Shown piece by piece: positions 1 to 51,687 of a stretch of DNA of 51,687 nucleotides (the stretch's first letter is position 1; every line of letters begins with the position of its first letter). A program made the translations under genes and the position numbers. Source of the stretch: Octopus bimaculoides (lineage: Eukaryota). The notes beneath the pieces are model-generated. The model saw only the letters and a program-made list of their open reading frames with translations, was not told the DNA's origin and did no database searches. Location: positions 29,598,147 through 29,649,833 of the forward strand of contig NC_068999.1 of assembly GCF_001194135.2 (NCBI RefSeq). Reading direction: 5' to 3'.

Positions 1-27
1 TGTATATATATATATATATATGTATGC

Positions 28-75
<48 letters not shown>

Positions 76-76
76 A

Positions 77-109
<33 letters not shown>

Positions 110-135
110 TATACATATACGTGTGTGTGATATAT
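1..135. repeat. (TA)n/(TG)n compound microsatellite
   Basis: Alternating TA and TG dinucleotide runs read directly. Confidence 0.95.
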
Positions 136-288
136 ATATATGTGATTTATGACACATTATTTTAATGATCATTAAAATAAAAGAAGTGATGTTAAGTATT
201 CACAGTGAAAAATTGTTATAATATCATGAAAGAATATACACCACATTCATAACTTACAAAACATATTTGGGCATGAGATTTTAATGGG

Positions 289-3200
289 CATGTCGGATGG
301 CAATCTGGTATCTTCCATGGTGTTCACGGGGTCCATGGAATTGGTCCCCAAAACAAAGAGGGAACTAGGCTATTGGAGTTCTGTGATGCATGCAACCTAT
401 TAATCTGCAACACTAACTTCAGGGAGCCAGCTAGCCACCTGAAAACCTATCAATCAGGTGACTCTGCTAGCCAGATTGATTTCATCCTCACCAGACAGCG
501 GGATGCAAGGTTGCTCTTGAATACAAAGACCCTCTGTGGTGAAGAATATACCTGACAGCATGGACTAGTTATTGGTGACTTTAGACTCAAAGCCAGAATA
601 ATGCCAAGAAGTAGACCTATTCAGAAAAGAAAGATTTGGAGACTAAAGAACCCTTCACATGGTCAGAGATTTAAGGGCATCCTCATTGAAAAATTTGATG
701 AAAGAAAGGAGGAGCTACTGACTTCGGACATAGAGAGTAACTGGAAATTCCTACAGAACAGCTCACTGAGTGCCACAGTCCAAATCTGTGGCTAGTGCAA
801 AGTCCTTTCCAGACCTAGAGTAACGTGGTGGTGGAATAATATGGTAGACAAGGCCATTAGAGCAAAGAAACAGGCTTGGAAGAGTAGGGGTAACAGGGAA
901 GTGTCCCAGATAGCCAGAAGGGAGGCTGAGCGACAGGTCTACATAGCCAAGGGAGAAGCAGAAGAGAAGTTTGCTAATGTTCAGTGACATGAGGACCAAA
1001 GAACTTGAGGTATTTCAGATTGCAAGACAGTGTGTTAGAGAAAATTGTGATGTCATAGGAGAGAAATGTGTCCGCATGGATGATGGTGCACTTGCTTTTA
1101 ATGATTCTGCAAAGAAAGGTTTGGAGAAGCCATTATTAAAGGCTGCTGGATGTGGAAAATGAATGGGAGGACGAGAGCCTGCCAGATGTTGACCCAACAG
1201 AGGGACCAGCTACCCGAATAGATAGCACTCTGGTAGATAAAGCAATTAAGGATATGAAATCAGAAAAAGCTCCCAGCCCATCAGGAATCACTGCTGAGGT
1301 GCTTAAAATATCTGGTATGGGTTATGGCCTAATCACCTGTATTGTAAATCAAGTAGTTCACGAAGAAGTCATACCCAATGACTGGCAAAGCAGCACCATA
1401 GTCAACTGCTACAAAGGTAAAGGTGATGCTTTAGATAGAAATAACTACAGGGGTATTAAACTGTTGGATCAGGTGATGAAGGTCATGGAGAGGGTCATAG
1501 TCTAACTAATTAGGGAGAGTGTATGCTTACATGAGATGCAGTTCGGTTTTGTGCCAGGTAGAAGCACCACTGATGCTATATTCCTTGTATGGCAACTGCA
1601 GGAGAAATATATAGCCAAAGATAAACTCCTATACTTGGTTTTTGTGGACTTGGAGAAAGCTTTTGACAGGGTCCCCTGGTCCCTTATCTGGTGGGTGATG
1701 CGAAAACTTGGGATTGATGAGTGGTTAATAAGAGCTGTATAGGCCCTGTGCAGGGATGTCGTTAGTAAGGTAAGGGTCGGCAACAAGTATAGTGAAGAAT
1801 TCCGGGTAGAAGCAGGGGTTCACCAAGGATCAGCCCTCATCAGAGTCCTCCAGGCAATAAGAGAAGAATCACTACCAGGACTAGAGAAGAAATTTCAGGT
1901 GTGGAAGCAAGGTTTAGAATCAAAGGGCTTCAATGATGCAAAAACCAAAGTCCTAGTGATTAGGAAGGCGAACACATCACAAACCCCTTCAGGTAGATGG
2001 CCTTGCTTGATCTGTAGAAAAGGTGTAGGTAGAAACTCCAGAAGATGTACCCAGTGTAAGCTATGGACACATAAGAGGTGCAGCAACATCAAAAGAAGGT
2101 TAACAGGGAAGATAGCTTTTGTGTGCGGCAGATGCATAGGAGCAATAAACACCGCAGATGCTCAAAAAACTGATTCCATCATATGCTAGGGGGAGAAACT
2201 AGAAGTAGTTGCTAGCTTCTGCTACCTAGGTGACCAAGTCTGTAGTAGGGGGTGGATGCTCGGAGAGCGTTGCCACTAGAATAAGAATAGCCTGGGCAAA
2301 GTCTAGAAAGCTCCTACCTCTACTGGTGACAAAGGGCTTCTTGCTCAGTGTGAAAGGTAGATTGTATGATGCATGTGTGCAAACTGCCATGTTACACAGC
2401 AGTGAAACATGGGCCGTGACTGCTGAAGACATGCATAGGCTCGAAAGAAATGAAACTAGTATGATCTGCTGGATGTATAATGTTAGTGTGCACACATGAC
2501 AGAGTGTAAGCACCCTGAGAGAAATGTTGGACATAAGAAGCATCAGATGTGGTGTGCCAGAGAGATGACTGCGCTGGTATGGTCATGTGCTGCATATGGA
2601 TGAAGAGAGCTGTGTGAAGAAGTGTCGCTCCCTAACAGTGGAAGGAACCCGTGGAAGAGGGAGACCCAGGAAGACATGGGATGAGGTGGTGAAGCATGAC
2701 CTTCGAATGTTGGGCCTCACAGAGGCAATGACAAAAGACCAAGACCTCTGGAGATATGCTGTGATTGAGAAGACCCAACAAGTAAAGTGATATCACAGCT
2801 GTAACCTACACCAGTATTGCATAACCAGCCCATTTAAAAAGTACCTTTGAATCGTTGGGCAACTCACCATGCTTGAGGAGACCTATTGAGTCAAGTAAAA
2901 TCAAAAATAAAATCATAATCAAATGGAAATTGTAGTTGTGGTCAATGCCAGTGCCGCCTGACTGGCTCTCATGCTGGTGGCACGTAAAAAGCACCATCCA
3001 TACATGTTTGATGCCAGCCCCACCACCCCAACTGGCTCCTGTGCCGGTAGCACGTAAAAAGCACTATCCGAACGTGGCTGATGCCAGTGCCGCCTGACTG
3101 GCTCCCATGCCAGTGGCACGTAAAAAGCACCCACTACACTTTCGGAGTGGTTGGCGTTAGGAAGGGCATCCAGCTGTAGAAACATTGCCAGATAAGATTT

Positions 3201-3293
3201 GAGTCTGGTGTGACCTCCTGGCTTGCCAGTCCTCAGTCAAACCATCCAACCCATGCCAGCATGGAAAACAGACGTTAAACGATGATGATGATG
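289..3293 (+). mobile_element. RTE-clade LINE family A, 5'-truncated and decayed (APE C-terminal part, RT, 3'UTR, (GAT)n tail)
   Basis: Broken frames give APE (SQIDFILTR) and RT motifs (NYRGIKLLDQVMK, QFGFVPGRSTTDAIF, VFVDLEKAFDRVP, RGRGRPRKTW). Ends in GTTAAAC(GAT)n at 3281-3293. Confidence 0.92.
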
Positions 3294-6200
3294 TTGGGTC
3301 ATCAGTGACTAAACTGGCAATCCCATCAAGCTTGCTTGGTGAGGAGGGTGATTGTTGGACACCCTGTGGGATGCAAAATAAGACGCGTCAAAGGGCGGAA
3401 GAACTACTGAGTAGTCAACGGCCAATTCAAGTACCTCGTCGCAGTGAAGTGCCTGTGTGCTCCACTGACCCAGGGAGCTATGCTGGAGGGAGAGAAATCT
3501 TCAGGCAGGTCTTACCAGGCCAGACAGGTCAAAGGGTAGGAGACAGACAAAGCCTTAATAACAATAAATCGAAGCATTGGCAGCAGGGCGTGGATTTAGC
3601 TATCAGCAGGACCTAACAGATCAGATTCCTGGCTTTGAACTAGCAGGATGTCATGCAGAGGATCTTGAATACAAGACAGTGGATGAGACCTTAATATTCC
3701 TAATTAGATGGAAACTACAGGACCACATAGAGCAGTGCTCTGTGAATCCTATAGTATGTGCAACTGAAACCTCTATGAATCCACACATTAACAGCACCAG
3801 GGTTAGAGCACCTGACTCAGACATTCCAAATGTTCAAGTAAGTCGCATAAAGACTGATGAAGGTACTTCTTTAAAATCCAGCTGGAAGAGAAGTAGCTGA
3901 TGGCGAGAACAGAGGAATCAAACTTATGAATAAAAAGTACTTGCAAATTGGAACACTCAATAAGATCACTTAAGGAAAAAGAGAAACGTCTAGAGATGGC
4001 TAGCAACTTTAACAAATGCAAACTAAACATCATTGGAGTAGTTGAACACAAGATAGTGCATGAAGAAGACCCTACTCTCATTGAATGACTTGAAGGCTGC
4101 ACATTAATAACAACAAGTGCATGGAGNNNNNNNNNNCTCATTGAATGACTTGAAGGCTGCACATTAATAACAACAAGTGCATGGAGAAGTACTAATGGTG
4201 CTGCAGCAGGAGGGGTAGGATTAGTAATCAATGGTTTGGCAGAGAAAGCATTGGCTGAAGTAATACCATTAAATGACAGAATAGTCACAGCCATGATCAA
4301 CGGAAACCCATCGATCACAGTAATAATCAACTATGCAACCACTGAAGGAAACAAGGATGCAGAGGAGCACTATGAAACACTGACAAATGTTACCAATGAA
4401 ATACCAAAACACCATGTTACTGTAGAGTGCAGTGATTTTAATGCTCATTTGGATGAGGATGCAGTTCACTACACATTCCAGAAGGGGACCAACAAGAATG
4501 ATCAGCTTCTCCTGAATCATGCAGCGGAATGTAATCGTTGCATCACAAACATTCTATTCAAGAAAAAGAAAGGAAAATCAAAGGGCATTTATCTCTGACA
4601 TGAATGGTAGCAAATCCCAAATTGATTACATGCTAATGGTCACTCCCCTACCCTTTAGCAGCGTAGGGGAGTGACCATCGCTTAGTGACAGCCAGACTAC
4701 ATCTTAGTCTATGGACAAGCAAAACTCCTGCAAGGAAAAAATGCTATGATTGGTTTACATTACGAAATACAGAACTTCAACGGCTTTATATGGTTACAGT
4801 GTGTAACAGATTTGCTGAACTATCCAACAACAGGGATACTGTTACAGAGCAATATGGCAAGTTTGTGCAATCAAATGAAGAAGCGGCAACAAAACTGATA
4901 CCGATAAAGAAGAGGATGAAATGGAGAAAGTTAGCTGATGATCCTAGGGTAGAAAAAGCATGCAGTGAAGTACAAGAGGCATTCAGCAACTATCAAAAGG
5001 CTGCCAAGAACGATACTAAACAAACTTTACAAAGATAGAAAGAGGGTCTAAAACAGGTGTATCAAGAGATTCAAGAAGAGGAACTGGATGAAATGATCTC
5101 CCAGGTCGAAAATGCAGACACAAAGAGTAAGCAATGGAGAAAACTGGAGGTTGATTAACTCCATCACTGGTCGCAAAGCTGCAAATCATCAGTGGGAAAT
5201 CAAAGGACGAGAGAATCAAGAAGTGGTACACTCATTTCTACAACTTACTTGTGAAGGATCTAGAAGTTGACAGTGAAACAGAAAACAGAAAATATAGTTG
5301 ACGGTTTGCAAATCGAGAATGGAGACTTCACAAAACAAGAAATAGAATGAGCTACATGTAATCTGAAAGAAGGAAAACAAACTGGTCCTAACAACATCCC
5401 ACCAGATGTGATTTAGACAACATCATCCTTGAATTTACAAACAAACTACTAAATGACAATGTGAAGTCAGAACAATGGTCTGAGATAGACTTGCTACCAC
5501 TGCCCAAAACTGGAGACCTAAGTGATACTGGAAATTACAGAGGGATCAGTCTGCCTTCCATTGTTGCAAAAATGGTCAACAAGATGATGCTTAACTGAAT
5601 ACTACCTAAGATAGACAAACAATAGCAACTAAATCAAAATGGATTCAGGTCAGGACAGTCAACAACATCTCACATTGTTGCACTTCGAAGACTGATAGAG
5701 GGAGTTAAGAGCCATAACAGGAAGGCTATCATTATCTATGTAGACTTTAAAAAGGCTTTTGATTCAGTACATACAGGAATGATGATTAAGATACTTAAAG
5801 CATATGATATTCCACCAAGAATTCTGAGAGCAATAAGTAAGCTGTATGAGAACACCAGAGTGAAAGTGATCACACCTGATGGAGAGTCGGAATACTTTGA
5901 AGTCAAAGCTGGAGTATTACAAGACGACACGCTAACACCTTATCTTTTCGCCATTGTTCTGGACTATGTAATGTGTAGAACGTATGAGGGCAAGGAAGAA
6001 GAACTGGAATTCAAACTGCATAGGCAAAGAAGTAGACGGTATCAAGCAGTAACAGTAACTGACCTAGACTAAGCTGATGACCTGGCATTACTAACAGGGA
6101 GGACAGATTAGGCACATGAGGTGCTGAGCAGATTAGAACAGGAATCGGGGAAGGTAGGATTGTTCTGTAATGCACAGAAAACAGAGCTGCAAGTATTCAA

Positions 6201-6850
6201 ACATGAAATGCCTGTGTCAGTGAAAGTGAGAGATGGTAAGTCACTGAAGGTAGTTGAAAATTTCAAATACCTTGGTGTGTGGACACAAAGTGCTGAAAAA
6301 GACATTGTAGCAAGGAAAGCTCTTGCCTGGAGCACATGCCATAAATTGAGAAAGGTCTGGAGTTCAAAGTTAGCAAGGAAATTGAAAGTGAGGTTGTTTC
6401 TGGCAACAGTGGAGTCTGTTCTCCACAGGGCTGAAACAGGAACTCTCACTAAAGCATTGAAGAAGCAGTTGGATGGTTGTTATACAAGGATGCTTAGAAT
6501 GGCACTCAATGTCTCCTGGAAGAGTCATACAACAAATGCCTACTTATTCCAGGGACTACTAAAAGTAACATTGAAGATACAGCATAGAAGGATGGGGCTA
6601 GCTGGACACTGCACCAGACACACCAATGAAATTGCTAACAAGCTAGTACTCTGGCAACCAACAGAAGCAAAAACCAAGAGAGGAAGGAGGGAGATGACCT
6701 ATATTGACAACTTGCTGGAGGATATTGGTATGGAAGGGGTAAAGAAACTGAGGACCATTATGGAAGATCGAGATGAATGGGGAAAACGTGTGGAAACAGT
6801 CTTGGGGCATCCTATGAGACAACCTAGATGAGAGATAAGATTGATTCAGT
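3294..6850 (+). mobile_element. RTE-like LINE family B, near full length (5'UTR, APE, RT) with stops and frameshifts
   Basis: APE motifs (GGVGLVI, DFNAHL, SQIDYML) and RT motifs (NYRGISL, VDFKKAFDSV, GVLQDDTLTPYLF, ADDLALL, FKYLG, RGRREMTYID). Clearly divergent from family A. Confidence 0.88.
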
Positions 6851-7826
6851 TGTGGAGTCCAATAGCTGCAGAAGCAGCTTCAGTTCTTGTCGACAGTTGA
6901 AAGATTGAGGTCATTTGACCCGCTTAGTTGTACTATGAGATGCAATCACTTGCTAAAAAACACATTGAAGTCCTATATAATAACATCCAATTTCTTCACA
7001 TTTTCAGACATACATTGTTTCTAGGATATACTGAGTATGAAATAAGAACAAGGAATTGAAAAAATATAAAAAGAAAAACAATTTATTTGACATCATACTT
7101 CTAAAGTGACAAAAACAATTGGAGACAGATTAAAGGTCAAAGTATATCAATAGTTTGTTGATGTTTGTTCTGTCACAGAGAAAAGTAGAAAGATGTAATA
7201 GTTTTGAGTAAACTTAAATGGGTTTTTAATAGACATCACACAAGGCCTTTGCTGCCATGGAGGGACATCTACAGTTCGGTTAACTATAAAAATGTTTGCC
7301 TGTAAGCCAGTGTAATGAAGTCAGAAACTAATACATGTATATTAGAAGCAACAAAATAATTCCACAAGCATCATTTGGCTATGAGTTGGGACTGAACACA
7401 AAACCTATGTAAGGAACAAGTAGTGTTCCTAAAATGATAATGATAGCTACTGAAATTAAGATAACTCCTTTTGCAATATTAATTAAGCTATGTTTTAGAT
7501 AAAATGTATTTTAAGATTTGCTAGACTAAATTTGCAACATCTAAAATAGACAGCTGATACATGAATTGGACAATTGAAACTCAGTAGCATTTCTGATATC
7601 ATAAATAAGTAAAGATCAAAATGTGACATTACTGTGAGGTAAAAAAGCTGGCAATTGTAAGGATTGATAAGAATCAGAGGTAGAGGGGGAGCCTGCATAT
7701 ATTAACATGCTGGGGAGATAATATCATCTAGAGATTAACATCAGAGATGACTATTTAGAAATTAACAGAAAAAAATATTTAATGATTGACAACAAGGATA
7801 AGTAGGGTCAAAGTCATTCAGTGAAA

Positions 7827-7832
7827 TTTATT
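7827..7832 (-). terminator. Candidate WTAP poly(A) signal AATAAA (another candidate at 7082-7087)
   Basis: AATAAA on the minus strand about 270 nt past the stop codon. Usage not demonstrated. Confidence 0.3.
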
Positions 7833-8101
7833 CAAACAAAAAGAAAAAAAAAACACCTCTGGAATTGCTTCTGCATTTCCAATTACTGAATCTTAGTGGC
7901 AGTTTCAGGAACACTACATATATGTAAAAGTGGTTTCTGACAGATATCGAAGAGGACAGAGACAAATGGATAAAGATGAAATAGTTGGAATTGTGATCTT
8001 TTGTGGGGACATAAAAAAGTGACAATAAAAATGACTGAATTACAATGAAGAAAATAACATGACTAAAAACAAATGAAATGAATATTTAAAAGCCAATTTG
8101 A

Positions 8102-8837
8102 TTAGTTGTCTTCATCTTCTGACATCACTGATATAGTACCATTATTGCCTGATACTGGGCTTGTCTCTTCACAAATAACATTACTGCTAGTTTTGTCTGT
8201 CCACTTGTTATTGTGGCTGTTTAAGAGGGGACTTTCAGCAGTTAAAGCCTCATCACAAACAGTCTCGGATGTATCCATAGGTGTCTGTTCAACTGTCTCT
8301 TCAGTTAACTCTTTAGCAATTGGACTCATGCTTTGATCAATTTCATAAGTGCCAAATTTAACAGGAAGAGGTGAAGTTTGGAAGTGACTGGAACCAGAGT
8401 TATGATTTAATAAAGGAGATGGCACCCTTTCAGATGACAGTACAGTTGTTGGGGAGTGCACAACCACTGAATTCAATGAACTAATTTGTGTAGTTGACAC
8501 AGTAATATCAGTCTCAGAAGAGCTGGGATCAGCAGTTGGAGATGAACCTGCACTGTGGGGTGTCAATCTGTCACATGCTTCTTCATCAGTTTTACACTTG
8601 TTGTCAAGTTCACTAGATTCCTCAGCAGGAATGCTATTATCAACAGCAGAATCTATTTCCATATTTATTGTTTCTTCAACAACATTTTCTGCTAAATTAA
8701 TGTTGTTCTCCACAATAGTAGTGTTAGTAATGGTGTTGTTATCACAACTATCCTCCTCTTCCTCCTCCTCTAATTCATCATCCTCCTCTTCGTCATCATC
8801 ACCATCATCATCGTCACCACCATCATCATTATCACCC

Positions 8838-8885
<48 letters not shown>

Positions 8886-9324
8886 CCATCGTCATCATCA
8901 TCATCATTATTATTATCTACACTACTATCATTATCAGTAGCACCAATGTATTTACTGTCTTTATTAACAAACATAGGTGGGGAATAGTCATCAGTCGGTA
9001 GTATGTCTTGGACCTGTGGTTGAACACTGTCTGCAATTGTATCATTGTTAGAATCTAGCTGAGACATCACATTGTCTGCAACAGTTACTGGTGTCTCAGG
9101 TTGTTCTGTTCTAGCTACACTAGAAATAGCTGGAGAATTTGACTGTTCACTGGCTGGTTCACATTCAGTTTCATTTACAGGAACAAGAGCTTTGAGCTTT
9201 TTATTTTCTTCTTTTAGTTGGTTCATCTGTTCTTTGGACTCTTTTAACTGTTGCTGCAATAAATATATCATGCTCTGCATACCCTCAACATCTTCATCAA
9301 TCTCAGCCAAGAATTCGTCTAAAT
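8102..9324 (-). CDS. WTAP: WTAP / fl(2)d terminal coding exon (end of coiled coil plus long low-complexity acidic tail)
   Basis: Polypyrimidine tract and CAG acceptor at 9325-9327. Starts in phase 1: (g)at-LDEFLAEIDEDVEGMQSMIYLLQQQLKE, matching human WTAP ELNDFIIQLDEEVEGMQSTILVLQQQLKE as recalled. Open to TAA at 8102-8104. The ORF-track start at 9310 is not a true start. Confidence 0.93.
8750..8906 (-). repeat. Coding (GAT/GAC/GAG)n repeat encoding a poly-Asp/Glu tract of about 52 aa in WTAP
   Basis: In-frame DDDDDDGDDD...EEEDDELEEEEEED. Confidence 0.9.
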
Positions 9325-9469
9325 CTGCATGAAAAAAAAAGAAGAAAAAATATTAAAACAAAATGTTAATATTGTTAACCTACCTGAGACCACACCACTG
9401 GTTCTATGACACAGACTGTTTTAAAGTGATCTAAATTATAAACTTAGATCACTGTTAGGCTGTTATGTA

Positions 9470-9505
<36 letters not shown>

Positions 9506-10095
9506 TAGGTAAGTGGATATGTAGGTAAACAGAAAGATACATAGGTAAGTAGATAGGTACATAGGTAATACAGACAAGCACACACACACACACACACACA
9601 AAAGGAGACAGAAACACATGATCATATACACACACACACTCCATACACATGCATATATATGTGCATACACAAGCACACATGCACACTGATACACACAAAC
9701 AGACAAAAAAAATGCAGCTCCAATAATGGACAGAATGAACATCCATTGACAAAGTTGCAAAAGCAACAAAAATGTTGGACAAAAAAATATAAATAATAAA
9801 TGAGTGGAAATCGAATGTGATTTTCCCCAGACACAACCTAATTTGCTTCAACATACAAGTTCACATAAAGAATCTTGCAAACCAGATACAAAAACGAAGT
9901 AAATTATAAATCTTCCATCAGAATTTTATGTTAATTTGTTCTAGACACCAGCTTAATAACGAGGAAGTTACTAAATTCTTCATTATTTAAAAAATTAAAT
10001 AGTAAGAAAAGCAGTATATGTCAACAGAAATACAGTTACAAAGGGTTTTTAAAACCTATTTCATTTATAACAGCTGAGAGATTCCTGATACAAAG

Positions 10096-10256
10096 AGATT
10101 TCCTGTACAGAGGAGAGATTTCCAGTATAGACGAAAGATTTCCGGTACAAAGGAAATCTCTCCTCTGTACCGGAAATCTTCCTTCTGTACCAGAAATCTC
10201 TCCTCTGTACCGGAAATCTTCCTTCTGTACCAGAAATCTCTCCTCTGTACCAGAAA
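10096..10256. repeat. 20-bp minisatellite with alternating A/B units and an inverted arm
   Basis: Five units (R)GAAATCT(CTCCT/TCCTT)CTGTACC at 10152-10251. About 2.5 reverse-complement units at 10096-10149. Confidence 0.9.
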
Positions 10257-10639
10257 GCTCTCATGGCTCTGCCCCCACCACCAGTACTGGAAGTCTGTCC
10301 ACTGTACCAGAAGGCTCTCATAGCTCCAATCAGTAGTCTCATCCATGTTACTGCATGCAGTAAAGAGACTGCGTTACTTATTTAGTCAATTAACAAGCCT
10401 CCTATTTCCTTGTTACTTACAAATGAATTGACCAATTAGCTGTTTTATTTAATTACTTATCCTTTTACATTTGTATGAATAGTGCTTATATTAACACTTA
10501 TATTACATTACCTCCAATAGAGGCAGTGAATTTTTACATAAATGAATATTGATGGATTAATGCGAGAACAACTGATATGATATGTCTGTTTTCAGACGTT
10601 CATTGAAACCTTCTTTTCAGATGCTGACTGCCAAACCCG

Positions 10640-11483
10640 CCTTGCATGTTCCCTCCTACATTCCTTTCCACTTTTCAGAGTTGATATCGTCAATGTAGGC
10701 TCATTGAAAGGTAGGTCTGGCAAGATTGCTGAGATACTTGAATGGAGGTGTTGATGTTTGCTGCATTCAAGAAGTTAGGTGAAGGGGAGCTCCAGTCAGG
10801 TTCCTCATGGGCAAGACACATAGGTATAAAATCTTTTGAGAAGGTAACAGTGACAAGGTAGGTGGTGTAGACATACTTTTCGCAGAGAAATGGATTGATA
10901 AGGTCATTGAAGTAGTCAGAGTGCACAATAGAGTATACAGCAACAATTATCTCTGCCTATGTCCCCTAGGTGGGTTTGCCAAATGAAAAAAAAAGGACCA
11001 CTTTTATGGTATTCTTTTACAGGCTACCTCAAAGACAAATGACAATGATCTCATCTTCATGGCTGGTGATTTTAATGGATATGTTGGACAACCAGGTATC
11101 TTCCGAAATGAAGAGGGAACAAGGCTACTGAAGTTCTGTGATATGAATAACCTAATGACCTGCATCACCAACTCCAGGAAGTCAGCCAGTCACCTATCAA
11201 TTGGGTGACCATGCTAGCTAGATTGATTACATTCTCATTAGAAAGCATGGTACATGGTTGTTCATAAATGCAAAGACGTCTCCTGGTGAAGAATGTGCCC
11301 CCCAGCACAGATTAGTTATTAATGACTTCAGACTTCAGGCTAGAAGGATTCCAAGAAGCACACACTGGTTTGGAAAGGAAGGATTGGAAACTTAAGGATC
11401 CTCTAAATGGTCAGGAATTCAGGGACACCCTACTTGAGCAATTTAAAGAGAAGGAGGAGGAGCTCCAGATATGTAACATAGAA
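10640..11483 (+). mobile_element. RTE family A, outer copy, 5' part (APE domain)
   Basis: NVGSLKGRSGKIAE, AGDFNG, IDYILIRK. The frame ends ...ICNIE and resumes at 14771 SNWEF. Confidence 0.85.
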
Positions 11484-14400
11484 GGTTGATAAGGTAATCG
11501 AGGTAGTCAGAGTATGCGATAGAATACTTAAGATTGGATTAGTGCTATGGCATGGGCTAGCAACCATTATCTTGGCCTATGCTCCTCAGCCGGGGCTACC
11601 TGATGGACAGAAAGACTGATTTTATGACACCCTCTTGTAGACTACCTCATTGACGAATGACAGGGACCTTCTCTTTGTGGCTGGTGACTTCAATGGACAT
11701 GTTGGACAACATGTAGGGAGATTCCATGACATACATGGAGGCTATGGCTTTGGTTCCCACAATTGAGGGAACCAGGCTGCTAGAGTTCTGTGATGCAAAT
11801 GATCTTATGGTTTGCAATACTAACTTCAGGAAACCTGCCAGTCACCTAGTCACCTACCGTTCTGGCAGACACACTAGCTAAATTGACTAGATCCTCACCA
11901 GAAAAAGGGGAAGATGGCTGCTTATAAATGCCAAAACCTTCCCAGGTGAAGAATGTAACCCACAACATAAACTAGTAGTTAGCGACTTCAGGTTTAGGGC
12001 TAAATGGATGCCCAGAAGATGACCAGCATGGAGGAGAAGGGTCTGGAAGTTTAAAGATCCTGCGAATGGACAGAGATTTAGAGACATATTACTTGAAGCC
12101 TTTGACGAAATAGAGGGGGATATAGCATCACATGATGTGGAAGACAACTGGAGGTTTCTACGGGACAACCTGCTAAGGGCCACTGACCAGATCTGTGGAT
12201 GGTGCAAAGTCCACTCTCGACCCAAGGTAACGTGGTGGTGAAACAATGTTGTTGACAGGGCTATTAGACAAAAGAAACAGGTTTGGAACGACTGGAAGAA
12301 CGGTGGTAGCAGGGAATTGTATCAGGGAATTGTATATTTATTTAGTCAGAGGGGAAGCAGATAAAAAAAAAATTGCCAATGTTCTGCACCATGAGGACCA
12401 AAGACTTGAGGTATTTCGTGTTGTAAGACAGTGTGTGAGAGAGAATCGTGATGTTGTAGGAGAGAAATGTGTACACATGGATGATGGTTCACTTGCATTA
12501 AACGAGACTGCAAAGAGAGAGGTTTGGAGATGCCACTATGAACGGTTGCTCAATAAAGAGAATGAATAGGAGAAAGAGAGTCTGCTGAATGTCAACCCAA
12601 CACAGGGACCAGCTATCCGAATTGATAGTACCTTGGTAGAGAAAGTAATTAAGGGTATAAAGACAGGGAAAGCCCCTGGCCCATCAGGAATCACCGCGGA
12701 GATGCTCAAAATATCTGGTGGTGTTGGCTATAGCCTAGTCACCCATATAGTTAACCAGGTGATACACGAAGGAGTCATACCCAATGACTGGTGTAGCAGC
12801 ACCATTGTCAACTGCTACAAAGGTAAAGGTGACGCTTCAGATACAAATAATTATAGAGGTATCAAGTTGTTGGATCAGGTAATGATGGTCACGGAGAGGG
12901 TCATAGTCCAACTAATTAGGGAGAGAGTCAGTCTAGATGAAATGCAGTTTGGGTTCGTGCCAGGGAAAAGCACTACTAATGTTATATTTCTGGTAAGACA
13001 GCTGCAAGAGAAATACCTAGCCAAAGATAAACCTCTGTACCTGGCTTTCGTTGACATGGAGAAGGCCTTTGACAGGGTCCCCTGATCCTTTATCTGGTGG
13101 TCCCTGTACAGGGATGCTGACAGCAAAGTGAGGGTTGGCAACGAGTACAGTGAAGAATTCCGAGTAGGGGTAGGGGTCCACCAAAGATCAGTTCTCAGCC
13201 TCCTCTTATTCATCATAGCATTCCAGGCAATAACAGAGGAATTCAAGATAGGTTGCCCCTGGGAGCTCCTCTATGCTGATAACCTTGCTCTAATAGCTGA
13301 GTCACTATCAGAACTAGAGGAATAGTTTCAGGTGTGAAAGCAAGGATTAGAATCGAAGGACCTTAGAGTCAACCTAGCTAAAACCAAAGTCTTAATAAGT
13401 AGGAAGGCAGACAAACCACAAATCCCTTCAGGTAATTGGCCCTGCTCGATCTGTAGAAAAGGCGTATGTAGAAACTCCACAAGATGTGCCCAGTGTAAGC
13501 TATGGACTCATAAGAGGTGCAGCACTATCAAAGGGAGGCTAACTGGGAAGATAGTTTTTGTATGTGGCAAATGCTCAAGTGCTATAAACATTGAAAATGT
13601 GCAGAGAACAGCTTCTGTCACATTCCAGAGAGAAAAACTAGAAATAGTTAATAACTTCCGTTACCTAGGGGACCAAGTTAGTAGCAGGGGTGGATGCTCT
13701 GAAAGTCTAGCTGCTAGAATAAGAATAGCCTGGGCAAAGCTCAGAGAGCTCCTACCTCTGCTGGTGACAAAAGGGCTTGTCACTCAGAGTAAAAGGTAGA
13801 CTGTATGACGCATGTGCATGAACAGCTATGCTACATGGCAGTGAAACATGGGCTGTGACTGCTGAGGACATGCATAAGCTTGCAAGGAATGAAGCCAGTA
13901 TGCTCCACTGTATGTGTAATGTCAGTGTGCATACACAATAGAGTGTAAGTGCCTTGAGAGAAAAGTTGGATTTAAGAAGCATCAGATGTGGTGTGCAAGA
14001 GCGATGACTGCGCTGGTATGGTCATGTGTTGTGAATGAATGAGGATAGCTGTGCGAAAAAGTGTCACACCCTAGCAGTTGGAACCTGTGGAAGAGGTACA
14101 CCCAGGAAAACCTGGGATGAGGTGGTGAAGCATGACCTTCAAACATTGGGCCTTACCAAGGCAATGACAAGTGACCGAGACCTTTGGAGATATGCTGTGC
14201 TTGAGAAGACACAACAACCCAAGTGAGACCATAGCCCATGGCCTATGCCAGTGGGTGTAACCAGCCCACTTATGGATACCCCTCATACATTGGACAATAA
14301 ACTTTGCTTGTGAAAACCTATTGAGGCAAGTGAAATCAAAATCGCTGACGTGGTTGATCACAGGACTGCCTGATTGGCACTCGTGCCAGTGGAACGTTAA

Positions 14401-14765
14401 ACGCACATCTGAGCATGATCGTTGCCAGGGCAACGGATTGGCTGCTGTGCCGGTGACATGTGAAAAGCACCATTCGAGCATGATCGTTGCCAGCGTCGCC
14501 TTAAAGGCACATGTGTTGGTGGCACGTAAAAACACCTTTTGAGCGTGGCTGTTGCCAGAACCGCCTGACTGGCCCTCGTGCTGGTGGTATGTAAAAAGCA
14601 TCCACTACACTCTTGGAGACGTTGGTGTTAGGAAGGGCATCCAGCTGTAGAAACTTTGCCAGATCAGATTGAGCCTGATGCAGCCTCTGGCTCACCAGTC
14701 CCCAGTCAAACCGTCCAACCCATGCCAGCATGGAAAGTGGATGTTAAACGATGATGATGATGATG
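11484..14765 (+). mobile_element. RTE family A, inner nested copy (APE, RT, 3'UTR, (GAT)n)
   Basis: APE (VAGDFNGHVG) and RT (NYRGIKLLDQV, FVDMEKAFDRVP, ELLYADNLAL). Same 3'UTR as 2790-3293, with (GAT)n tail to 14765. Confidence 0.92.
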
Positions 14766-14767
14766 CT

Positions 14768-16504
14768 GAAAGCAACTGGGAGTTTCTGCAGGGCAGTTTG
14801 CTGGGGTGCCACAGACCAAATCTGTGGGTGGTGCAAAGTTCCAGTCAGACCTAGGGTGACGTGGTGGTGGAATGATGTAGACAATGCCATTAGAGCCAAG
14901 AAACAGGCCTTGAAGAATGGTGGTAGCAGAGATTTATACCTGATAGCTAGGAGGGAGGTTAGAAGACAGGTATACTAGCCAGGGGAGAAGCAGAAAGTGA
15001 GAAGTTTGTCAATGATCTATGATATGAGAACCAGAGGTTTGAAGTGTTTTGGATTGCAAGACAGTGTATCAGGGAAGACCATGATGTGGTAGGAGAGAAA
15101 TGTGTGCGCATGGATGATGACTCACTTGCAATTAGTGATTCTGAAAAGGAGGCTTAGAAATGCCACAATGAAAGGTTGCTAAATGTAGAGAATGCATGAG
15201 AGAAAGAGATCCTACCTAATGTGAACCCAACATAGGGCCTGGCTATCCGAATTAACAGTAGCTTAGTAGATAAAGCAATTAAGGATATGAAGACAGGGAA
15301 AGCCTATCAGGTATCAGCACTGAGATGCTTAAAATATCTGGCAGAGTGGAATATGACTTGGTTACCTGTATAGTTAATCAGGTTGTCCATGAAGGAGTCA
15401 TACTCAATGATTAGTGTAGCAGCATTTTAGTCAACTGCTACAAAGGTTAATGCTCTAGACAGAAATAATTACATCAAATTGCTGGAACAGGTGATGAAAG
15501 TTGCAGAAAGGGTCATAGCTTAGTTAATTAGGAAGAGAGCACAGATGAGATGCAATTTGGATCTGTGCCAGGGAGAAGCACCACTAATGCTATTTTCCTG
15601 GTGAGGCAACTGCAGGAGAAATAGTTGGCCAAAAATAAACCTCTGTATCTGGCTTTTGTTGACATGGAGAAAGTCTTTGACAAGGTCCCCCACTCCCTTA
15701 TCTAGTGAACAAGTAGGAGACCACCAGGGATCAGTTTTTAGCCCCCTTCTTGTTTATCTTAGTCCTCCAAGCTATAACTGACAAATTTAAGACAGGCTGT
15801 CCTTGGGGGCTCCTCTATGCTGATGACCTTGTTCTTATTGCTGTATCACTACCATAACTGGAGAAGGAAATTCAGGTCATCAGCATGGACTGCAAAGCAC
15901 GGACTGCAAAGCACGGACTGCAAAGACCAAAGTATTGATAAGTAGGAAAACAAATAAATCACAGATCCCTTTAGGGAGATGGTATTGCTTGATATGTACA
16001 AAAGGTGTTGAGTGAAACTCCATAAGGTGCACCCAGTGCAAGCTATGGATACATAAGGGGTGCAGCAGTATCACTGGAAGATTAACAGAGAAAGTAGTCT
16101 TTACATGTGGTAGCTGTGCAGGTACATTAAACACCAAGAATGTACAAAACATAGACTCTCTCAAATGTCAGTGGGGATCCTTAGAAGTAGTAGACAGTTT
16201 CCATTACTTAGGTGACCAAATTAGTAGTGGGGGTGGTTGTTCTGAAAGCATAGCTGCTAGAATAAGAATAGGCTGGGCAAAGTTCAGAGGGATACTACCT
16301 CANNNNNNNNNNNNNNNNNNNNNNNNNNNNNNNNNNNNNNNNNNNNNNNNNNNNNNNNNNNNNNNNNNNNNNNNNNNNNNNNNNNGAAGTAGTAGACAGT
16401 TTCCATTACTTAGGTGACCAAATTAGTAGTGGGGGTGGTTGTTCTGAAAGCATAGCTGCTAGAATAAGAATAGGCTGGGCAAAGTTCAGAGGGATACTAC
16501 CTCA
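14768..16504 (+). mobile_element. RTE family A, outer copy, 3' part (RT, internally deleted)
   Basis: Continues the frame of 10640-11483. LAFVDMEKVFDKVP and LLYADDLVL present. Confidence 0.85.
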
Positions 16505-16544
16505 AAAGGTTACCGTAAGCAAATTTAAAATACATACACAATAG

Positions 16545-16685
16545 GCTTCTTTTAGTTTCCACCTACCACATCCACTCACAGGGCTTTGGTTGGCCTGGAG
16601 CTATAGTGGAAGATGCTTCAGGTGCCTCACAGTGGAACTGAACTCAAGACCACATGATTGGGAAGCAAGCTACACAGCCACACCT
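16545..16685 (-). mobile_element. tRNA-derived SINE head (CORE-like family)
   Basis: Homologous to 26230-26360 (AAATCCACTCACAAGGCTTTGG...CTATAGTAGAAGA). Confidence 0.7.
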
Positions 16686-16979
16686 GTGTTTATGTCACAA
16701 TAATAATAACTATGCTAACATAACATCAGCTATTAGATTAATATAGCAAACATTGACCAGAATTGAAATATCAAATGTATTATTAATTGCAACTCTCATT
16801 CCTAAACTGGCAGACTGTAATACAGTCTGCAAGAAGAGAAACTTGCCTCAAATATGACAAAAATGCTAAATTTATATTTGAGAGAATTTTTCCATAACTA
16901 ATAAGGTTTACAAATTTAAAGTACTGTACAAACGCTACTAACTCCTTAAAAATACCTCCATTAGATAGATAAAAAAACT

Positions 16980-16996
16980 TTTATATATATATATAT

Positions 16997-17039
<43 letters not shown>

Positions 17040-17632
17040 AACACACATGCACGCACAGAAAACATACACATACACACACGCGCACATACAAAATACACAC
17101 ACACACGTACCCAACACCTACAACCCCACATAAACACGAACACACACACACACTCAAATAACCACCTGTTGACCTTCTACCTACACTGTCTATAGCGTCC
17201 ACNNNNNNNNNNNNNNNNNNNNNNNNNNNNNNNNNNNNNNNNNNNNNNNNNNNNNNNNNNNNNNNNNNNNNNNNNNNNNNNNNNNNNNNNNNNNNNNNNN
17301 NNNNNNNNNNNNNNNNNNNNNNNNNNNNNNNNNNNNNNNNNNNNNNNNNNNNNNNNNNNNNNNNNNNNNNNNNNNNNNNNNNNNNNNNNNNNNNNNNNNN
17401 NNNNNNNNNNNNNNNNNNNNNNNNNNNNNNNNNNNNNNNNNNNNNNNNNNNNNNNNNNNNNNNNNNNNNNNNNNNNNNNNNNNNNNNNNNNNNNNNNNNN
17501 NNNNNNNNNNNNNNNNNNNNNNNNNNNNNNNNNNNNNNNNNNNNNNNNNNNNNNNNNNNNNNNNNNNNNNNNNNNNNNNNNNNNNNNNNNNNNNNNNNNN
17601 NNNNNNNNNNNNNNNNNNNNNNNNNNNNNNNN

Positions 17633-17695
<63 letters not shown>
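16980..17695. repeat. (TA)n(CA)n and (GA)n microsatellites flanking an N gap
   Basis: Read directly. Confidence 0.9.
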
Positions 17696-18039
17696 AGAAA
17701 AAAGGACAAGAAAAATGATTTAAAATAATAGCAAAATGCATTCAATTATTGAATAAAATAACAGAAAAATCAATTCACTTTTCAACAATACTAGAACTGA
17801 CAGAACTGTATATAACCAAACTACACAGATAAGGCATATATGTATATACATACACCTAAAGCTCTATGAGAGAATTTGGTAGACAGAAACTGAAAGAAAC
17901 CCATCATGTAAATATATATTGCTTGCTAACTGAGATCTACAAATATTGAAGTTATACTAACTGCTTTCTTTCCCTCTCTTAAATATTACATACTTAAGAG
18001 AAAGAACATCCATTTGATGTTTCACCAATGCAATCCATT

Positions 18040-18725
18040 ATCAACATTTAACATCTGTTGTTCATGTTGGCACAGGTTGGACAGTTTGACCAGGGCTGGC
18101 AAGCTGAGGGGCTGCACCAGACTCCAGTCTGATTTTGCATGGTTTCTACAGCTAGATGCCCTTCTTAATGCTAACCACTCTGAGAGTGTAATGAGTGCTT
18201 TTACATGCTACTGGCACAAGTGCTAGTTGCGTGATACTAGTATCTGCCATGACTAGAATTTCACTTGATTTGATGGGACTTCTACTGAAGCATGGCATAT
18301 TGTCAATTGTCTCGGTCATTTGTCATTGCCTCCATGAGGCTCAACGCTTGAAAGGTGCTTTTTACATGCCACTGGCACAGGTGCTAGTTACGTGACACTG
18401 GCATCGGCCACATTGCCTTTGTGAGGCCCAAAGTTTGAAAGGTGCTTATACGTGCCACCAACACAGGTGCCAGTTACACAACACCTGCCTTGGCCACATT
18501 GCCTACGTGAGGCCTAATGCTTAAAAGGTACTTTTTACATGCCACCTGCATGGGTACCAGTTATGTGACACTGGTATCAGCCACAACTATGATTTCATTT
18601 GGCTTGACAGGTCTTCTCAAGCATGGCATATTGCCAAAGGTCTCAATCACTAATCAGTGCCTCCATGAGGCCCAACGTTTGAAGATCATGCTTCACTACC
18701 TTGTCCCGTGTCTTCCTGAGGCCAG
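18040..18725 (-). mobile_element. 5'-truncated RTE family A 3' end with amplified 3'UTR subrepeats
   Basis: Reverse complement gives the RT C-terminus (RKTRDKVVKHDLQTLGL) and repeated GGCA(C/T)GTAAAAAGCAC modules. Confidence 0.8.
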
Positions 18726-19234
18726 GAGTACAGTTTTTTTCCTTTGGAATGTATTAACATCCACACAATATGTACTTATATAAGTGTTTGCAATCCATTT
18801 TCTCACTCATAATTCATTTGAGGCCAAGAATATAGTTTTTCTTTCAGAATATATGCATGTATTCAAGCATTATATTGTCTGAAGTAGAAAAGCCTTCAAG
18901 CATTATCTTCTCACTCCATAGTAAGTTATTTGAGCCACTCAGAGATTTACAGACACCCATCTCTATTTTTCCATCCCCTTTCTACTACTAGAAGTACATG
19001 ATATCACCCAATGCAGCCTATTATTATTTTTTTATTTTATTTACCTGGCCTTCAATTTTTAAGGATCTGAGTGAATGGGGGTTCAGCTGAACAGTAGTAA
19101 TATATCTGTGTAGCTGATAATGTGCAAGAGCAGTTTGCTCACAGGCAAACTTTCCTGTAAACTTCTTTTTCAGCTGCTGAAATCTATGCTGCAGTTCCCT
19201 ACTCACTTTTACCATCTAGTCCACATCCTTAGGG

Positions 19235-19430
19235 CAGCCACAGTCAATGTATATACATTGATAGGTAGGTCTGGTGAGATTGTTGAAATCTAGAACATAG
19301 ACATGTAGAAGTGTGCCTTGTTCAAGAGGCAAGATGGAGGCAGCTCTAAGTCAGACACCTCACAGACAAAGAACAGAGGAATAAAATCTTCTGGGAAGGC
19401 AACAGTGATAGTGTGGGAGTGCAGGCATGG
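19235..19430 (+). mobile_element. RTE APE N-terminal fragment
   Basis: TVNVYTLIGRSGEIVE resembles NVGSLKGRSGKIAE at 10690. Confidence 0.6.
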
Positions 19431-20185
19431 CTGGATTTATGGGAGTGCCAAGGGTGCAATTGCCTCAGGCCTCCTTTGACAATGGGCTCCCTTCCTACGA
19501 AGGATATGGTGTACTCAATACAAGAAGGCCCATCCACTTTCCAGTAATCTTGTATAAAGAGGCTGTCTTTCAAATTACAAACATCTTGACATCTTGAAAA
19601 AACATAATGGAATCACTTTAATGATAAATAACTATAAATTTTTCCACTTTAGCGACAACAATTGAAAAAAAAATAATAATTTGCTACCAGTCCCAAAAGT
19701 AGCTAAACTTTTTCTACTCCCATACAACTTCCTTTTGGGGACTGGTGTCGCTATGACAGAGAAAAGGAAAAATCGACCACTCTTGAAAATGAATGAATGT
19801 ATGGGTGTGTTAGCATGTATGAATGTATATAGAGATAAAGAATTAGATTGAAAGAAAGAAGTTTAATTCCTTGTTTTAACGCATGAGTGAGTAATGACCT
19901 TTGAACGACCAGTGGCAAATAAAGGCACACATGCACACACACTCACATACACACAAAAATTGCTACATGTAAACTTCATTATTTCAGTGAGGCATTGAAA
20001 ACTGGTCTTATTTTAGGAAAGGGCAAGTAAGGAATGTTCGAAAATTTAAACTTTGAATTTTGTTTTAATTATCAAATTATGTCTCCCAACAGCTCAAAGC
20101 ATTTTTCAGCTTTAGAATTATTGCATTCATGTTCACATGATTTTCATTAAATTGAATCTTTATCTTTTTTTTGGTTCAGTATTTT

Positions 20186-20386
20186 TTATTTCTTTATTGC
20201 CCACAAGGGGCTAAACATAGAGAGGACAAACAAGGACAGACAAAGGGATTAAGTCGATTACATCGACCCCAGTGCGTAACTGGTACTTAATTTATCAACT
20301 CTGAAAGGATGAACGGCAAAGTCGACCTCGGCGGAATTTGAACTCAGAACGTAACGGCAGACGAAATACCGCTAAGCATTTCATCC
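20186..20386 (-). mobile_element. tRNA-derived SINE with Meta-like core (young-looking, CpGs retained)
   Basis: Minus strand GTTCTGAGTTCAAATTCCGCCGAGGTCGACTTTGCCGTTCATCCTTTC...GATAAATTAAGTACCAG. Homologous to copies at 34105-34283, 43549-44760 and 47393-47599. The Meta-core assignment is from memory. Confidence 0.8.
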
Positions 20387-20664
20387 AATTACCAATTTCT
20401 TAATTTCTCACTACCTGTTTGAAACCATTACATTGCAAATATTGCATCACCATTTTGTACTGTTGTATCATCTTTGGGAGTAAACATTGGTCACCATAGA
20501 TGTTGTTGCAGTAGAGAGAGTTTGAAACATAGTCAGATATGTAAATGAAAATGTTAATAAAATATCTACATATTTTTTGGTGTTTAACAAGCAATATTCT
20601 TTTCTGTTGCACTACACATCAATTTTTCCCATATTAATATCCAATTTGATAATTTTCAATGTTC

Positions 20665-20696
<32 letters not shown>

Positions 20697-22213
20697 AAGT
20701 TGGAGCAAAATGAGTAATGACTAATTTTAATAATTTCTTCTCCTTAACGAACATGGTGCATCAATGTATCAGGAAGAGAACCAGGTAAATTTTTTCTGAA
20801 TTCACATTCTACACACAGATATTCATATGACTATGAAAGAAACCAAAATAAATTTTTGTGTGTGATTTAAGAGTTATTTAGTTGTTATTTTTAGCACATC
20901 TCACAACCATCTGCTACCCTCTTTGTTTGTCACTCTGATGTATTGATGTTTTTCAGTATCTTTCTTCCCATAAACACATTCAATGATCTATTGCTGAGAT
21001 TTAAGCAAAAAATTTGGACTGTCTGTATTTTAAACTGATTTTTTTTAAAAATCAAAAAATTAAAATTTTTTTAATGAGTAAAGTAGCTAGTTCTAAAATC
21101 TCTAAATGAGATATAAGTAGATACAATACTAGATGGTAACATTTTTTTACCACTATAACATGGCTGTACTATACAAAACTGTGTTACTACATTTTAACCC
21201 CAGGAAAATATCTTTTCCATCTGGTTAACAACGCACAACCTGTGTCTGATATGCTGTGAGTAAGGGAGCAAATCATTCCCTTCCAGCTTGGCAAGTGCAG
21301 TAGACCATGGTCTTTGGATACCTGCCAGCTAGAGATGGCAGTTAATAGTCCCTACTCACAATATATAAACAGAGAAGTGGCAGACAACCACTGATCTCAC
21401 AATGAGAGAAGTAGCTAGTTCTAAAATCTCTAAACAAGATATAAGTAGTAACAATACTAGATGGTAACATTTTTAAATTTTGAAAAACCAAAAAATATTT
21501 TTTCAGTCATATGAATTCCCTTTTGTAGCACGTAAATTCGCAAAAAGTTTCTGAATATTTCAAAAAATTAAAAAATGGTTATGAGGTGCTTAAACCAGAA
21601 TTCTGCTGAGAGCCATTCCCACAGATTGTGAAGAGACTATAGAAAATATTTTATGTTGAGTTTCGTTAATTTCATATGCCATTTTTCCATGATTCTCTTT
21701 CATTTGATCTAGATATTTGAAATCTTTGTTGAATTTCTGATCTTTGTGGTGTCTAGCAATCGATATTGATGTGTATGAGTTTTTTTTTCAAATGCAATTC
21801 TGGAGAATTGAAGGGGCATTTACTTAATTGTGTCTCACTCATTTTGCCCCAACTAAATTTGCCTTTTATATGCTCAAAGAGAACAGAGATGATTTTCTGA
21901 AATAGTACTCTAAATATGTTACAGTGTTTTTAATGCATTTAGAGATCATTTGTTTGGCTGATGTAGTTTTTGTTTGATAGCGAACATGTGAAAAAAAATT
22001 TTTTTCTCAAGGTGAAAAATGCAGTAAATATTACTCATTGTGCCCCACTACTCCTTACAGGAAACTGGAAAAGCATACATTTGGAATAGCTGTCATATAC
22101 ATTGGAATTTTCCATTTATGTCAGGATTTTCCCTTGCAAAACAATGAAGAGAAGCTCTTTTAAAACAAATTTTTTAAATCCACCTCTTTTGAATGTTTGT
22201 CCCCCGCCTCTCT

Positions 22214-22248
<35 letters not shown>

Positions 22249-22589
22249 TCATTGTGCCTTTAGAACACTAACAATCACTAAAATGATATACTTTTCTTTT
22301 TTGTACTTTTCTGTCATTTTATCCTATTCTACATTCTGAAACATTTGTAACTTGCATCAGAGAAAAATATCTTACCCTGCTCTTCTCTCCTTCACACATC
22401 CACAAAAGTGGATGTGTGAGAAAAAGTTTCAATTTTAAAAAGTGTATCTATAAAGTGACATTCTCTGCTAACATGTAATACATGAATTTTGAATTATAAT
22501 TGGCTAGTTTTCCAAGATTTTAATTCTTGTGTATAAGGGGGGGGGGCACTGAATTTGAAGACCCCTGGGCTCCCCATAGTTTAAATCTG

Positions 22590-22740
22590 GTCCCAAATGC
22601 AGGCATATTTTTAGCAAAGAAATGGATGGATAAAGTGACCAAGGTGGACAGAGTATGTGACAGAATACTTGAGCTTAGGACTAGTCTCGGAAAATGCAAC
22701 AAAAACTTTTATCTCTGCTTATGTCTTAATAGGGACTGCT
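22590..22740 (+). mobile_element. RTE APE fragment
   Basis: AGIFLAKKWMDKVTKVDRVCDRILELR matches the family A APE segment at 11484-11540. Confidence 0.65.
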
Positions 22741-22769
22741 GGACAAGCAAAAGGATTATTTTTATGCTG

Positions 22770-22834
<65 letters not shown>

Positions 22835-23289
22835 TACACACACACACATGCATACATATATATGCAAATATACACACGCATGTGCGCACACACATTAAAC
22901 TACCCCCAAATCAAGATTCACCACTGCTCACACTTCCAGCCATTTTCACCATTGACTGACTGTATTTACCTTTATCCCTGTCTCTAACTACATGACACAA
23001 TCTTTCACTCTCCCACAAACCTGTTCACCCAGCCATCTTTGACTCTCTGTATCTATTTTCTCTTGATCTTACTTCTTGGACCTTATACTCTAATACCTCA
23101 TCTCCACCATGCTTTCTCCCATTCCTGCTGGGGTAGCCATGTATCTTGTATCTCCTCTACAGCAAAACACCTGTTCTTATCTTTTTATCACACTTTACCT
23201 CTCTACACCTGACATAAAACCACCTCCCTCAATAATGTACTTACATTCAGCTAGGGAGATCTTTTCTTGCAAGTTACTTAGAGACTAAT

Positions 23290-23680
23290 ACCAGTGCTAC
23301 AAAAAATGTATTAAGAACACTCCATAAAGTGGCTGGTATTAGGAACAGTATCCAACTTTCAAAAAGACGCCAAAACAGACACTGGAGATTGACACAGTTC
23401 TCTGGCTTGCCATCTCTTGTCAAGCTATCCAGCCCATGCCATTATGGAATGTAGACATTAACTGAGGATGATAATTATATGTTTGTGTGTGTTTACATTT
23501 ACATTCTATGAAAGTCATAAATTACAAATGGTGTTGCTGTTGTTACTTCTGTCAACAAATTGCTCACTTCATGCTTTCAATGACATGAAATAAAAGATCA
23601 CTTACTTGAAAAACAAGAAAGGTTTATTGACAGGAAGGGTAGCTAGCTATAAACCAATACTTCAATAATATATTTGTTTA
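23290..23680 (+). mobile_element. Two decayed RTE-tail (SINE-like) relics
   Basis: Degenerate AGGAAGGGCATCCAGC-type tail motif near 23340 and 23630. Confidence 0.5.
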
Positions 23681-24231
23681 ACCCTTGATAGCATTAAGAA
23701 AATGTAAAATTAATAAATGAACATAAAACACATACATACAGAGGTAAACATATACATATACAGGGACAAACATATATACAAGCAAGCATAAACACACTAT
23801 ATATGAACAGGTTAACATATGTGCACACAGTCAAACATACATTCATACACATATATGCAAGTATATACACATATACACACAGATAAAAGAATGCCAATAT
23901 GATAGCAAGTCTAAAAGTAACGTCTCTAAACACTGACTGTACATCAATAGACAAATACACCAATACTCACACCTACTGCTACCTATATTAAAATTTAACA
24001 AGTAATTATTGTGACTATCCATGTTTCTTGCCTGTTCACTGGTATAACAATAATGTCATTGTGATGTTAGCTGCAAAAAGTTTCTGAAACATCAGCTGAT
24101 ACCAATTCTTCCACTCAGTATAAGAAATACCCCCTTTTGTATATAGCCAATTAGTTCCTCACCAAAAGTTATGTTATAAAAATATTAAATAGTAAACAAA
24201 GATGCAATTTTACAATAGCAGATGAACTAAC

Positions 24232-24386
24232 CGGCCTGGTTCTTCTTCATTTCTTGAACAAGTGTCTTCTCCAGGGCTATTTCTCCCTCAAGCTTTGCTG
24301 TCCTGCCAGATGCGATAAGTTTCCCCAAATCCTCATTTTCTTGCAGCAACATACGACACTTAGCCATCAGTCTTTTCCCAGTCTGA
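24232..24386 (-). CDS. WTAP: WTAP / fl(2)d penultimate coding exon (155 nt)
   Basis: TTTCAG acceptor (24387-24392) and GTTAGT donor (24231-24226). Encodes QTGKRLMAKCRMLLQENEDLGKLIASGRTAKLEGEIALEKTLVQEMKKNQA, versus human QTGKKLMAKCRMLIQENQELGRQLSQGRIAQLEAELALQKK as recalled. Phase 2 in, phase 1 out, joining in frame to 9324. Confidence 0.95.
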
Positions 24387-25514
24387 CTGAAATTGATAAA
24401 AAAATTTTTTTTAAATGAATCAGTATAGACACAAGTAGATATTTAGTGAATCAATCATTCTATTTTGTTATCATAAGTTTACAGTGTTTGTATCAGTGAA
24501 GGCATCACAACAACAATTACCATTAATAGAATAAAGACTGAAATATTAAATAAAAAGTATATTCTGGAATTATGTTTAAGTACATAAACTAAATTTGATA
24601 CATTCTATAAGTTGGTTTTAAGAGAATCAGTAGAAAAGACCAACTGACACAAGATGCTTGCTGCAACTAGAAACTAATAAAAACTGATGTTGAATCATAT
24701 GTCCTCTAATTTTTTGATACACAACCATTACTCAAATTCAATTAAAAAGAATTTGATTTCATCTTGGAAAATTTGTGTGCATACATTTTTTTCTTTCCCA
24801 CTTGTAAAACAGGCGTGCGTATGCACAAGCACCAAGCTTAGAAGGAACACTGCATAGGATATGGTTCAATTTGAAATATCATTTATTTTGAAGCAAAAAC
24901 AGGGAAAAAATAATGAAATCTGAGTTGTCAAGTGAAGGTTGAATCTATTTTCATACTGTTTTTATACTCAGTGAATAACACTTGCCACTAGAAGCATACA
25001 GACATACAAAAAAGCATAGCCATCACTTGCAAAGTATGACTTGACAGCAACATACCAATGCTTTTGCTAATCTCTTTAGGTGCCTATGTAGTTGCATGCA
25101 GATTGTTATCATTTCAGTCTTGCTAACCTTGAAGCAGTAGATTGTCCAGAATGTAACAGCTGATGAGTGACAGAGCTGCACAGGTAATCAGCAAGTACTT
25201 ATTTTTAGCTAAGTAGACTGAAGCAACATAAAAATCAAACTCAGGACCATAAGATCATTTGGTCAACACACACAGCCTAACCTTCAAATATACACATGAA
25301 TTCTAGAGCGTCTTAAATAGTCATACACACACACATGCATTTCTCTCTGTCACATTCTAACCTTTTATCATCTGATACAAGATCACCTCCTCCAATGCCC
25401 CTTCCTCTATAGCAAGACACCTGTTTCTGCCTCTGTCACCTTTCATCATCTGACACAAGATCCCTTATCCAATGCCCCCACCCCTCTCAGAATTCCTTGT
25501 CTTACAATTTGGTG

Positions 25515-25790
25515 ACCATGCCAGTGCTGGTGCCACATTAAAAGCATCCAGTCCACACTGTAAAATGGTTGGCATTCAGAAGGGCATCCAGCTGTGAAAA
25601 TCATGCCAAAATTGACCCCGTCTGTGCTAGTGCCATGTAAAAAAGCACTCAGTCCACTCTTGAAGCAGTTGGTGTTAGGAAGGGCATCCAGCCATAAAAA
25701 CCCTGCCAAAACAGACACAGTAAGCTTGGGTAGTTTTCTATCTGGCCAGCTCCTGTCCTACATGGAAGAAGGATGTTAAACGATGATGAT
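25515..25790 (+). mobile_element. RTE-tail element with duplicated 3' module and (GAT)n end
   Basis: Two GAAGGGCATCCAGC modules; ends GTTAAACGATGATGAT. Confidence 0.7.
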
Positions 25791-25844
25791 ATATATGTAT
25801 ATGGATATTTAAATCACTCTACAATTCATATGTGGATATGTATC

Positions 25845-26360
25845 ATCATCATTATTTAACATCCACTTTTTCATGCTTGCATATGTGAGATGGGATTTGT
25901 TGAAACAGGTTTTCCATGTCCATATGCCCTTCCTATCACCAATCCTTACTTGTTTCCAAGTAAGGTAATATTTCCCCACAGTCAGGCATGTATTCACAGA
26001 ATATTGGGAATTAGGAAGAGCATCCAGCTATTGAAAATCTGCCCCAGTAAACTCTATCCAACCTATGCCTATGCACGGGTAGAAAATTGCATGTTAAAGT
26101 GATGATTATGATGATGATGATGATGATGATGAATGACATTCATTTACAACAAATACACAATGATGTCATGACAAAGAGACACAAAGATACAAACACACAC
26201 AAATATATATACAGCATACTTCTTTCAGTTTCTGCCTACCAAATCCACTCACAAGGCTTTGGTCAACCTGGGACTATAGTAGAAGACACTGCCCAAGGTG
26301 CCACTCAGTGAGATGAACCTAAAACCAAGTTGTTGAGAAGCAAACTTCTTAACCACGCAT
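25845..26360 (-). mobile_element. Composite SINE: tRNA/CORE-like head, internal (CA/TA) microsatellite and RTE-type (GAT)n tail, interrupted by a plus-strand tail at about 26030-26140
   Basis: Head GTGGTTAAGAAGTTTGC...GGCACCTTGGGCAGTGTCTT. Tail ATATTACCTTACTTGGAAACAAG...AGGAAGGGCAT...GATGATG. Confidence 0.7.
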
Positions 26361-26385
26361 CAATGATTGTGCCTATACACATATA

Positions 26386-27672
26386 CAGGGTGTTTGAGCT
26401 AAATTGGGCAGTTTACATAAAATAAAAAGAAAACATAATATCCCATACAAACACAAAGTATTTTAAAATATAAAAAAAAGTATCAACTCAATTATGGCTG
26501 GGAGAAAGCAGTTTATTCAAAGTAGCTGCCCTCAGCTTCCACCATGATCTTGAGACAGCTCCAGAACTTGGTGCATGTGCTTCTGTGTTCCTGGGAACAT
26601 CTTTTAAACACCTCCTTGATCTTGACCACAAGCTTGGCCTTGGTGTTTCAGGCAGAAATTGATGTTTTTTAGCTGTGCCCTGCACATAGTAATCCATGGG
26701 GGAATTAGGAGGCCAGAAATTGAGGCTGGTGAAGTCATAAAAATTCTCTGGTAACCATTTTCTACTCTGTCTTGAAGTATGGCAGGGAGCTATATCCTGC
26801 TGCCACACATATGGTCTTCTAGCAGCAACCCTCTCCAGCCAGAGTTTGACCAGTCTCCAGCAGCTTCACATAGCCATCTGAATTGGGCCTAAGGCCCTAT
26901 TCAAAGATCTGAGGTGGCATGGCATCACCTTCATTGGAGACACTGCCAAAGACTATCACAGCTTGGAGTAACTTGGTTTTCATATGTGGAACATCACATG
27001 GATTGTAGGCAAGTCACCTGCTGTTCTGAGTGTTGTGCAATTTGTCCTGCAGATGTTCTTTTCATCTGAGAAGAACCAAATTATACCTGGCTTAACAGAA
27101 TACCTTAGCTTGTTCAGGAGCTTCTTTGCTTTTGTCAAGTGGTTCTCCAGGACCTTGACTGTCAGAATTTGTCCCTTGTGTCTCTTGTACAAGTGGTAGC
27201 AAAAGTCTTCATTCAAAGCCAGTTGATTCATGGAAGCTACTCCAACACCCATTCCTCTCACCAAAGCCCAAATTTCCTTCACTGGATTTTCCATCACCTT
27301 GTCCTGCAGTTGTTGGATAAATTCTGGCATCCAGGTGCAATCAAAACACCCATTGTGTCCCTTCCTGCTGATCATGGCTTTGCAGTCCTCATTACAGCTG
27401 TCCATGTCATATCTTACAGCCTTTACAATGTTCACAGAGCATTGAGCAGCAGTCATGATGTCGGCACTTTGATAATCAGTGTGAATCATCATGATACAGG
27501 TAACGCTTTTCCAATATTCAGATGGTTTCCAGTCCTCCATATCAGCTAACTTTTTCTCAACTACAATTTTAATCTTTATGCTGTCCAATACTGTTGACTG
27601 ATCACCAATACATCAAGCTGTTCTTGAAAAAGAGAAACATAAAGTATTACCAAATTGAGCCCAAATACCCTG
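26386..27672 (-). mobile_element. Tc1/mariner-superfamily transposon, maT/DD37D-like, defective
   Basis: 23-bp TIRs with 19/23 matches (CAGGGTGTTTGAGCTAAATTGGG at 26386; reverse complement at 27650-27672), TA at the left flank. Transposase motifs WFFSDEKN, WQQDIAPCH and FWPPNSP-MDYY. Confidence 0.88.
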
Positions 27673-27682
27673 TGTATAAAAC

Positions 27683-28292
27683 AGGTGTCTTCTACAATAG
27701 TCCTGGGCTGACCAAAGTCGTAAGTGGATTTGGCAGACAGAATCAATGAATGAATCAATCAATCAATCTATCTATCTATCCAGATAATATTACCATCCAG
27801 TGAAGCAAACATGGTATTACCCATCAGAGAAATTTACAGCATGAGTGACAACTCCTAGTAGTCATAGACATTAACTACGAATTGATATCGTTAACCATAT
27901 CCTGCAACATAACTGAGAGTTAGCTATCACGGTATCCGTCCAGATAATATATCCCTTTAAACTCACACACACACAAGGGTATATGCAAACACACACACAC
28001 ACGTGTGTGTGTGTGTGTGTGTGTGTGTGCATGTTTATGTGTATTTGTATGTACACTTGTCTATACACCATGTGATAGTTGTAATGAGCATGATCAACAG
28101 ACAGGCAAGATTATTCATTTCTAGTCTTCTATGAAAAGCATATCTAGCTATGAGAAAATATTACCTTGCTTCAAAACAAGTGAGGATTGACAAAAAGAAG
28201 GGCATCTAGCCCTAGAAAATCTGCCTCAACAAATTCTGTTTAACCTGTATAAGTAAGAAATATGAATGTCAAATGATAGTGATGATGATGAT
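27683..28292 (+). mobile_element. Composite SINE relic (CORE-like head fragment, microsatellites, RTE-type tail)
   Basis: Head fragment GTGTCTTCTACAATAGTCCTGGGCTGACCAAAG. Tail ATATTACCTTGCTT...GAAGGGCATC...GATGATGATG. Confidence 0.55.
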
Positions 28293-28409
28293 ATAAATTT
28301 CTGTTGATACCTATAAATATATGTAGATATATTTATACATATATGCACACACACACATCCTCATCATCATCTAGTCTCCTTTTTGCCATATATAAATATA
28401 ATTGAGCAG

Positions 28410-28930
28410 GAAACCATGCTGCTTTTGTGGAAAACATTTGTCTTTGGTCACCAAAGCTGCTGCTCACAACTAAGGTCACCTAACTGTATTAAACTAAGAG
28501 CAGATCTAGAAACAATCCAACAATGCTTCACAAAGAAGACTGTCTTGATGTAATAGCAAAGCTATTGGAAGTGATTGGAAAGCATTAAAATTCTACTTAC
28601 TGGAAAGATATGCAATTATCTATACATGGAAGACCCATGAAAGGTGCATGCCAAACTTTGGTATTGAGAGCGATACTAATTGCTGAACTGGATGTCACTT
28701 CATAGTCCTTAAGGTCCCACCCTCCTATGGAAAATCAGGATCATATACTGCAACAGTCTAGGGTTCGAAAACCCACAGCTTTACAATATTTTGCGAAAGA
28801 AACTGAGAAATGGAGATGTATTCAAAAAACACCTGGATAACCTATTATCTGTGACACCAGAGAAACCAACATCACAATAAGAAATGCAATTGAGAGCAGT
28901 GGCATCACACTCCCTTGTTCATCAAAAGTT
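28410..28930 (+). mobile_element. CR1-clade LINE 3' fragment
   Basis: Frameshifted RT C-terminus: LWKTFV, LRADLETIQQCFTK, RYAIIYTWK, IYCNSLGF, VFKKHLDNLLSV. Confidence 0.7.
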
Positions 28931-30062
28931 AGGTATTGTTGAAGCAGTATGACTTGTATATGCTGTGTGGCCAAAATCCTCAAACTAAAAAATGTATACA
29001 TATACTAACACACACATACATACACATATAAGCACACAACACAAATCACCTCAGTATGTTGACCATGTATTTTAGCCAGAAGGTATTATTCTAGGATTAC
29101 AATTAGTAACAAATTATTTCCTCTATCTCAGTTCAACAGAAAACAATGAAAAATTAAACTAACATTGAAAGTACTTCAAAGTACTTGACAGAAAATTTAT
29201 ATCTAAATACTATCTAATGTTCTAAATGACAACAATTAATTGGTGTCCATAATGAGAAATATTTTTGTAGTAATGATGATGATTGCAATAATAATTTTAC
29301 TGAAGTCCTGAAATTTAGTAAAAGATAGTCATCTCATCCTAAACTATACCATGATCCATATTTTATGTCCTAGCTATGTTCCATCAGCCTAATGATTGTC
29401 AACAAGCAAGGCTTATCTCATGTCTATGATATCCTATGCCTCTACAATATAATGGTTATTTACAATTGGATTGACTGCTTACAAGTAATAAAAAAAAGTA
29501 CCCTTATGTGCTAATAAATAGTACAATACACATAGTGATATTATAGTATATCTACTGATATATACTATAGTGATATTACAATATATCTACAAATATTACA
29601 CAATATGGAAAGTGATATTACAGTATGACTGCTGACAATACAACTGTTAATACAGTTTGCTATCTCATTTACAGAGTAATTATCAACATTGAGTTTCGCT
29701 TAATTCTAAATTACCCTGAGAAATTTAGACATATTCAATGACATTAATTAATATTCTGAATAACAGTCACAAAATCCCATTTGGAAGCAGCAAGTTGTCT
29801 GTATGTGTGTGTAAAAGAAAGAGGGGGAGAGAGAGAGAGAGAGCCTTTATGCATGGATACTGAACATAATGTTTGGTTTAAGGGAGTTACTTCTGCCTCA
29901 CTCACATTTTCAATATTTGCAGTGAGATGGAGAGAAAAAAAGATATTTGCACTGATGTGATACTGATTTACAACACAGTCTCTCACACATTTTCACTTTG
30001 TTTGTCATGAACTATTGAGTACCATCTTCTTTGTTGACAAACTAGATTATTTGAGTGTATTC

Positions 30063-30069
30063 ACACGCG

Positions 30070-30159
<90 letters not shown>
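30063..30159. repeat. (CG)n(CA)n microsatellite
   Basis: Read directly. Confidence 0.95.
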
Positions 30160-30163
<4 letters not shown>

Positions 30164-30314
30164 GAGCAAAGCTTCATGTCAGGAACTTTAAATTATAGTA
30201 TCCAAGTGAGTAGATATTAATTGAAGTGTGGTATACAGTTCTATATTTAAGAGAAGAGGTATTATGTACATTATTTACATTTGACGGATATTTGTCCTCA
30301 TCTTGTTTATTGTG

Positions 30315-30360
30315 AGCACAATGTTTCGGCTGATATACCCTCCAGCCCTCTTCAAGTGTC
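30315..30360 (-). ncRNA. Degenerate minimal hammerhead ribozyme (PLE family 1)
   Basis: GACAC-UUGAAGA-G-GGCUG(10)CAGCC-GAAA-CA-UU-GUGC; C3 is mutated. Confidence 0.6.
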
Positions 30361-32031
30361 TTGGGGAAATTTCGAACCTGGGTTCTCTTTCCTAAGGTAT
30401 TTTTCGATGTTATTATTATTATTATTGTTGTTCAGGTCACTGCTTGGAATCTAACTTGGAATCTTGGGGTTAGTAGCCTGCACTCTTAACCACTACGTCA
30501 TATGCCCATGGGCAATTATGGAGTAAATTTTAGGGCTTATAAATTTAATATTCTCCTATCCTTCCTTAATACCGGTTCCCATATGCTGTTCATATCTGCA
30601 CTCAGTCTGCTTAGGAGGTTGTTGTGTTCTAGCATATGTGCTGCTTCATTTAGTTTTCGTATTTTCCAGTGGTGTTCTCTGTCTATTGTTTTAACTTCAT
30701 CCCACAGGGGGATGTGGTCTCCATTTTTCCATACATGATCAGCTTTACCCAATTTATCAATATCTCCTCATGTCACACCTTTGCAATGTTCATCTACCAT
30801 TATTTTGAGGGGGTGGCATGTTTCGCCTTTGTATAACCTACCACAGCTGCATGGAATGGAGTACACACAGTTTTTGGTCATATTCTCTTCTATTGGTGGT
30901 TTTACTCGAAGGAGATATTTGCAAAGTGTTGTATTATTCTTGAATACTGTCCTGATGTCATATGGACTGCATATCTTTTGTATCTTTTTGGGGAGAGGCC
31001 TTTCACATAGAGTAGACAGACTGTGGACAGTTTATTGGCCTCATCCTCTCTCTTCTTCATAATTGGAGTGGATAGTATACTTTTGGGATAGTTGTTGCTT
31101 AAGAGATCGTTATTGAGCTTGATCATTTCTTTATGGTGTGTATCACGATCGCTACTTATATTCTTTGNNNNNNNNNNNNNNNNNNNNNNNNNNNNNNNNN
31201 NNNNNNNNNNNNNNNNNNNNNNNNNNNNNNNNNNNNNNNNNNNNNNNNNNNNNNNNNNNNNNNNNNNNNNNNNNNNNNNNNNNNNNNNNNNNNNNNNNNN
31301 NNNNNNNNNNNNNNNNNNNNNNNNNNNNNNNNNNNNNNNNNNNNNNNNNNNNNNNNNNNNNNNNNNNNNNNNNNNNNNNNNNNNNNNNNNNNNNNNNNNN
31401 NNNNNNNNNNNNNNNNNNNNNNNNNNNNNNNNNNNNNNNNNNNNNNNNNNNNNNNNNNNNNNNNNNNNNNNNNNNNNNNNNNNNNNNNNNNNNNNNNNNN
31501 NNNNNNNNNNNNNNNNNNNNNNNNNNNNNNNNNNNNNNNNNNNNNNNNNNNNNNNNNNNNNNNNNNNNNNNNNNNNNNNNNNNNNNNNNNNNNNNNNNNN
31601 NNNNNNNNNNNNNNNNNNNNNNNNNNNNNNNNNNNNNNNNNNNNNNNNNNNNNNNNNNNNNNNNNNNNNNNNNNNNNNNNNNNNNNNNNNNNNNNNNNNN
31701 NNNNNNNNNNNNNNNNNNNNNNNNNNNNNNNNNNNNNNNNNNNNNNNNNNNNNNNNNNNNNNNNNNNNNNNNNNNNNNNNNNNNNNNNGCTGATCATGTA
31801 TGGAAAAATGGAGACCACATCCCCCTGTGGGATGAAGTTAAAACAATAGACAGAGAACACCACTGGAAAATACGAAAACTAAATGAAGCAGCACATATGC
31901 TAGGACACAACAACCTCCTAAGCAGACCGAGTGCAGATATGAGCAGCATATGGGAACCGTTATTAAGGAAGGATAGAAAAATATTAGAATTATAAGCCCT
32001 GAAATTCACTCCATAATTGCGCACGGGCATA

Positions 32032-32086
32032 TGGCGTAATGGTTAAGAGTGCAGGCTACTAACTCCAAGATTTCGAGTTCGATTCC
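32032..32086 (+). promoter_or_regulatory. tRNA-like Pol III A/B-box promoter inside the PLE pLTR (copies also near 30460-30500, 35203-35258 and 37715-37770)
   Basis: A box TGGCGTAATGG at 32032-32042 and B box GAGTTCGATTCC at 32075-32086, about 36 nt after the GIY-YIG stop at 31993-31995. Confidence 0.75.
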
Positions 32087-32177
32087 AAGCAGTGACCTGA
32101 ATAATAATAGTAGTAATAGTAATAATAACATCGAAAAATACCTTAGGAAAGAGAACCCAGGTTTGAAATTTTCCCAA

Positions 32178-32223
32178 GACACCTGAAGAAGGCTGGAGGA
32201 TATATCAGCCGTAACGTTGTCTT
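32178..32223 (+). ncRNA. Minimal hammerhead ribozyme copy (A13U), retaining the ACGU palindrome
   Basis: GACAC-CUGAAGA-A-GGCUG(10)CAGCC-GUAA-CG-UU-GUCUU. Confidence 0.65.
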
Positions 32224-34104
32224 AACAACAAACAAGATGAGGACAAATGTAAATAATGAAGTGTGGTATGTCTGTGTTTAATCAGTGGTACTGGAGTGTT
32301 TAGATAGTTAGGAATTTGATAAGCCAAAAGGGAAGATGATTCAGTGAAAGAAGCTTGCTTAAAAAGATATGGAGTCTAGGTATTTGTAGACATAACTAAG
32401 CCATGTTAAAGGAAATACATTAGAAACTGAGAAAGCAGCTAAATTTCTCGTGTCTAGATATTAGTTTACACTCCCTTCTTGTTCTCTAATAACTAAGAAT
32501 GCTGGATAATTTCTCTCAATTAAACACTGAGAGTTGAACTGTGTGTCAGCAGGAAATCCCACAAGAATACCAATATTAAAGAATTTTATAGAGGAAGTCA
32601 TGTCTACATCCAGCAGATATTAACTTTTTACATTTTGAAATCTTTGAATTCTCCAGAAAAGCTGTTACAAATCAATATATAGAATAACATCAGGACAAAT
32701 TCTAAAAGGGTTATGGATGTCGCCAAATGAATTTGATATCAGACAGCATAGTTCTCCTTTTAAAGCTAACAAGTAAAACTTAGCCAAAATGTATGTTATG
32801 AAAGAAAGAAATATATAATCAATTTGATGGTGGTGCCTCAGCAAGGCTACAACTCAAAGGCTGCAGCTGTTAAAAGTCTACTTGGTTTAGTTCTTCTCAG
32901 ACATCAGAGTCTCAACTGCAAGAAAAGGACTTTTTATTATCAGTCAAAATAATTGATTCATGAACTTTGGTTCCTGAATAATTCCAGACACTAGAATTAA
33001 CAGAATTATAAAGAAAGAGATATATAATTATTAACTGGACATGCTTGGTATTGGCTTTACTGATTTTTTATAACTAAACATTACTATGTGATATCAATTG
33101 TAACTTAGAGCTAGGACTTATTGATGGACACAGTCTACCATTCCATCATCAATAATCACAACATGACTATATCAGCAACAACAACATTATCACCTCATCA
33201 ACAACACTAATACCACATTTTCATAATGATAGGATCAGCGACAAATCCTGCTTCCTACTACCACCAAATCAGCAACACTAACTAATCAATCAGTGGTTTA
33301 AAACTGGGGGAAAAAAATGAACTGGTGATGTTTATTTATACAGCTAGTAAGTCAACCATCAACAATACAATGACCATGAACACCAATAACACAACCACAA
33401 CTATGAATATCATGATCAGCAACACTGACATTTGTCTATTAAAAATCAATTAGAAGTTTAAAATTGTTTGGTAAAAGAATAAACTAATCACTGGATGTAA
33501 GAGATGTAATACAACCACCAGTAACATAGACACCATCACCATAACAACAGTTCAATGTGGAATGACATCACTGAGGGAGAAGTGTGTGTGTGTGTATAAT
33601 GAGTATTAGTGNNNNNNNNNNNNNNNNNNNNNNNNNNNNNNNNNNNNNNNNNNNNNNNNNNNNNNNNNNNNNNNNNNNNNNNNNNNNNNNNNNNNNNNNN
33701 NNNNNNNNNNNNNNNNNNNNNNNNNNNNNNNNNNNNNNNNNNNNNNNNNNNNNNNNNNNNNNNNNNNNNNNNNNNNNNNNNNNNNNNNNNNNNNNNNNNN
33801 NNNNNNNNNNNNNNNNNNNNNNNNNNNTATATATATATATAGATATGGGTATATAATGAGTATTAGTGTTATTATTTACTCGATTAAGTAGCAAGCTAGG
33901 AGAATTATTTGAACACCGGAGAAGTACTTTGCAGCATTTATTCCTATACTTAACATTTTGAGTCAAATTTCTGTCACGGTCAACTTTAACATTTACCCCT
34001 CTGGGGTTGATAAAATATACTAACATTCAAGTATTTGAGTTGATGCTATCAATTAACTTCAATCTCATGCCAAAATATGAAATGATAAAATAAAAAACAA
34101 ACAA

Positions 34105-34283
34105 AATTGTTAGCATGTTGGACAGAATGCTTAGCTGCCTGAGTTCAACATTGCCTTTCGACCTTTCAGGGTTGAAAATAAAGTGCCAGTCAAGTAGTAC
34201 TGGAGTCAATGTATTCAACTAATGCTCTCCCTCTAAAACTGCTGGCCTTGTGCCAAAAATTTGAAACCATTATTATTATTATA
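34105..34283 (+). mobile_element. Meta-like SINE ending in (ATT)n, the target of PLE insertion 2
   Basis: TTGCCTTTCGACCTTTCAGGG...GGCCTTGTGCCAAAAATTTGAAACC(ATT)n. Confidence 0.7.
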
Positions 34284-35428
34284 ATAGAGTTCTATATTTA
34301 AGAGATAAGGAATTATGTACATTATTTATATTTGACGGATATTTGTCCTCATCTTGTTTGTTGTTAACACAACTAAATAAAGCCATCCATACAGTTCATA
34401 TTGGAAAAGGGAAAAAGGAAAAAGACAATCAGCCAGCATTCCTAGACATATCAAAAACATGCACCAAGTATGGATTCAGGACATCCGTATACCACAAGCC
34501 GACCTTCTCTGGACGATACCTCAACTTCAATTCCCACCATCCATACAGTGTAAAGAGAGGATTAATAACAATCTATTAAGCAACAACTCAATAAAAATCT
34601 ATTAAGCAACAACTACCCCCAAAAATATACTATCCTCTCCAATTATAAAGAAAAGAGAGGCTAAAACCAATAAACTATCCACAGTCTGTCTACCCTATGT
34701 GAAAGGCCTCTCCGAAAAGATACAATAGATATGCAGCCCATATGACATCAGGACAGTATTCAAGTGTAATACAACACTTCGCAAATATTTCCTTCGAGTA
34801 AAACCACCAATAAAAGAGAACATGACCAAAGACTGCGTGTACTCCATACCATGCAGCTGTAGCCGGTTATACAAAGGTGAAACATGTCGCCCCCTCAAAA
34901 TAATGGTAGATGAACATCGCAAAGCTGTGACATGAGGAGATATTGATAAATCAGGTATAGCTGATCATGCATGGAAAAATGGAGACCGCCTCCCCCTATG
35001 GGATGAAGTTAAAATAATAGATAGAGAACACCTCTGGAAAATACGAAAACTAAATGAAGCAGCACATATGCTAGGACACAACAACCTTCTAAGCAGACTG
35101 AGTGTAGATATGACTAGCATATGGGAACTGGTATTAAGGAAGGATAGGAAAATATTAGACTTATAAGCCCTAAAATTCACTCCATAATTGCCCACGGGCA
35201 TATGGTGTAGTGGTTAAGAGTGCAGGCTACTAACCCCAAGATTCTGAGTTTAATTCCAGGCAGTGACGCGAATAATAATATTAATAACATCAAAAAATAC
35301 CCTAGGAATGAGAAACCAGTTTTGAAATTTTCTCAAGACACCTGATGAAGGCTGGAGGGTATATCAGCCAAAATGTTGTGTTAACAACAAACAAGATGAG
35401 GACAAATCCGTCAAATGTAAATAATGTA
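34284..35428 (+). mobile_element. Penelope-like element insertion 2: inverted tail, RT C-terminus, GIY-YIG and pLTR
   Basis: FLDI...VYHKPTFSGRYLNFNSHHPYSVK, VCLPYVKGLSEKI, and DCVYSIPCSCSRLYKGETCRPLK...EHRK. Inverted tail at 34288-34373. 16-bp TSD CATTATTATTATTATA at 34268-34283 and 35429-35444. Confidence 0.9.
35337..35382 (+). ncRNA. Hammerhead copy with CpG-type mutations (G12A, C15.2U)
   Basis: GACAC-CUGAUGA-A-GGCUG(10)CAGCC-AAAA-UG-UU-GUGUU. Confidence 0.6.
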
Positions 35429-36832
35429 CATTATTATTATTATATTCAACTCTCATAATGTGAAGACATGCTTATCCTTTCAAAACATTTATTTAAAACA
35501 TTGCCAAATAAAATTTTCTTTGGAGTACTAGAAAAGAAAAAAAAGTATAAAATTGTCTAAGAAAGAGGGAGTTGCCCTCAATCCCTGTGGGGTAGACAGC
35601 ATAAAAACAAAAATTTACTTCAAAAATATTTAAAATTCTATTTCTATTCTTTAAATGTTTCACATCCAAAATGGCTACCACATATAATTATGCCACATGG
35701 TAAAACACTACAAGAGGAAGAAGAAAAGGACAACATAGTGAACATTTAAGAGAAGAAAATGTCCCAAATGCTCAGAAATCCTTTTGAAGATAACAATACA
35801 GTAGCAATAGTGACTCTTATCTAATTCCAAATTTTGCAGCCTGTTCATATAATAGTGAAGTGAATACAAGTATGCCTTCAATGCAAAATGAACAAACAGA
35901 ATTATTGAACTTATCACAGTACTAATAAAAAAATGTAGACAGGAAAATTTTGTAAAACCTGATAGAATTTCTTTGCCATAGGACACTATCCAGGAGAGGG
36001 AAAAGAGAAAAATCATATACTTCTGCTGATGAGAAAGTAGAAATGGATTAAATTTTTTATATCAAGTGATACATATCTTCCAGTACATATCAAGAGATTA
36101 TCTTAACTGAAAAAAGCAAAGTCATGGTATTATCTGCTGTACTTTAAAACAGAAAACAGCCAAAACACAGGCAGAAATTGTCAGACTCTGGCTATACATC
36201 TGTGTCCCAGTACTAGAGTCACAATAAGAGACATTGGACATGATGTAGACCCCTGGCTAGTAGTGATTTTTGTATTGCAGTACAGGAGAGTGCTCAAAGC
36301 AAGTTTAAGGAAAGGTCTCAAATGAATTTGCAAGTTCTAATGAGCCACACTAGAACTGTGTCTAGATTGGTGATACAGGCTTGAAGTCTAGTTGTTACAT
36401 TTGTCAGAGTAAACCATAAGGTTAATCTTGGCATTTTCAAAACTCTTTAAATTGGCAGTACCTTGAATATAATATTTTAATGTGTCACATATAAATCATA
36501 AACTTTAACTATGACTAAGCAACATCTCCTTTACTTATATGTCATACTGATGAAATAACTTCTACATGGTTATTTCACCTGCTAGAAGTATTAGATTCAG
36601 AAAACTGAAATGGCTTAATTAGAGCTGATTGGGAAATATGTCATGTTCAATTCAAAACTTCTCAGTAGAGTTAGTGACAAACTATATACTATAATAACTT
36701 AAGTATCTTTAATGACAGACTATGTACCTGAGTACTGTTAATAATAGACTATGTACCTGGGTAATGTTAGTGACAGCACATGTATCCTAGGACTATTAAG
36801 GGTAACCTATGACTTCAGTTAAAATAACAGTG

Positions 36833-36864
<32 letters not shown>

Positions 36865-37558
36865 AACAACACAAAGAAATAGAGGATACAGTAGACATGG
36901 CAAATGATTGGTTACAGCTGCAGTAGGTGTAGTTTTACAGCAAACTGTACTTTCAGAGGGACTTAATACCTAAGGTGGTGGATGCTAAGTGATGGAAGGG
37001 TGTGGTTAGGAAGGACAAAATGTTTAGTAGGGTGTAAAAAAATACGTTTCTTGGTGAGAGTGGTTGAACAGTTTGGAGGAAGACTGTGAGGTTCATATAA
37101 GGGAACAGTTATTACAGTGATTGACATGCAAGAAAACAACCTATCATAAGATGACAAATACGCATGGTGTTACAATTATACTGCTAGACTTGTAATTGGA
37201 TAGTTAAATAATTAAAGCTATAAATTAGTAAATGTGATTGGATAATTATAATCAACCTCAGCATCAACATTATCAAAGTGTCACAAGTATGTTGGATTTT
37301 ATAACCACAGTTTTAATAAGTTGCCAAGAAAAAGGAATAATGATAGAAAAAGAATACCTGTTCAGTCAAGAATGAGACAACCTCCAAGAGGTCTGTCAAA
37401 TTTCAAAAGTAGCAGTCAAATTCCCTCAAATCCATACCCTATAGTTTTAAAAGGACACAATAGGCAACGTAATCCTAGATATGTGTAAGAGTGGTGGTCA
37501 CAACTGGAATATCTTTATTTACATTTGATGGATATTTGTTCTCATCTTGTTTGTTGTC

Positions 37559-37604
37559 AACACAACTTTTCGGCTGATATAACCCCCAGCCTTCATCAGG
37601 TGTC
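37559..37604 (-). ncRNA. Hammerhead copy, core intact, C15.2A
   Basis: GACAC-CUGAUGA-A-GGCUG(10)CAGCC-GAAA-AG-UU-GUGUU. Confidence 0.7.
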
Positions 37605-37663
37605 TTGGGGAAATTTCAAACCTGGGTTTTCATTCCTAAGGTATTTTTCTATGTTGTTGTTAA

Positions 37664-37707
<44 letters not shown>

Positions 37708-37824
37708 TCACTGCCTGGAATTGAACTCGGAATCTTGGGGTTAGTAGCCTGCGCTCTTAACCACTACGCTATATGCTCGTGGGCATACTAACCCCAAGAT
37801 CCCAAGTTCGATTCCAGGAAGTGA

Positions 37825-37884
<60 letters not shown>

Positions 37885-37936
37885 CAACCTCGAAAAATAC
37901 CTTAGGAATGAGAACCCAGGTTCGAAATTTTCCCAA

Positions 37937-37982
37937 GACACCTGATGAAGGATGGAGGATATATCATCCGAAACATTGTGTT
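37937..37982 (+). ncRNA. Hammerhead copy, core intact, with compensatory stem II change
   Basis: GACAC-CUGAUGA-A-GGAUG(10)CAUCC-GAAA-CA-UU-GUGUU. Confidence 0.75.
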
Positions 37983-38519
37983 AACAACAAACAAGATGAG
38001 GATAAATATCCATCAAATGTAAATAATGCACATAATTCCTCATCTCTTAAATATAGAACTGTGGAATATCTTTGATCATTAGTCCGATGAATTACAGCTG
38101 ACCAGGGGCTAAACAATAACCAATTTTCTATTTGGTCAGTATATGTCATTAAAGGAATTATAGGGTTAAATTAAGCCCAGGTTAAAGAGTAAGTATGAGA
38201 TTAGCTTAAACTAAAAAATAAACCAACAGAACCTCCCTCTTCTCCCCCACCCCTCACACACTGAGAAACAAAATATTCTAAGTCTAATCCAGTTTGAAGC
38301 TTGCTTAAAAAGAATCTAGATTAGATAAAAAAAAAAAAAAAATTACATTTATCAATTATTTCATACAAGAAAGAATAGAATATTAGTCAAACATTTGATG
38401 TGTTGTAGACACTCATCACCTTCACTTTTAGATGGCTTTCTTCTGGGAAGTTAGCAATGATTCATATGTTATTTATGGAGTGAAAACCGAATAGGATTGT
38501 TATCTACATAACCTAATTA

Positions 38520-38950
38520 GCATAGCAGGTAAATAAGAATGGGGTGGGTGCTATTACTTTTGCTGATAACGGAAGGATTCTCTCAGTGAGTGAAGGAAAA
38601 ATTGTATGATGCATGTTGTATGGAGAAGTGAATAAGGAAGACATGCTTAGTTGGAGAGAAATGAAACAAGCATGCTCCACTAGAAGTGTTATGTTTGTGT
38701 GTATGAACATTGAAATATTGACAAACTGAGAAAAGAACTGGATATAAGAGGTGTCAGCTGCAGTGTACAAAAGAGAGAGAGAGAGGTTACAGCTAAGATA
38801 TAGATATGTGACATGTATTGACGATGACAGTTCAGTTAAAGAAACTTCATGTAAAAGAACCTGTAAGAGAAGAAGACCACTGAAGACACAGAAAGATGTA
38901 GTGAAAACTTATCTCAAGAGGCTGGTTAAAACAGATGACAAAAGATAGCA
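38520..38950 (+). mobile_element. Old RTE RT C-terminal fragment
   Basis: KLRKELDIRGVSCSVQ...LRYRYVTCIDDDSSVK...RRRPLKTQKDVVK resembles the family A C-terminus. Confidence 0.6.
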
Positions 38951-40657
38951 ACAAATGATGAGATACTGTATTGGACAAGATCTAGAGCATTCAAAATTAA
39001 AAATTTCTTCAGTTAGGTCAATGATAGCACCAGAATAATTTTATCTTCAAATCTAATTATAATCAAATTAATCAATCATATATCAGAATATTTCTGAACT
39101 ACAATTCCTACAGAGAACATTTCAACTAGGTTCCACACTTCACCAATCCTCTATACAATCAAAACACTATGTGCTCGCTTGGGTTATTTCTATATCATCA
39201 GGTTACATTTATATTAAATCAATTTATATTAAGTCAATGATACTAATTACGTAGCATACCAGTGAACCAATTGTATATAAGTATACATCTTTAGAATTGC
39301 TCTAAATCCAAAATATTTGCTACAGATAGGTAAATATTCTTCTTGTGTGTGTGTGTACATGAGTGAGTCATTCAAGACCATGGGTGATGCAAACTATTAT
39401 GACAGCTTTTCTATAGTAGAAACAAGATGTTAGTTGGTTACTACTATCTTTGTAAATTCCTCCAGGATGGAATGCTATTTCATTGCAAGAATAATTCCCA
39501 GCTGTTGATGATGGAACTAATTTTCAGTTGAGTGAACAGGAGCAAGATAAATACAAGGACACAATGTGCAGCCCAGTCCAGCAATCAAATGCATGACCAT
39601 GTAATTGTGAGCCCAGCAGCCAAATAACTTGTTCAACAGCCTTCACTATAAAAAATTAATTCATATTCTGTCCTCTATGATGCAGTTCATCTTTCTTTGG
39701 AGTTAATATGTTGTCCATATCAGGGATATTTTCCTATTAGTTATTATCTTACCTCTGAAGAGGCTTGCTCATTCTACTTGAACAAAGCAATAGTATAGTG
39801 ACAAAAGCATTGACTAAGTGTCAAGCTTTAGGTTTGTTGGCTTACCTGATTGGTGCAAGTTCAAGTTGTAGGTCAGTTAATCTATACTCAGGGTTCAAGT
39901 GGAGTGAACATCACAAGTAAGAGAATAACTAATAGGAGAATACTCCTGATACAGAGAAAAGAATAAAACAATCTACCTTATAAGATTGAATAATGGGTTT
40001 GATATGAAATTCCAGGATCAATATAACTGAATATGACAAGTAACTAAAGAAAGGAGGTACAACTGTTGAAATGTTGCAACTATAACAACCAAGGACACTA
40101 GTCCAAATATATCTGTATATAATAAGAATAATTACTCATCCTGTAAAAATTCAGACAAATATTCTTCAGAGTTGCCTGGAACTGAATAGGTGTAGGCATG
40201 ACTGTGTGGATAAGAAGTTCACTTTCAAACTATACAGTCTCAAGGTTGATCCTACTGTGAAGCACCTAGGTTTAGTGTCTTCTAGTGGGTTGACTAAAAC
40301 CTTGAGAGTGAAATTTGTTTGACAGAAAGTGTGTCGAGACCCATCAAAGGTGATTGACCCTATTTTCAGGCCATATCTCCGGTCTGATAAAGCCTTACCT
40401 CCTCTGGGTATATATATGTGTGTGTGCATGTGTGCATACACAAACACACACATATATATTAAAAAAAATTATAAAACATCTAAAAATATACAGCGATGGT
40501 TTGTTACCAATTTAATGTGGCAGTCCCAGGAAAGGGAAGAATGTTACTACTATTTGGCCTCAAGAAACACTGTTTCTAGTTGGTTATGTGACACAAGTGC
40601 TGTGTTCTTAAGTTTTCAAACAGAGGAGATAAGCATCTCCATCCAACAAAACCAGCA

Positions 40658-40700
40658 CCCAGAGACTAGTTTTAGGGTAGATGCTCTTCATCAGTCTGGA
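40658..40700 (-). ncRNA. Type I minimal hammerhead HH-b (G12A, stem II mismatch)
   Basis: UCCAGA-CUGAUGA-AGAG(CAUCUA)CCCU-AAAA-C-UA-GUC-UCUGGG; stem I fully paired. Confidence 0.7.
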
Positions 40701-40967
40701 GTAGCTTGGCTTTGCTAGCTTTGTTCTTTATTATGAGCACATTGGCTCTTACAAAGAAGGGATGAACAAAGACAGACAACACAATACTGTGGGGTACATA
40801 AAACATAAATCGAATGAATATAATGATATAATGAAAAATGAAATGTCTTATCTGCACCCCACATGCAGGTACTGTCATTTAACTGTTTATGTAACACATA
40901 TTCATGAACAGTTCATTGTTCTTCTTTTTTTAAAAGATTATTTTAATTTTACAAATTCCACTTACTT

Positions 40968-42246
40968 TCAATTGACTAAGTACTCCACTATGTCTTCAAA
41001 TGGCACCACTGGTGGTAGTTCATTGCATCGAACCCACAACTCCGATAATAAAATTTGTTCATCAAACAATTCTTTTAATCTTTCTATTTTCTCTCTCTCT
41101 AGCAAAACTGCCCTGTCATCTTCAGTATGCTCCATTCCCGACAATTTCACTCTGATTATGTTTTTCATTTTAGTGATCCGCTTCTCTATTTCTATGCTCT
41201 TTTTATATCCTATCATCATCCTCACATTTTTTCCTTTTGGTACTCCTTCCTGCTTTCTATCTCTATTCTCTCCCGATGTTCCTGTTTTTTGTGTCTTAAC
41301 CATCTCTATCTCACACTTACTCTTTATTGTTGCTTCCTTTCCTTTCTGCATACTTTTTTTGTGGGCTTTTTGGTGGTGAATATGCATTTTCATCTCTTTT
41401 CTTTTTTCTTTTACCAACTAAATATTTTTCTTCTACGTTTTCCATCTCTTCACTTACTTGGCTTTGTGCTACCACTCCTTGTTCCACCTCCTACTCCTGC
41501 AGCTCCTGTTCTACTTCTTGTTTCTGGGGACACCTTGCTTGTATGTGTCTCCGTACTCCACAGTGGTAACAGATGGGAGGTCTTCCTTCCACTACCACTC
41601 TTAATTTAACATCCTCTGGCAACATAATTTCATCTACAATTTTATGCAGGTCCGGCAAACTGATTTGGACTGTCACCTCAAGGCTGTATCCAAACCAGTT
41701 TACCTCTGTTGTCCTCGTTACCTTCAGCACATTGGTCTCCTTCTCTGCGTTGAAGAGGATGGCTGCCACCAGCCATGTTTCATCGATTTCTGGGGGCACT
41801 CTGCCAATCTTAATTCTGGCTGCACGTTTACCACAGTAGGCTGGCAGCAGTGCCCACTCTTCTGGCCTCAATGGCACAGTGGAGTACTTTATTGCATCTT
41901 GTTTGGTTGCAAACTGTATCTCCACTGTGCCGTACTTCTTGCCTCTGGTGTAGTATGTCGTAAGGTGCTTCATATCCTTAAGACACTCCTCCATTGCTTC
42001 AATGGTTGCTATTTCCACCCTTTTGCTTGAGTTTGATAGCATTCTATACACAACAGTATTTTTCGCTGTTTCCTCCATTACGTCTTTTGGCAGTGTTAGC
42101 CTCAGGCTACTTCCTTCCTTAACTATAAGTTCATTCACCTTTTTCAATCTCCTCTCACTGAACTTCACTTCTTTAACTTGCAAAACATCATTATCCCAAC
42201 CCCTTCCTGTTGCTGCATCATAGCTGAAGGCTGGTTGGGTCTCCAT
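40968..42246 (-). pseudogene. Gag/ORF1-like nucleic-acid-binding protein (RRM-like region, CCHC knuckle, charged tail; about 426 codons), disrupted
   Basis: ATG at 42246. RVVVEGRPPICYHCGVRRHIQARC is a CX2CX4HX4C knuckle typical of L1/Tx1-type ORF1p. In-frame TAG at 41491-41493, then KRKKKR...SPPKSP, a probable frameshift near 41310-41350, and an end at TAA 40968. Confidence 0.78.
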
Positions 42247-42264
42247 AACATTGTTGCTTTACAC

Positions 42265-42448
42265 CTGTCACAAATGACAAGAATATTTCCAGAAAATATA
42301 TTCGCAAAAATCACAGTTCACAATAAAAATAAATGAAAATATTTCTACCCCACAGGGCAAAAAATACTGTTTTTCAAAGGACAACAGTTCAATATTTCAT
42401 TTCAAAATAACATAAATTTACAATAAACAGAACAGGAAATGAACTCAC
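42265..42448 (-). other. Candidate 184-nt spliceosomal intron in the element 5'UTR
   Basis: GTGAGT donor at 42448, T-rich body, and TTTGTGACAG/G acceptor ending at 42265, 18 nt before the ATG. Confidence 0.6.
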
Positions 42449-42804
42449 ATACTGCAGGTAACAAACTGAAGACAACAATGTGCCACAGACAAAAAGGCAT
42501 GGCCTTGCTAGCTGTCGGTGCTAGATCACTGTTGAAACTTATAGAATTTCAAGTGAAATAAATTCACTGATCTACGAAATTAGAAATATTGAATTTCTAA
42601 ATCTCTCAAAGAGAGTTATGCAGTAGCAGCATGATAAAGTGATGGTTTGTTGCCAACCTAATTGCGGCAGTTCCAGAAAAGGGAAGAATGCTACTGCTAT
42701 TTAGCCCCAAGAAACACCGTTTCTAGTTGGCTATGTGACAAGCGTTCTGTGTCCTTAAGTTTTCAAACAGGGGAGATAAGCACCTCCACCCAACAAAACC
42801 AACA

Positions 42805-42847
42805 TCCAGAGACTAGTTTCAGGGTAGTTGCCCTTCATCAGTTTGGA
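42805..42847 (-). ncRNA. Type I minimal hammerhead HH-a, catalytic core intact
   Basis: UCCAAA-CUGAUGA-AGGG(CAACUA)CCCU-GAAA-C-UA-GUC-UCUGGA. Palindromic ACUAGU in P3, one stem I mismatch, predicted cut between 42811 and 42810. Confidence 0.82.
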
Positions 42848-43548
42848 GTAGCAGTGTTTCTTGGGGTTAAATAGCAGTAGCATTCTTCCTTTTCCTAGGA
42901 CTGCCACATTAAATTGGCAACAAACCATCACTTTATCATGCTGCTACTGTATAACTCTCTCTGAGAGATTTAGAAATGCAATATTTCTAATCTATAAATA
43001 TGTTTAACAGGAATTTTATAAGCTAAACTGATCTTTGGTCAAACTAGATGTTTAGGATGAATTTCAAGAAAGAATTAAAACTATTTTCAGTAAGGATGTT
43101 TGCGAATGGTTTAGAAAAAAGTATAAACTATACAAATATGTACTGGAATAAGTTGTTAGGAACAGTACTTTACAATGTTGGTGTTGCCCCAGCATGGCTA
43201 CATTCCTGGTGGTATAGTGTTAAATTACACATACACAACAATGCATTTTAAGATCATCATCTACATATAATTGCAGTTACTTATTGATATTAGAATGGCA
43301 AAGGACTGGTTTGATACTAATAAAACACTTGTATAACACTAAATGTACAAGCACACATACATATAACAATTATTAATACATTAGTCAAATGCAGCTGCAT
43401 CAAATAGTGTAAGGGTGGGTTACCAGGAGAGACAGTATTATTCCCCTTGCATTATAATTGAGAAAATAGAGGAAACTATCAAGATATGTAACCACAGAGT
43501 ACATCTTGAAGAATTCATAATGGTAGTAGCAGGGTTAATAATAATAAT

Positions 43549-44456
43549 CCTTTCTACTATAGGCACAAGGCCTGAAATTTTGGGGGAGGGGGCTAGTCAA
43601 TTACATTGACCAAAGTGCTCAACTGGTACTTATATCATCAACCCTGAAAGGATGAAAGGCAAAGTCAATCTTGGGAGAATTTGAACCCAGAATGTAGCAA
43701 TGGGCGAAATACCACTAAGCATTTCATCCAGTGTGCTAACAATTCTGCCAGCTCGTCACCTTCAATGATGATAATAATAATATAGACCCTTTGAGCGGGA
43801 TGGGCTACTCGACCTGAGGAAAATTCTAACTGGGCCCCACCTGCAGGGTCATGCACTGTTTATCTTGATATGAGATCACCATGTTGTGCACATATGGTTG
43901 TGATGCATGTGCCTGGTGTACCCTTATCAGATGGGTAGTCATGATGGGTATACTGGGCTTCATATATCTTACCCAGTGTCACTTTCATGGCATGCACTGC
44001 TCTCTCCCTCAATAATAATTTCAAATTTTTGCCACAAGGGCAGCTTAGGGGAGGTGGGGATGAGTTGATTTCATCGACCTCAGTGTTCAACTGGTACTTA
44101 TCTTATTGACCTTGAAAGGATGAAAGGCAAAGTTGACCTCAGCGAAATTTGAACTCAGAATATAGTGACAGGTGAAATACAGCTAAGCATTTCATTCAGC
44201 ATGCTAACCATTCTGCCAGCTCACTGCCTTCAATAATAATAATTATAATAATGGTTTCAAAGATGTGCACAAGGCCAGCAATTTAAGTCGATTACAACTC
44301 CAGTACTCAACTGTGACTTATTTTATTGACCCTGAATGGATGAAAGGCAAAGTCGATCTCAGCAGAATTTGAACTCAGAATGTAAAGATAGATAGACAGA
44401 AATGCTGCTAAGCATTTTGCCTAGTGTGCTAACGATTCTGCCAGCTCATCGCCTCC

Positions 44457-44501
<45 letters not shown>

Positions 44502-44760
44502 TATAATAATCCTTTCTACTAAAGGCACAAGGCCTGAAATTTGGTGTAAGGGGAGGGGGACTAGCTGATCATATTGACCCTAGTGTTTCACTGGTACTTA
44601 ATTTATCGACCCCAAAAGAATGAAAGGCAAAGACAGCCTTGGTGGAATTTGAACTCAGAATGTAGTGATGAACAAAATATCGCGAAGCATTTTTTTCAGC
44701 ATACTAATGATTCTAATAATAATGGTTTCAAATTCTGGCACAAGGCCAGCAATTCCAAGA
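43549..44760 (-). mobile_element. Head-to-tail stack of Meta-like SINEs (43549-43762, 44020-44230, 44253-44456, 44511-44714, tail 44724-44755) separated by (AAT)n
   Basis: Repeated GAAAGGATGAAAGGCAAAGT...GAATTTGAAC(T/C)CAGAA...GCTAAGCATTT blocks. Confidence 0.88.
43783..44010. repeat. Unassigned GC-richer insert of about 230 bp within (AAT)n
   Basis: Bounded by AAT runs on both sides; no tRNA head or ORF recognised. Confidence 0.45.
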
Positions 44761-44769
44761 TAACCTACA

Positions 44770-46830
44770 TAGACAATGGTGGTGAAGCCCTTCTGAGCCT
44801 CATCAGGTAAACTTGTACTAGACAGTCTGTCTTTCTTTTCTATTATAGCTGTGAGGTATGAAATTAGTGTGGAACCCAGGGCAAGATAACTTCTCTAGAC
44901 GAGGGAAGGCAGACCCCTCTGAGCTTCTTTAAGTAAACCTGTCAAGTGTGGTAGCACGAACAACTGTCTTTTCCAGTAAGGATAAAGTGGGACCCCAAAT
45001 ATCAGGTAAATGTCTAAATGACACAGATTATACCACTTTGTCTATTGTGTGGGCTATCTAGGGACATGTCCCCTAGGGGTGCACCTGGACGGGATTGCAA
45101 AATGGACTTCTGGAGCAAAATTCCAAAATAATAGTCTAAATCGTAATCAGAAACATTCCCCCTCCCCTACAACCAGGAACTGTTGGAACGTCCACTATAA
45201 AATAACACCAGAAACTATAATGTAAAGCAGAAATGGGTAAGACAGGAATATAAGGAAATAATGAAAGCCTTTTACACAACACTGAATAGGCCATAACATA
45301 ATTTCACTAAATATACATATGCTAAATGGAAGAAAATAATAGATGAAAGCACACTTACTTTTACAAAGAAGAAAAAAGAAAAGAAAATGTATATGAGATT
45401 AAAGTGTATGATGCTGTGATGAAAGAAATATTAAAAGAAGGCGAAACTGATTTAACAATCATAAATAACTCACTGGTATACGCTATGGCAAAGGCTTTGA
45501 GCAACCAAAGTGGGCTTAAAGAAAAAGAATAAGCATGTTAACAAACAACTAAAATAGAAAAATCAAAAGACAAAAAGAAAGTAAATATTTGAGCAGAGAA
45601 TTGTTGATACTATAAAACTTAAAAGAAAATACAAAATAACAGATAAATAAAGTCTCCCTACTATCAAAGATACTTTGAAGTAACCAAAGCACAAGTAACT
45701 TTTATTGACAGAACAAAATTTTCTGAATCAGAAGTTTTATACAGAAATAGAGAAACAACTAAGAGAAATAAATGAAGTTAAGGAATTTTGGAAGAACATC
45801 TAGAGTAACTCAAAAGAATATAACGAGGAAGCTAGTTGGATGAACAAGGAAAATGAAAGGATGTGGAGCAACAACAATGGATAGAGATTGGATTAGCAGA
45901 GCTAAAGTAGGCCCTTAGTAAAACACACAAATGGAAGTAATTGCCTAGAATAGACCAAACCTCAGATTATTGGTCAAATACATTTAAAGGAATGCACACA
46001 AGGCACTAGCCAAGGAAATGAGTGCACTGATACAAAATCCTGAGAAAGTTCCTATCTGGTTGATAGAAAGCACAATGCATCTCCTGCCATAAACACCAGA
46101 AACCAAAACATATGAAAAAAAACTCTTGACCTATAACATGCCTTACCATGACTTTTTTGACAATGTTCACCATTGAAAGCCTATGAAATATGCAAGATCT
46201 CTCCAGTAATCTTTAACTTTCTTTTACTTGGTAAATAGAGAGGTTCATCCAAGCTGCTCAAGAACAGCTTATTTACAAGTTCACTTCCAAAAAACCTCCC
46301 CCAAAATGGAACAGACTCAAAATGTAGAAATTGTGACAAACAATTCTAGACAATAGATTTAGTTTCAGGATACCTTAGCTCCTGGTAAATGTTGGTGGGG
46401 AATATGTTAAAAACTGGTATGAACACCATCTCCCACCAGTAACTGAAATAAAAGATGCAACAATTTTATGGGATTTTACAGTGTATATAGACTACACAAT
46501 AAATGCCAATCAGCCTAATTTTGTTGTTAAAGCTATGAAAAAAAATAAAACATGCCTCTTCATTGACATGATTATACCACCTGACAAAAATGAATCATCT
46601 AAACTTGTGAAGAACAAAATCCTAAAAATCGAGATTAGCTGAATATGGTAATTGAAGACACAAAGAATTGTAATTGGTACACTTAGTATTATAAACAAAG
46701 GTGAAAATTAGTTTCTTGAAAACAGCCTGGTAAACCTAACATTTATGAAATTCAAAACAATCATCCTCAAAAGCACAGTTCACATTTTTTTTTTTTTAAT
46801 AAAATCTTATCTTTGAAATACTGAGTTTCC
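44770..46830 (+). mobile_element. R4/Dong-like RLE non-LTR retrotransposon, internally deleted and decayed
   Basis: N-terminal KQKWVRQEYKEIMKAFYT; RT start (THKWK, QNPEKVPIWLIE, PITCL); RLE region WYEHHLPPVTE...ILWDF...NQPNFVVK...CLFIDM. Confidence 0.75.
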
Positions 46831-46889
46831 TTTCTTTTATATCATTTTATTGCTACAGTGTGCTGCGAAATGCCACTATTACATGATAC

Positions 46890-47348
46890 TACTTTTCCTA
46901 GATATCTGGTTGACACTCATCGGGGATTGTTAAATGAAACAATATTAAGAGAAAGTGATGATAATAGCCCAAATATTGTTGTTGGTAACCACCAAGAAAA
47001 AACTTGCCTTCTAATCGACATATCAACTGCAACTGATGACGATATGTCTCTAAACGAAATGGAGAAACTCTCAAAGTACAAAGATCTGGAAATATAGATA
47101 ACCTGATTGTGGGGCGTGAAGACATAAATAATCCATATAATAATCGGAACATAAGGCATGGTTAAAAAAAACAGACAGAGAAATACATAAGCAAAACACC
47201 AGGACTTACAAATGTATATAACCACAAAACAGCACTGCACACATTTTATGTAAAACACTTTAAATACAATAAAAATAACACTAAAACAAACCACAACACA
47301 TACCCAAGGCACACAGAGCTACACTTGGTCATGTAATAAAACTTCTGA
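46890..47348 (+). mobile_element. R4/Dong-like 3' fragment (RLE and 3'UTR) ending at (AAT)n
   Basis: SPNIVVGNHQEKTCLLIDIS...EKLSKYKDLEI; 3'UTR similar to 48980-49060. Confidence 0.8.
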
Positions 47349-47389
<41 letters not shown>

Positions 47390-47392
47390 CAT

Positions 47393-47599
47393 CCTTTCTA
47401 CTAAAGGCACGGGGCCTGAAATTTTTGGAGAAGGGACCAGTCAATTAGATCGACCCTAGTACGCAACTGGTACTTAATTTACCGACCCTGAAAGGATGAA
47501 AGGCAAAGTTGACCTCGGTGGAATTTGAACTCAGAATATAGTGACAGGTGAAAAACCGCTAAGCGTTTCATCCAGCGTGCTAGCGATTCTGTCAGCTCA
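47393..47599 (-). mobile_element. Meta-like SINE
   Basis: Same family as 43549-43762, adjacent to (AAT)n. Confidence 0.85.
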
Positions 47600-49085
47600 G
47601 AAACTGCTATGGTAAAACAATCAACCATCTCTTGAATATGGATGAGCTAAAACTGTATGCTGCAAATGATAAACAACTGGAAATATTATTAGAGAGTGCA
47701 TGAATTTACCAAAGAAATAAACGTGAAATTTGGCTAAGAAAAATGTGCCAAAGCAACCTTGAAAAGAGGAAAACTAGTAAAGAGGAACGATATTATACTA
47801 GATAAAGAAAATGAAATAAGAGAATTAGACCAAATCCAGATATACAACTACTTAGAAACCAACGAGCTCGACACAACACAATACACACAAATGAAAGAGA
47901 AGATAAGAAAGGAATACTATAGAAGAATTAGATTAATACTTAAAACAGAGCTCAATGCAACAAGAGCTATCTACTCTAGCTGTCCCAGTTATAATTAATT
48001 GGACATTAAATGAATTAACCAAACTAGACAGGAAAGCAAGAAAAATAATGATGGAATTTAGAATACACCACCCCAAATCTGACATAGAAAACTACTATAA
48101 AATAACCACCATAGGATTATGCAAATATCTAACTTAAAACCAAGGAAAACAGTTACAAATAGCCACAAAACATTAGTAAAACAAAATACTGTTTTCAAGG
48201 AAGCCATAAAATAAAAGTAAGAGGTCATAGTACCTGACAGCTAAGAAGAAAAATAGCAAATAACAATAGCTGTAAAGCAACTGAAATCTAAACTAGAACT
48301 GGAACAAAAAAATACCATGATAAAACAATGGCGCCCTTACATGGCAAATACTGGGATAAGCTAAACAGAAAAGAAATAGACAAAGTAAAATCCCAACAAT
48401 GGTTGAGAAGTTTAGGACTCAAAACAGAAACCACCAGAAATACATAATGAAGAAAAATACAATAAGTAACTGCAGAATATGTGGTGATGAAGAAGAAATA
48501 AATCATATTGTCTCTGGCTGCTCAGTCCTGATTAAGAAGGAATATATCCACAGACATGACAGAGTCGGGACCTATATACACTAGAAACTATGCCAACACT
48601 ATGAAATGACAACAGAAAAAAATGGTACAGGCATATACCAGAAAATGACAAACCAATCATACTTTGGGATATGCTAATACACACAGATAGAGAGATCAAG
48701 ACTAATAGACCGGATATAGTCATCAGAGATCAAGAAAAAAATGCCTTCTAATCAATATATCAATCACAACAGATGACAATGTAATAGAAATGGAGAAACT
48801 CTCAAAATACAAAGATTTGGAAATAGAGATAACCTGAATGTGGAACCTAAAACCAGAAACAATCCCTATTGGTGCATTAGGTATGATTAAAAAACATACA
48901 AATATATAAGCAAAACACCAGGACTTATGAATATATATAACAGAGAGAAAATAACACTATGGGCACACACACATCCTACATAAAGCATTCTCAATACAAT
49001 GAAAATAAGAGCACCACAGCACATACGCAAGGAACACAGAGCTGTACTCAGTAGTGCAGTGAAAGCAGGTGATAAGAATAAGATT
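47600..49085 (+). mobile_element. R4/Dong-like 3' half (RT C-terminus, CCHC knuckle, RLE) ending at (AAT)n
   Basis: INHLLNMDELKLYA (decayed YMDD motif), CRICGDEEEINHIVSGC, ILWDMLIHTDREIKTNRPDIVIRD, EKLSKYKDLEIE. Confidence 0.88.
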
Positions 49086-49220
49086 AATAATGATAATAAT
49101 AATAATAATAATAATAATAGTTTTCAAATTTTGGCACAACATCAGCCCAAGCACTCAATTGGTACTTATTTTCTCAACCTCATAGGAAATATTTATTTTC
49201 ACAAGTGCTTAATGAATCCT

Positions 49221-49604
49221 GTGGCGGCGCAATGGCCCAGTGGTTAGGGCAGCAGACTCACGGTCATAGGATCGCGGTTTTGATTCCCAGACCAGGTGTT
49301 GTGAATGTTTATTGAGCAAAAACACTTAAAGATCCATGAGGCTCCGGCAGGGGATGGTGGTGAACCCTGCTGTACTCTTTCACCACAACTTTCTCTCACT
49401 CTTACTTCCCATTTCTGTTGTGCCTGTAATTCAAAGGGTCAGCCTTGTCACACTGTGTCATGCTGAATATTCCCGAGAACTAAGTTATGGGTACACGTGT
49501 CTGTGGAGTGCTCAGCCACTAGCATGTTAATTCCACGAGCAGGCTGTTCCGTTGATCGGATCAACTGGAACCCTCGACGTCGTAAGTGACGGAGTGCCAA
49601 CAAC
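49221..49604 (+). mobile_element. Complete tRNA-derived SINE with 10-bp TSD
   Basis: A box TGGCCCAGTGG (49233-49243), B box GGTTTTGATTCCC, (CAA)n end. TSD AATGAATCCT at 49211-49220 and 49605-49614. Confidence 0.88.
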
Positions 49605-50116
49605 AATGAATCCTAAAGAGGCAAAGGACATAAAATGTATAAATTCTTGAAAGAAAATATAAACTAAATAAGTGAAAAATAAAGTTTTAATTAATAAGTT
49701 TAGTTGTCTACACAGATTAGCAGATTAAGAGTCGAAGTATTAATATATGTAGGAAGGCCAACAGAAATAGGGGTAATTTAAATTCAAAGACATACAAGGA
49801 TTAATACTATCATGTTAAACAATGGAGACAGTGATGTTTATAACTTCTATAGGTCATCATGGTGAGAAGGACTCAGTTGAGATAGATAAGGCTGATGCTG
49901 AGTATAGATTACATGTAAAACATAAGCAAATAATGGGAGGGAGGAAGAAATACAGAAAATGTTGGTGTTTCAACTAATGTTTACTTGGGATGTGATGTCT
50001 TCAGCTGAACATTGTTGACCAGTGTTAAGACTCCAACCTTTGTGCATGAAGCCACCACCACCATTTTATGCTGAATAAAAATTAAGATGGGTTGATGGTG
50101 GTGGTGGTTGGGGAGA

Positions 50117-50156
<40 letters not shown>

Positions 50157-50704
50157 AATAGCTAAGTTACAAGAGCAATAAAAATAGTTAATAAATCTGG
50201 GAGAGTTAGGAAGTGAAACTTCAAGCTGAAGTACTTAAAAATCTTAATTAATGACTGTCATGTTCCACTTAGAGCTGAAGAGAATATACTGTATATAGCA
50301 ACATGTCTCCAGAACTATGTATTTTGGTAAAGATAAATGAATCAACAATACAGAGAAGGTTGCAAAATTGGAAAAGGTGGTGGTGGTGGTGAGAGGGAGT
50401 AGCAGTCACAAATGTTGGTTTTGAGAAGAACATCCAGTGGAAGCATTCTCATTTATCATATTTTTAATAATTGATATTAACATGCAATAATGGAAGTTTT
50501 TATTTTTAAGACTGATCCAAATAATGTCCATGGTATCCTTTATGAGCCAATGATAATTATGCAACAGCTATGGAAAAAAACATTATACAACTGAAGTGGA
50601 CACACCCATTGATAGGGTTGTTTTCCTAAAACAATTTTTGATGTTGTTACCTAACTAGTAGTGAACTTTATTTGTTTTGATCTCCTCTGGTAGATATTCT
50701 TTTA

Positions 50705-50957
50705 TTCGTTTTTCTTTTACTTGTTTCAGTCATTTGACTGCAGCCATGCTGGAGCATCGCCTTTAGCTGAAAAAATCAACCCCAGGAATTATTCTTTGTA
50801 AGCCTAGTACTTATTCTATCAGTCTCTTTTGCCGAACCACTAAGTTATGAGGACACGAATAAATCAACATCAGTTGTCAAGCAATGTTGGGGGTGACAAA
50901 CACACACAGACAAACATACACACACAAATATATATATATGTGTATATATATATTATA
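50705..50957 (-). mobile_element. SINE 3' half adjoining a (CA)/(TA) microsatellite
   Basis: Minus strand AACTTAGTGGTTCGGCAAAAGAGACTGATAGAATAAGTACTAGGC...TGACTGAAACAAGTAAAAGAA. The head is not seen (N gap). Confidence 0.6.
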
Positions 50958-51564
50958 NNNNNNNNNNNNNNNNNNNNNNNNNNNNNNNNNNNNNNNNNNN
51001 NNNNNNNNNNNNNNNNNNNNNNNNNNNNNNNNNNNNNNNNNNNNNNNNNNNNNNNNNNNNNNNNNNNNNNNNNNNNNNNNNNNNNNNNNNNNNNNNNNNN
51101 NNNNNNNNNNNNNNNNNNNNNNNNNNNNNNNNNNNNNNNNNNNNNNNNNNNNNNNNNNNNNNNNNNNNNNNNNNNNNNNNNNNNNNNNNNNNNNNNNNNN
51201 NTTGCATGTATGTGTGTGTCTGTGTGAATCCCTAAAAACTCGAGAACTACACAACCAATTTGATTCAAATTTTACACATACCTTACTTAGGGTCCCGGTT
51301 GTGTTTTAGTGAAAAAAATTTATTAACTTCTTGCATAGTTCGAGCCCACAGCAACATAATATCTCCTCCACTATTTAAGTATTACGTGTCAAAAGTGAAA
51401 CAAAAACACTCATGTCAAATACTTTCACTTTAAAAATGAAACTTTTCCACTATTTCAGTATCAAAACTCAAACAATCACATTTCGATACTGTAATGACAG
51501 ATACTTTAACTTTAATGGTTTCATTTTCATACTGAATCTACTACAGTGAAACTATACTCTCATA

Positions 51565-51687
51565 TATATACAGGCATACATATATATATATCCATACATA
51601 CAAGCATATATATATCTGCACAAATGTATCCATATACATGTATATATATACATGTATATATATACATGTATATATATACATGTATAT
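51565..51687. repeat. (TA)/(TATACATG)-type low-complexity tandem repeat
   Basis: Read directly. Confidence 0.85.

Follow-up and report, generated by a model that had tools for sequence, protein, structure and literature searches.

Terminons (Athena PLEs) are hammerhead-bearing retroelements with extra ORFs, which are giant, telomere-associated and equipped with an RT of their own. Canonical EN+ PLEs are characterized by hammerhead pseudo-LTRs (pLTRs), an inverted 5'-truncated copy beside the upstream repeat, a tail confined to one end and a TSD of variable length (PMC8557442; PMC4209133). Additional ORF1s are known from several PLE clades, and in Chlamys-2_cBra a canonical hammerhead is accompanied by an upstream zf-CCHC ORF (Craig et al., 2021; PMC8557442). 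Non-LTR retrozymes consist of non-coding units of ~170-400 nt in tandem, occur in many genomic copies and are expressed as circular RNAs. They are related to PLE pLTRs (bioRxiv 10.64898/2026.07.22.740005). In molluscs, their units measure ~350-390 bp, are low in GC and highly self-paired, and their type-I hammerheads exhibit a helix III of 1-2 bp with a palindromic loop cap (PMC7229834; PMC4209133). Among LINEs, the mammalian HAL1 elements form a multi-copy family with L1 3' ends and poly(A), which keeps the L1 5'UTR, ORF1 and 3'UTR, is devoid of ORF2 and needs ORF2p in trans (Bao and Jurka, 2010, as summarized in PMC5753468). L1-Tx1 and Penelope families are both reported to have been recently active in O. 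vulgaris (PMC13282606).

Here, we describe a locus of Octopus bimaculoides that combines features of several of these systems. Within a stretch of 51,687 nt (contig NC_068999.1, positions 29,598,147 to 29,649,833; hereafter, the window, to which all coordinates refer), a hammerhead-bounded element occupies 40478-43001 on the minus strand and is located in an intron of the octopus WTAP gene. The initial annotation proposed that a LINE-type gene had been captured between PLE-type ribozyme repeats and was moved as a family by a helper PLE RT. Our analysis instead favors, with a probability of roughly 0.55, two unrelated non-autonomous retroelements that became nested in two separate events.

Outer architecture of the insertion

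Along the minus strand, an inverted fragment is followed by a direct repeat that has a type-I hammerhead core at its start, a broken ORF, an AATAAA signal, a second repeat and the TSD. The outer TSD is represented by ATATTTATAGAT at its 5' copy (42990-43001(-)) and ATATTTTTAGAT at its 3' copy (40478-40489(-)), which agree at 11 of 12 positions, and both flanks are also found in O. sinensis. The direct repeat (40488-40705 and 42634-42852) comprises ~218 nt, its copies being 88% identical. Its upstream copy belongs to hammerhead unit A (42497-42852(-); 356 nt, GC 0.41), which is composed of the pLTR (42634-42852), a 55-nt tail (42579-42633) and 82 nt containing a 17-mer; unit B, the 3' pLTR (40490-40705(-)), ends before the tail. 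The inverted 5'-truncated copy of the unit (42853-42991(+), 139-145 nt) takes in the tail. In reverse-complement orientation, the entire inverted segment (42847-42991) corresponds to 42579-42724, with arms I1 and I3 that are 94% and 85% complementary, respectively. The tail is present at one end of the outer element only, and all parts of a PLE-type insertion (pLTR direct repeats, inverted 5'-truncated copy, one-end tail and TSD) are found here, in the arrangement drawn for PLEs by Craig et al. (2021; Fig. 2 legend, PMC8557442).

The repeats, the hammerhead and the AATAAA between two TSD copies, as well as the assignment of the repeats to the PLE/retrozyme type, were thus correctly recognized from the start. 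The same applies to the absence of RT and endonuclease: no match to an RT or GIY-YIG domain was obtained in Pfam scans of the ORFs or by tblastn with a LINE ORF2 RT over the 2.5 kb of the element, no endonuclease was found in it, and its 2.5 kb are wholly assigned to repeats, ORF and UTRs. The GT of a candidate 5'UTR intron is not kept in O. sinensis. The element differs from PLEs, whose autonomous members encode a telomerase-like RT with or without a GIY-YIG endonuclease, in encoding neither RT nor GIY-YIG and in carrying an ORF of LINE (L1/Tx1) rather than PLE ORF1 descent. Unlike Terminons, it is neither giant nor telomere-associated and encodes no RT.

The hammerhead motif

Both repeats carry a type-I hammerhead motif, which was identified with hand descriptors. 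The 5' copy (42800-42851(-)) has an intact core, CTGATGA..GAAACTAGTC, at 42811-42841(-), with CUGAUGA, stem II AGGG/CCCU and its loop CAACUA, GAAA, C17 at 42811 and a helix III consisting of an A-U pair capped by the palindromic loop CUAG. All type-I core positions are accounted for, namely C3-A9 (CUGAUGA), G12-A14 (GAA), the A15.1-U16.1 pair and an H17 that is not G. The 3' copy (40653-40704(-), core 40664-40694(-)) has stem II AGAG/CCCU and 5/5 bp in stem I; its GAAA, which is kept in the O. sinensis orthologue, is changed to AAAA (G12>A), a substitution that, judged from the sequence, inactivates the core in O. bimaculoides. In each species, one copy has a full core with C17 (5' in O. bimaculoides, 3' in O. 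sinensis), the O. sinensis 5' copy carrying A9>C. Among the four copies of the two species, helix I shows 5/5 bp in three and 4/5 in the O. bimaculoides 5' copy; helix II has 4 bp in this copy and an A.C mismatch in the remaining three. The pair 10.1-11.1 is A-U instead of the highly conserved G10.1-C11.1.

With a generic descriptor that required the core, a stem II of ≥3 bp and a palindromic tetraloop, one match was obtained in the window vs. 0.04 per shuffle. No Rfam hammerhead model matched, either at the gathering threshold or at E ≤ 10 with the 2.9-kb or the 76-nt query, and the hammerhead call is consequently based on the hand descriptors. Scanning metagenomes for the hammerhead gave no hits.

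The ORF1 module and its LINE relatives

Between the two hammerhead repeats lies an ORF2-less, L1/Tx1-type module of 1776 nt (40721-42496(-)), which consists of a 5'UTR (42247-42496), ORF1 (40968-42246) and a 3'UTR (40721-40967) and shares the orientation of the hammerheads. ORF1 had been described as a reading frame of about 426 codons. Its length is close to this value (~424 codons), but the frame is broken: an N-terminal part of 251 codons (41491-42246(-)) ends at an in-frame TAG, which is O. bimaculoides-specific (GAG in O. sinensis), and the C-terminal part of 149 codons (40968-41417(-), +1 frame) is accessible only through a subsequent frameshift. The N-terminal part contains two RRM-like domains and a CX2CX4HX4C knuckle, which is sub-threshold in Pfam although the pattern is exact; its AF2 model (pLDDT 90.7) matches tandem-RRM proteins. 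The C-terminal part comprises a basic linker and a conserved C-terminal domain, matches locus L003 in tblastn and ends in an ...L..FP.DVG-type C-terminus common to ORF1 and the proteins P0003, P0009, P0026, P0033, and P0124. Homologues of ORF1 fall into 520 representative clusters at E ≤ 1e-3, and those looked up were mostly from Octopus.

In the loci L004 (O. vulgaris) and L002 (O. sinensis), a homologous ORF1 is located directly upstream of an ORF2 with Exo_endo_phos, RVT_1 and zf-RVT domains. The octopus ORF2 matches human LINE-1 ORF2p with E = 2e-71. ORF1 is 33-39% identical to its counterparts in L002 and L004 and 33-57% identical across the relatives examined; assembly gaps break up the closer relatives, L003 and L005. 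The proposed L1/Tx1-type affiliation is supported by both the tandem-RRM match and the position of the homologues upstream of APE+RT ORF2s. With its two RRM folds, single CCHC knuckle, basic linker and conserved C-terminal domain, ORF1 is a true L1/Tx1-clade ORF1p, and the module departs from L1/Tx1 LINEs in that no ORF2 follows.

The 3' end of the module resembles that of the full-length LINEs. The 3'UTR is 247 nt long here vs. 241 and 250 nt there, and its last ~75 nt are colinear with those of L002 and L004. The UTR similarities to the full-length LINEs are weak and barely exceed those of shuffles (z = 1.6-3.2). The AATAAA (40727-40732(-)) lies 6 nt before the module end, and the module and the full-length LINEs all terminate within ~10 nt of this signal. 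A clear poly(A) tail is missing from the module; a long A-run occurs in the L004 LINE, though possibly in its 5'UTR. In retaining 5'UTR, ORF1 and 3'UTR in the absence of ORF2, the module is comparable to HAL1 as summarized in PMC5753468, from which it differs in being present in one copy, in having no clear poly(A) and in an ORF2 loss that may have occurred after insertion.

These relatives bear on one alternative, in which the locus would be a deletion derivative of an autonomous PLE that carried an ORF1 and an RT-GIY-YIG ORF between its repeats. The existence of PLE clades with an ORF1, and in particular of Chlamys-2_cBra with its zf-CCHC ORF and canonical hammerhead (PMC8557442), lends this scenario some plausibility and also shows that the premise of PLEs without gag, on which the initial annotation relied, was too strong. 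However, the readable relatives in L002 and L004 precede an L1-type APE+RT ORF2 and not a PLE RT, no RT or GIY-YIG remnant lies in the 247 nt that separate the ORF1 stop from the repeat, and the module is flanked by a 17-nt repeat of its own. A derivation from a PLE by deletion thus appears highly improbable.

Module junctions and the unit without the module

The module is flanked by a 17-nt direct repeat, with AGCTAGCAAGGCCATGC as its 5' copy (42497-42513(-)) and AGCTAGCAAAGCCAAGC as its 3' copy (40704-40720(-)), which agree at 15/17 positions and may represent the TSD of a nested insertion. The junctions read ...GCCATGC|CTTTTTGTCTG and ...AATAAAGAACAA|AGCTAGC...TACTCC..CTGATGA, so that the 3' copy is situated immediately after AATAAAGAACAA and immediately before the hammerhead, where it abuts the start of unit B. 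In a post hoc test with the 5'UTR as search space, the score of this repeat was reached by 7 of 2000 shuffles; over the whole internal region it was reached by 100 of 500, which is not significant. The weight of the repeat therefore lies in its place at the junction of module and hammerhead repeat and not in statistics over the whole internal region.

Once the module is taken out, a 356-nt hammerhead unit remains, which folds at -107.3 kcal/mol compared with -85.3 +/- 5.4 for shuffles (z = -4.1). In this fold, the 17-mer pairs with GGUUUUGUUGGG and makes the closing 12-bp helix. In total, ~1.6 tandem units plus the inverted fragment are present, and no homology to the repeat was found in the rest of the window or in loci L002-L006 (~140 kb in total). 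Because the unit was seen just once, it can be regarded as putatively retrozyme-like from its size, fold and hammerhead type only. Several properties are shared with metazoan non-LTR retrozymes (PMC7229834): the type-I hammerhead with a 4-bp helix II, a 1-bp helix III and a palindromic loop, where ACUAGU can form a dimeric helix III; a size similar to the ~350-390 bp of mussel units, with low GC and strongly self-paired RNA; and the head-to-tail partial tandem, a TSD of more than 4 bp and the occurrence of PLEs in the same host. Differences consist in the ~1.6 units with an inverted fragment, the interruption by a 1.8-kb coding module, the single occurrence, the A-U pair at 10.1-11.1 instead of G-C and the lack of an Rfam hammerhead match. 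To within 2 nt, unit A begins at the unit position that marks the 3' edge of the 17-mer, an agreement that two independent events leave unexplained.

The junctions also bear on a second alternative, a single-event chimeric cDNA, in which a PLE-type RT, engaged on retrozyme or PLE RNA at this target, would have switched to a LINE ORF1 RNA and back, yielding a product that was made once, at this locus, and never gave rise to a family. Template switching is thought to produce the tandem and inverted arrangements of PLEs (Craig et al., 2021; PMC8557442), and a single outer TSD around everything, a module without poly(A) tail and the unequal similarity of the three hammerhead-unit copies, which hints at more than one template, would fit such an origin. 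Nevertheless, template switching could account for 17 nt repeated on either side of the module only if 15-17 nt of a third RNA had been copied abortively, and the module has apparently complete LINE-like ends, unlike an arbitrary switch point. We consider a chimeric cDNA improbable.

The O. sinensis orthologue and the age of the insertion

The same insertion is present in O. sinensis, where the syntenic locus is 91-92% identical over ~20 kb, and the copies of both species are decayed. Among 5.8 billion protein clusters, the O. sinensis orthologue is the sole protein more than 60% identical to either ORF half, and searches of annotated and predicted proteins yielded no close paralogue. Since no close relative was found besides this orthologue, nothing indicates an amplification, and the idea of a multi-copy family was not substantiated. 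All six disabling lesions are lineage-specific, and hence the ORF was free of disabling lesions at the species split. By then, the two hammerhead copies were separated by 4 substitutions and 2 indels in ~205 nt. The contrast between a lesion-free ORF and diverged repeats is a weak indication (roughly 4-10x) that the module is younger than the repeats. The dN/dS values of 0.67 and 0.46 are derived from 80 differences and are barely off neutrality. The hammerhead-unit copies are not equally similar to each other: at 2-3 sites, the inverted copy agrees with the 3' copy and differs from the 5' copy.

Mobile composite or nested insertion

The initial proposal can be restated as a third alternative, in which the composite of hammerhead repeat, ORF1 module and hammerhead repeat would itself be mobile, as a protein-coding retrozyme or a PLE satellite. 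In this scenario, a half-LINE would have inserted into a master retrozyme or non-autonomous PLE, the resulting 2.15-kb unit would have been transcribed and the transcript copied by a helper PLE RT/GIY-YIG, the product being an insertion of 1.1 units that includes an inverted fragment and is bounded by a 12-bp TSD. Several observations point in this direction: the outer architecture and TSD enclose the whole composite, and the module occupies the only stretch of the unit (275-356) that spares the hammerhead and the 3' region and has the same orientation as the hammerhead. Furthermore, a start of unit A at the 3' edge of the 17-mer is what a full-length transcript would naturally yield at its 5' end, no disabling lesion common to both species was present in the ORF at the split and the dN/dS values lie below 1. 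There are also precedents both for non-autonomous PLEs that resemble autonomous ones at their 3' ends only and for a PLE with a zf-CCHC ORF (PMC8557442). On the other hand, no second copy was found among the protein clusters, where the orthologue alone exceeds 60% identity, nor was a related repeat found in ~190 kb of octopus sequence. The ancestral hammerhead would have had a weak stem II, given the A.C mismatch in three of four copies and the A-U pair at 10.1-11.1, and the dN/dS estimates lie near neutrality. In a genome reported to consist of ~66% repeats, TEs insert into one another very frequently, and the prior hence also favors nesting. Mobility of the composite is therefore unlikely, and slightly more doubtful still is its specific form, a retrozyme or non-autonomous PLE with an acquired LINE ORF1 chaperone gene that would be expressed from the hammerhead repeat and reverse-transcribed by a helper PLE RT.

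The nested insertion is considered the likeliest reading because the module has its own 17-nt repeat, ends near an AATAAA and leaves a retrozyme-sized unit upon removal. The same repeat and the LINE-like 3' end speak against a gene that was captured and moved as a family by a helper PLE RT. The refuting scenario named in the initial annotation, an L1/Tx1 piece between hammerhead repeats, accommodates both features and is at present somewhat better than an even bet, with the order and independence of the two events, the enzymes responsible and the retrozyme nature of the 356-nt unit being inferred. In a first event, a small hammerhead repeat, built of a 356-nt unit and belonging to the metazoan retrozyme or PLE-pLTR kind, would have inserted into the WTAP intron. 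This would have yielded ~1.6 tandem units with an inverted 5'-truncated fragment inside a 12-bp TSD, marks that would be the signature of PLE-type target-primed reverse transcription. In a second event, an L1/Tx1 half-LINE with 5'UTR, ORF1 and 3'UTR would have inserted just upstream of the second hammerhead and duplicated 17 bp. This half-LINE may have been ORF2-less on insertion or may have lost ORF2 soon after, and its ORF1 product, a LINE RNA chaperone, would have depended on ORF2p in trans. Both events would predate the split of O. bimaculoides and O. sinensis, since which the locus has decayed almost neutrally; it probably does nothing today.

If the elements are nested, the locus represents routine TE stratigraphy and gives reason for caution, as direct repeats around a gene can pass a nested insertion off as a captured gene. 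Its two components would still be of interest: neither a cephalopod retrozyme-like repeat that combines a canonical-style type-I hammerhead with PLE-type integration marks nor a cephalopod ORF2-less L1/Tx1 half-LINE was found in the literature searched. Were the composite multi-copy, it would indicate that a LINE RNA-chaperone gene can travel and multiply within PLE-mobilized ribozyme elements, which would be a new kind of cross-class retroelement chimera. A truly mobile composite would be the first protein-coding animal retrozyme and a hybrid of LINE and PLE lineages. In O. sinensis, the decayed ORF has given rise to a RefSeq gene model, LOC118767225.

Overall Organization of the Element

The element at 43001-40478 of the minus strand is most likely the product of two nested insertions, a reading to which we assign a probability of roughly 0.55. 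In minus-strand order, it comprises an outer 12-mer ATATTTATAGAT starting at 43001, an inverted segment of 139-145 nt (the reverse complement of 42579-42724), a first direct repeat of ~218 nt (42852-42634), an internal region with a long, broken reading frame, an AATAAA signal at 40732-40727, the second direct repeat (40705-40488; copies 88% identical) and the 3' outer 12-mer ATATTTTTAGAT, which ends at 40478 and matches ATATTTATAGAT at 11 of 12 positions. This confirms the anatomy described in the initial annotation, i.e., a target-site duplication (TSD), an inverted segment, direct repeats with a hammerhead motif, an ORF and an AATAAA on the minus strand. The outer element carries integration marks of Penelope-like elements (PLEs), as an inverted, 5'-truncated copy adjoins the upstream repeat and the TSD surrounds the whole. 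The inverted copy runs 55 nt beyond the end point of the 3' repeat, which is the counterpart of the one-ended tail reported for PLEs (PMC8557442). A tRNA-like head was not found in the element. The 3' TSD is adjoined by a palindromic (TA/TG)n microsatellite (window 40408-40463), whose mir-297/mir-466-like Rfam matches (40 bits vs a gathering score of 90) were rejected as chance similarity of low-complexity sequence.

A hammerhead-like motif is located ~10 nt inside the 5' edge of each direct repeat. In the 5' copy, the sequence is CUGAUGA-AGGG-CAACUA-CCCU-GAA-A-CUAG-U-C; the UCUGG that comes next pairs with CCAAA/CCAGA on the 5' side of the core. The 3' copy carries AAAA in place of GAAA. Helix III consists of a single A-U pair capped by CUAG and ACUAGU is therefore a perfect 6-nt palindrome, a form known from dimer-cleaving type-I hammerheads of animals (PMC4209133; PMC7229834). 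An independent descriptor that was not built from this sequence (the core, 3 bp or more in stem II and a palindromic tetraloop of any sequence) yielded one match in the 51.7-kb window vs 0.04 per shuffle. Rfam hammerhead models gave no match at any of three sensitivities and stem II opens with an A-U pair in place of the usual G10.1-C11.1. Consequently, the motif is graded, from its sequence, as a plausible but divergent hammerhead, a call made with hand descriptors. A metagenome scan for the hammerhead returned nothing.

The Reading Frame Encodes an L1/Tx1-Type ORF1p

The N-terminal frame extends over 251 codons (41491-42246) before an in-frame TAG, after which a frameshift leads into a 149-codon ORF (40968-41417). 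A word-indexed protein search gave just two related proteins; the family surfaced with an exhaustive HMMER search of representative clusters, of which 520 matched at E<=1e-3 and 161 at E<=1e-10. The cluster members that were looked up are mostly proteins of Octopus sinensis, O. bimaculoides and O. vulgaris. At an O. vulgaris locus (L004), the homologous ORF1 is followed, after a gap of 6 nt, by a 1132-aa ORF2 with Exo_endo_phos, RVT_1 and zf-RVT domains (E = 2e-71 vs human LINE-1 ORF2p), and an O. sinensis locus (L002) shows the same order of ORF1 and ORF2. Two further octopus loci (L003, L005) have N gaps exactly where ORF2 or a repeat would fall, and most O. bimaculoides relatives are known as UniProt entries without contigs.

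The AlphaFold2 model of the 251-aa part (pLDDT 90.7) identifies the region first described as RRM-like as a tandem RRM, its best structural matches being the tandem-RRM proteins IMP3 RRM12, Sxl, hnRNP A1 UP1 and SFPQ. The knuckle CYHCGVRRHIQARC follows the pattern CX2CX4HX4C and the C-terminal ORF has a motif common to full-length family members. Together with the ORF2 context of the relatives, these features establish the ORF as a bona fide L1/Tx1-clade ORF1p, and the initial guess of this identity is thus borne out by homologues that precede an L1-type ORF2 in both L002 and L004. As the readable relatives carry L1-type ORF2s, it is highly improbable that the element is a deletion derivative of a PLE that itself bore ORF1. 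The candidate 5'UTR intron found no support, its GT being absent at the matching O. sinensis position.

The full-length L1/Tx1-type LINEs of O. vulgaris form a head-to-tail tandem array (L004:~4950-19200) with a period of ~5.28 kb. The O. sinensis copy (L002:9700-15385) has (ATT)n on either side, which suggests microsatellite-targeted insertion. The window itself contains unrelated LINE fragments with RVT_1 and endonuclease-like ORFs on the plus strand (1185-1874, 4236-4598, 5503-5973, 6121-6831 and 12633-13085), several N gaps and many microsatellites.

An Orthologous Insertion in O. sinensis

The sole protein with more than 60% identity to either ORF half is O. sinensis LOC118767225. The locus of this protein (L001) shares synteny with the window (~91-92% identity over ~20 kb); the insertion and its flanks are present there as well, within a gene annotated as WTAP. 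In the window, a large exon-like WTAP ORF with a long poly-Asp/Glu tract is found at 8102-9310(-) and is 99% identical to the Wtap-domain protein P0152. The element is therefore located in a WTAP intron in sense orientation.

The orthologues differ by indels of 1, 13, 76 and 2 nt and by two stop codons. Under one assignment of lesion states, an uninterrupted frame of 424 codons is obtained; hence, no disabling lesion is common to both. The dN/dS values between them, 0.67 for the N-terminal and 0.46 for the C-terminal part, are based on 80 differences and are close to neutral. The RefSeq model LOC118767225 (P0001; L001:10001-10616) starts after the 1-nt frameshift and splices out the 76-nt lineage-specific insertion as an “intron,” and probably represents an artefact of annotation, derived from a decayed ORF1 pseudogene. 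By the time the two species separated, 4 substitutions and 2 indels in ~205 nt distinguished the 5' hammerhead repeat from the 3' one, and the chance that a 1.27-kb ORF stays intact over that interval under neutrality is estimated at roughly 0.1-0.25. Since the repeats had diverged by then while the ORF had no common lesion, it is weakly favored that the ORF module (40721-42496(-), comprising 5'UTR, ORF1 and 3'UTR) is younger than the repeats.

The 3' repeat of the window (40490-40705) has 15 lineage-specific substitutions, compared to 4-5 each in the window 5', O. sinensis 5' and O. sinensis 3' copies. On the hammerhead strand, eight of its 14 typed substitutions read G>A, mostly at non-CpG sites, a pattern suggestive of gene conversion or local hypermutation. 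A complex indel unique to O. sinensis is present at L001:11991-12053 (window ~39808-39828). Here, 21 nt have given way to 46-48 nt copied from the module/hammerhead junction ~870 nt upstream, including O. sinensis's own 14-nt deletion, and fused to 17 nt that exactly duplicate sequence 38 nt upstream. A new 5'-truncated retro-insertion of the junction copy (L001:11991-12036) was rejected because of the 21 replaced nucleotides and the attached nearby 17-nt copy; the indel resembles a product of templated break repair more than one of retrotransposition.

Module Boundaries and a Probable Nested Insertion

Distinct boundaries delimit the ORF module. A 17-mer AGCTAGCAAGGCCATGC at 42513-42497 is repeated as AGCTAGCAAAGCCAAGC at 40720-40704, where it is preceded by AATAAAGAACAA and directly followed by TACTCC..CUGAUGA of the second hammerhead. 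In a post hoc test against the 42 nt that precede the repeat, an equally good match arose in only 7 of 2000 shuffles of the 387-nt 5'UTR search space. With the whole internal region as search space, 100 of 500 shuffles matched as well, and the weight of the 17-mer therefore lies in its position. A single chimeric cDNA generated by template switching would not naturally produce a duplication that flanks the module on both sides, making such an origin clearly improbable.

Removal of the 1776 nt between the 17-mers and of one 17-mer leaves a unit of 356 nt (42852-42497; GC 0.41). Its fold reaches -107 kcal/mol vs -85 +/- 5 for shuffles (z = -4.1) and is closed by a 12-bp helix between the 17-mer and the sequence immediately 3' of the hammerhead. 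Mussel retrozyme units are similarly ~350-390 bp long, low in GC and highly self-paired (PMC7229834). A second copy of the unit was not seen in the window or the compared octopus loci (L002-L006), and blastn and tblastn of the element against these loci returned ORF similarity only, without pseudo-LTR (pLTR) or hammerhead.

The module 3'UTR (247 nt) resembles those of the full-length L002 and L004 LINEs in length (241 and 250 nt); its last ~75 nt are colinear with them and all three end within ~10 nt of an AATAAA. Under soft scoring, the 3'UTR similarity barely exceeds that of shuffles (z = 1.6 and 3.2) and the 5'UTR has no significant similarity to LINE UTRs, while stringent local alignment of module and LINE UTRs was not significant. 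On these alignments, UTR homology to full-length LINEs is no more than suggestive.

In the nested scenario, a retrozyme/PLE-type hammerhead repeat would have been inserted through PLE-type target-primed reverse transcription, and an ORF2-less L1/Tx1 LINE would then have landed in it with a 17-bp TSD. Insertion of a full-length LINE with ORF2 lost soon after would have the same outcome. A model for such a “half-LINE” is mammalian HAL1 (cited in PMC5753468); the module likewise is ORF2-less. The nested reading is weakened by the lack of a poly(A) tail on the module, by the post hoc nature of the 17-mer test and by the failure to find the 356-nt unit a second time in the window or L002-L006. Moreover, the 5' end of the upstream hammerhead unit (42497-42852(-)) and the 3' edge of the 17-mer fall on the same unit position within 2 nt, a coincidence that two independent events do not explain. 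It would fit mobilization of the whole composite as a single unit by the reverse transcriptase of a helper PLE, as would the late decay of the ORF and a module position that spares both hammerheads. However, no second copy of such a composite was found in protein searches, the window or L002-L006, and the prior for nesting is high in a genome reported as ~66% repeats; we thus regard this composite as rather unlikely, and the reading as a protein-coding retrozyme as unlikely. L1-Tx1 and Penelope families are both reported as recently active in O. vulgaris (PMC13282606) and helpers therefore exist for either route.

Of the initial interpretation, the identities of the hammerhead repeats and the L1/Tx1 ORF1p stand, whereas the capture of the gene between the repeats and its mobilization by a helper are not supported, as the module's own boundaries correspond to the L1/Tx1 insertion that the annotation itself had named as counting against capture. 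All parts of the nested element are of known kinds, namely retrozyme/PLE-type hammerhead repeats, L1/Tx1 ORF1p and half-LINEs. The premise of absolute novelty was too strong even for the capture model, given the precedent of the green alga PLE Chlamys-2_cBra, which bears a hammerhead and a gag-like zf-CCHC ORF (PMC8557442).

A Second Hammerhead-Like Repeat Family

A second repeat family of ~150 nt with a different hammerhead-like core occurs in both orientations, at window 30270-30408(-), 32121-32248(+), 35283-35425(+), 37515-37661(-) and 37880-38027(+). An O. sinensis copy is located at L001:15040-15180(-) (GAAACAUGUU, with the palindrome ACAUGU). Stem I pairing was not found for this candidate hammerhead. 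Its core, CUGAUGA-A-GGCUG...CAGCC-GAAAC-AUUGUG, shares with PLE min-hammerheads an additional nucleotide following A9 as well as the G10.1-C11.1 pair, and the copies may represent remains of pLTRs from octopus PLEs.
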